A stretch of 64,000 bases of DNA, from the NCBI GenBank assembly GCA_964016885.1, contig OZ024761.1, positions 4,774,001 to 4,838,000 on the forward strand, written 5' to 3'. Positions 1 to 64,000 of this stretch are shown piece by piece. Made by a program: the position numbers and the translations under genes. This DNA is from Eledone cirrhosa. Its lineage: Eukaryota. The notes under the pieces were generated by a model. That model was not told the DNA's origin. It did no database searches and worked only from the letters and a program-made list of their open reading frames with translations. Each line of letters opens with the position of its first letter. Position 1 is the stretch's first letter.

Positions 1-47
1 CTATGTCCATACCTGCATTGTTTTGGCCTTATTACACATATTCAAAC

Positions 48-110
<63 letters not shown>

Positions 111-589
111 AATAAAGGAAGTCTGTGGGACTGCGTACGGTTTATTTTTTTTTATCCCGTTAGTAAAATAAGTTGGATTACATTTGAATAAATAATTGTT
201 TCTACTTTAGGCACAAGGCCATCAATTACCCAGTGCATTACTTGAATAAATAATGAATGAATATTACATAATTTATCTACTAAATTTCGTAAACAAAAAT
301 AATTTCATAAAAATCAATAATTTAAAATTGGCTTCTTTTCAAAGTTGGACTTCCGGTATATCGTTGCCACCACCACCACTTCAACTACCATATATATAAA
401 AAGAGAGTGTGTGATGTCAACACTTCCGGTGGCGATTTTATTTGATGTATCATATCTACATGTATATATACTTGCGTATAATATCAATATACACACTACA
501 CATGCTAGGAGAGAACCATATATATATATGTTATATATATATATTATATATACATGTTATATATATATGTTATATATATGTTATATATA

Positions 590-633
<44 letters not shown>

Positions 634-793
634 TATATATAGTATATATATAATATATATATAGTATATATATATATAATATATATATAGTGTATATATA
701 TATATATAATATATATATATAGTATATATATATATATAATATATATATATAACAAACATATATATATAACATATATATATATATATATGTATA

Positions 794-872
<79 letters not shown>

Positions 873-877
<5 letters not shown>

Positions 878-1597
878 AACGAGTAGGACCCCGACGGCTG
901 AGCTCAAGCCGTTTCGACGGCTAATTCTGGACTAAATGAACATTTTTATCCTGGTATTTGAATAGCCGAGCTTCTCAAGGGGTAATTCCATATATGGTAA
1001 AAGTGGTTGTCACAAGGATTGGTCAAAAGTTTGTTGTTGAGACATAATAATTCTATGATGGCAATTTGTGGAGGGAAGGGGTAGCTGAACCTGCCAGTAG
1101 GAGAAAGAGGGAGAGGGGGTGGAGGAGACCCATTCATGCGTTGATAGTGCCGACTACAGCTGGGCATGAGGTCAAAGAAGATACTAGGGAGGGGGAGGGG
1201 AGGAAGTCGAAACAATAAGTAGAACAATATGGGGTAAATATATTAAAAAAATACCGAGAGTGTTAAAAAGCAATTAAATGTAAAAAAAAAATAAACAATT
1301 TCTGGTTACTATGACCTAAATCTCTCACTGGTACTGCTAGGCTAAAGAAAGGTATACTAGGTGGGACGGAATTATAATGAGACCCTTTTAAGAGGTATAA
1401 GTAATAAACCGAGTATATCTTACGGTGACGGGTCAACAAGTGAGGGGCCAAAATACTAAAGAAACTACCACGAAATAATAAATAAAGGTTTCTACCCCAG
1501 GCACAAGGCCAGCAACCACCCAGTGCAAAAAAAGTAAACTAATACGAAATAATAATTCAGAGTCCCGAAAAAGAATACTAATACTATCTCTAAGGGT
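873..1597. mobile_element. Non-coding dispersed repeat, probably a Penelope pLTR-type element
   Basis: Homologous copies at about 6933-7753, 43766-43965, 46468-46617 and 57480-57890, mostly abutting (TA)n; two copies form local inverted repeats. Confidence 0.55.
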
Positions 1598-1599
1598 GC

Positions 1600-2256
1600 C
1601 GCCACGATACAAAAGTTCTAGTGCAAGCTACATAAAAGCTCGTACGAAGTATATGTAAAATTTGATACGGAAAATTAATTCAGAATATCCCCCCCCCCCC
1701 CCTCCAAATGGATAAAGAGAGCTCCCGACTCACCCTTCGACGTCAGCATGGGCGCGACGGATTCGGCTGAGGTCACAGATCTTATAGGATTATTCCTAAT
1801 AGCCAAACTCACCGATATCTTTCCTGCATCGGCAGTGGATTGTACCGTGATGATGGGCTCCTTACCCTTAAAGGGTACAACCCCAGTAGTACAGATCGGG
1901 TCCGTAAACAATTAATCAGCTTCTTCCGTGACTGAGTAAACTTCCTGGACGTTACCCTTGACCTCGATAATAATCTGTACTACCCATACAGGAAACCTAA
2001 CGACAACCTGCACTACATCCACCGCCGGTCAAACCATCCTAGGAACATCACCAATAACCTGGTTAAAAACATCTCCCTCCGCATATCCCGTTTGTCAGCT
2101 AATGAGCAGATATTCGAGGAACATGCGCCTTATTACAACCAGGCCCTCAAGCGGAGTGGTTTCCGGGAGGAAATATCCTACTGTCCAGCTTCCATTAGCG
2201 GAGCCAGCAGACGACACCGCCGCTCACGCAATGTAACATGGTTCAATCCTCCCCAC
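1600..2256 (+). mobile_element. Penelope-like element RT/thumb fragment
   Basis: FDVSMGATDSAEVTDLIGLFL; VNFLDVTLDL..YRKPND..YIHRRSNHP; YYNQALKRSG; RNVTWFNPP. Frameshifted. Confidence 0.85.
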
Positions 2257-2679
2257 AAACGTCGAGGTGACAACTCCTATCGGGAAAATCTTATGTGCTT
2301 CTATGTGTGTATGTGTGTATCTGTATGTGCTTCTGTGTGTTTTTGTGTCTGCGTGTGTGTGTGTGTGTGTGCGTGTATGTGTGTCTGTATGTGTGTGTAT
2401 GTGTGTATGCGTGCGTGTGTGTCTGTGTCTTTCTGTGAGTCTGTGTGGGTGTGCGTCTGTGTGCATGTGTGTGTGTGTGTGAGTCTGTGTGTGTGTGTGT
2501 ATGTTGTGTCTGTGTATGAGTGTGCTTATATGTGTGCGTGCGCGCGTGTGCCTGTGTCTGTATGTGTATGTGTGTGTGTGTGTAAGTGTGCGTGTATGTG
2601 TGTATGCGTGCGTGTGTTTCTGTGTGTGTCTGTGTGTGTATGTGTGTGTGTGTATGTGTGTGTGCTTCTGTGTATGTGT

Positions 2680-2750
<71 letters not shown>

Positions 2751-3006
2751 TGTGTGTGTGTGTTAGATAAAAACCATGAGATAGCCATGAATTATAACGG
2801 TGACCCCTAAGGGCAGGATAAGTTGCCTTATCATCACGTGATGACAGTCAAGGTTGGAGAAAGTATTTAGTCAAATAAACATACTTTGAACATCAAAGAC
2901 TATTTTATTCAAATTAATTGAATTTGTTAAAAAAAAAACATTTCTTTTGTTGACATTTTATGAAATTACATAAAAGCAAAGTTCACATTTTTTCCGAAAG
3001 AAATAT

Positions 3007-4017
3007 TTTGACAATATAGAGAGCTTTGCAATTCCAAACATAAGTTACATGGCTGTGAAATTTGATGACAATATAGAGAAATTGCAATTCCAAACATAAG
3101 TTACATAGCTGTGAAATTTGATGACAATATAGAGAGATTGCAATTCCAAACATAAGTTACATGGCTGTGAAATATGATGAGAATATAGAGAGATTGCAAT
3201 TCCAAACATAAGTTACATGGCTGTGAAATTTGATGACAATATAGAGAGCTTTGCAATTCCAAACATAAGTTACATGGCTGTGAAATTTGATGACAATATA
3301 GAGAGATTGCAATTACAAACATAAGTTACATAGCTGTGAAATTTGATGAGAATATAGAGAGCTTGCAATTCCAAACATAAGTTACATAGCTGTGAAATTT
3401 GATGAGAATATAGAGAGCTTGCAATTCCAAACATAAGTTACATGGCTGTGAAATTTGATGACAATATAGAGAGATTGCAATTACAAACATAAGTTACATA
3501 GCTGTGAAATTTGATGAGAATATAGAGAGCTTGCAATTCCAAACATAAGTTACATAGCTGTGAAATTTGATGAGAATATAGAGAGCTTGCAATTCCAAAC
3601 ATAAGTTACATAGCTGTGAAATTTGATGAGAATATAGAGAGCTTGCAATTCCAAACATAAGTTACATAGCTGTGAAATTTGATGAGAATATAGAGAGCTT
3701 GCAATTACAAACATAAGTTACATAGCTGTGAAATTTGATGAGAATATAGAGAGATTGCAATTCCAAACATAAGTTACATAGCTGTGAAATTTGATGAGAA
3801 TATAGAGAGCTTTCAATTCCAAACATAAGTTACATGGCTGTGAAATTTGATGACAATATAGAAAGCTTGCAATTACAAACATAAGTTACATAGCTGTGAA
3901 ATTTGATGAGAATATAGAGAGCTTGCAATTCCAAACATAAGTTACATAGCTGTGAAATTTGATGAGAATATAGAGAGCTTGCAATTCCAAACATAAGTTA
4001 CATGGCTGTGAAATATG
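3007..4017. repeat. 56-57 bp tandem minisatellite, about 18 copies
   Basis: Unit AATATAGAGAGCTTGCAATTCCAAACATAAGTTACATAGCTGTGAAATTTGATGAG. Confidence 0.95.
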
Positions 4018-4899
4018 AGTTCAAATCCTACCATCTTTTATCTTATCGAAGTTAGTAAAAGTACCAGTCATGTACTGGTTCGATTCTTCATATATATCTC
4101 TTTATCACTTCCTCTCTCTCTCGTTCTCTTTCCTGCTCTGATAGAAATCGGCCGTGTTCAGAGGTGATGCGCTCCGCCAGGTTTAAAGTGACCAAAGCAC
4201 GCCCTATGTCATGACAACGCCCCTACGACTCCAGCACGAGTTACGGGTCCATACATACATTTACTGGGGGTGGGGTGAAAGTGTATCGTAATCTTTTAAG
4301 TAATTAGAGTATCAAAAGGACTTAATCTGACCCTGGTGACCCTGGTTTTGATTCTGCTGTCTGGCGCTTTAGACAATTGTCCTTTTCCACAGCCTGGCCG
4401 ATGAGTGTGAGGTGTGTAGGTAAGCTACGAGTATCACTGGTACTGATATTGAAGACTCATAGTGATGCTGAAGAAGGCCAGGAGCTCTCTGAGACAAAAC
4501 ACTTACAGGCTGAACTCTTTAATAGTGGTGAAGATAGAGATATCCCTACCAGTATTACTGGTACTGATAACCCATAGCAGACCTGGAAGATAGAGACATG
4601 CCTTCGAGTATTACTGGTACTGATAATGATGGCCCATAGTAGACCTGAAAGGCCCAGGAATTCTCGGAGACAAGGAAAAAGTTAGAAAACCTGATGGGAT
4701 CCCATCTGAGGTGTTCAAGAATTATCTCTAGGTAAGTATAGAAGAAATATTAAATTGGCCCTGCCTGGATGGTATCGTGCAAAACATCTGCAACACAACA
4801 CTGAGGAAGGGCGAAAAACTACCACAGGAGACTCTTTCGATAATGCCCCACCCCCACCCCAATCCGGATTTCTATCAAGACCGTCAGCTACCATCACAT

Positions 4900-5925
4900 C
4901 AGCATGTCTCAGCAATGCTCTATAATTAATCCATACTTAATCGGGTAAGGTTGGTATTGATCCCCAAATCTCAAATACAACCAGAACAGATACCAATTGT
5001 CTCGCATATGGTGGCTCTTCAGGTAATAGTAGATGAGGTAAAGAAGACCAATAGGTCCGCTGTGTTTGATGTTTATCGACTTTGACAACGCATTTGATTC
5101 AATTCAACAAGATAAAATTATCTTGATGCCATAGGAAATCTCTCCTCATGTCATTCTAACTATCGAGATACAACGAAGTGCAACAAGCAAAAGAGAATGT
5201 CAACGACATCCTCTCTTCGGCCATGTACCAGAAAAAAGACACCTTAAATCCAGGAAAAGTGTCCTAAAGAGCGTCACATCCCTTGGAACATCAAGCATAA
5301 TTAGTGAAAGAGTCACTCGCTGGGAAGAAAAACTTAACAACCCCTCCCCATCTGTAACAACAATGGAACTAAAGGCGAGCGAAGCACTGTCCCTGGAGCT
5401 AAAGGCAAATGAGGTACTGACCCCTGGAGCTAAATGCAAGTGAGGCACTGCCCCCTGGAGGTAAAGGTGAGCGAGACACTGCCCTGGAGCTAAAGGCAAA
5501 TGAGGCACTGACCCCTGGAGCTAAAGGCAAGTGAGGCACTGCTCCCTGGAGTTAAAGGTGAGCGAGGCACTGCCCCCTGGAGCTAAAGGCAAGTGAGGCA
5601 CTGGCCCCCTGGAGCTAAAGGCAAGCGAGGCATTTCCCCTGGAGCTAAAAGCAAGTAAGGCACTGCCCTCCTGGAGCAGATACAAACTATGCAGTGTGGA
5701 AATGTCTAAACAGACTAAGATCTGGTGTTGAATTGCTAAAGTCACTCTTGCAAAATGGTGATATTTAAAGGATGGGGACGTTGTGTGTGACTGTGGCATT
5801 GAACCACAGACTACGCAGCACCTCCTGATATGACCCCTGCTGGAACACCCCAGCTCAGTATTGGACTTGGCAGAGTTTAATGAGAAAGGACAGCAATGTG
5901 TTCAGCTGTGGTGGAACCACATCTG
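4900..5925 (+). mobile_element. Degenerate RTE/RTEX LINE fragments interrupted by a minisatellite
   Basis: FIDFDNAFDS-like RT remnant near 5075; HPLFGH..RHLKSRKS; WKCLNRLRSG..CDCG..QTTQHLL (RTEX-type C-terminus). Confidence 0.6.
5366..5678. repeat. Minisatellite of about 30 bp
   Basis: GGAGCTAAAGGCAAGTGAGGCACTGCCCCT repeated about 10 times. Confidence 0.9.
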
Positions 5926-6382
5926 GCCAAGCTTTGTAACTGACACTCTAGGGGGCAAAAGGACAGCAATGTGTTCTGGCAGAACCACATCTAGCCAAGC
6001 TTTGTAACTGACACTCTGGGGGACAAAAGGACAGCAATGTGTTCAGGCAGAACCACATCTAGCCAAGCTTTGTAACTGACACTCTGGGGGACAAAAGGAC
6101 AGCAATGTGTTCAGCTGTGGTGGAACCACATCTAGCCAAGCTTTGTAACTGACACTCTGGGGGACAAAAGGACAGCAATGTGTTCAGCTGTGGTGGAACC
6201 ACATCTAGCCAAGCGTTGTAACTGATACTCTAGGGGACAAAAGAGGACAGCAATGTGTTCTGGCAGAACCACATCTAGCCAAGCTTTGTAACTGACACTC
6301 TAGGGGACAAAAGGACAGCAATATGCTCAGCTGTGACAGAACCACATCTAGCCAAGCTTTGTAACTGACACTCTGGGGGACA
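5885..6382. repeat. Minisatellite of about 60-70 bp seeded from the RTEX 3' end
   Basis: AAAGGACAGCAATGTGTTC..AACCACATCTAGCCAAGCTTTGTAACTGACACTCTGGGGGAC about 7 times; the first unit overlaps the LINE C-terminal coding remnant. Confidence 0.9.
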
Positions 6383-6601
6383 TGACAAGAAGAAGAATTG
6401 AATAGTGAAACCGAAGTATTTGAGTTGAAAGATGGTTGAGGGAGTAGTCTTATACGGTGACATGTTGGTGCGCCTTCATTTTTCTCATAGCTCTTGACTA
6501 CATTGCCCACTAAGTAGTTGGAGGACCAAAAGGACCTGTGTGTTCCAAATGTCTAGAAAGGTAGGTCCGGGGTTGTACACCCAACCATGTTATTCTCTCT
6601 T

Positions 6602-6661
<60 letters not shown>

Positions 6662-6700
6662 ATATTAATAAATGGAAACTATATTTATAAAACCATAATT

Positions 6701-6763
6701 ATTTTATTATATATATTTCAAGGGCAACCAAGGCAGTTTTGGTGCGCTTTCATCAGATAAAAT
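6701..6763 (-). ncRNA. Minimal type I hammerhead ribozyme
   Basis: AUUUUAU-CUGAUGA-aag(cgcaccaa..uugguugcc)cuu-GAAA-UAUAUAUA-AUAAAAU; stem I closes and stem III is palindromic. Confidence 0.75.
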
Positions 6764-8903
6764 GCAAAATTTGTTTTATAAATGTTGACATACCCTTAGA
6801 AAAACAACCTTGACGGTTGAAGGTTCGCTGGATAGTGGAAAAAATTGTTATAGAGGATAATTCAAAGTTCTGTGTGAGTATGCAAATGAATGTCCGAAAA
6901 AATTGAAAAATATTGAAATATATATATATAACGAAGGAAATGTGGTAAGGAACCAGGTGGACCAAAACGCACTAAAGTACTCAATACTTAGGGTAGTAGA
7001 GTGGGTAATAGGAACGAGTAGGACCCCGACCGCTGAGCTCAAGCCGTTTCGACGGGTAATTCTGGACTAAATGAACATTTTTATCCTGGTATATGAATAG
7101 CCGAGCTTCTCAGGGGGTAATTCCATATATGGTAAAAGTGATTGTCACAAGGATTGGTCAAAAGTTTGTTGTTGAATCACATAATTCTATCATGGCAATT
7201 TGTAGCTGAACCTGCCAGTAGAAGAAAGAGGGAGTGGGAGTGGAGGAAACCCAGTCGTGCGTTGATATTGCCAACTACAGCAGGATCCTAAGGGCAGGAG
7301 GTCAAGCAAGTATACTAGGGAGGGGGGGGGGGGGGATGAGGAAGTCGAAACAATAAGTAAATCAATATGGAGTAAATATATAGAAGAATACCAAGATTGT
7401 TAAAAATATAAAAAAACAATTTCTGGTTACTATTCCCTAACCACAATCATCAAGTCTCTCACTGATACTGCTAAACTATAGAAATGTTTACTAGGTGGGA
7501 CGGAATTGTAGTGAGACAATTTTGAGTTAGTAGTAATCAACCGAGTATATCTTACAGTGACAGGTCAACAAGTAGGGGGCCAAAATACTAAAGAAACTAC
7601 CACGAAATAATAATTCAGAGTCCCGAAACTAATACGAAATAATTGCTTCTACCCTAGGCACAAGGCCAGCAATTACCCAGTGCAAAACATAAACTAATAC
7701 GAAATAATAATTCAGAATCCCGAAAATGAATACTAATACTATCTCTAAGGGTGTTCTGTAGTAATAGGGCTCCAATCGCTCTGGGTGTATCTGTAAACCT
7801 CACGGGGTCTGTTGATAGTGGTGAATCTTTACATAGTTAGTTATAGGTGTAATGCTCCGATGTATCCGCCAAAAATAGCTTCATACAGGCTCTATATATA
7901 GCTGTCACTTCCTGTCCCCCAACCTGAGGGGACAGCCCACGCATGAACTTGTTAACACAATAAATGTGGTGACCTAGAATTTGATCTTTAGGTGTCACTC
8001 AAGATTCAAGGCGCGGATAGATTTCGCTACATATATATATATAGACTCAAGAAAATTAACAAAGAGAGGACAAGAAAACGAAAGGAACCAAAACAAAACG
8101 AAAAACAATTTTTTAAGGGGAAACCTTAAAGAATTATTTTTTAAAAATAAATATACAAACGAAGGACACGGAACTCCATGGTCATCGGCTGTTGAGATAG
8201 ACTTGGGCAGTTTCCACCCCTACCAACGGTACTGCTGGTCCATCCGGGGTCACAGCGTCTGACATAAGCCAAACACTGTCCAATGGAGTCAGAGACAAGA
8301 GACAAAATAGTAATATATAACCGTTAAGCTAGAAAACATAGAATGTTGTGTGACGTTAGGGGGAAAAGTATGGTGTCTCACATAGCACGTGAAACATGAG
8401 TGAAAGAACGTTAAAAGAAAGGGGTAAAAAAGCAAGAAAAGTGGGACATTTAAAGAAAACAGAAAACTCGATAGGAACAAGCACGTGGACAATTTCCGCT
8501 CGTCAACTGTCTTATGGGCACCATTATAGTGTCGGATTCAAAGACGGGACTGTTTCCCCAATGTATAAATAGAATGGAAAAGAAGATAGCAATTTGGGGT
8601 GAAAAGATAAGAGACGTTAGAGAAGAAAGGAAGACGAAGTATCTACAATCCGATAATTGAAGGTCGAGCAATGAGCTGGAACCAATATTAAGAGATAAGA
8701 GACGGAGCAGAGAAAACAGACGAAGTCAGTTGGTAGATTACAGAAGAATTAGAGAGAGGATTGATGGGAGTTGGTAGGTAGGGCAGTATTGAGATAGAGA
8801 TAGATGTAGAGAGTGAGAGAGTGAGAGAGTGGGAGAGAAGGGAGGGAGGGAGGGATGTATATATATATGTATAGAGAGAGAGTGAGAGTGGTGAGTGAGA
8901 GAG

Positions 8904-8940
<37 letters not shown>

Positions 8941-8969
8941 AGTGTATGTATATATCCCTCTCTCTCACT

Positions 8970-9560
8970 CACTTGCATGACGAAAAACGTAGTCTACAGG
9001 TGCAAGGTCACAACCCCTAACTCGGAGCACCACTACATAGGAACCACGGCGACGAGCTTCAAAGATCGGTGGTATAACCATCGCCATTCCTTTAACAGAA
9101 TAGAAAAGAGGAAATGTACGGCCCTTTCTGAATTGATCTGGAAGCTCAAACTTGAAAAGACCCCCGCACTCTCTGGTCTCGTCCGTGGTTAGAAAGGTTC
9201 CCCCAGACAGAGGTGGGTCTGGTATTTGCAACCTCTGTCTTAGTGAGACACTCGAGATACTTCATGGCGGAACCAAGCTATTAAACAGAAGGGCCGACTT
9301 ATTCGGCGCCTGCAGACACCTAAGGACGGGTACTTTCCTCAAGCTATATGGATAAACTCCGGTTATGGCCTCCCACAACCCCCCCCCCCCTGTAGGTCCC
9401 CTACATCCCGTACCAATGACCAATGAATAACAACAACCACCCATAGTTTATGGTCCCTACGGTGGATTGTCCACCGGATCCTCTACTGGTTAGGAGTCAA
9501 CAAAACCACGTTTATTGAACCTGAGAAACCCCCACCCCGGGAGTGGCCCACACAGGAAGA
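8970..9560 (+). mobile_element. Penelope-like element GIY-YIG endonuclease fragment and 3' region
   Basis: CMTKNVVYRC..HYIGTT..FKDRWYNH..TALSELIWKLK..CNLCLSE..CRH. Confidence 0.85.
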
Positions 9561-10029
9561 ACAATTATCCCAAAGTACTAACCCTATACGCATGAATGAG
9601 TGCCCGCAACCGTGCACTGTGTGTGTATACTGGGATTACGTGAATGTACACACTCATGTGAACGCAACGAAATACTAATACCCCAGGTTGCATTTGAAAA
9701 ATGTTCGAGTGTATGTTTAAGAGTATATTTGTATATGCTCTCTTGTATGAGTGCACATGTGTATATAGACATACACACGCATCCAGAGATATAAAAGTGT
9801 GGGTGGGTATATATGTCTGTACTAAGGGATTCGCCTAAGCTCCAAAGCCCCCAAGTATTATCACACTCTACCTTTATCTAGTCTAAACAATAACTTTTCC
9901 AAACACCCACTTTACTTTTCTTTAAAAAATAACACCCACCTAGTTTTATGTCTGCCTTATACTTCGATTTGGGGGCCTCTGTTGTATATATATATGCACA
10001 TGTGCGTACATATATATATACACACCTGT

Positions 10030-10456
10030 ATGGATTTGTGTGTGTAGATGTGTGTGTGTGTCTGAGGGGGTAGGTGTGAGTGTATGTACAAGTCAACCAA
10101 CATAAGTCTTTTTATTTCTAAACTTTGTAAGTATTTTAATCTAACCATAATTTTCAGTATTACAACCCCACATAAATTCCTCAATCTGTATGTGTGGATG
10201 TGTGTGTCTGAGGGGGTGGGTGTGAGTGTATGTGCAAGTCAACCAACATAAGTCTTTTTATTTCTAAACTTTGTAAGTATTTTAATCTAACCATAATTTT
10301 CAGTATTACAACCCCACATAAATTCCTCAATTTGTATGTGTGGATGTGTGTGTCTGAGGGGGTGGGTGTGAGTGTATGTGCAAGTCAACCAACATAAGTC
10401 TTTTTATATGTAAATTTTCTAGTATTCTACTCTAACCATAATTTTCAGTAATACCA
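10030..10456. repeat. Three tandem copies of about 145 bp
   Basis: GTCTGAGGGG..CAAGTCAACCAACATAAGTC..CCCCACATAAATTCCTCAAT three times. Confidence 0.9.
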
Positions 10457-10785
10457 CCCCACATAAATTCCTCAATTTAAGAATGACCTGTAGTATCGAA
10501 TTTCATACTATAAACCTCAATTGAATATATATCTGACCAGGAATGCTTTTTGTGAAAATCAGTCATATGGAACTATTGTTATCTTGCCTGACGGTTTGAA
10601 CTTTACAACACCACCTGCCTCTTTGAGGTAAAATACCAACCCTACTAGCATCTACAAACTGACCAATGAGAATTAAGATTTTTCCTGCTGACAACATTAA
10701 ATTATTCCTAACAAGCTCATATGTCCCAAGGCTCTGATACCATCAACACCATAAACACAGAGCTGGCATATCTAAGAACTGACTA

Positions 10786-10841
10786 ACTGCCTGATGAGGT
10801 CATAGTCATTCAATGGCTATCATCGAAATATATATAGCAGT
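10786..10841 (+). ncRNA. Minimal type I hammerhead ribozyme
   Basis: ACUGC-CUGAUGA-(..auagucauu/aauggcuau..)-GAAA-UAUAUAUA-GCAGU. Confidence 0.8.
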
Positions 10842-11118
10842 AAATAAAGGATTATGAGTTCATGCAATTGACTTATGTTTCGTCACTATATATATATATA
10901 TAGTAATAATAATAAATTTGAAGACTAAAATCCAAAGAGGGCTCGATAAGGATAAATATATATTAAATATATAAGAACCGTAGAGCAAATATTTATTAAA
11001 ATAACAGATTAAGTTTAAGCAAAGAATCGCTGCTTTCACCCTTAACGGGATCTTCTGAAACTAAGTTAGTTTCAGAAGATCCTGTTAAGGGAGACAGAGA
11101 GAGAAGAGGAGGAGAGAT

Positions 11119-11175
<57 letters not shown>

Positions 11176-11900
11176 AGAGAGGGGGGAGTAAGAGAGAGAG
11201 TGAGAGGGAGAGGGGGAGAAAGAGCGAGAGAGAAAGGGGAGTAAGGGAGAGATAGGGGGGAGTAAGAGAGAGATAGATAGATAGAGATAGATAGAGAGAA
11301 AGGTCAGTAGCAGATGTTTTTTGGCAGTAATATGATAACGTCACGGAAATACGTCATTTTCATTGGTTGTTTTTCTACAACGCTTTAAGTGGGAATTTTC
11401 CCAAATCTTTAGAAATGTTGTGACCTTGAAAGACCAACAAATGAAACTCCCCCAAAACCTCAAACAGGACATCACAAATATGTCAGCTTGTTGTCTTTTG
11501 ATTGCTGTTGTTCTAAATCTTCTCTTAATCCTTCTACAGCTTCTGGTCTGGTTTTGTATGGTAGAGTCTAGCGCATACACTGTAACACATACACACACCG
11601 ACACACACTGACACACACTGACACACATACATACACTCTAACACATACACACTCACAGACATACACACACATACATACATATACACATATATGCGAGTGT
11701 GTAAAACAAAGATGAGAGCCCTTCTCGGGTTACCGAAACCGCAAGAAATCGCAGTTTAATTTCCCTCCAATCACACCCAACTGGTTTCAAAATGAATCAT
11801 TAAACAGCTTAGACAAAAATATAATGGGAGGGTCGTAGTTGGAACTTTAATCATTGGTCAACTTCTTCAAGGCACAACATGCATACATACATACATATAC

Positions 11901-12495
11901 ATGGTGGCTGCCAACTCGTTTTCGAGTACGGCCACTACTTTATATCCATGTAGGAGAACCCCTACCGATGCGCTGAACGAGTGTGACTTTTTAGTCCAGC
12001 CAGCGACTTGATAACTCTGGTACAAACACTACACTTGTGACAATTATTGACACATAGTGCTGGGCCCATGGTACCATGTGACGACAAATGCAGAGAGATC
12101 TCCAGATATAAAGCAATGCCTGTGCCGTGAAGCTTTTATAGTGAGCAAAGGCACTTCACAAAGCCAGTCCCACTCTCTTAACCAAGATGATATTTACCAA
12201 AAAGAAGAACAAGTCGAAATCATTGGATACCATCAGGGTTGCAGGTGTTATATCAGAGTTTTCCTTCTCCTAGAATTCTGCTTTGACAAAGGCTAAGGGG
12301 TCATCTCTCCCGGTGATTTTGGATGGCCATTGACTCTTAAGAGCTCCTTTGCCCTTTGAGAGGTTTTGTTTTTAGTCCTGCAGGATGTCCAGTCACCCTC
12401 CTCACCAAGAAACCTTGGTGGGGTTGCCAGTTTAGTCGCCAACGACCCGACCATGAGACAGGTTGTACTGGGATACATGTTACCAGTAGCACCAA
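11901..12495 (-). mobile_element. Non-autonomous bipartite RTE-derived element with (ATGT)n tail
   Basis: Minus strand has the RTE 5'UTR-like motif TTCTAGGAGAAGGAAAACTCTGA and a C-terminal C2H2-like remnant (CSVC...LKSHTRSAHR*), with no RT. Second copy at 27161-27624. Confidence 0.6.
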
Positions 12496-12688
12496 CATAC
12501 ATACATACACACATACATACATACATACATACATACACACATACATACATACATACATACATACAAACATACATAATTACATACATACACACATACACAC
12601 ATACATACATACATACATACATACATACATACATACATACATACATACATACAAACGTACATACATACATACATACATACATACATAC

Positions 12689-15600
12689 GGAATTGAGTGA
12701 TACCACAAATACAGCCCTTGTAGACAACCACCCCACCTCCACTGACAGACAAAGAGAATGGCCAGCTAAATCTAACAGTGAACAGCTCACCAACAATTTT
12801 GCTGAAATCCATCCCACTTCCACTGAAGAAGAGCGAGAAAGGTCAGCTGACTCTAGTAGTAATTGTCACCACATCAACAACGAGGCTGAAATTCATGACT
12901 CTACTGAACAAACAGAGCACCAAAAACTTGTGGACACCCTACAAGTGATATGGAACGATATGTTTCAAGAGATATACAGCCTTAATGTGAGTGACAGACC
13001 ATACAACACTAGAGTCAGTAAAGAACCCACTAAATTGGAATTGGAAGTGGTGAACGAAATAGCTGGCAGTTATCTGAAGGCTATACGATCTAAAGGTGTA
13101 GAAACGACATTTGAAACGCTTAATGTTTTGTTATGTTTCAGCTGTCACATTGCTATCATATAACACACATCTAAAACCACGCAATCAAGATACAAGCAGA
13201 AAGCCTGAACCAGCGTGGATGCGAAATTTAAAATCCAAAATTTTGTCCCTGAGACGAAGTATCTCACACATCGCAGTCGTTATGAAATGCAACATAGAGA
13301 GGAACTTCACACGACACCAGGAAGACCTAAAGAAAAAGTTAGAGAGACGATTTGGAGATACAAAATTTAAAACTTTGAACTCCAAATTACACCAGTTGAA
13401 ACAACAACTCACAGCTACAACAGAAAGACTGAAATATAAGTCAACAGCACATAAACGACAAGTGCTAAATAGATTGTTTGCCAGAGATCCTAAATCAGTT
13501 TATCGCAGCTTCGGTGGCAAAAGCTCAATCTCTGTAAATGACACCCCTTCAAAAGAACAGGTTGAGAGCTACTGGAGATCTGTATGGGAAACGGATGACG
13601 GATTCAACAGACAAGCTAATTGGCTAAAAGAACTGGAACAGGACTACTGCCAACATGTCCAGACAAAACAATATGACATAGATGGGTCAATACTGGAAAC
13701 AGCTCTACAGAAAATGTCGAATAGGAAATCGCCAGGCCCAGACCTCATTACAGGATACTGGTTGAAGAATTTCACTTTCTATCGGCAAGATCTCATACGG
13801 CTGTTTACAGAAACCATTAAGGGCACACAAGAACTGCCCAGGTGGTTATCAACTGCCTCTACTCTCCTCATTCCCCAAAATAGCCAAACCACCCTTGCTA
13901 AAAATTACCGCCCAATTGCCTGCCAAAACATCATGTATAAATTATATACTGGGTGCCTTAACCTGTTCTTACAGGATCACTGTGCTACCAACAACATCAT
14001 AACACCTGAGCAGGCTGGTGGAAAGAGGGAGGTGTGGGATTGCATAGATCACCTACTAACTAACAAAATGATTCAGGAAAAAACAACAAAGAATCGCAGA
14101 AACATGACTGTCGTGTGGCTGGACTATCAAAAAGCATTTGATAGTGTACCTCATGGGTGGATTGTTAAGGCTTTACAGTTAGCTAAAGTCCCACAACCAT
14201 TGGTAGCTGCTGTTGAACGCCTGACCAAGAACTGGTACACCAGTTTGATCCTTAGAGGTGAGCAGAAGCAGGTTAAGACTGATAAGATACATTACCAGAA
14301 GGGCATCTTTCAGGGTGATGGCTTGTCAGTGCTACTCTTCGTTCTCTCACTGAATCCACTATCTTACCTACTCAGGAAACAAGGTGGACAAAGAAGTGGG
14401 CCCAGAAGTATCTCCCATCTTTTCTTTGTTGATGACCTGAAGTTGTATGGGCCAAATATCAATGACATCAAGAAACAATTGGACCTCATTACACAATTTT
14501 CAACCGACATCAAAATGAAATTTGGTGAGTCCAAGTGTGCATATTTGGCAGTAAAACGTGGAAGAGCTGTGCCCTCCTCTAGGAATCTAGAGATGAACGG
14601 CCTGACAATACAACCTCTGCAGTCAGGTGACAACTACAGATATCTTGGACAGGATGAGAATGTCAGATATGATGGACCCATAAATAAGGAGAGAACCAGA
14701 ACTGAATACCTCAGAAGAGTAAAGAAAATATGGTCATCAGAACTGTCAGCATACAACAAATACATTACCCACAATACTTATGCTGTGCCAATTCTAACGC
14801 CAACATTTGGCCTACTGAACTGGTCATTGCAAGAACTAAGTGAGATGGATGTTAGAACTCGAAAACTTCTCAGTGTTACTGGGAACTTTAACATCAATGG
14901 TGATGTGGATAGGCTATACTTCTCACGCAAGGAAGGTGGCCGGGGTCTAAAATCAATATTAACAACATATGAGACCCGGATAGTAACACTGAAGCAACAC
15001 CTTCAACAGAGGAAAAAGGTTGGCAACCATCTTGCCCACGTTTATGAGCATGAAAAAATAAATATCATTAGAATAGCGACTGATCTGGAGGAGAGATATG
15101 GAATAAAGCCTGATATAAATCTCTCACCCAGAGAAATCGGAAGATCCTATTCAATGTTCAAACAAGATAAAAAAAATTGACCAATTTATAGAAAAAGTTG
15201 TGCATGGATACTTGAGACGTAAAACACAGACCATAGAGGGGATAAACCATTCAAAAAGCCTGGCATGGAGTTCCGACAAGTTTATGACATCACACCTTGA
15301 GGGATAACTCTATGCAATACAGGAACAAGAACTCCCTATCAAATATCTGTTGCACAAAAGAGGAGGGCCAGCAGCTGACAATAAGTGTAGGCTATGTAAA
15401 ACAAAGATCGAGGATGTAAGCCACATTGTTGCCAGCTGCGAAAGAATGTCATCTCGCTACTACCTCCCCATGAGACACGATAGGATAGCTAGAACCATCT
15501 GGAACGCACTTCGGAAAACAAAATTAACAACAAACGAAGAAGAATATATTGAGACAGATGGCACTAAGGAATACTGGTGGAACCTGAAAATAAAAACTGC

Positions 15601-16038
15601 CACCAAATTAAAGCACAACCGGCCTGATATTCTAGTTTGGGACCACACATTGAAAACGTGTTCTGTTGTGGAGATCAGCTGCCCACTTGATGTAAACGTT
15701 GTCAGAAAAATACAGGAGAAGGAGGACATCTACGGACCATTGATGAGGAGTTTACAAATCCAGTATCCAAGATACACCTTTAGCTTCATACCCATCATTA
15801 TTGGTGCTACCGGTTATATACCAACCCGCTTGCACCAAAGTATGACTGAACTTGGATTTGCGGACAAAAAGGGCAGCTCCCTAATTCATAGTCTACAATG
15901 GTTGCGATAGCTGGCACCTTCAAAATTTGCAAAACATTCTTGCGATTCAAGGGATGACAATTTCTTTTCTTTTACAACCTTGCCACCAGGAAGGTGGCCG
16001 GTCAAAAAAATATACTAGAAATTAAGAGAAAGAGAAAA
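12689..16038 (+). mobile_element. R4/Dong-like non-LTR retrotransposon (RT + CCHC + restriction-like endonuclease), 5'-truncated and disrupted
   Basis: RT motifs YRPIAC, WLDYQKAFDSVPH, GIFQGDGLS, HLFFVDDLKLY; CRLC..HIVASC; RHD; RPDILV..VEISCP. Frameshifts near 13130, 15175 and 15900, stop near 15306. (TACA)n on both sides, no poly(A). Confidence 0.9.
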
Positions 16039-16104
16039 CATACATACATACATACATACATACACACATACATACATATAAAATATTGGCTGGCGTTCCA
16101 TATG

Positions 16105-18880
16105 CTATGCTGTGAATGTATGTATGTGTGTTTGTGTGAATGTATGCGTGTGTTTGTGTGAATGCATGTCTGTGTTTATGTGTATGTATTCGGGTGTTTG
16201 TGTGAATGTATGCGTGTGTTTGTGTGAATGTATGTGTGTGTGATTCTCTGAATGTATGTGTATGTGTTTGTGTGAATGTATGTGTGTGTGTTTGTGTGAA
16301 TATATGTGTGTGTTTGTGTGAATATATGTGTGTGTTTGTGTGAATGTGTGTTTGTGTGAATGTATGTCTGTGTGTTTGTGTGATTGTATGTCTGTATGTT
16401 TGTGTGAATCTATGTCTGTGTGTGTTTGTGTGAATGTATGTGTGTGTTTGGGTGAATGTATGTGTGAATGTATGTCTGTGTGTGTTTGTGTGAATGTATG
16501 TCTGTGTGTGGTTGTGTGAATGTATGTCTGTGTGTTTGGGTGAATGTATGTGTGTGTGTTTGTGTGAATGTATGTCTGTGTGTGTTTGTGTGAATGTATG
16601 TCTGTGTGTTTGTGTGAATATATGTGTGTGTTTGTGTGAATGTATGTCTGTATGTTGTGTGAATATATGTGTGTGTTTGTGTGAATGTATGTCTGTGTGT
16701 TTGTGTGAATATATGTGTGTGTTTGTGTGAATGTATGTCTGTGTGTTTGGGTGAATGTATGTCTGTGTGTTTGGGTGAATGTATGTGTGTGTGTTTGTGT
16801 GAATGTATGTGTGTGTTTGTGTGAATGTACGTCTGTGTGTTTTTGTGTGAATGTATGTGTGTGTTTGGGTGAATGTATGTGTGTGATGTGTGAATGTATG
16901 TCTGTGTGTGTTTGTGTGAATGTATGTCTGTGTGTTTGTGTGAATGTATGTGTGTGTTTGTGTGAATGTATGTCTGTGTTTGGGTGAATGTATGTCTGTG
17001 TGTGTTTGTGTGAATGTATATCTGTGTGTGTTTGTGTGAATGTATGTCTGTGTATGTTTCTGTGAATGTATGTGTGTGTTTGTGTGAATGTATGTCTGTG
17101 TGTGTTTGTGTGAATGTATGTCTGTGTTTGGGTGAATGTATGTCTGTGTGTGTTTGTGTGAATGTATGTGTGTGTGTTTGTGTGAATGTATGTCTGTGTG
17201 TGTTTGTGTGAATGTATGTCTGTGTGTGTTTGTGTGAATGTATGTCTGTGTGTTTGTGTGAATGTATGTCTGTGTGCGTTTGTGTGAATGTCTGTGTGTG
17301 TTTGTGTGAATGTATTTGTGTGTTTGGGTGAATGTATGTCTGTGTGTTTGTGTGAATGTATGTCTGTGTGCGTTTGTGTGAATGTATGTCTGTGTGTTTC
17401 GGTGAATGTATGCCTGTGTGTTTGTGTGAATGTATGTCTGTGTGTTTGTGTGAATGTATGTGTGTGTTTGTGTGAATGTATGTCTGTGTGTTTGTGGGAA
17501 TGTATGTCTGTGTGCGTTTGTGTGAATGTATGTCTGTGTGTGTTTGTGTGAATATATGTGTGTGTTTGTGTGAATGTATGTCTGTGTGTGTTTGTGTGAA
17601 TGTATGTCTGTGTGTGTTTGTGTGAATGTATGTGTGTGTTTGGGTGAATGTATGTCTGTGTGTTTGTGTGAATGTATGTCTGTGTGCGTTTGTGTGAATG
17701 TATGTCTGTGTGTTTGTGTGAATGTATGTCTGTGTGTGTTTGGGTGAATGTCTGTGTGTGTTTGTGTGAATATACGTCTGTGTGTTTGGGTGAATGTATG
17801 TCTGTGTGTTTGTGTGAATGTATGTCTGTGTGCGTTTGTGTGAATGTATGTCTGTGTGTTTGGGTGAATGTATGCCTGTGTGTTTGTGTGAATGTATGTG
17901 TGTGTTTGTGTGAATGTATGTCTGTGTGTTTGTGGGAATGTATGTCTGTGTGCGTTTGTGTGAATGTATGTCTGTGTGTGTTTGTGTGAATATATGTGTG
18001 TGTTTGTGTGAATGTATGTCTGTGTGTGTTTGTGTGAATGTATGTCTGTGTGTGTTTGTGTGAATGTATGTGTGTGTTTGGGTGAATGTATGTCTGTGTG
18101 TTTGTGTGAATGTATGTCTGTGTGCGTTTGTGTGAATGTATGTCTGTGTGTTTGTGTGAATGTATGTCTGTGTGTGTTTGGGTGAATGTATGTGTGTGTT
18201 TGGGTGAATGTATGTATGTGTGTTTGTGTGAATGTATGTCTGTGTGTTTGTGTGAATGTATGTATGTGTGTGTTTGTGTGAATGTATGTCTGTGTGTTTG
18301 GGTGAATGTATGTCTGTATGTTTGTGAGAATGTATGTCTGTGTGCGTTTGTGTGAATGTATGTGTGTGTTTGTGTGAATGTATGTGTGTGTTTGGGTGAA
18401 TGTATGTCTGTGTGTTTGTGTGAATGTATGTCTGTGTGTTTGTATGAATGTATGTCTGTGTGTTTGTGTGAATATATGTGTGTGTTTGTGTGAATGTATG
18501 TCTGTGTGTGTTTGTGTGAATGTATGTCTGTGTTTGTGTGAATGTATGTGTGTGTGTTTGGGTGAATGTATGTCTGTGTGTTTTTGTGAATGTATGTGTG
18601 TATGTTTGTGTGAATGTATGCCTGTGTTTGTATTTTTGTAAGTGTGTCTGTGTTTATATTTATATACTCATACATATAAATGCATATACACATACACATT
18701 CACACGCACATATACATATACACATTCACACGCACATATACATATACACATACACAGGCACATATACACACACACACACAGGCACATATACATTTACACA
18801 TACACAGGCACATATACACATACACATACACAGGCACATATACACATACACATACACAGGCACATATACATATCCACATA
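16105..18880. repeat. TG-rich degenerate satellite (about 22-26 bp unit TGTGTGAATGTATGTCTGTGTGTT) followed by a CA-rich tract
   Basis: Direct reading; source of many spurious ORFs. Confidence 0.95.
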
Positions 18881-18884
18881 CGCG

Positions 18885-19150
18885 TCAGCCCCGATAGTAG
18901 TGAGAAGAGAAGTGTTGAGAGGACCAACAACGCTGGAAGTCTCTACTGCTATAGTTTCAGCCACGAAGCTGTCGGAGAACGACCGATACTTTGATAGTGG
19001 TAGTTTGATTCTGCTGGATCCAGCAGTGGACCCAGCCCATTGCCCTTGCAAGGAGATTTTTGTCTGAAAGAAGAACTCTTATTGTTAATACATTTTGGAC
19101 TTCGCCACTACCATCGCACACCATTCTACTTTTCTTTTGAAAAGGGTGTG
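18885..19150 (-). mobile_element. Degenerate CRE-like RLE retrotransposon endonuclease remnant
   Basis: AGSTAGS..LSKYRSFSDSF...IAVETSSVVGP..LLTTIG resembles the CRE-clade C-terminal K..KY...P.AVET.G..GP motif. Confidence 0.4.
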
Positions 19151-19189
19151 TTAACACCGAAATATGCAATATAAGATAACAGTATAAAT

Positions 19190-19438
19190 TAGGGGTCTCA
19201 AACTGACGGACTCACGAGGGACATTACGTCCTGAGGGTCATACACAGCGGGCCAGAAGTGAAATGTGGAGGGGTGTGATTTCAATATAGTTGATAGGCTG
19301 ATATTTATTTAATACTGCTGCAAGAGTATGGAAGGGGTGGGGGCAACTTATCAAGTTTTAGGAAAATGTTAGTCACAAAAATGGTTCTGCCGGCAACCAT
19401 AGAAAAGTGGTTTGCGGGCCGCGGGTTTCAGACCCCTG
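19190..19438. mobile_element. hAT-like MITE
   Basis: Imperfect TIRs TAGGGGTCTCAAAC / GTTTCAGACCCCTG; no clear TSD. Confidence 0.6.
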
Positions 19439-19507
19439 GGGTACCTGGGGTAGACATTTATTTTGTCAGGTCTTCTTACTTCATTCCCATTTTCATTCCT
19501 TTATTTT

Positions 19508-19990
19508 CAACATAGAGTTGCCTGTAGTGACATAGAGTTGCCTATAGTGTGTACTATCATATAGGTAGTCATAGAGTTGCCTGTGGTGACATAGAGTTGC
19601 CTGCAGTGACATAGAGTTGCCTGCAGTGGCATAGAGTTGCCTATAGTGTGTACTATCATATAGATAGTCACAGAGTTGGCTGTGGTGACATATAGTTGCC
19701 TGCAGTGACATAGAGTTGCCTTTAGTGACATAGAGTTGCCTGTAGTGACATAGAGTTGCCTGCAATGACATAGAGTTTCCTGCAGTGACATAGAGTTGCC
19801 TTTAGTGACATAGAGTTGCCTGTAGTGACATAGAGTTGCCTGCAGTGACATAGAGTTGTCTGTAGTGACATAGAGTTGCCTGTAGTGACATAGAGTTGCC
19901 TTTAGTGACATAGAGTTGCCTGTAGTAAAATAGAGTTGCCTGTAGTGACATAGAGTTGCCTGCAGTGACATAGAGTTGCCTGTAGTGAGA
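19508..19990. repeat. 20 bp minisatellite
   Basis: AGTGACATAGAGTTGCCTGT repeated about 20 times. Confidence 0.95.
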
Positions 19991-20035
19991 GATTCTATAA
20001 TTGAGGTAGACATCAGTTGCCTGTAGTAACATCCT

Positions 20036-21200
20036 TAAAGGCGGTCTATGTCACTGTTGATGTGGAAGTTTCCGGTGTTGTTCAGTATTTTTCGAGTTCC
20101 AACATCAACTGCTCGGATTTCGTCTATCGTCCAATTGAGTATTCCAAACGTTGGTGTTAGGACAGGCACAGCAAACACAATGTGAGCCACTGTTTTGTTT
20201 TGCGCAGAGAGTTCCGATGACCAGATCTTTCTTAATCGGGTGTAGTATTCCCTGGTTACGCGTTCTTTATTACAGATACCATTATAGGATATGTTCTCAT
20301 CTATCCCCAGGTATCTGTAGCAGTCCTCATCAGATATCGGTGAAAAAGTTATACCATTGATGACAATGTTGCTAGATTGGGTTGTTGTTTTTCCCCGCTT
20401 TACAGTCATGTATGAGCATTTATCTTGGCCAAACTCTATTCCTATATCCTTTGAGAACGTTGTAACCAGGTCAAGATTTTTCTTCATCCCATCCATGTTC
20501 TTGGCATAGAGTTTTAGATCGTCCACAAAGAAGTTATGGGTTAGGTTCGTATTTCTATCCTCCGGAGAGCCAATGATGTATCCCTCACATTTCTTAAGCA
20601 GAAAGGACAAGGGGTTTAATGACAAGATGAACACTATCACAGAGAGACTGTCCCCCTGAAATATACCCCTGCAATATTTTATTTTATCAGTGAAAATAGA
20701 GTTCTCCCTCTCTGTCTTTAACCTTAGGATAGTAGCCCAAGAAGAAGACAGCCTCTCTATGGCTCTGACAATAATGTCTGGGACTTTAGCAAGTTGGAGG
20801 GCCTCTATCATCCAAGAGTGGGGAACAGAATCGAAAGCTTTCTTGTAGTCCAGCCAGACTGTAGTCATATTCCTCCTAAGTTGTCGCACCTCCGGACATC
20901 GCAGTTTTGTTGATTAGGAGTTGTTCAGCATATCCCCAAACCCTTTTCTTTCCAGCTGCTTGTTCATCTGTGATGATGTTATTATTTTCACAGTGATCTT
21001 GGAGGAATAGGTTCAGGCAGGCTGTATACATCTTATACATCAGGTTCTGGCATGCAATGAGTCGGTAGTTTTTTGCCAAGTGGGTGTCTTTGTTCTTGGG
21101 GACCAGTAACGTTTGTGCTAATGTCAGCCATTCTGGTATAAGTGTATCCCCGTTAAGAACTTGTTGGTAGAGGTCATAGAATATTAGTTTTTTGTACCAG
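20036..21200 (-). mobile_element. RT fragment of a second R4/Dong-like family
   Basis: WLDYKKAFDSVPH, GIFQGDSLS, HNFFVDDLKLY; ends abruptly at NFHINSDIDRL; frameshift near 20880. Confidence 0.88.
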
Positions 21201-21769
21201 TGGTGGTGGTGGTGGTGGGTGATGATGAGGGTATATTAGCGGATAGTTCTAGTTAGTCTAGTAACCACACAGTGGCTCCCTCTGATGATTCTATTGTTTG
21301 GTGTCTTAATTCGGTTATAGGCTTAAACTGATGGTGGCGGTGGTGAGGTGGGGTGGATCAGAAGAGTGTGGTGGCGGTGGTCGGGGTAGGGGGTCGGTGG
21401 GGTATTTGTGTTGGAGGTGGTGGGGTTGGGGTGGGATGTTGGTGTTGGTGGTGGGGCGGGGGGATCAAATCAGTGTGGCGGTGGTGGTGGTGGTGTGGGG
21501 TATCAAATCAGTGTGGTGGTAGTGGTGATGGTAGTAGTGGTGGTTGTGGTGGTGGTATGTTGGTGGTGGTGTGTTGGTGGTGGTGTGTTGGTGGGGTGGC
21601 GGGGTGGGGGTTATATTTTGTTGTTAATAAATGATATTGTCAAGGGAAACTATACAATGACAAGGTCTGGTGATTGGCTCCTAGTTTCTCAGAGTCCTCG
21701 TACTGCTCTGTACCACCACCACCACCACCACCACCACCACCACCACTACTACTACCACTACTACCACTA

Positions 21770-21829
<60 letters not shown>

Positions 21830-21869
21830 TAATTATGAGTATGTGAACAGATGCGCAAACAGCCCAAAC

Positions 21870-22485
21870 TACCCCACCAGAACCCTTAATGGTACCACCC
21901 TTAAGCAGGTGGAAGATTACAAGTATCTTGGCTCATATATCTCCTCCTCCAAAAAATATTTTCTAACCAGGAAGGGTATGGCAGGGTCAGCGTGCAATGA
22001 CATGCACGCCATATGGACATCTCAACTTACCAACAAGCTAAAACTGGAAATATTCCAAGCAACCATTAAGCCCATATTACTTTATGGATCCGAAACTTGG
22101 ACACTAACATCACAACTTGAGAGGAGATTGGATGGCACATATACCCGCCTCTTAATGAGAGTGCAAAACCTATCCTGGAAACGACATCCCACCTTGTCTA
22201 AAATCTATGGCAAACTCCCTCGAGCCTCTGCCCTTCTAAAATCCCGGAGAGCTCAATTTGCTGGCCACTGTCACCGTGCCAGCAATGAAATCATATCCGC
22301 TCTCTTGCTCTGGAACCCTGACTCCAGCCTGACTAGGAGTAGGAAGCTGTCATTCCCTGACGTTATCTCTAGGGATACGGGAATCAGTAGACAGGACCTA
22401 GGGGCAGCGATGGGGGACAGGGAATTCTGGGGCATGAGAGTGAGATCCATCATCTCGACAGTAGTCGACGAATGATGATGATGAC
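21870..22485 (+). mobile_element. RTE-clade LINE 3' fragment
   Basis: YKYLGS..ILLYGSETWTLT..RLDGTYTRLL..FAGHCHR, stop, then (TGA)n tail. Confidence 0.88.
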
Positions 22486-22749
22486 TATAATTATAATTTA
22501 GTCACACTAACATCACCAACAATAACAACAACAACAGTAACAAAAACAACAACAACAGTAACAACAGTTACAACAACAACAACAACAATAACAACAGAAA
22601 CAACAACAACAACAACAATAACAACAGAAACAACAACAACACTAACAACAACAACAACAACAGTAACCAAAGTAACAACAGTAACAACAACGATAACAAC
22701 AACAACAGTAACAAGAATAGAACAGAAAATATTTGATTGAAAGCATCTC

Positions 22750-23175
22750 TTGGTGGTGGGGCGTCTAGGTGACCGGGTGGTGGGGTGTCTAGCTGTGTTG
22801 GAGTGACGTGTCTAGGTGTGGAGTGACCAGGTGACCTTTGGTGGGGCGTCTAGGTAACCGGGTGGTGGGGTGTCTAGCTGTGTTGGAGTGACGTGTCTAG
22901 GTGTGGAGTGACCAGGTGACCTTTGGTGGGGCGTCTAGGTAACCGGGTGGTGGGGTGTCTAGCTGTGTTGGAGTGACGTGTCTAGGTGTGGAGTGACCAG
23001 GTGTCCTGTGGTGGGGTGTCTAGGTGACCGGGTGGTGGGGTGTCTAGGTGTGGAGTGACCAGGTGACCTGTGGTGGCGCGTCTAGGTGACCGGGTGGTGG
23101 GGTGTCTAGCTGTGTTGGAGTGACGTGTCTAGGTGTGGAGTGACCAGGTGTCCTGTGGTGGGGTGTCTAGGTGGT
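22750..23175. repeat. G-rich minisatellite of about 85 bp (about 5 copies) abutting the transferrin TATA box
   Basis: GTGGGGCGTCTAGGTGACCGGGTGGTGGGGTGTCTAGCTGTGTTGGAGTGACGTGTCTAGGTGTGGAGTGACCAGGTGACC unit. Confidence 0.92.
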
Positions 23176-23181
23176 TGCAGG

Positions 23182-23253
23182 TATAAAATACGGTAGATTT
23201 CAACAGCAGAGACAGTCGGAACCAAATAAGCAGCATAACACACAACTGAGTCA
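23182..23253 (+). promoter_or_regulatory. Transferrin core promoter: TATA box, Inr-like element and AP-1 site
   Basis: TATAAAA at 23182-23188; Inr-like ACAGTC about 30 nt downstream (A at 23214); TGAGTCA at 23247-23253 in the putative 5'UTR. Confidence 0.6.
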
Positions 23254-23277
23254 ACAGAGACAGAACTAGAAAGAACA

Positions 23278-23335
23278 ATGGAATCTCCCAGGCCATTCCA
23301 ATTATTGGTGTTGATAGTATTGGCATCACAAGCAG
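23278..23335 (+). CDS. Monolobal transferrin, coding exon 1 (signal peptide MESPRPFQLLVLIVLASQA)
   Basis: ATG at 23278, about 90 nt after TATAAAA. Hydrophobic LLVLIVLA core. Donor G|GTAGG at 23336 is phase 1, matching exon 2 (G+TG=Val). Spliced ...SQAVIA-VPT resembles the vertebrate transferrin signal cleavage site ...CLA-VP. Confidence 0.8.
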
Positions 23336-23391
23336 GTAGGAGACTTTCTTTGTTGTTGTTTCACATTTCATGTTAGCCTTCCATAGCGTCA

Positions 23392-23802
23392 GGCTCACTG
23401 GTTACGGTATTCGGCTTATGTTCGTAAGGTTGTCAGTTCGATTCCCGTTGTCGCGCTTTATTTCACGTTGCTCCAGTCCACTGTGTCCTTAAGCAAGACA
23501 CTTTATTTCACGTTGCTCCAGTCCACTGTGTCCTTAAGCAAGACACTTTATTTCACGTTACTCCAGTCCACTGTGTCCTTAAGCAAGACATTTTATTTCA
23601 CGTTGCTCCAGTCCACTCAGCTGGAATAAATGAGTTGTACCTGTAATTCGAAGGGCCAGCCTTGTCATATTCTGTGTCACACTGAATTTCCCTGAGAACT
23701 CCGTTAAGGGGACGCGTGTCTGTGGAATGCTCAGCCACTTCCACGTTAATTTCACGAGCAGGCTGTTCAGTTGATCACTTGTCGTAACTGACGAAGTGCC
23801 AG
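23392..23802 (+). mobile_element. tRNA-derived SINE with CORE-like and Nin/Deu-like domains (internal triplication of about 45 bp)
   Basis: tRNA head with GTTCGATTCCC; GTGTCCTTAAGCAAGACACTTTATTTCACGTTGCTCCAGTCCAC repeated; CCCTGAGAACT..GTCTGTGGAATGCTCAGCCACTT. Related pieces at about 24330-24547, 35229-35370, 54140-54280 and 59130-59207(-). Confidence 0.7.
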
Positions 23803-24019
23803 TTTAGTCTTCCATAATTTAGTGCCGAAAATTGTGGTCGCAGTTCATCGAAGGTTTAAGAGGTTCGATTAAGCCCCGAGTTCGATCTAACAACATCTTA
23901 AGCAAGTGTCAATCCCTATAGTCACGGGTGGTGGTCCTGCCATCTGTTGTAAGTGAGATTTGGCAGACAGAAACAGTTTTGAAGCCCGTCTGACGGAGAC
24001 GGTCTATACATGTAATTCT

Positions 24020-24332
24020 GTGAATTACAGGTATAGACAGTCATGTGAGTATATCTACCCGAGAGAATTACAGGTATAGACAGTCCGTCTGACTATATCT
24101 CCCCGAGAGAATTACAGGTATAGACAGTCGTGTGACTATATCTCCCCGAGAGAATTACAGGTATAGACAGTCGTCTGACTCTATCTCCCCGATAGAATTA
24201 CAGGTATAGACAGTCGTCTGACTATACCTCCCCGAGAGAATTACAGGTATAGACAGTTCGTCTGACTATATCTTCCCGAGAGAATTACAGGTATAGACAG
24301 TCGTCTGACTATATCTCCCCGAGAGAATTACG
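24020..24332. repeat. Minisatellite of about 43 bp, about 7 copies
   Basis: GAGAGAATTACAGGTATAGACAGTCGTCTGACTATATCTCCCC. Confidence 0.9.
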
Positions 24333-24615
24333 TTAAGGCGCCACGGGTCTATAGAATGCTCGGCCACTTAGACGTTAATTTCATGAGCCATACCTATAAT
24401 TCAGAGGTCCAGCCTTGTTACACACTTTCATACTGAATTTCCCTGAGAATTACAGTAAGTGTACACGTGTCACTTACATGACAATTTCATAAGCAGGGCT
24501 GTTGCGTTGATTGAACAACTGGAATACTCATCGTCGTAACCGACAGAAGACCGTTCCACATCCTCCATAACAATTGTATTGCGGCTTGCTGGTCATCTCC
24601 CGGAACGCAGGTCAC

Positions 24616-24890
24616 TCTATTTGGCCGGGCCACCGAAACCCTGTTGTATCAGTCTTCTATTTGGCCTTGCCACCCATGGCCGTGCCACCGAAATCCTGTT
24701 GTACCAGTCTTCTATTTGGCCGTCCCACCGAAACCCCGTTGTATCAGTCTTCTATTTGGCCTTGCCACCCATGGCCGTGCCACCGAAACCCTGTTGTACC
24801 AGTCTTCTATTTGGCCGTCCCACCGAAACCCCGTTGTACCAGTCTTCTATTTGGCCGTCCCACCCATGGCCGTGCCACCGAAAACCTGTT
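24616..24890. repeat. Minisatellite with alternating units of about 40 and 55 bp
   Basis: CTATTTGGCC..CACCGAAACCC.GTTGTA.CAGTCTT; the distal part recurs at 25603-25697. Confidence 0.85.
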
Positions 24891-25251
24891 GAATCTCACG
24901 AATGGTTTCCGTTTGGGCATCTCCAAGTTGTTTCCCAACTTTATATAGCATCGTTGCTCCACATGTTTGGTTATCACAGACGAAATGATGATGTGACGTG
25001 GAAGAGGTAGAGCACTTCACACACTGTCAAGTGTCTGGTGTACCCAGAGAGCTGACTAAAAACCACGCATGTGTATAAATATATGCGGCTCCACTCTGCA
25101 TATTTTTGTCTCCCTAATGCCATTGTTTCCCACCGAAAAAAAATTATAATGTCGTTTACTCTTTCAACAGACCTCATATATAAGGTACGTATTCATATTC
25201 GTACGGTTTTAGTACATAGCCCATAGTTTTACAGACACACACATGTGTGTG

Positions 25252-25330
<79 letters not shown>

Positions 25331-25390
25331 ATATATGTATATAATAGAAAAAAACGAGGAAGTTTTGTTTACATGTAAAATATGTTTATT

Positions 25391-25474
25391 GTTACGCGCG
25401 TTTCGCAGAGGATTGGCTCAAAGTAACCCATAGGTTTTATGGACCCGACTCCATTATCGATCTGTTCCTCAGAC
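25391..25474 (-). ncRNA. Hammerhead candidate with long stem II and weak stem I
   Basis: GU-CUGAGGA-acag...cugc-GAA-ACGCGCGU-A-AC. Confidence 0.45.
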
Positions 25475-25741
25475 TGGCGATGTGGCAAAAAAATAATATA
25501 TATATGAATGTGTATAGAGTACTTGATTTGGTACCAACACCAGCAACTCACTGTACTACCCCCCCCCCCCCATACATATATATATATATATATATATATT
25601 CAACCCATGGCCGTGCCACCGAAAACCTGTTGGTTTCCGTTTGGGCATTTCCAAGCTGTTTCCCAACTTTATACAGCATCGTTGCTCCACATGTTGAATA
25701 ATGGTATAATTAGTTTAATACTGGTTTAATCCTGATACATA

Positions 25742-26370
25742 CTAGCTGAGTAGCCCGTCGTTACTGGGCAATAATCACAATAGTATGACTTTATTTCAAT
25801 TTTTTTATGCCATGTCTCTCCCGAAGGGTAGTCCCCTTGATGAGAACGGATTTCTTTATTAATCGGGTCAATTACAATGTTTGTATAAACAATGTTAGTT
25901 GTCTTTCTATCTGGTGCAGAGATGTAGAGATTTTCTTCACTTCCTACTCTTGAACATCCAACGTAATCTGAGCATGGGTGAAGCAGGGCTCTTCAACATG
26001 TCAACCAGAAACTGAAAATGTTTGTCTTTGTGATTTGTTGATGGTCATGGCAAAACTAAGACTCACTAGAAATCGAAGTTGTTTGAATTGAAATAGGACA
26101 TCAGAGGGGATAAGAGGAATTCTTGAAAAGAAGCCTTCCTCTCCCCTACCACATCCTGTTGAAATGGTGGCTTGAATCATGTGTAGATACATATTTTTCA
26201 CAACCAGTCGAGTGCCATTGCATAGCCTTGGAGGGTCCAAATTCCTCAATAACATGATGGGTCTTCCTTCTTTATGGTGAAAGACATGTGGAGGCATTTC
26301 TGGTGGTTCTAAAGAGTTGAGAAACTCTGTCAGGTAATTAACAGCTCCTGACAGTTCCACCACAGTTCCA
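25742..26370 (-). mobile_element. Helitron 3' fragment (PIF1 helicase C-terminus and intact 3' terminus) in transferrin intron 1
   Basis: PIMLLRNLDPPRLCNGTRL..RIPLIP..FAMTINKSQ. The minus-strand end has hairpin GCCC-AGTAACGAC-GGGC, then CTAG followed by T. Confidence 0.88.
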
Positions 26371-26520
26371 CCACAGTTCAATAGAGCTTGGAAACCTTTG
26401 GAATTGATCCCATTGCTAATACTATCTATTGGTCGCCCGGTCTGGGAATCGAAATCACAACCTCGCCATTGCGAAACCGATTCTCTAACCACTCAGCAAC
26501 ACGCCTTCACATTACCATAC

Positions 26521-26718
<198 letters not shown>

Positions 26719-26785
26719 GATGACTGCGCCCTCGTTATCGAGTATGGTCATTGCACGATATAATATTATTAGTAATTATTAATTA

Positions 26786-27070
26786 ATTCTATCGTGCAAT
26801 GCCTGTGCGTGAAGAATTTTTAAAGTGAGGAAATACTGTGCACTGAGCCAATCCCACTCTCTGAGCTACAGTAGCTATAACCCGAAAAGAAGAAAAGATC
26901 AACATCATCGGTAACTACTGAGCCGCAGGTTTTATGTCGGAGTTATCCCAGTTTCCTGAGTTGCCTTCTCCTAGAAGAATGCCCTGACAAAGGCTAGGGG
27001 TCCTTCACTCCCAGTGGTTTAACCGCGCGATCGAATATCCAGCGCGACTATTTCTATGACCCCCGAACCA
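26786..27070 (-). mobile_element. Short RTE-5'UTR-related non-autonomous element (second copy at 40685-40970, +)
   Basis: Two dispersed homologous copies in opposite orientation. Shares the CCTAGCCTTTGTCA...TCTAGGAGAAGG motif with the element above. Confidence 0.6.
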
Positions 27071-27160
27071 ACATACATACATGCATGCATACATACATAC
27101 ATACATACATACATACATACATACATACATACATACATACATACATACATACATACATAC

Positions 27161-27624
27161 ATGGTGGCTGCCAACTCGTTTTCGATTACGGCCACTACTT
27201 TATATCCACGTAGGAGAACCCCTACCGATGCGCTGAACGAGTGTGACTTTTTAGTCCAGCCAGCGACTTGAAAACTCTGGCACAAACACTACACTTGTGA
27301 CAATTATTGACACATAGTGCTGGGCCCATTGTACCATGTGACGACAAGTGCAGAGAGATCTCCACATAGTGCTGGGCCCATTGTACCATGTGACGACAAG
27401 TGCAGAGAGATCTCCACATATAAAGCAATGCCTGTGCCGTGAAGCTTTTATAGTGAGCAAAGGCACTGCACAAAGCCAGTCCCACTCTCTTAACCAAGAT
27501 GATATTTACCAAAAAGAAGAACAAGTCAACATCATTGGATACCATCAGGGTTCCAGGTTTTATATCAGAGTTTTCCTTCTCCTAGAATTCTGCCTTGACA
27601 AAGGCTAAGGGGTCATCTCTCCCG
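27161..27624 (-). mobile_element. 5'-truncated copy of the bipartite RTE-derived element, with an internal duplication of about 54 bp
   Basis: Near-identical to 11901-12312; (TACA)n on both flanks. Confidence 0.7.
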
Positions 27625-27665
27625 AATACATACATACATACATACATACATACATACATACATAC

Positions 27666-28066
27666 AAAGCCCCAATAATAAACACATTAAAAGCTACAGC
27701 AATGTGGAAGACATACATATGCATAATATGAAAGAATACTGGTGGAATATTCCAGTAAAACCCCAATAAAATGCAGGCATAACAGACCAGATATTATGAT
27801 ATGGGACAGGAAAAAGAAGGCATGCACAGTAGTGGAAGTTAGATGCCCAGCAGATGCCAATATAATATTAAAGATTAGCGAAAAAGAGAATATTTAACTG
27901 ATGAGAAATCTGCATATATTTTACCCTGACTATACCTTCAGATTTATGCCTGTGATTATTGGGGCACTGGGATATGTTAGTAACTGCCTCAATACAAATC
28001 TTGAGAAGCTGGGTTTCACAGGAACAGAAAGAACACAACTAGTTAGGAAATTACAAGTACAATATT
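27666..28066 (+). mobile_element. Short endonuclease-domain fragment of the second R4/Dong-like family (transferrin intron 1)
   Basis: Homologous to about 37170-37566 (EYWWN, HNRPDIMIWD, FMPVIIGALG); preceded by (TACA)n. Confidence 0.85.
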
Positions 28067-28512
28067 TGAAAAAAAAAATGGTCATGCATCATGTCCCTTT
28101 CTTCTTTCTTTCTTTTTTTATCTCTTTCCCTTATACAGTTATATATTCTATCATCTCTATCTTGCTCTTCCTTCTTTTTATCTTCATCTTTTTATCTTTT
28201 TCCCTTTTCTCTTCTATTTAGCTCTCTCTCTCTTTTGTTTTTTTTTCTATAACACGGATATTTACATATTTAAATATTTAACATTTATATACTTATATGT
28301 TTTTTTATTTTTTTTATTTATTTATTCTATACTTTCTCCTACTCAGCCACTCCTAATACTTATTTCTCGCTACTTACCCCTCTCCATCATATTTAGTTTG
28401 TCACACTTTTACTTGTGGTATATAAATATTGAGTTTTGTTGTAATAAATCACTTCCAAGACTGGAATTGAACCATCAGCACAGTTGAGGTATTTCGTACA
28501 TCAATTTATGTA

Positions 28513-28574
28513 TTTTATCTGATGAGGACGTACTGAAAAAACAGCACAATACCTCCGAAATATATATAATAAAA
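28513..28574 (+). ncRNA. Minimal type I hammerhead ribozyme, sense strand in transferrin intron 1
   Basis: UUUUAU-CUGAUGA-gga..ucc-GAAA-UAUAUAUA-AUAAAA; paralog at 42933. Confidence 0.72.
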
Positions 28575-28719
28575 CATATATTTTGATTATGTGAATGTAT
28601 CCATTTCTTAATATTTTGAATAATATTAATAACTCCATGAAACTTCATTGTTGAGTGCTTTTAATCTATTGTAAAACTATATTCATTGAGTAATCAATGA
28701 ACCTTGTTTAACATTTGGT

Positions 28720-28838
<119 letters not shown>

Positions 28839-29425
28839 TATATTATATTTTGAGAATAAACTCTCAGTCGTTTACAATAATCCAGCTCCAAGAAAAGGGA
28901 CATTTCCGAGCAGTTAAATACATTAAAATATATGATAAACACAAAATATAATATAGTATATTGCTCCTTAACTGTAGAGCTGATCTTTAATCCCGCATAA
29001 ACGGCTGTTATTTCTAGCACCGGGAATGCGGGACGGCTAATTTGGCCTGGCTGCACACGTGTAGTCAGACCTGCTAAATCTTTGATGTGAAATATACTAA
29101 TTTTACTGGGTTCCTGTTGATAAGCACAGAAGATTTGGATATTTCACTTTTTATTTCAATTCCATTTCGATTCTCTTTATTTTTCAATTCACGTACCACC
29201 GTTGCGAAACGGATTTAGGTTTCGAGGTTCAAATTCGTCTACAGAACAGGTTTGGATTTTGAAATTTAAATTTGTCCAGGAATCATGGCCTTTGCCAATA
29301 TAAGCTTGTCTTTATTGACTTATATCGAGACAGACAAATTGTATTCACTTTAATTAGTTTATTTCATTAATAGCTAACTTTGTCTGTTGCAATGTAAACA
29401 CATTTCGTGTTTATCATATATTTTA

Positions 29426-29549
<124 letters not shown>

Positions 29550-29579
29550 GTTTTATCATCTCCTACTTTGATGTTCCAG

Positions 29580-29766
29580 TGATTGCTGTACCAACTATAC
29601 CAATGCTTTGCGTGACATCAATGGCAGAACTACAAAAGTGTAAGACCTTTCACAACATCATGTGTTTGATAGGCTCCGATGCTCTGGATTGTATGAAGAA
29701 AATCAGTGGAAGCCCATTGCATGGTGTAACTTCCCTTGATGGCGGATATATTTACAGAGCCGGAAA
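29580..29766 (+). CDS. Monolobal transferrin, coding exon 2
   Basis: Acceptor ttccAG| at 29579, donor |GTAAG at 29767 (phase 2). Encodes LCVTSMAELQKC...C...DCMKKI...SLDGGYIYRAGK, the transferrin N-terminal motif including the iron-ligand Asp (D73). Confidence 0.92.
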
Positions 29767-30580
29767 GTAAGATTTAAAAAAAATTAAATTTCATCTATAT
29801 ATAAATTTCTGCGATTCTGTCACAACATATAAAGAGAGAGGTGTAGTTTGACTACCTCATACTACCCCTCTCTCTTTACCTCTGCTGCCTGTGTACAACA
29901 TGTAAAGAGAGAGGAGTAGTTTGACTACCTCATACTACTCCTCTCTCTTTACCTCTACTGCCTGTGTACAACATATAAAGAGAGGGGAGTAGGTTGACTA
30001 CCTCATACTACTCCTCTCTCTTTACCTCTGCTGCCTGTGTGAATGTATGTGTGTGTAAAAGGGAGGAAGGGGTGGTGAAAAAACTATAGCAAAATAATGG
30101 ATGGCGTTCCATTTGTTATGCTGTGTGTATGTGTGAATGTATGTGTGTGTTTGTGTGAATGTATGTGTTTGTGTAAATGTATGTGTTTGTGTGAATGTAT
30201 GTGTGTGTTTGTGTGAATGTATGTGTTTGTGTGAAAGAGTGTGTGTTTGTGTGAATGTATGTGTTTGTATGAATGTATGTGTGTGTGCTTGTGTGAATGT
30301 ATGTGTGTGTGTGTGTGAATGTATGTGTGTTTGTGTGAATGTATGTCTGAGTGTGTATTTTTGTGTGTCTGTGTCTGCATGTTTATATTTATATATTCAT
30401 ACATATAAATGTATACATATGTACATACACACACACATACATACACACACACACACATACACACACATCCACACGCACGAATACACACACTCAACCAAAG
30501 TTACCGACCCTTACACACACACACACACACACACAAATACACACACAAATACATACACTCCACCCAAGCTACCGGCCCTT

Positions 30581-30660
<80 letters not shown>

Positions 30661-30763
30661 ACACTCTTCCCAAGCTACCGGCCCTTACACACACACACAC
30701 ACGTACACACACACTTCCCAAGCTACCGGCCGTTCTGTCTAAGAGATCATTCTTGTTTTGTAG

Positions 30764-30882
30764 GTGTTATGGCCTGAAACCAATTTTGGCTGAAAAATAT
30801 AACAACATGCCTGGTGGAAAGGGTTACTATGCAGTAGCTGTAGCCAAGAAAAGTTCCCACGTCACTATCAACACTCTAGAAG
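30764..30882 (+). CDS. Monolobal transferrin, coding exon 3
   Basis: Acceptor ttttgtAG| at 30763, donor |GTCAG at 30883 (phase 1). Encodes CYGLKPILAEKY...GYYAVAVAKKS, the transferrin YYAVAV signature (ligand Y103). Confidence 0.93.
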
Positions 30883-31129
30883 GTCAGCCATTTTACGATA
30901 CTAACATTTCAACATTTGGCGGTATCGATGGCAACGGTAATTGTCATTATCGGTAGAGAGTCGGACACCATGCCTTGCAGCATAGAGCTACGGCCCTTTA
31001 TGGTCTGAGTTCAAATCCCGCCGAGGTTAACTTTGCCTTTCATCCTTACGGGGTCGATAAAATAAAGTACCAGTAATACACTGGGGGTAATTTCTGGTAC
31101 TTTATTGTTGTGGTCTATATTTGAATGCA

Positions 31130-34100
31130 ACATTATAGTCAGAACTTCCAATAAGTGACATTATAGTCAGAACTTCCAATAAGTGACATTATAGTTAGAA
31201 CTTCCAATAAGTGACTCTATAGTCAGAACTTCCAATAAGTGACATTATAGTCAGAACTTCCAATAAGTGACCTTATAGTTAGAACTTCCAATAAGTGACA
31301 TTATAGTCAGAACTTTCAATAAGTGACATTATAGTCAGAACTTCCAATATGTGACATTATAGTCAGAACTTCCAATAAGTGACACTATAGTCAGAACTTC
31401 CAATAAGTGACCTTATAGTTAGAACTTCCAATAAGTGACATTATAGTCAGAACTTCCAGTAAGTGACAATATAGTCAGAACTTCCAAAAAGTGACATTAT
31501 AGTCAGAACTTCCAATATGTGACATTATAGTCAGAACTTCCAATAAGTGACACTATAGTCAGAACTTCCAATAAGTGACACTATAGTCAGAACTTCCAAT
31601 AAGTGACATTATAGTCAGAACTTCCAATAAGTGACACTATAGTCAGAACTTCCAATAAGTGACACTATAGTCAGAACTTCCAATAAGTGACATTATAGTC
31701 AGAACTTCCAATAAGTGACATTATAGTCAGAACTTCCAATAAGTGACATTATAGTCAGAACTTCCAACAAGTGACACTATAGTCAGAACTTCCAATAAGT
31801 GACACTATAGTCAGAACTTCCAATAAGTGACATTTTAGTCAGAACTTCCAATATGTGACAATATAGTCAGAACTTCCAATAAGTGACACTATAGTCAGAA
31901 CTTCCAATAAGTGACATTATAGTCAGAACTTCCAATAAATGACATTATAGTCAGAACTTCCAATAAGTGACATTATAGTCAGAACTTCCAATAAGTGACA
32001 CTATAGTCAGAACTTCCAATAAGTGACACTATAGTCAGAACTTCCAATAAGTGACATTTTAGTCAGAACTTCCAATATGTGACAATATAGTCAGAACTTC
32101 CAATAAGTGACACTATAGTCAGAACTTCCAATAAGTGACATTATAGTTAGAACTTCCAATAAGTGACATTATAGTCAGAACTTCCAATATGTGACATTAT
32201 AGTTAGAACTTCCAATGAGTGACATTATAGTCAGAACTTCTTATAAGTGAAATTATAGTCAGAACTTCCAATAAGTGACATTATAGTTAGAACTTCCAAT
32301 AAGTGACATCATAGTCAGAATTTCCAATAGGTGACACTATAGTCAGAACTTCCAATAAGTGACATTATATTCAGAACTTCCAATAAGTGACATTATAGTC
32401 AGAACTTCCAATAAGTGACATTATAATCAGAACTTCCAATACGTGACACTATAGTCAGAACTTCCAATAAGTGACATTATAGTCAGAACTTCCAATAAGT
32501 GACATTATAGTAAGAACTTCCAATAAGTGACATTATAGTCACAACTTCCAATAAGTGACACTATAGTCAGAACTTCCAATAAGTGACATTATAGTCAGAA
32601 CTTCCAATACGTGACACTATAGTCAGAACTTCCAATAAGTGACATTATAGTCAGAACTTCCAATAAGTGACACTATAGTCAGAACTTCCAATAAGTGACA
32701 TTATAGTCAGAACTTCCAATAAGTGACACTATAGTCAGAACTTCCAGTAAGTGACATTATAGTCAGAACTTCCAATAAGTGACACTATAGTCAGAACTTC
32801 CAATAAGTGACATTATAGTCAGAACTTCTAATAAGTGACATTGTAGTCAGAACTTCCAATAAGTGACATTATAGTTAGAACTTCCAATAAGTGACACTAT
32901 AGTTAGAACTTCCAATAAGTGACATTATATTCAGAACTTCCAATAAGTGACACTATATTTAGAACTTCCAATAAGTGACACTATAGTCAGAACTTCCAAT
33001 AAGTGACACTATAGTTAGAACTTCCAATAAGTGACATTATAGTCAAAACTTCCAATAAGTGACACTATAGTCAGAACTTCCAATAAGTGACATTATAGTC
33101 AGAACTTCCAATAAATGACATTATAGTCAGAACTTCCAATAAGTGACATTATAGTCAGAACTTCCAATAAGTGACACTATAGTCAGAACTTCCAATAAGT
33201 GACACTATAGTCAGAACTTCCAATAAGTGACATTTTAGTCAGAACTTCCAATATGTGACAATATAGTCAGAACTTCCAATAAGTGACACTATAGTCAGAA
33301 CTTCCAATAAGTGACATTATAGTTAGAACTTCCAATAAGTGACATTATAGTCAGAACTTCCAATATGTGACATTATAGTTAGAACTTCCAATGAGTGACA
33401 TTATAGTCAGAACTTCTTATAAGTGAAATTATAGTCAGAACTTCCAATAAGTGACATTATAGTTAGAACTTCCAATAAGTGACATCATAGTCAGAATTTC
33501 CAATAGGTGACACTATAGTCAGAACTTCCAATAAGTGACATTATATTCAGAACTTCCAATAAGTGACATTATAGTCAGAACTTCCAATAAGTGACATTAT
33601 AATCAGAACTTCCAATACGTGACACTATAGTCAGAACTTCCAATAAGTGACATTATAGTCAGAACTTCCAATAAGTGACATTATAGTCAGAACTTCCAAT
33701 AAGTGACATTATAGTCAGAACTTCCAATAAGTGACACTATAGTCAGAACTTCCAATAAGTGACATTATAGTCAGAACTTCCAATACGTGACACTATAGTC
33801 AGAACTTCCAATAAGTGACATTATAGTCAGAACTTCCAATAAGTGACACTATAGTCAGAACTTCCAATAAGTGACATTATAGTCAGAACTTCCAATAAGT
33901 GACACTATAGTCAGAACTTCCAGTAAGTGACATTATAGTCAGAACTTCCAATAAGTGACACTATAGTCAGAACTTCCAATAAGTGACATTATAGTCAGAA
34001 CTTCTAATAAGTGACATTGTAGTCAGAACTTCCAATAAGTGACATTATAGTTAGAACTTCCAATAAGTGACACTATAGTTAGAACTTCCAATAAGTGACA

Positions 34101-34260
34101 TTATATTCAGAACTTCCAATAAGTGACACTATATTTAGAACTTCCAATAAGTGACACTATAGTCAGAACTTCCAATAAGTGACACTATAGTTAGAACTTC
34201 CAATAAGTGACATTATAGTCAAAACTTCCAATAAGTGACACTATAGTCAGAACTTCCAAT
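31130..34260. repeat. 28 bp satellite, about 112 copies, in transferrin intron 3
   Basis: Unit TATAGTCAGAACTTCCAATAAGTGACAT. Confidence 0.97.
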
Positions 34261-34943
34261 CTGCGAGCGAAGATTCAATGAAAGCCACCAGGTGTCTTTG
34301 AATGAGAAAAGACCTATTCGTGGGCGATTGCTGCTGGGATGCAATTTAAAAACAAAAATGTTATATTACAAAATCCCTCTAAATTCCTGTTTCCCCGGTC
34401 CAGTCTTTCACGTGCAGAGGCCCTAATCTATATGAAATTTGAAGCCCTTCCCTAGAAAATATTATTATAACTTTTCATATAAATTTTAATGATAAAGAAT
34501 AAATAATTAATGTTTAATAATTAAAAATATATAAAATAAAAATATATTTTTAAAACTGAGACCCCTCTGGGGTGTGAGGCCAAAGGCTATAGCTTGTAGG
34601 TAAAACCAGCTATGATTACCAGTATGGGACCCCTGCTAGGATGTGAGGCCCAAAGCTATAGTTTATCTAGTTTATAGGTAAACCCAGCTCTGATTACCAG
34701 TATGGGACCCCTGCTGGGATGTGAGGCCCAAAGCTATAGTTTATCTAGTTTATAGGTAAGCCCAGCTTTATTATTTTCAAAAGGATTTGGAAATTATAGG
34801 CTGTGTCTTTCATTTCACATAGAGTTATAAATTATCTTTCATTTCACATAGAGTTATAAAATTGTTGAAGACGAGGTCTTGGAATGTTTCTCCTCAAGAA
34901 TGTTATTGATATTTCTTTGATATCTAATATTTTCTCTCTAGAA

Positions 34944-35509
34944 CAACGTTTCTAAACCAGTGTTCTTCTGAAGCCTACGGGCCAGCAATAAGTCGCTAGG
35001 GGTTCCGTGAGAAACTCTGATAAATAAGCTAATACATTTTTGAGTAATTTCATATTCATAATTTTACCACACACGTACGACATATTGTTGGAAGATCCTT
35101 GGTTATCCCAAGAAAATATATTATGTTTACCACGTGACTAAATAAAAATATTAAATATTAATAATGGTATATAATAATTGTTATGCAGGAGTTCCCAGGT
35201 CACATGAAAACTATTTCAAAGGATGTGAAGGCGTATGGCTTAGTGGTTAGAACATTGGACTTGCAATAGAAAGGTTGTGAGTTCATTTCTCGGACTGGGT
35301 GATGTGTTGTTTCCTTGATGTGTTTATTTCACGTTGCTCCAGTTTACTCAGCTGTAGAAATGAGATGATAGGACTGGGGTCCCTATCATTAAATTACCCA
35401 AGACACCTCCAACGAGATATACTTGGAGGAGGCCAGTTAAACTTGCATAGGTGTGAGCTGTCACACACACACACTACACATACAAGGTTAAAAAGGCTGG
35501 GAAACGCTG
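34944..35509. mobile_element. hAT (Charlie-like) MITE with a nested SINE fragment, transferrin intron 3
   Basis: TIRs CAACGTTTCTAAAC / GCTGGGAAACGCTG; 8-bp TSD CTCTAGAA (34936-34943) / TTCTAGAA (35510-35517). Confidence 0.7.
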
Positions 35510-35599
35510 TTCTAGAATGTTCCTGATATTTATTTGGTATCTAACGTTTTCACAAAATATTCCCATATTCTATATTCCTTGTCTTTATTTCCTATCTAG

Positions 35600-36192
35600 G
35601 TAAGAAATCTTGTCACACTGGTCTGAATAAAACTGCCGGATGGTTTATCCCAATGAGTGTTTTATTTAGTGATAAAAACAACCAGTTAGAACAAGCCTCG
35701 AATTTCTTCACTGCTAGCTGTGTGCCCGGAGCAATGAGCGGTACAAATATGTGTATGTTGTGTACTCCAAACTGCAAACGGAACAGTGATAACCTTTACT
35801 ACGGGTACGATGGAGCAGCTAGATGCCTGAAAGAGACTGACGCCGATGTTGCCTTTGTGAAGCATACAACATTCCTGAACGAGGCTGACAAGGGTAACTA
35901 TGAGCTACTGTGTCGGGATGGTACCACTGCAAACATTGACGATTATGAAACCTGTCATTTAGCCGCAACTCCTTCTCATGCTATTGTCGGCCGCAACAGC
36001 TTAAGCTCCGATGTAATTATAGACATTTTTTATAATTTTGATAGCATAGGCGACGAATTACTATTTTCTACGCAATACGGTAAAAACCTGATATTTTCCG
36101 ACAACACTGATTACTTGATGGCGCAAAACACCTCATACATAGACTTTTTAGGTCCCCAATACATGAACGCCCTGCCAGAAGTTTCATGTTAA
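35600..36192 (+). CDS. Monolobal transferrin, coding exon 4 (terminal)
   Basis: Acceptor tatctAG| at 35599. Encodes GKKSCHTGLNKTAGW, SCVPG, YYGYDGAARCL, DVAFVKH, YELLCRDG, CHLAATPSHAIV, KNLIFSD and ends VSC-stop. The spliced CDS (58+187+119+593=957 nt) stays in frame. Confidence 0.95.
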
Positions 36193-36367
36193 GATACCAA
36201 CGACTTTTGGTACTTCAATATATTAATGGAAATATCAGAAATGTGATGTAACATCTCATTTACTTAACTATAATAGAAATATCAGAAATGTAATGTAACA
36301 TCTTATAGACTCCAATCATAGAAAACTATTCATTATAACTTTTACATTTCTTAATTTTTTTTACGGA

Positions 36368-36373
36368 AATAAA
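36368..36373 (+). terminator. Polyadenylation signal of the transferrin gene
   Basis: AATAAA about 175 nt after the stop codon, followed by T/GT-rich sequence. Confidence 0.6.
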
Positions 36374-36491
36374 TTTTTCTATTTATTCTATATCACGTGT
36401 CGTTTTGTTATACATACATTCATACATACATACATACATACATACATACATACATACATACATACATACATACATACATACATACATACAT

Positions 36492-37850
36492 ACACCGGAA
36501 ACTTACACATCAACAGTGACATAGACCGCCTTTACTTGAAACGTAAGCAGGGAGGCAGAGGCCTAACATCAGTCCAGACAACATTTGCATGTCGCATCAT
36601 ATCTCTCCGACAACATCTACGAACCTCAACGCGTAGGAGCCCGTTTCTCGGGCATGAAACAGATAATATCACGAAACAGATCACGAAACAGATAAGATCA
36701 CGAGAGTTGGGAAGGAACTCCTCGAGAGATATTCCCTGTGTGATAATCAAAACTCACACCCAGCGAAGTCGCTCAGCAGTATTGCAGTGAATCCGTGGAT
36801 GAAAAACTGCATGCTTATCAGCAAAAAATGATGCATGGATATGTTGCCAGGAAGCTCTAAAGTGAGAGTAATATATATAAGGAAAGTAGTCTATCTTGGA
36901 CCAACAACCGCTATATTGGCTCCCACTTTGCAGGATACGCTTTTGCAATCCAAGAACAGGAGATTAACACGAAATACTTGATTCCCAAAAGAGATAGGGA
37001 TGCAAGCAAAACACCTAGATGTGATAACAAGTGCAGACTCTGCAGAACTAACATCGAGGATATCACCCATGTCATCTGCAGCTATCCAAAGATGTCATCG
37101 CAGTACTATCTACCTATGAGGCATGATGTAGTGGCCAAAACACTGTACAATGCAGTTCGTGAAAAAGATAGCCCCGATAATAAACACATTAAAAGCTACA
37201 GCAATGTGGAAGACATCCATGTACATAATATGAAAGAGTACTGGTGGAATGTTCTAGTAAAAACCCCAATAAAATGCAGGCATAACAGACCAGATATTAT
37301 GATATGGGACAGGGAGAAGAAAGCATGCACACTAGTGGAAATTAGCTGCCCAGCAAATATAATATCAAAGATTAGCGAAAAGGAGAATATGTATGCAGAA
37401 CTGATGAGAAATCTGCAGATATTCCACCCTGATTACACCTTCAGATTTATGCCTCTGATTATTGGGGCACTGGGGTATGTTAGTAACTGCCTCAATACAA
37501 ATCTTGAGAAGCTGGGCTTCACAGGAACAGAAATAACACAACTAGTTAGGAAATTACAAGTACAATCCATTAATGGAACAGCAAAAATATGTAAAACATT
37601 CCAAAACTTTTGCATCTAATAACTGCATATACACATGTACAGATACAAAGCATATACACATGCACACATACAACTCAAAACAGCCACATCCACACATACA
37701 ATAACATCCATATCTACACATGCATGCATGCATACATAATCTACCTAGTTGATCTTGTGTAAATTCCAATGAGAGAGTCTTGTGTCTATGTTAGAAACCG
37801 ACTCTCTCTCTATTGGGAAAAAATTTGTGAAATTATAAAACCAGAAGGAC
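36492..37850 (+). mobile_element. 3' portion of the second R4/Dong-like family (CCHC + endonuclease + 3'UTR)
   Basis: Starts at [24 protein letters not shown]; CRLC..HVIC, RHD, RPDIMIWD, VEISCP. (TACA)n at the 5' side and CATACATA at the 3' side. Confidence 0.88.
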
Positions 37851-38156
37851 ATACATATATAGATAGATAGACTATCCAGGAAAAACTTGAACCGTTAAGA
37901 TCTTCTTCCTGGATATGTCAATACTTATAAAACAAACTTTGTATTTTATTTGATGAGAGCGTACCGACGTTTTGGTACCCTTAAAATATATATAATAGAA
38001 TAAATATGGTTTTATAAATATATTTTCCATTTATTTAATATCATTGAATATTATACTCCAGAAAAACTGTCGAGTGCTTTGAATCAGTTATAAACATTTA
38101 TATTTGTTGAATTACCAACAAATTAAATATCCCTTTTGCTTATATATATATATATG

Positions 38157-38187
<31 letters not shown>

Positions 38188-38192
38188 ATATG

Positions 38193-38223
<31 letters not shown>

Positions 38224-38317
38224 ATGTATATGTATGTATATATATATATATGTATATGTATGTATATATATATATATATGTATATGTATGTATATATATA
38301 TATATGTATGTATATAT

Positions 38318-38349
<32 letters not shown>

Positions 38350-38356
38350 GTATATG

Positions 38357-38393
<37 letters not shown>

Positions 38394-38394
38394 G

Positions 38395-38448
<54 letters not shown>

Positions 38449-38510
38449 TGTGTATATATATATATAGATGTATATATATATATATATATAGATGTATATA
38501 TATATATATA

Positions 38511-38609
<99 letters not shown>

Positions 38610-38650
38610 TAATCAAATATTTAAAATTTGGCTTCGTTTATTAAAGATGT

Positions 38651-38705
38651 ACTGCTATATATATTTCGCTGACAGCCATCATTGGCTGTGACCTCTTCAG
38701 GCAGT
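38651..38705 (-). ncRNA. Minimal type I hammerhead ribozyme
   Basis: ACUGC-CUGAAGA-(..acagcca/uggcugu..)-GAAA-UAUAUAUA-GCAGU. Same family as 10786, with pairing-preserving changes in stem II. Confidence 0.8.
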
Positions 38706-38934
38706 CCGAATTGATGTGGTAGAGACAGGTACACATGTTGTTGAAGTGTTTTACTCCGTCAATACTCCGATATGTCCAGCTCCTGGTTGTGTTGCTAGTC
38801 CTCTGAATTCGAACAAACCAATTTTGGCGTCGTAGGACACTCTCTCCTCCCATTGGTCAGTTGTGATAACATTCCTCAGTCAAAAGTCTATAGAAATTTT
38901 TCAGAGGCAAGACAATCTGTTGTGGTTGCTTTTG

Positions 38935-39245
38935 TTAAGTACAGCGTCTACATGACCCGAAGAAGTCAGTCCTGATGTTTATTAGGCTGCTTCCACCGCT
39001 GAGTATCTCGAGGGTCTCGCTCAAACATAGTTTGCAGCTGCCAGTTCCCCCTTTATCAGGTGCTACTTTCCTGATTTTGAACCAGGCCAGAGAGTACGGG
39101 GTCTCGTCCAGCTTCAGCTTCTAGATCAGTTCGGAAAGAGCCGTACTTTTCCTTTTGTCCTCCCTATTAAAGGAATGGCGATGGTTATACCATCGGTCTT
39201 TAAAGCTCGTTGATGTGGCTCCTATGTAAAGGTGTTCAGAGTTTT
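38935..39245 (-). mobile_element. Penelope-like GIY-YIG fragment
   Basis: HLYIGATSTSFKDRWYNHRHSF..STALSELI*..CKLCLSE. Confidence 0.8.
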
Positions 39246-39629
39246 TTTCACATACACGCGTATGTACTTTATGCCAAGATAAGAACTGTAGTCCTCTGCA
39301 TTTCCGATTTTGACACTCAGGTTCTGGTGTTTTACACTCCACTCTTGTCTCATTTGCTCTTAAAACGCACCATCCCATGATAGTGTAAAGATTGTCATCC
39401 TTTGCACTTCTCGATTCTGACACACAGCCTTTCTACTTCACTCAATATTTTCCAAATCTTTCAAACTTTGATATTGGTTGTAACACACACGCATTTTATT
39501 TTATTTTATTTTATTTATTTATTTATTTTTATTTTGTATTTATTTTTTTAAATCTTATTTTTTATCTGTTTGGCACCCCCCACCACGTGAAATGGTGGCA
39601 GGATAGATGCCAACCCTCACACACAAAGA

Positions 39630-39910
39630 GATAAAATCAGAGTGTATAGAGGAGCCAGAACCAAATGGGAAAAAATGGTAAATAATGGCATAAATGGGAC
39701 CTGCCCCTTGTATAGGAGCAAATTTTGGAAAAGAATAGAAAGAACTAGGAATAAGGCTAATAGAATAAACTCATGGTATGATAGCAATAAATACCAGAGC
39801 GTTATGTTCATCGATACAACCCCTAGAAGTGAATTAGCTTACAAATTTAGAAGGGCCCTAGATAAACATAATAAAGTTATAACCCCACTATCCGGGAGCT
39901 TCCAACTGTA
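39630..39910 (+). mobile_element. Possible Penelope-like linker-region fragment
   Basis: PLYRSKFW..SWY..SVMFIDTTPRSELA..R resembles the PLE region between RT and GIY-YIG; adjacent to a hammerhead-bearing repeat. Confidence 0.4.
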
Positions 39911-39967
39911 ATGGTTGCATCCTTTAAGGGTATGTCAATATTTATTTATAAAACTGCTCTATATTAT

Positions 39968-40030
39968 ATTTTATCTGATGAAAGCACACCATAATTTAAC
40001 TTGGTGTCCTTGAAATATGTATAATGAAAT
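39968..40030 (+). ncRNA. Minimal type I hammerhead ribozyme
   Basis: AUUUUAU-CUGAUGA-aag(cacacca..uggugu.)cuu-GAAA-UAUGUAUA-AUGAAAU. Confidence 0.72.
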
Positions 40031-40091
40031 AAATATGGTTTTATAAATATAGTTTCCATTTGTTAATATCGTATATATATATATATATATC

Positions 40092-40237
<146 letters not shown>

Positions 40238-40268
40238 CATGAAACAAAGTTCTGTTTAAATCATTTAT

Positions 40269-40317
40269 TTGCTTACAATTGTTTCTTCGAAACCGAGGTT
40301 TGGAGTCTTCGGAGCAA
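40269..40317 (-). ncRNA. Degenerate hammerhead motif (U4C)
   Basis: UUGCU-CCGAAGA-...-GAA-ACAAUUGU-A-AGCAA. Confidence 0.5.
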
Positions 40318-40684
40318 TTATTCAATGATTTTTAACATACTTGACCTCCTTTTCAACACAAGAGACATATAGAAACATATGTATATATTGACCCACAGTG
40401 GGTTGACATCCATTATAATAATATAGCATGGTAATTTACATACAAAGATTACAGTCATATTAAAGGACAAAATTAAAGTTAAAATTAAAATTAAAAATTA
40501 AAATAAAACATTGGCAGTCTACTAAGATAAAGCAAAAGGAAAGTTTGGAGTAGCCAGTGTATGCAACAGTCTCACGTGTGGCATATATATAATATAATGA
40601 TATATATATAATATAATGATATATATATAATGTATTGATATATATGTATGTATACTATATACATGTATGCATGTGTATGTATAT

Positions 40685-40970
40685 GCGCGGGGACATAGAA
40701 ATAATCGGGCTGGACACCCGATCACACGGTTAAACCACTGGGAGTAAAGGACCCCTAGCCTTTGTCAGGGCATACTTCTAGGAGAAGGCAACCCAGGAAA
40801 CTCAGATAACTCTGACATAAAACATGCGGCTCAGTAGTTACCGATGATGTTGATCTTTTCTTCTTTTCGAGTTATAGCTACTGTCGCTCAGAGCATGGGA
40901 TTGGCTCAGTGCACAGACTTTCCTCACTTTAAAAAATCTTCAAGCACAGGCATTGCAGGATAGAATTGAT
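40685..40970 (+). mobile_element. Copy of the short RTE-5'UTR-related element
   Basis: Reverse complement of 26786-27070. Confidence 0.6.
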
Positions 40971-41020
40971 TATATATATATATATATATATATTGATTAT
41001 ATATATATATATATATATTG

Positions 41021-41069
<49 letters not shown>

Positions 41070-41184
41070 GCATATATATATATATATGCATATATATATA
41101 TATATATGCATATATATATATATATGCATATATATATATATATATATATGCATATATATATATATATATATATGCATATATATA

Positions 41185-41283
<99 letters not shown>

Positions 41284-42325
41284 CGTATACTTTCTCGTAC
41301 GTATATTTGATTGTATATGTTATGGCGTATATATTATATATTCTGGTACATATGCTTTTGGTTATGTGTACTTTGTGTTTTGGTTGACGTACGTCTCCGA
41401 ACATATGTGTATTTACATGTAGGTATGTGTGTACGCTTGTTATATACGTATTTATTTATTTATATACGTTTATTTAATTATATGTATACACGCACACACA
41501 CACACACACATATATATATTTTTTTTATACATATTTTTATGTGTATTTGGTGTATACATTCGTATGTGTGCGGTTCAGGCGTTGCGTGGGTTCTGTATGT
41601 GCGTGCGGGTTTTTTGTGTGTACGTGCGTGTATTTGTATACCTATGGGGAGTGTTTTCGAGTATGCTTGTGTATGTACGTATATGGGTGCGTGCATGTAT
41701 TTATTTAATTTCAATTACATCTGTATTTTATTTACTTTATTCTTAACTCTGAAGCCGAGAATCATTCGGTTTCCTAGTTAGAATTCTAGTCTACGACTTC
41801 AGCTATACCATTTACGTTGTTTTGTCTTTGCGTGTAATTGTTCTCACGCTCCACATATGACGTATTATCTTCGTTTTTTTTCGTTCATTGCCAAAGAACG
41901 TCTCCATGAACCACCTAATAGAATATTAGTCTACGACTTCTTTTATACCATAAACCTGGTTTTGTCTTTGCGTGTAATTGTTTTTCACCGATCCAAATAA
42001 TTGTTTCTACTTTAGGCACAAGGCCAGCAATTACCCAGTGCATTACTGGTACTTTATTTTATCGACCCCGTAAGGATGAAAGGCAAAGTCAACCTCGGCG
42101 GGATTTGAAGTCAGCTCCAAATAATGACGTATTATATTCGTTTTTTCCCGTTCTTTGCCAGGGAACGTTTCCACGAACCAAAGTATCGTCTTCCTGTCTT
42201 CCTCCGGTTGCAACGTTTTTTGAAATATTCACTTCTGTGTTCACAGATTGACTTTGTTAGTTTCAGAAGATCCCGTTAAGGGTGAAAGCAGCGATTCTTT
42301 GCTTAAACTTTAATCTGTTATTTTA

Positions 42326-42363
<38 letters not shown>

Positions 42364-42676
42364 CTTAAACTAAAATTATAATCTAAAAAGTAATGTATAT
42401 TGACTAATTTTGATATAATATATAAGTATAATTATCTTAACCATAATCAAATACAAGAGATATTCAATGGTGTATGGTAATTGATTGGTTGCCTCAATTG
42501 ACCTAATATTTGAAAACAACGGTTTTTTCTATATATCCCAACATATATTTTATGTTCCCTCTCTTTTGTCGTTATTTTTCCTTTTTTCTTCCTCTATTCA
42601 TCCACCCTTTTATTTATTTTTATTCATTTAAATATTTATGTATGTATTTAATTTTTCCTATTTTTTCTTATTTTTT

Positions 42677-42764
<88 letters not shown>

Positions 42765-42932
42765 TTTTCTTGCCTTCCTCTTCTTTAAACCCTCTCTTAT
42801 ATCTCTAATGCGCTCCACGTCCCTTTCTTCTTTATGTTTATCATATTATTAAGATTTGATTAAATAAATCACTGCCAATACAGGAATTGAACTATCAAGA
42901 CCATAGAGGTACGTCATATATCAAATCATATA

Positions 42933-42996
42933 TTTTATCTGACGAGGACGTACTGAAAAACAACAACACAGTACCTTCGAAATATATATAATAAAG
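42933..42996 (+). ncRNA. Minimal type I hammerhead ribozyme
   Basis: UUUUAU-CUGACGA-(..guacug/caguac..)-GAAA-UAUAUAUA-AUAAAG. Confidence 0.75.
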
Positions 42997-43059
42997 CATA
43001 TATTTTGATTATGTGAATATCTTCATTTGTTAATATTTTGAATAATATTATATATATAG

Positions 43060-43474
43060 GGCGGGCAAAATTCCCGAGATCCATGGACGAGTTCTCTCCA
43101 GCGGTCTCTGTCCCTCATTATCGCTGCCATGTCCTGCGTCTCCAACAGACCACTGTCTGTCCTTAGGGCATCAACATACGTTAACCTTGGTCTTCCTCTT
43201 CTAGTGTGTCCATGTAGCGGCTCCCACAGGAGAGTTAAGGCGAAAAAGGTATCAGATGGTGAATTTGCCGACGACATAGTTTGGGTGACAAATACAGTGA
43301 AGGAGGCAGAGGATTTGATGCGGGAGGTTGAGACTGTGTCGATGAGTGTGGGGCTGAGAATGAATGAGACTAAAACAAAATATCTGGTAGAGAATGTTGA
43401 GAAGCCAGAGGGGATCACCAATGTAGGCGGGAAGCTGCTAGAATTGGTTGAGGGCTTCCTGTATTTGGGAGCAA

Positions 43475-43478
<4 letters not shown>
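43060..43478. mobile_element. RTE LINE fragment with inverted 5' part
   Basis: 43060-43232 (-) encodes LLWEP..RGRPRLTYVD..DRDRWR (3' end). 43233-43478 (+) encodes FADDI..GLRMNETKTKYL..FLYLG (RT). Confidence 0.75.
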
Positions 43479-43512
<34 letters not shown>

Positions 43513-43731
43513 GATATTAAACAAATGGAAACTACATTTATAAAACCATATCTATTTCATTATATATAATTCAGGGATATCCCTGAAATATATATAATGA
43601 AATAGATATGGTTTTATAAATGTAGTTTCCATTAGTTTAATATCGTAAAATACTCCAAAACTTGTTGAGTGCTTTTATATCAGTTATAAAATATTTACTC
43701 GTTGTAACCCAACAATTTTAAATAAAACATT

Positions 43732-43769
<38 letters not shown>

Positions 43770-44021
43770 AACGAGTAGGACCCCGACAGCTGAGCTCAAG
43801 CCGTTTCGACGGCTAATTCTGGAATTAGTCCAGAATTAGCCGTAGAAACGGCTTGAGCTCAGCCGTCGGGGTCCTACTCGTTCCTATTACCCACTCTACT
43901 ACCCAAAGTATTGAGTACTTTAGTGCGTTATGGTCCACCTGGTTCCTTACCACATTTCCTTCGTTATATATATATTATGGAATACTGTTAGCTTCTCGCT
44001 ACAATAATTTCTATACTTTTC

Positions 44022-44071
<50 letters not shown>

Positions 44072-44429
44072 AAAAAAAGATGAAATCGAAAATGCAACTG
44101 GAGTCTTATTTTTAAAAATATATATATTTATTTGGTTCCTTTACCGGTTATGCAATTCTTCTGCTTTAAAAAGTAGAGTTGAGATGGAGGGTCTGTGGTT
44201 TTTCTCACATCTGGTTGGTCTCTGAATGTTACTTGTTTTATATGGAAAAAAGTGGCTCGAAACGTCAGGTTTTTAGAGAAGTAATTTGATTGGTTGATGA
44301 ATAAGTATAATAAATTTCGCGCCAGTTCGCGTTACAAAGTTCTTCAAACAAGCGGGGGGGGGGGGGGGGGGGGGCTCACGTTGTTTTTTCATATATGAGT
44401 GTTTGAATTTCTTTTTACTTAAAAATTTT

Positions 44430-45184
44430 GTGCCAAATATATCCGGGAAGTTTTACCTGGTGAAATAGTTGAAATTAGCCAAACAGGAATTAAGTCCCTT
44501 TGTCGAATGCCCTGTCCTGACAACAAACACTGTTTTCTGTATATTTGAATATGTATATTTTGCACGACCAGACAGTATTATAGAAGGTCAAATCGTATAT
44601 TCTGTGAGAAAAAGGTGTGGTCAACAACTGGCTATAGAATTTCCTGTGGATGTAGATCTGGTCAGTACTGTCCCAGAATCACCAACACCTGCTGCTATAG
44701 CCTATGCTGAGATGCTCGGAATTCCTTGTGGTGAAGTGCTGTGTAAAAACCGCTATGTCGGTTGTACATTCATCCAACCAAGCTTAAGACTCCGACAACT
44801 TGGTGTTGCTAAGAAATTTGGTGCCCTGACTGAGAATGTCAAGGGAAAACGGATTGTCCTTATTGATGATTCTATTATGCGTGGAACAACGATGGCCCCT
44901 ATCATTAAACTACTGAAGTCTTCAGGAGCCACTGAAGTCCATATAAGAGTGGCTTCTCCAGCTGTTAAACACCCATGTTATATGGGTATAAATATCCCAA
45001 CTAGGGAAGAGTTGATTGCAAACAAGTATGGTTCCACTGAGGTGCCAACAGCTTAGAATATCTCTCTGTTTATGGGCTTCAATTAGCTGTCAGAAAAGGT
45101 GCTATTTTCAATGCAGAGGATGGTAAACGTGGATATTGTGATGCTTGCTTAACTGGGTGCTACCCCACTGAGCTAGATTGGTGA
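44430..45184 (+). pseudogene. PPAT: Processed, 5'-truncated pseudogene of amidophosphoribosyltransferase
   Basis: [12 protein letters not shown], then [67 protein letters not shown]. No introns; frameshifts near 44530 and 45040-45065; N-terminal glutaminase half absent. Confidence 0.88.
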
Positions 45185-45321
45185 AAGAAAAATATCTCAA
45201 ATGTTGCTAACAACTGTCAACTCCAGCTCAGTTTTTCTTCTTATCATCATCATCCTCTTCCTTCTTTGTCTCTTCCTCATCTCTCTCTTTATCACTTTGG
45301 AAGAAATCATGGTTTGCTTGA

Positions 45322-45536
45322 CCCTTAGGCATTTACATTACTCTACATTTACTATTGTATTTTCACGGTAAAGGCTTTACCTCACATAATATCTCACATT
45401 GTATTCAATCTATCAGATTTTGATATTATTTAGTTTGAGAACAATAACTTAACATCAAGTGGCAGGTTACAGTCTGCTTGAACAGAAAAGGGTGAGATAA
45501 TTCTGGCCAGATACAGCCAGTTTAAATGCTAAAGGG
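45322..45536. mobile_element. piggyBac-like MITE
   Basis: TTGA|CCCTTAGGCATTTA ... TAAATGCTAAAGGG|TTAA. The same right end recurs at 56899-56917. Confidence 0.6.
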
Positions 45537-46828
45537 TTAAATAGCACAGATGTCTTGTTGTTAAGATGGTCATTTCCAGCCTCTTATCCTAAACTTTAAC
45601 ATCTAAATTTGCAATATTTAGTGTGTGTGTGTATGTTTGTATATATATTACGTGTGTATGTGTGCAATGTGTATGTCCCAGTGCAAATGACCATAATAAT
45701 AGTCAATCACTATAAATATATTTATAGTAATCGTTTGCATTGCAATGCACACATTTCAAATTCTCCCATTTCTGAATTGAACTGTTTTGAGCAAGACACA
45801 GTCATCTGATCTGACTTGTCTCACAACGGGGCAACTTGTCTAACCCATGCTAGCATAGAAAAATGGTCTTTAAACAATGATGATGATATATATATATATC
45901 ATCACCGTTTAATGTCTATTTACTATGCTTGAGTGCCAGAATTTATTTTTTCACTTTATAAGCTTTATTCATATTAGACTATTTTCTATAGTAAAAAACA
46001 AAATGGCAAAATTACTAATTCAATATAGAGAAGAATTGATAATCATCTATCTTTTTATATAATTTCTTCCATTGGTCACCGAACATCCAAGCTATTTTCA
46101 AACAAGAGGTGCTAAAAATGTTTTTTGACAAGGAGAATAACGACCAATCAATTGGATCCGCGGATGAAACCATGGTAGAGGTATTTAAATGTATTCTATT
46201 TTCTCCTAGTTTATTTTACACCTAATTCTGTTTAGTTGACTGTATCTGGGCGATTACGCTGTCGAAACATTCGATAAATATTCCGTTGCGGCCGACGCGA
46301 AGGGCTAGTTTCGGTTATTTGTCGGAGATTTCTTCATAGAAGCCCCATTCTTATAGCCTGGTCTATTCGATTTTTTATATAGTTAATTATGCTAATTGGG
46401 AGAGGAAATGGTATATATTTTATCTTGTGATTCTATAGACATGTTTTATGATATATATATATAGGAGGTGTGGTAAGGAACCAGATGAACCATAACGCAC
46501 CAGAGTACTCAATACTTAGGGTAGTAGAGTGGGTAATAGAAAAATGTTTGACCCGGACGGCAGAGCTCAAGCCGTTTCGACGACTTGAGCTCTGCCGTCG
46601 GAGTCAAACATTTTCCTATATATATATATATTATATTAGAAATATATATACGTATGTATGTATGTATGTATGTATGTATGTATGTATGTATGTATGTATG
46701 TATGTATGTATGTATGTATTATATTAGAAATATATATACGTATGTATGTATGTATGTATGTATGTATGTATGTATGTATGTATGTATGTAGGTATGTATG
46801 TATGTAGGTAGGTAGGTATGTATGTATG

Positions 46829-48803
46829 TTATCTCTTTCTCTTAATTTCGAGTATATTTTTTGACCGACACCTTCCTGGTGGCAAGGTTGTAAAAGAAAA
46901 GAAATTGTCATCCCTTGAATCGCAAGAATGTTTTGCAAATTTTGAAGGTGCCAGCTATCGCAGCTATTTGTAGACTATGAATTAGGGAGCTGCGCATTTT
47001 GTCCGCAGATCCAAGTTCAGTCATACTTTGGTCCAAGCGGGTTGGTATATAACCCGTAGCTCCAATAATGATGGGTATGAAGCTAAAGGTGTATCTTGGA
47101 TACTGGATTTGTAAACTCCTCATCAATGGTCCGTAGATGTCCTTCCTTCTCCTGTATTTTTCTGACAACGTTTACATCAAGTGGGCAGCTGATCTCCACA
47201 ACAGAAAACGTTTTCAATGTGTGGTCCCAAATAACAATATCAGGCCGGTTGTGCTTTAATTTGGTGGCAGTTTTTATTTTCAGGTTTCACCAGTATCCCT
47301 TAGTGCCATCTGTCTCAATATATTCTTCCTCGTTTGTTGTTAATTTTGTTTTCCGAAGTGCGTTCCAGATGGTTCTAGCTATCCCATTGTGTCTCATGTG
47401 GAGGTAGTAGCGAGATGACATTCTTTCGCAGCTGGCAACAATGTGGCTTACATCCTCGATCTTTGTTTTACATAGCCTACATTTATTGTCAGCTGCTGGC
47501 CCTCCTCTTTTGTGCAGCAGATATTTGGTAGGGAGTTCTTGTTCCTGTATTGCATAGAGATATCCCTCAAGGTGTGATGTCATAAACTTGTCGGAACTCC
47601 ATGCCAGGCTTTTTGAGTGGTTTATCCCCTCTATGGTCTGTGTTTTACGCCTCAAGTATCCATGCACAACTTTTTCTGTAAATTGGTCAATTTTTTTATC
47701 TTGTTTGAACATTGAATAGGATCTTCCGATTTCTCTGGGTGAGAGATTTATATCAGGCTTTATTCCATATCTCTCCTCCAGATCAGTCGCTAATCTAATG
47801 ATATTTTTTTTTCATGCTCATAATCCTGGGCAAGATGGTTGCCAACCTTTTTCCTCTGTTGAAGGTGTTGCTTCAGTGTTACTATCCGGGTCTCATATGT
47901 TGTTAATATTGATTTTAGACCCCGGCCACCTTCCTTGCGTGAGAAGTATAGCCTATCCACATCACCATTGATGTTAAAGTTCCCAGTAACACTGAGAAGT
48001 TTTCGAGTTCTAACATCCATCTCACTTAGTTCTTGCAATGACCAGTTCAGTAGGCCAAATGTTGGCGTTAGAATTGGCACAGCATAAGTATTGTGGGCAA
48101 TGTATTTGTTGTACGCTGACAGTTCTGATGACCATATTTTCTTTACTCTTCTGAGGTATTCAGTTCTGGTTCTCTCCTTATTTATGGATCCATCATATTT
48201 GACATTCTCATCCTGTCCAAGATATCTGTAGTTGTCACCTGACTGTAGAGGTTGTATTGTCAGGCCGTTCATCTCTAGATTTCAAGAGGAGGGCACAGCT
48301 CTTCCACGTTTTACTGCCAAATATGCACACTTGGACTCACCAAATTTCATTTTGATGTCGGTTGAAAAATGTGTAATGAGGTCCAATTGTTTCTTGATGT
48401 CATTGATATTTGGCCCATACAACTTCAGGTCGTCAACAAAGAAAAGATGGGAGATACTTCTGGGCCCACTTCTTTGTCCACCTTGTTTCCTGAGTAGGTA
48501 AGATAGTGGATTCAGTGAGAGAACGAAGAGTAGCACTGACAAGCTGTCACCCTGAAAGATGCCCTTCTGGTAATGTATCTTATCAGTCTTAACTTGCTAC
48601 TTCTCACCTCTAAGGATCAAATTGGTGTACCAGTTCTTGGTCAGGCGTTCAACAGCAGCTACCAATGGTTGTGGGACTTTAGCTAACTGTAAAGCCTTAA
48701 CAATCCACCGATGAGGTACACTATCAAATGCATTTTGATAGTCCAGCCACACCACAGTCATGTTTCTGCGATTCTTTGTTGTTTTTTCCTGAATCATTTT
48801 GTT
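46829..48803 (-). mobile_element. Second 5'-truncated copy of the same R4/Dong-like family
   Basis: Reverse complement is near-identical to about 14063-16038, with the same 3' end (AATTAAGAGAAAGAGA.AA then CATAC). Flanked by (TATG)n at 46652-46828 and 48804-48947. Confidence 0.92.
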
Positions 48804-49376
48804 TATGTATGTATGTATGTATGTATGTATGTATGTATGTATGTATGTATGTATGTATGTAGGTATGTATGTATGTATGTATGTATGTATGTATGTATGT
48901 ATGTATGTATGTATGTATGTATGTATGTATGTATGTATGTATGTATGTGCTATTAAAGGAAATAATGAAATACCTTCAGATCTGTTTCCAATTGACTTTG
49001 TCATTAGTTAGCGTACTTCCGTCCTTTAGCATGAATCATGAGAAGTTACTGTCTATTTAGAACATTCCTCAATCCTCTCTCTCTGTCGTAACTCTCTAAC
49101 ATCTTCTTCTCAGTCTCCAGTCTAAACATATTATTATTCTCCTCAAACGGCGCTGGATTGGCGGTATCGGTAGAGGAGGGTCGGACGCCATGTTTTGCAG
49201 CAAACAGTTACGGCCCTTTATCGTCTGAGTTCAAATCCTGCCGAGGCTAACTTTGCCTTTCATCCTTACGGAGTCGATAAAATAAAGTACCAGTAATACA
49301 CTGGGTTAATGGCTGGCCTTGTGCCAAAAGTAGAAACAATTATTATTCTCTTCAAAAGGATATAGCGGGAGGAAAT

Positions 49377-51195
49377 CACACACACACCACACACACACAC
49401 ACCACACACCACACACACCACACACACACACCACACACCACACACACACCACACAACACCCACACACACCACACACCACACACACCACACACACACACCA
49501 CACACCACACACACCACACACACACACCACACACCACACACACCACACACCACACACACACACATTCCACACACACACCACACAACACAACACCCACACA
49601 CACCACACACACCGCACACACACACCACACACCACACACACATTCCACACACACACATTCCACACACACCACACACGCACACCACACACACACCACACAC
49701 ACCACACACCACACACACATTCCACACACACCACACACCACACACACCACATACCACACACACCACACACACACCACACACACCACACACCACACACCAC
49801 ACACACCACACATACATCACACACATCACACACACACACCACACACACACACCACACACCACACACACCACACACACACACATTCCACACACACACCACA
49901 CAACACAACACCCACACACACCACACACACCGCACACACACACCACACACCACACACACATTCCACACACACACATTCCACACACACCACACACGCACAC
50001 CACACACACACCACACACACCACACACCACACACACATTCCACACACACCACACACCACACACACCACATACCACACACACCACACACACACCACACACA
50101 CCACACACACCACACACCACACACACCACACATACATCACACACATCACACACACACACCACACATACCACACACCACACACACAGATACACCACACACA
50201 CCACACACCACACACCACACATACCACACACACACACACACACCACACACCACACACACCACACACACACACATACACCACACACACCACACACACACCA
50301 CACACACCACACACACACCACACACCACAAGCACACACCACACACACACCACACACCACACACACACACCACACACACCACACACCACACACACAACACA
50401 TCACACACACCACACACACCACACACCACACACACACCACACACCACACACACACACACCACACACACCACACACCACACACCACACACACACACCACAC
50501 ACACGACACACACACCACACACCACACACCACACACACACACTACACACCACACACACCACACACACACACACCACACACACCACACACACACACACCAC
50601 ACACCACACACCACACACACCACACACCACACACCACACACACCACACACCACACACCAAACACCACACATCACACACACACACCACACACACCACACAT
50701 ACCACACACACACCACACACACACACACACCACACACACACACACCACACACCACACACACACACGACACACCACACACTCACACCACACACACACCACA
50801 CACCACACACACCACACACCACACACCACACACACTGCACACCACACACCACACACACACACCACACACACCACACACACTACCCCCCCCCCTAACACCA
50901 CACACACGCACCATACAGACCCCCCACACACCACATACCCCCCACACACACACTCACACCAAAAACATACACCTCACACACATACACACACACGCACCCA
51001 CCACACACACACACACACACCAAACACATACACCTCACACACACAGTCACACACACATCCACCACACACACACACACCAAACAGATACACCTCACACACA
51101 TACACACACAGACACATTACACACAGACGCACACATTCACTACACATACACACACGCACATACACACACACACGCATACTCACACACACACGCAT
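49377..51195. repeat. (CA)/(CACAC)-type degenerate microsatellite
   Basis: Direct reading. Confidence 0.95.
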
Positions 51196-52143
51196 ATATA
51201 TAATTGTTTCTACTTTTGGCACAAGGCCAGCAATATTCCCTGTGTATTACTGGTACTTTATTTTATCGACCCCGTAAGGATGAAAGGCAAAGTTAACCTC
51301 GGCGGGATTTGAACTCAGACCGTAAAGGGCCGTAACTCTATGCTGCAAAGCATGGCGTCATACCCTCTACCGATACAGTTCCCCGCCTATATATATAATA
51401 TATAATTGGAGGCTTAGTAAAATCGAATCTCTGGCGGTGTGCAAGCAAATTCGACCTACTATATGAATGAGTTAGCAAAGCACTGGACAATGTAGGTCGT
51501 TAGAGTAATAACATACGTTTAAATAGCTTGACAAATTGAACATTGTGGTAGGCAAAATCTAACACACAATATACCAAAGTAACGAAAGAACAAACAGGTT
51601 GAGACAAATACACCTGTACAAATAAAACGTTATACGTTTAAAGTGTTTCTATGAAATCGAAATCAAATATCAGAATTACGTAACTGGCAAGCTCGTGGTA
51701 TTCATGATCGAACAGAGGATTCAATTCATCAACAGGTTTTCGTTCTACCAAAGAACGGGGCGAGATGCTAAATGTTGCCGCTAGCAGCAGCTAATCGTAT
51801 ATTTAGTTGTCACGTGTTATTTCCAGCAAGGGAAATATATATATACAATAAATGTAAATCTGAGTTTTTTTAATATTAATAATTGTTTCTACTTTTGGTA
51901 CAAGGCCAACAATTACCCAGTGCAGTACTGGTACTTTATTTTATCGACCCCGTAAGGATGAAAGGCAAAGAATCGATTCGTTTGCAATTATGCAAACAGC
52001 CTCTTTAAAGTCATGTCAGTAGAATGACTCCGCCGTTCTTGCTCTTGTGTTGGCCTGTAAACAGAACTGCAGACACTAATATTTCTGGGTTATTACCCTT
52101 CATCAGTATCGTATACTCTTTACCTGCAAACTCTCAGAGCTAG

Positions 52144-52190
<47 letters not shown>

Positions 52191-52517
52191 AGTAGGGAGC
52201 GCACAGGATAAAGATAAAGGAGTACCAGCAATAACTGGGTGATTAATCCTGTGATAGACTGGCTTCCTGTCCAAGGGGAAGTCTTGTACTGTCAGTCGTT
52301 TCACTCCAAAGAAACAGATAAGCACCGGCCTCCCAACAGCCCTTAGACTAATTAGTGCAACTTTGGGGATAAATCCATCCTGGTCGCCATTATTTCACTG
52401 AGTTCAAATCCTACCGAGGTTAACTTTGCCTTTCATCCTTACGGGGGTCTATAAAATAAAGTACCAGTAATGCACTGGATAATTGCTGGCCTTGTGCCAT
52501 AAGTAGAAACAAGTATG

Positions 52518-52768
52518 ATACTGTGAAAGAGGAGGAAACTGGCCTAGTTTGACCACATCAGATGACATGACAGCCTGTGTAAGACCATCGTGTTAGGCAC
52601 CGTTGAAGGGGGGGACAGGATGGGACACCAACGCAAAAACTGGTTGGACGCCAATGACGTCACCAGATTTGTTGTCGGCCGCCGTTGATAGACTATTTTG
52701 AGTGTGAGCTGCTGTTGTAGTAGGACCCCCCCCCCCTGCTGAGGTCAAGGGACTGATGATGATGACTG
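52518..52768 (+). mobile_element. Degenerate RTE LINE 3' end
   Basis: RRKLA.F.HI..HDSLCKTIVLGTVEG-like remnant; GATGATGAT tail. Confidence 0.6.
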
Positions 52769-53406
52769 TTATATATATTAATCTAGGTACATTGGTGGAT
52801 TGGCAGTATTGGTAGAGGCTCGGACGCCATGCTTTAACGCATAGAGTTACGGCCCTTGCCATTCTGAGTTCAAATCCCACTGAGGTTATCTTTGCCTTTC
52901 ATCCTTATGGGGTCGATAAAATAAAGTACCAGTAATGTACTGGTAATTGCTGGCCTTGTGCCAAATGTAGAAAGAATTATTTATATTCTGATTTAGGTAC
53001 AAAGCGGAAAGCGGGGGAGAGGAAAGTGGAACAAATCGACCCCAGTGCGTTACTGGTACTTTATTTTATCAACCATATAAGGATGAAAGGCAAAGCTAAC
53101 CTCGACAAGATTTGAACTCAGAACATAAAGGGCCGTAACTCTATGTCATAAAGTATTTTGTCCGATCTAAATAATAAATGTTTTCACTGTATCGTTGAAG
53201 TATTTATGTGAAAAAGATTCCTACTGGTAAATAATGACAACCATTCTAGTTATAAACATAGTAATAAAACTACACAAGCAGATAATAAACACACACACAC
53301 ACATACACACACACACAGAGGCAGATAATAAACACACACACACACACACACACAGAGAGAGAGGCAGATAATAAACGCACACACGCACACAAGCAGATAA
53401 ACACAC

Positions 53407-53445
<39 letters not shown>

Positions 53446-54033
53446 GGCAGATAAACACACACACACACACACACACACTCACACACACACACACACACAC
53501 GCAGATAAACACACTCACACACACAGACAATAAAGTAACACATACTTTACCTTAATTAAAATGTCAATAAATATATAATAAACAGGACTAAAACCCCCAA
53601 TTGTGTATTATACAAAAGAATGTTCTATTTGTTCGTTCAACTGAAGTACATTTCTCATTAAACAACTGTGTTGAAAACTCCACAAATATGTGTAACTTTA
53701 TACGTGAGCTGAGTAAAGTGGCCGTGCCAGTGTATGACAAAGTTAACCCTTTCAATTACATGTACGCATCATCTGACGGACTTCTACACAGTTGCTGTTT
53801 ACCAAAATGCGGCTGACTGAATACGCACGTGTGTTTTTTTTGTTTTTTTCTCATCTCAAATCCGTCCCTTCCTCTTCCCATTCTCTATCTTTCTATTTCA
53901 TCTGTCTTTCTCATTCTATTTTCTGATGAAGGTCTATTGTCTGAAACGTTAAGACCCCCTTCCTGCTATTTCAAGCGTTGAACTAATATATTTCTTCATT
54001 GTACTGTGTTATTGCTTTGTTATTTCTGATTAC

Positions 54034-54082
<49 letters not shown>

Positions 54083-54083
54083 T

Positions 54084-54124
<41 letters not shown>

Positions 54125-54304
54125 TCACGCACACACACATTCTGTGACACGCTGAATCTCCCTGAGAACTTAGTTAATGGTACGCGTGTCTGTGGAATGC
54201 TCAGCCATTTACACATCAATTTCGCGAGCAGATTCCGTTGAAAGTATCAATTGAAATACTCGTGTAATACTGAGTGCCAGTGTTTTTTTATTTACAAATT
54301 CCTC

Positions 54305-56594
54305 ATCACAACAACATACACTGCCACACAACACTTCCCTTACAACACATCACAACAACATACACTGCCACACAACACTTCCCTTACAACACATCACAAC
54401 AACATACACTGCCACACAACACTTCCCTTACAACACGTCACAACAACATACACTGCCACACAGCACTTCCCTTACAACACATCACAACGACATACACTGG
54501 CACACAACACTTCCCATGTCTTACAACACATCACAACATACACTGCCACACAATGCTTCCCTTACAACACATCACAACAACATACAGTGCCACAAAAAAC
54601 TTCCCGTATATCACAACACATCTCAACAACAGACACTGCCACACAACACTTCCCATGTCTTACAACACACCACAACATACACTGCCACACCACACTTCTC
54701 GTGTATCACAACACATCACAACAAGATACACTACCACACAACTCTTCCCGTGTCTCACAACACACCACAACAACATACACTGCCACACAACACTTCCCTT
54801 ACAATACATCACAACAACATACACTGCCACACAATACTTCCCATGTCTCACAACACATCACAACAACATACACTACCACACAACACTTCCCATTTCTTAC
54901 AACACATCACAACGACATACACTGCCACACAACACTTCCCTTACAATACATCTCAACAACAGACACTGCAACACAACACTTCCCATGTCTCACAACACAT
55001 CACAACATACACTGCCACACCACACTTCCTCTGTCATACAACACATCACAACGACACACACTACCACACAACACTTCCCATGTCTCACAACACATCACAA
55101 CATACACTGCCACACAACGCTTCCCTTACAACACATCACAACGACATACACTGCCACACAACACTTCCCTTACAACACATCTCAACAACAGACACTGCAA
55201 CACAACACTTCCCATGTCTCACAACACATCACAACATACACTGCCACACCACACTTCCCCTGTCATACAACACATCACAACGACACACACTACCACACAA
55301 CACTTCCCATGTCTCACAACACATCACAACATACACTTCCACACAACGCTTCCCTTACAACACATCACAACAACATACACTGCCACACAATGCTTCCCTT
55401 ACAACAAATCACAACAACATACACTGCCACACAACGCTTCCCTTACAACACATCACAACAACATACACTGCCACACCACACTTCCCGTGTCTTACAACAC
55501 ATCACAGCGACACACACTACCACACAACTCTTCCCGAGTCTCTCAACACATCACAACATACACTGCTACACAACGCTTCCCTTACAACACATCACAACAA
55601 CATACACTGCCACACCACACTTCCCCTGTCATACAACACATCACAGCGACACACACTACCACACAACTCTTCCCGTGTCTCTCAACACATCACAACATAC
55701 ACTGCCACACAATGCTTCCCTTACAACACATCACAACAACATACACTGCCACACAACACTTCCCGTGTATCACAACACATCACAACAACATACACTGCCA
55801 CACAACACTTACCTTACAACACATCTCAACAACAGACACTGCCACACAACACTTCCCATGTCTCACAACATACACTGCCACACCACACTTCCCGTGTTTT
55901 TCAACACATCACAGCGACACACACTACCACACAACTCTTCCCGTGTCTCACAACACACCACAACAACATACACTGCCACACAACACTTCCCATGTCTCAC
56001 AACACATCACAACATACACTGCCATACCACACTTCCCGTGTCTCACAACACACCACAACAACATACACTGCCACACAACACTTCCCTTACAACACATCAC
56101 AACAACATACACTGCCACACAACACTTCCCATGTCTCACAACACATCACAATGACATACACTGCCACACAACACTTCCCATGTCTTACAACACATCACAA
56201 CAACATACACTGCCACACAACACTTCCCATATCTCACAACACATCACAAGGACATACACTGCCACACAACACTTCCCATGTCTCACAACACATCACAATG
56301 ACATACACTGCCACACAACACTTCCCATGTCTCACAACACATCACAACAACATACACTGCCACACAACACTTCCCATGTCTCACAACACATCACAAGGAC
56401 ATACACTGCCACACAACACTTCCCATGTCTCACAACACATCACAACAACATACACTGCCACACAACACTTCCCATGTCTCACAACACATCACAAGGACAT
56501 ACACTGCCACACAACACTTCCCATGTCTCACAACACATCACAACAACATACACTGCCACACAACACTTCCCATGACTTACAACACATCACAACC
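54305..56594. repeat. CA-rich satellite of about 42-48 bp
   Basis: ACAACACATCACAACAACATACACTGCCACACAACACTTCCC(TT/ATGTCTC) unit. Open in all three + frames only because it lacks stop codons. Confidence 0.95.
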
Positions 56595-57045
56595 TAATGG
56601 ATGAAAAGCAAAATTGACTTCGGCCAGTTTCGAAGTCAGAGTTCTGTGAACCAGAACTAAAACCGCAAGGCATTTTATCGGACCTTCTAACGATCTGCCA
56701 ACTTCCCGCCTTTCATATCCGGCCAGAAATCTATCACCTCTTTCTCTTCAAACCGGCTGTAATTGGCCACTTATACTGATATTAAGGTATTGTTCTCAAA
56801 ATAAATAATATCAAAATCTCATAGATTCCATACCATGTGAAATAATTATGTGAGGTAAAACCTTTACCATGAAAATATGACAGTAAATATAGAGTAATTT
56901 AAATGCTAAAGGGTTAATAAAATAAAATAGAAATAAAATAGAAATAAAGAATTAACATATATTTCTCAAGAGAAGGACACACAGCAGTAAATCGTTATTT
57001 TATTGACAATCACAGTGTGTCACAACACAACACAAGATACACTAC

Positions 57046-57200
57046 CAGTGGTTCCCAAAGTGGGTTCTGCAGGAGTGTGTGAGGTTCCGTTAAAAGGGGT
57101 AGAGGAATGTATTTTAATACGACCAGTATTAGACTTCGGGGACCCCAAACTTTTTTGAGCCAAAAAGGGTTCCGCGTTTGAAAAGGTTTGGGGAACCCTG
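57046..57200. mobile_element. hAT-like MITE
   Basis: CAGTGGTTCCCAAA ... TTTGGGGAACCCTG termini. Confidence 0.55.
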
Positions 57201-57385
57201 TGATAGAGTGGTCTTCCATTGTCATCAAGCCAAGATTGGACTCTCTTCATTTAATACTGTACAAGGTCCCTAACAAAGACCAATCTCATATTGAAATCCC
57301 TTCATTTAATAATGTACACAGGCCCTAACAAAGACATTCACCATTAAAGAGTCCTACTCAACCCTATTTTGATTAATTGTATTTC

Positions 57386-57482
<97 letters not shown>

Positions 57483-57955
57483 AACCAGTAAGACCCCGAC
57501 AGCTGAGCTCAAGCCGTTTCGACGGCTAATTCTGGACTAAATGAAAATTTATCCTGGTATTTAAATAGCCGATCTTCTCAAGGGGTAATTCCATATATGG
57601 TCAAAGTGATTGTCAAAAATCAGTAGTAATTCTGTGGTTGCAAATTAGTAAGGGAGATGGTGCCTAAACCTGCCAGTAGGAGAAAGAGGGGAGGGGGTGG
57701 AGTAGCCCCAATCAAGCGTTTGTAGTGCCAGCTACAGCTGGGCATGAGGTCAAAGAAGATACAGGGGAGGGGGAGGGGGAGGAAGTCGGAACGGTAGGTA
57801 GAACAATGGGGGGTAGAAATATATAGGTAAGAAAAAATACTGAGAGTGAAGAAAAGCAAATAAGTGTAAAGAAAAACAAATGAGTGTAAAATATATATAT
57901 ATATATATTATATATTATATATATATATATTATATATATATATATAATATATAAA

Positions 57956-58139
57956 GGGCGGTGGATTGGCAGTATCGGTAGAGGGTCGGACGCCATGCTT
58001 TACAGCATAGTTACGGCTCTTTACAATCGGAGTTCAAATCCCGCCGAGGTTGACTTTGCCTTTCATCCTTACGGGGTCGATAAAATAAAGTACCAGTAAT
58101 GCACTGGGTAATTGCTGGCCTTGTGCCTAAAGTAGAAAC

Positions 58140-58143
<4 letters not shown>
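57956..58143 (+). mobile_element. tRNA-derived SINE with a Meta-like central domain (representative copy)
   Basis: A-box-like TGGCAGTATCGG, B-box GAGTTCAAATCC, and GCCTTTCATCCTTACGGGGTCGATAAAATAAAGTACCAG. Other copies at about 30950-31088, 41998-42113(-), 49149-49341, 51202-51388(-), 51880-51970(-), 52398-52512, 52794-52980, 53030-53165(-) and 59521-59708. Confidence 0.85.
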
Positions 58144-58177
<34 letters not shown>

Positions 58178-58436
58178 AGTTAAGAACTCAGAGTAGTCTC
58201 TTACAATTAAATAGCTCTAAGAAAAAGGCTTTTCCGAGCCGTACAATATAATTGAATAAACAAGAGAGATCAACACTAATATAAACATACATGTGTTCGA
58301 ATCGTAAGGACTAAAATTTGCTAGGGTGAAAAAATACTAACTACAGCAATATGGTTTGTTAACCTTAACTTTAAATATTAAATTAAGAAAAATAAAGAAA
58401 AATAACAGACCTATATTAGGCAAAACGCCTGGTAAT

Positions 58437-58512
58437 AACTAGACAGTGTTGGAGACTGTTTCGCAACGACTTATTAAGAGAAGTTCTCACGTTTCTCTGC
58501 TCCTCAGTAGTT
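58437..58512 (-). ncRNA. Canonical type I hammerhead ribozyme with full stem III and GUC cleavage triplet
   Basis: AACUA-CUGAGGA-gca...ugc-GAA-ACAGU-cuccaac-ACUGU-C-UAGUU; all three stems pair. Confidence 0.85.
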
Positions 58513-58765
58513 TCTCAACAAGAAATTAGTGATCCTTTCACTTCTAAAAATATTAGAGAATGAATTGTGTACGATATGAATTATCGCACGTGTCATTCGG
58601 AACCCAGCTTGTCTCGAAATTCCCTGCCGCTAAAAATAGCAGCCTGGCTGACAGGACATTAAAAATTAGCTCTACATGATGGAGCCGTCAAATATATATT
58701 GAGTTAAGAACTCAATATATTTTGTACGGCTCGGAAAAGCTTTTTTCTTAGAGCTATTTAATTGT

Positions 58766-58827
<62 letters not shown>

Positions 58828-58988
58828 GTAATAATAAATTTGAAGGCTAAAGTCCAAAGAGGGCTCGATAAGGATAAATATATATCAGATATATAAGAAC
58901 CGTAGACCAAATATTTATTAAAATTACAGATTAAAGTTGAAGCAGAGAATCGGTGAAAGCACCGATTCTTTGCTTAAACTTTAATCTG

Positions 58989-59038
<50 letters not shown>

Positions 59039-59202
59039 AATCGATCGACTTTCGTCAAATCGGACCGAGGAAACAATGTTCCCGTCGGTCTTTCCAGTTG
59101 CTAGTACTATCTATCGGTCGCAACTCCAGGTAGAAGGGACAACGTGAAATAAAGTGTCTTGCCCAAGGACATAACGCATCGCCCGGTCCACGAATCGAAC
59201 TC

Positions 59203-59240
<38 letters not shown>

Positions 59241-59722
59241 AATTCAGGTGTATTCAGACCTGGAGAGTGTTGGACTCCGCCAAGTTTGAAATAGTGCCCC
59301 AGAGACGCCGTATGACGGTACCTCTACGACTCCACAGGGAGTTATCGGACCTTTATCCTTTTATAAAAAAATGGCGTAAATATTACAATACAATAGGAGG
59401 GAACATGATAATAGTACCACTGATGATGTCACAGATGTGCAACGAAAGAACTTTGTTAGACTATATATATATATTTATATCTGTATTTATACATATATTA
59501 TATATATATATTATATTAATGGGCGGTGGATTGGCAGTATCAGTAGAGGGTCGGACGCCATGCTTTCTAGCATAGTTACGTCCCTTTACGATCTGAGTTC
59601 AAATCCCGCCGAGGTTGACTTTGCCTTTCATCCTTACGGGGTCGATAAAATAAAGTACCAGTAATGCACTGGGTAATTGCTGGCCTTGTGCCTAAAATAG
59701 AAACAATTATATATATATATAT

Positions 59723-59756
<34 letters not shown>

Positions 59757-59781
59757 ATAAATTATATATATATATTATATA

Positions 59782-59882
<101 letters not shown>

Positions 59883-59976
59883 ACCTATATATATATATAT
59901 AATATATATATATTTATAATATATATATATATAATATATATATAAGTATGTATATATATATATGTGTGTGTATATG

Positions 59977-60138
<162 letters not shown>

Positions 60139-60198
60139 AGTATGCATGTATACGTACATACATATATGTATACAGACGTACAGTAGCATGCACATATA

Positions 60199-60229
<31 letters not shown>

Positions 60230-60379
60230 GCATACAGGTACACATACATATATGCACGTATCAGTTTAGCGGCGCTTATAACGTCGCTTTGTTCGTTTGT
60301 AAAGAAACTGAACAGCCTGAATTTATGCCATACGGTGTTAAGGCAACCACGTCACCTTTTTGTTCAACACTGACACAGG

Positions 60380-60424
60380 AACGATGTACTAGTTTCAAGC
60401 TTATTAGCTATCATCAGCACCGTT
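60380..60424 (-). ncRNA. Minimal type I hammerhead ribozyme (repeat copy A)
   Basis: AACGGUG-CUGAUGA-uagcu-aaua-agcuu-GAA-ACUAGU-A-CAUCGUU; GUA triplet. Confidence 0.85.
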
Positions 60425-60847
60425 TACCCATCTGCCAGATAGTTGAACGTTCGAAAGTATATACTTTCCTTATGAAAATTAACGGCTGAGCAGCCTAATT
60501 TGCATATTGAGTGAGTTAAATCGGTCAGGCATACCGAAAACGATAAATTGAAACAAAATGAAAACGAAATTTCATTTCTCACTCTTAGTATGGTACTTAC
60601 TTAAATGTAAGTATGCATGTATACGTACATACATATATGTATACAGACGTACAGTAGCATGCACATATATATATATACATATATATATACATATGCATAC
60701 AGGTACACATACATATATGCACGTATCAGTTTAGCGGCGCTTATTATAACGTCGCTTTGTTCGTTTGTAAACAAACTGAACAGCCTGAATTTATGCCATA
60801 CGGTGTTAAGGCAACCACGTCACCTTTTTGTTCAACACTGACACAGG

Positions 60848-60892
60848 AACGATGTACTAGTTTCAAGCTTGTTAGCTATCATCAGCACCGTT
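60848..60892 (-). ncRNA. Minimal type I hammerhead ribozyme (repeat copy B)
   Basis: Same as copy A except the stem II loop is aaca; 468 bp from copy A in direct orientation. Confidence 0.85.
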
Positions 60893-61041
60893 TACCCATC
60901 TGCCAGATAGTTGAACGTTCGAAAGTATATACTTTCCTTATGAAAATTAACTCACTCAATATGCAAATTAGGCTGCTCAGCCGTTAATTTTCATAAGGAA
61001 AGTATATACTTTCGAACGTTCAACTATCTGGCAGATGGGTA

Positions 61042-61086
61042 AACGGTGCTGATGATAGCTAACAAGCTTGAAACTAGTACATCGTT
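61042..61086 (+). ncRNA. Minimal type I hammerhead ribozyme (inverted repeat copy C)
   Basis: AACGGTG CTGATGA TAGCTAACAAGCTT GAAA CTAGTA CATCGTT read directly on the + strand. Confidence 0.85.
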
Positions 61087-61391
61087 CCTGTGTCAGTGTT
61101 GAACAAAAAGGTGACGTGGTTGCCTTAACACCGTATGGCATAAATTCAGGCTGTTCAGTTTGTTTACAAACGAACAAAGCGACGTTATAATAAGCGCCGC
61201 TAAACTGATACGTGCATATATGTATGTGTACCTGTATGCATATGTATATATATATGTATATATATATATATATATGTGCATGCTACTGTACGTCTGTATA
61301 CATATATGTATGTACGTATACATGCATACTTACATTTAAGTAAGTGCCATACTAAGAGTAAGAAATGAAATTTCGTTTTCATTTTGTTTCA

Positions 61392-61449
<58 letters not shown>

Positions 61450-61451
<2 letters not shown>

Positions 61452-63490
61452 GTAATTGTGGGAGCTCAATGCAATGCCTAAAGGGAACGGGTACTGTGTG
61501 TAGAGTTATGTATAGAGAGCGTAATCGGTCCTAACTAAGTGTGTAATACGACTAGCTATATCCCAACTGAGAGAACTCAATGGTTAGGGTATCTTAAAGT
61601 AAAGGTAGGTGCGCGTAATCGGTCATGTCTGAGTGTGCAATCAATTACTAACTAGATATACTAAGTGTGTAATCAATTTACTAGCTGGGTATTCTAAAAA
61701 AGTGCACTCAACTGTGAGAACACCGTGGAAACAGGCCGAGTATCGTTTGTAAGTGCGCAAACAATCTTAGCCGTCCAACTACCTGAGTGTGTGAGTGTCT
61801 GTTTATTGAGAGAACTCTATGGCTAAAGTATAGAGGTGGGAGTTAGTGCTAGGTTACCTTCCAAAAATCCTGCGAAGGTTTTCGAGGTTCTATGTTGGCA
61901 GTTGCTGAAAAATCTGCTCCTATTAATTAATAGGGGGCCGCCTCTAATAATATTAAAAGTTTCAGCTATACATAAATTGCAGACGCCAGTGCTGCCGTTA
62001 TAAGGTTGGACTGAGCAAACTATGGACCAGGATAAGGAGTGCTCTATATTCTGATGTTTAAGCTTCCAGACTAATTCAGAAAGTGCCGTGCTATTTTTTT
62101 TATCTAATCTATTAAAGGTATGGCGGTGAATATACCATCTATCCTTAAATTCTGTGGCAGTTGCCCCAACATACCTAAAGGTTCTATCAGGAGTGGAGAC
62201 CTTACAGTCGTAGACTATGTTTTTGGTAAGGCATTTCCCAGCCATGGGGCAGGTGGCGGTGCTTCTGCAGTTACATTTTTTGCTATCGACCTGGGTAGTT
62301 CCAGATGGACCACGGTACCTTTGGGGTCTGGTCTCAGTTCCTGTCTGCTCTATTGGTAAATTCCCTGGGGTTGGGGAGACCCAACTCGCCTCACGTGTAT
62401 GAGTCAGTTCCTCAATAGAGCTGCCATTGTTCCTGCCATGCCTAAATCCCTCATGGGCTGTCCTAAGTCTACTATAATTCATCTTAGCTATATTCTGAGC
62501 TATGTTACTAGTTGTTGAATAGGACAGCTTGATGGTATTTCCATTGAATATTTTATAATATCTGTGCGATCTAGGGAAGCATTTGTCTAAGGCCCTAAAG
62601 AAAAGCTTAGCTATATTAGTGGTCAGGCCAGTGGTGTAAGGGGGATTATACCACAGGACTTTTCTGGTCCGATGCCTCTTCTTCTTACTAACTATATTAG
62701 AATTACCTGTCTCCCTAGTAGTTACTGGTCTATTGTAACTGGAAATTGCCTGTGGGTCGATGGTGTCCTGGGGTGTCACGATTGTGTTCGGAATCGTCTC
62801 AAGTCTCCAGGGCGGTGTATCCCCCGTGCGGCCAATGGGATTACCCTCGATAGCCGGGGTTGTATCCACTCTGCGTCTGCTACACCTGTCCCTATTCCCC
62901 TTACTCGACCCTCGTTCCATACTGCGTTCAACGGTAGTATTATTATTATTAGAGTTTCCGCTGGCGTTACGTTGCTCAGACCCCGTGTTAGTACCTGGGT
63001 GGTTGTTTCTATTGGTACCAACAGCATTGGGACTAGGCGGCAATGCAACATGAAGTCTATATAAATCCTCCCACGTATCACGCCTGCTGTTAACTAGAGT
63101 GTCACTATTTAGGCCTAAGCTATCGCAGGCAATGTAGCTTCTACTATTTAATGGACGTTTGAATGAGATTCCCTCGCTATGCCCCGCGCGTTTAAGGGCG
63201 CTATTATAGTAATTCGAGATCTTATTAAAGGTATCTTTATTGGAAGATAGTCCTGAAATTCTACTAGAGACGCTTTTGGTAATACCGTTAGTGACTATTC
63301 TAGGGGGGTTCGATTTTGCGTTGACATAGTTTAGATTCTCGTTGGGTTTGTGGTGGGGTTGGAAGAGTCCTGAATTGAGGTTAAGTGTAACATCTAGAAA
63401 ATTAACTATCTTTAAGTTCTCTCAAATACTATACTTAGGTCTATGCTCTTGAAGAATTTGCTAAGTTTTTTTCTCACCCTCTCTACCATA
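61450..63490 (-). mobile_element. Penelope-like element, 3' half (RT thumb, linker, GIY-YIG)
   Basis: VNFLDVTLNL..HKPNE..SNPP..YYNSALKRAG (63100-63420). ORF 61823-63043 has KVLWYNPPY, CNC..CPMAGKC, NIVY..YVGAT, TALSELVWKLK, CNLC, CQH. Confidence 0.9.
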
Positions 63491-63534
63491 CTACTACTTC
63501 TCTACCATATCAAGAATTTGAAGACAATTCATTT

Positions 63535-63608
63535 TCACTTGATGAGGTCAGTGATAATCGATCATGGCTTCACAATCGATCTATCACTTATTGAAACATG
63601 TGTCGTGA
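63535..63608 (+). ncRNA. Hammerhead-like motif with C3U core change
   Basis: UCAC-UUGAUGA-(..agugaua/uaucacu..)-GAA-ACAUGUGU-C-GUGA. Confidence 0.55.
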
Positions 63609-63848
63609 TTAAGTGATTGGAATTTTACCTTGCCTTCGGATTTTCATTTTGATACTAATACTCCGTTTTACATCATCTAGCTGTTCCCTTGAATGAAATT
63701 GGAGATATACAAAAGCGTGGAGAACTTAATATTGCTAACATAAAGTTATTGGACCATTTTACACAACCAATAATGCACCTTACTATATAACAACTATATA
63801 TATATGTGTATATATATGTGTGTGTGTATATATGTGAATATATGTGTA

Positions 63849-63910
<62 letters not shown>

Positions 63911-64000
63911 TAAGAGGAATTCCAACTTTGTCTGATTTACTCGTTTTATTTACAATCCTTTAAAATATATATAATGGTATTATAATGAAATAGTATGATA

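What the first reader, a model, noticed from the sequence alone, without database searches (positions are those of the whole stretch)
23182..36373. Complete single-lobe transferrin gene hidden among repeats
Seen in sequence: four exons with GT-AG sites and matching phases splice to 318 aa, a signal peptide plus exactly one transferrin lobe. A TATA box lies upstream and a stop plus AATAAA downstream, leaving no room for a second lobe. Established: most transferrins are bilobal (about 680-720 aa); monolobal ones are rare, the best-known being ascidian nicatransferrin. Inference: this is a secreted half-transferrin in a probable cephalopod, either ancestral-type or a secondary lobe loss. The ORF track shows only disconnected pieces of it.
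Basis: partly seen in the sequence, partly recalled or inferred. Interest (0 to 1): 0.82.

Follow-up and report, generated by a model that had tools for sequence, protein, structure and literature searches.

The report
Octopus half-transferrin, likely from C-lobe
This octopus gene encodes a half-size transferrin with one lobe and all four iron-binding residues; it is shared with other octopuses and cuttlefish and likely arose from the second half of their ordinary two-lobed transferrin, so it would be a derived secreted iron scavenger rather than an ancient relic.

Summary
The gene is real. Four GT-AG exons (23278-23335, 29580-29766, 30764-30882, 35600-36192) give 318 aa: signal-like N-terminus, one transferrin lobe, stop. 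No second lobe lies in the window. Orthologues of 313-314 aa exist in Octopus, Argonauta and a cuttlefish cluster, some on 1.0-1.2 kb contigs that must be spliced. No RNA of this species was available. Ligands D73, Y103, Y191 and H248 are intact; Lys replaces Arg124. The genome has three near-identical copies plus a bilobal gene with a hydrophobic tail. The single lobe shares both internal introns and a 119-nt exon with that gene's C-lobe, none of four introns with its N-lobe, and a cysteine pattern almost confined to coleoid C-lobes. Trees reject an N-lobe origin (p=0.0004) but do not separate a C-lobe origin from a relic. The window's copy has diverged fast in subdomain 1 and lost the conserved AD motif. 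Single-lobed transferrins are known (ascidian nicatransferrin, fish OMP-1); ten literature searches found no cephalopod one. Verdict: new variant of a known kind, moderate interest.

The parts
23182..23188 (+). TATA-like box, 96 bases before the ATG; the same in all three copies
   Evidence: function not tested
23278..23335 (+). Exon 1 coding part: predicted signal peptide (19 codons + 1 base), phase-1 donor
   Evidence: hydropathy; protein identical in the three copies
29580..29766 (+). Exon 2: start of the lobe, four Cys, iron ligand D73; carries two in-frame insertions (3 codons and 1 codon) and most changes specific to this copy
   Evidence: present with 0 differences in DNA-run contigs
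30764..30882 (+). Exon 3 (119 nt, phase 2 to phase 1): Cys83 and iron ligand Y103; same length and phases as an exon of the bilobal gene's C-lobe
35600..36192 (+). Exon 4 coding part: anion site T128/K132, ligands Y191 and H248, K209/K283, terminal Cys318 and TAA; no hydrophobic anchor tail
36368..36373 (+). AATAAA polyadenylation signal, 176 bases after the stop
   Evidence: conserved in the paralogues
31130..34260 (.). 28-bp satellite (about 112 copies) in intron 3; also present in intron 3 of the upstream paralogue

Best explanation
This is an intact four-exon gene for a 318-aa single-lobe transferrin with all four iron ligands, which is likely secreted, is predicted to clamp one Fe3+ with carbonate, and likely arose in an ancestor of octopuses and cuttlefish from the C-lobe of their two-lobed, probably membrane-anchored transferrin. 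Proposed route (inferred): the bilobal gene was duplicated; the copy lost the N-lobe exons, which leaves the phase-1 signal exon in frame with the phase-1 first C-lobe exon; a stop right after the last Cys removed the hydrophobic tail, giving a soluble protein of about 32.5 kDa before glycosylation. Proposed role (inferred from the family): binding and withholding iron in haemolymph or secretions, dividing labour with the anchored bilobal protein. In this octopus the gene recently triplicated, and the window's copy is diverging quickly on subdomain 1. Shown: gene structure, ligands, copies, shared introns and cysteines. Inferred: secretion, iron binding, order of events, tissue and role.
For: Gene. 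Orthologues: 313-314 aa in O. vulgaris, O. sinensis (RefSeq), Argonauta and a cluster holding Acanthosepion pharaonis; unnamed 313-aa members lie on contigs of 1022-1164 nt, too short for an unspliced gene. Fold: the O. vulgaris orthologue models as one transferrin lobe (pLDDT 70, Foldseek E 2.9e-25). Ligands D73/Y103/Y191/H248 and T128 align to human D63/Y95/Y188/H249/T120 (ligand list from PMC9957567); Lys for Arg124 occurs in 74 of 143 lobes with the full ligand set. C-lobe origin: 2 of 2 internal introns and the 119-nt exon are shared with the bilobal C-lobe, 0 of 4 N-lobe introns. 'Cys83 present, Cys137-equivalent absent' occurs in 15 of 311 scorable lobes: 9 coleoid single lobes, 4 coleoid C-lobes, 2 others; the limpet C-lobe lacks it. 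BLAST 188 bits to the C-lobe against 122 to the N-lobe. AU test rejects grouping with coleoid N-lobes (p=0.0004) and does not reject C-lobes (p=0.59 with lnL 3.3 higher than the free quick tree; p=0.42); the careful 30-row tree joins single lobes, coleoid C-lobes and one fish N-lobe at 86/90.
Against: No RNA or protein evidence for this copy. No tree gives a clean, starred single-lobe + C-lobe clade: FastTree (327 lobes) joined the clade to algal-type, jellyfish and unnamed 330-370 aa single lobes at 0.968, and the quick 60-row tree to the last two at 92; grouping with the unnamed single lobes is not rejected (p=0.24), nor with coral lobes (p=0.087). The single lobes lack a 12-13 residue insert that coleoid C-lobes have, so a loss is needed. 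Identity to the C-lobe is only 38%, the same as to the N-lobe over a shorter stretch. Intron positions of limpet, cnidarian or tunicate genes were not examined, so the shared introns are not shown to be derived. The window's copy lacks the AD motif before D73 that is kept in 6 of 6 orthologues and in about 82% of 308 lobes, so this copy may bind iron less well than its paralogues.
Confidence: 0.68

Rival explanations
1. Relic: the gene descends from a single-lobed transferrin that predates the lobe duplication, akin to cnidarian or ascidian single lobes, and was kept only in coleoids among the sampled protostomes.
For: FastTree and the quick IQ-TREE tree place the clade beside jellyfish and unnamed single lobes; AU does not reject this (p=0.24). 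It shares short loops with those proteins.
Against: Exact match of two introns and a 119-nt exon with the coleoid C-lobe; cysteine pattern shared with coleoid C-lobes and absent from the cnidarian and unnamed single lobes; long stems on both sides (0.8-1.0 changes per column) invite false joining; no non-coleoid member fell in the clade among 327 lobes, which would need many losses.
Confidence: 0.15
2. The family is functional, but the window's copy is a young duplicate under relaxed constraint that is losing function; its paralogues do the work.
For: Loss of the AD motif and of the N45 sequon, two insertions; whole-gene dN/dS between copies is 0.8-2.4 and never significantly above 1 (Fisher p 0.11-0.77).
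Against: Frame, splice sites, 14 of 14 Cys, all ligands, promoter and polyA signal are intact; amino-acid-changing differences run at 18 of 722 sites against 46 of 5038 non-coding sites (2.7-fold, p=0.0006), faster than neutral; all 15 changed residues outside indel flanks lie at 37-69 and 260-275.
Confidence: 0.2
3. The protein is a transferrin-fold binder of something other than iron (another metal, or a structural or matrix role as for fish OMP-1).
For: PMC3125230 reports that nicaTf may carry vanadium and that OMP acts in otolith growth; Arg124 is Lys here.
Against: OMP lacks the ligands, whereas D-Y-Y-H and T-K are invariant in 9 of 9 full-length coleoid single lobes, as in the bilobal C-lobe.
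Confidence: 0.12

Closest known systems
Ascidian nicatransferrin (Ciona, Halocynthia)
   Same: One lobe, soluble, metal-binding with carbonate (as cited in PMC3125230).
   Different: Different phylum; this protein has the C-lobe-type Cys83/terminal Cys pair and sits beside a bilobal gene whose C-lobe introns it shares. No named nicaTf sequence was in hand; the unnamed 330-370 aa single lobes (such as P0323, P0330) only resemble it by recall.
Fish otolith matrix protein-1 (OMP-1)
   Same: Single-lobe transferrin gene that coexists with bilobal genes.
   Different: OMP has lost the iron ligands (PMC3125230; F-Y-E-N in P0049) and has 9 exons in cod; this gene keeps all four ligands and has 4 exons.
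Coleoid bilobal transferrin / melanotransferrin-like (Sepioteuthis lessoniana QGK85629.1, 688 aa; O. vulgaris CAI9736201.1, 694 aa; G000:C2:21.15-21.18 Mb)
   Same: C-lobe ligands, Lys at the anion site, Cys pattern and, for the own-genome gene, intron positions.
   Different: Two lobes, a degenerate N-lobe site (S-Y-Y-V in the own gene) and a hydrophobic C-terminal tail; 38% identical to the single lobe. The published squid Tf is the orthologue of this bilobal gene (51% N, 54% C), not of the window's gene.
Cnidarian single-lobe 'melanotransferrin-like' proteins (Stylophora, Acropora, Sanderia)
   Same: One lobe with D-Y-Y-H and Lys at the anion site.
   Different: They end in a hydrophobic tail, keep the Cys137 equivalent and lack Cys83.

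Membership tests
Transferrin family (PF00405) | Transferrin lobe sequence above the curated cut-off | tested here: met
   Exon 4 alone scores 160 bits against a cut-off of 20.3; three exons tile profile positions 4-325
Transferrin family (PF00405) | Two-subdomain lobe fold | tested here: met
   Model of the 67%-identical O. vulgaris orthologue matches transferrin lobes, E 2.9e-25, TM 0.62-0.76; the window's own spliced protein was not folded
Transferrin family (PF00405) | Iron ligands Asp, Tyr, Tyr, His | tested here: met
   D73, Y103, Y191, H248
Transferrin family (PF00405) | Anion pocket Thr and Arg124 | tested here: inconclusive
   T128 kept; Lys132 in place of Arg, as in 74 of 143 lobes with full ligands
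Transferrin family (PF00405) | Measured Fe3+/carbonate binding | not testable with these tools
   needs recombinant or native protein
Monolobal transferrins | Complete gene encodes exactly one lobe | tested here: met
   full-length 313-314 aa orthologues
Monolobal transferrins | Single-lobe transcript in this species | not testable with these tools
   no RNA holder listed
Nicatransferrin (ascidian lineage) | Orthology with ascidian single lobes | tested here: inconclusive
   Grouping with unnamed look-alikes not rejected (p=0.24) but not preferred; no named nicaTf in the set
Melanotransferrin-like bilobal proteins | Two lobes | tested here: not met
   one lobe
Melanotransferrin-like bilobal proteins | Hydrophobic C-terminal anchor signal | tested here: not met
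   protein ends at Cys318; no hydrophobic window after residue 144
Otolith matrix protein-1 | Loss of iron ligands; fish-specific clade | tested here: not met
   ligands intact; OMP groups elsewhere

The most novel reading that the evidence does not exclude
Coleoid cephalopods re-invented a one-lobed, soluble transferrin by cutting the C-lobe out of their anchored two-lobed gene; it is their main circulating iron-withholding protein, has been misread as a 'partial' transferrin (possibly the top haemocyte transcript of cuttlefish), and the window's copy is under positive selection on one face of subdomain 1, as in a host-microbe contest for iron.
Probability: 0.25. Interest if true: 0.72.

Novelty: new variant of a known kind. 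Interest (0 to 1): 0.48.

Why it matters
Single-lobed transferrins are usually read as stand-ins for the ancestor before the lobe duplication. A clear secondary case with an intact iron site, living beside its two-lobed parent, would show that one lobe need not mean primitive. It would also give a natural pair for testing what the second lobe adds to iron affinity. For cephalopod biology it supplies a candidate soluble iron carrier or scavenger, and three young copies with one fast-changing surface offer a testable case of divergence after duplication.

Tried and rejected
RNA evidence: no RNA holder listed. The three runs offered behaved as DNA of at most one sample (contigs cross the exon 4 acceptor without a joint); they hold the window's exon 2 with 0 differences and a paralogue-type contig, which argues against an assembly error but may be the source sample. 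First splice model was one base off and gave stops; corrected. A second lobe nearby: none. N-lobe origin: rejected. The careful 60-row tree did not finish in two runs; the quick tree and a careful 30-row tree were used. dN/dS against synonymous sites was not significant. The ESM Atlas gave only chordate and arthropod transferrin clusters. Earlier findings of this scan: none. The squid 38-kDa band in PMC6934447 is read by its authors as a C-lobe fragment; I could not test whether it is the single-lobe protein. PMC13669787 lists a melanotransferrin with dN/dS 1.40 between sibling octopus species; which gene it is could not be told, as its supplement was unreadable. Tinoco 2008 (PMC2265155) is not held. 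No complex was predicted, since no binding claim is made.

Full report
Observation. Exons 23278-23335, 29580-29766, 30764-30882 and 35600-36192 are bounded by GT..AG, have phases 1, 2 and 1, and splice to 957 nt, or 318 residues and TAA. TATAAAA lies at 23182 and AATAAA at 36368. Three exon translations tile Pfam Transferrin positions 4-64, 66-114 and 106-325 of 328. A lobe HMM run on 6712 six-frame pieces of the window and the paralogue stretches found no other lobe piece; the next hits had E = 3. The N-terminus has a hydrophobic run (peak 2.59 at residues 11-21) and the C-terminus has none; mature mass is about 32.5 kDa. No signal-peptide predictor was available.

Copies and relatives. The genome (3.0 Gb) holds three copies on contig C22 and one other transferrin locus on C2. 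Copy A (C22:4740130-4769847, +) and copy C (C22:4957583-4940646, -) have the same four exons and encode intact 314-aa proteins; promoter, 5' UTR, exon 1 and 3' UTR are nearly identical. Some false duplication of haplotypes cannot be excluded, but three copies, one inverted and with different intron lengths, cannot all be alleles. Close relatives are O. vulgaris and O. sinensis (314 aa, 67-68%), Argonauta hians (313 aa, 61%) and 313-aa proteins at 59-60%, one cluster of which holds an Acanthosepion pharaonis fragment. Unnamed 313-aa members lie on contigs of 1022-1164 nt; a 942-nt frame on such a contig must come from a spliced transcript if the gene has introns as here. All end in the same terminal Cys. 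The window is therefore from an octopod, and the gene is old enough to be shared by octopods and cuttlefish. For this species no RNA run was listed.

Anatomy. Against human transferrin (ligands and subdomain limits from PMC9957567, passages) the protein keeps D73, Y103, Y191 and H248, T128, and K209/K283 at the dilysine positions; Arg124 is Lys132, as in 74 of 143 lobes that have all four ligands. It has 14 Cys. By recalled human numbering they would form seven bonds, including Cys83-Cys318, the equivalent of the C-lobe bond 402-674; this pairing comes from no call. The O. vulgaris orthologue folds as a single lobe (pLDDT 70; Foldseek E 2.9e-25 to human transferrin).

The bilobal gene. The C2 locus splices to a two-lobed protein with a hydrophobic tail (signal exon not located). 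It is the orthologue of the published squid Tf (688 aa; 51% and 54% by lobe; PMC6934447, parts 1-2 of 5 and passages) and of O. vulgaris and Argonauta proteins of 668-694 aa. Its N-lobe has lost two ligands (S-Y-Y-V); its C-lobe has all four.

Origin. The C-lobe has two internal introns: phase 2 just before the Cys that matches Cys83, and phase 1 in the Gly before KSC/KTC. The exon between them is 119 nt, and one long exon follows. The single-lobe gene has exactly this layout. The N-lobe has four introns (phases 0, 1, 1, 1), none shared. The first N-lobe exon and the first C-lobe exon both begin in phase 1, as does exon 2 of the single-lobe gene, so deleting the N-lobe exons would keep the frame (inference). 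Among 327 lobes (585 found; 110 of the 120 mostly vertebrate proteins and 30 near-duplicate ids dropped; 5 own sequences added), 311 could be scored, and 15 have Cys83 without the Cys137 equivalent: 9 coleoid single lobes, 4 coleoid C-lobes, 2 others. The limpet C-lobe does not.

Trees are weaker. The coleoid single lobes always form one clade on a long stem. FastTree joined them to algal-type multi-lobed proteins (label by recall), a jellyfish lobe and unnamed single lobes at 0.968. A quick mixture-model tree of 60 lobes joined them to the last two at 92, unstarred, but forcing them with coleoid C-lobes gave a likelihood 3.3 higher (p-AU 0.59). A careful tree of 30 of these 60 lobes joined them with coleoid C-lobes and one fish N-lobe at 86/90. 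On that set, AU p was 0.42 for C-lobes, 0.24 for the unnamed single lobes, 0.087 for coral lobes and 0.0004 for coleoid N-lobes. Against a C-lobe origin, the single lobes lack a 12-13 residue insert of coleoid C-lobes, and I did not examine outgroup introns. I put a C-lobe origin at about 0.75.

The window's copy. It differs from A and C by two in-frame insertions and, outside indel flanks, 15 residues, all at 37-69 and 260-275; both stretches map to subdomain 1. At least 18 of 722 amino-acid-changing sites differ, against 46 of 5038 non-coding sites in 15 of 18 segments that aligned in all three copies (2.7-fold, Fisher p 0.0006; one segment's hit in copy C was only 71% alike and inflates C's count, not this one). 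Against synonymous sites (3 of 193) the excess is not significant. At positions 41, 46 and 54 the window has the O. vulgaris residue, so some changes belong to the A/C stem. Gene conversion that evens out introns could mimic the signal. The copy has lost the AD motif before D73 (Gly68 in 1 of 308 lobes) and the N45 sequon, and turned Q260, E262 and E266 into V, I and Y. Positive selection on one surface and early decay both remain open.

How it most likely works. Inferred from the family: it is secreted, closes its two subdomains on one Fe3+ with carbonate, and so carries or withholds iron in fluid, while the tailed bilobal protein works at membranes. A lead on expression: in Sepia officinalis haemocytes the top transcript (28,022 TPM, unchanged by Vibrio) is a 'partial' transferrin 41.16% identical to coho transferrin (PMC7551771, passages and two supplement rows). 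Decapodiform-type single lobes give 37-42% to a coho transferrin and the bilobal cuttlefish protein 32% overall or 39% by C-lobe. This fits the single-lobe type but does not show it.

What is known. PMC3125230 (passages) says true single-lobed transferrins were claimed only for ascidians and adds fish OMP, which lacks the ligands; PMC3603312 (passages) calls OMP-1 the only vertebrate one. Coral and jellyfish single lobes are in the databases. Ten full-text searches found no description of a cephalopod single-lobe transferrin. The library lacks most subscription papers, and I did not see the family surveys by Lambert and colleagues or Tinoco 2008. PMC4361686 and PMC13025143 (passages) added nothing; PMC13669787 gave one passage and an unreadable supplement. 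The orthologue is already annotated at 314 aa in RefSeq under a generic name.

Verdict. A real, intact gene and a new variant of a known kind: a coleoid single-lobe transferrin with a complete iron site, likely cut from the C-lobe of the bilobal gene and recently triplicated. Interest 0.48.

Noticed in passing
window:44469-45183 (+): Intronless stretch resembling the C-terminal half of amidophosphoribosyltransferase (Pfam Pribosyltran, E 2.4e-7; enzyme name by recall), open for 195 codons and then apparently shifting frame; probably a processed pseudogene.
   Followed up: partly
window:26004-26492 (-): Pif1 helicase 2B domain fragment in intron 1, probably a Helitron remnant; the stretch is also in copy A.
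   Followed up: partly
window:13102-15907 (+), 20038-21235 (-), 36532-37616 (+), 47290-48281 (-): Broken non-LTR retrotransposon copies; RVT_1 hits at 13102-15177 and 20038-20913. One begins about 300 bases after the transferrin stop.
   Followed up: partly
window:61826-63421 (-) and 39121-39911: Long ORFs with no Pfam hit for the first that resemble Penelope-type elements by recall.
   Followed up: no
L019-L021 and L022-L023 (G000:C22:4740130-4769847 + and 4957583-4940646 -): Two intact 314-aa paralogues. Copy A has an extra Cys (R253C) and R227W, with 7 amino-acid-changing and 0 silent differences of its own.
   Followed up: yes
L026-L028 (G000:C2:21150381-21177900 +): Bilobal transferrin with a degenerate N-lobe site and a hydrophobic tail like a GPI signal; the squid orthologue has the same tail although PMC6934447 calls it soluble and does not mention GPI.
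   Followed up: yes
P0051 and P0193 (Acanthosepion pharaonis CAE1317746.1, CAE1317748.1): Two truncated single-lobe models on one contig, annotated MFI2; may be a separate tandem duplication in cuttlefish or a split annotation.
   Followed up: no
P0323, P0330, P0336, P0340, P0352 and kin: An unnamed clade of 330-370 aa soluble single-lobe transferrins with full ligands from environmental and read assemblies; resembles ascidian nicatransferrin by recall only.
   Followed up: partly
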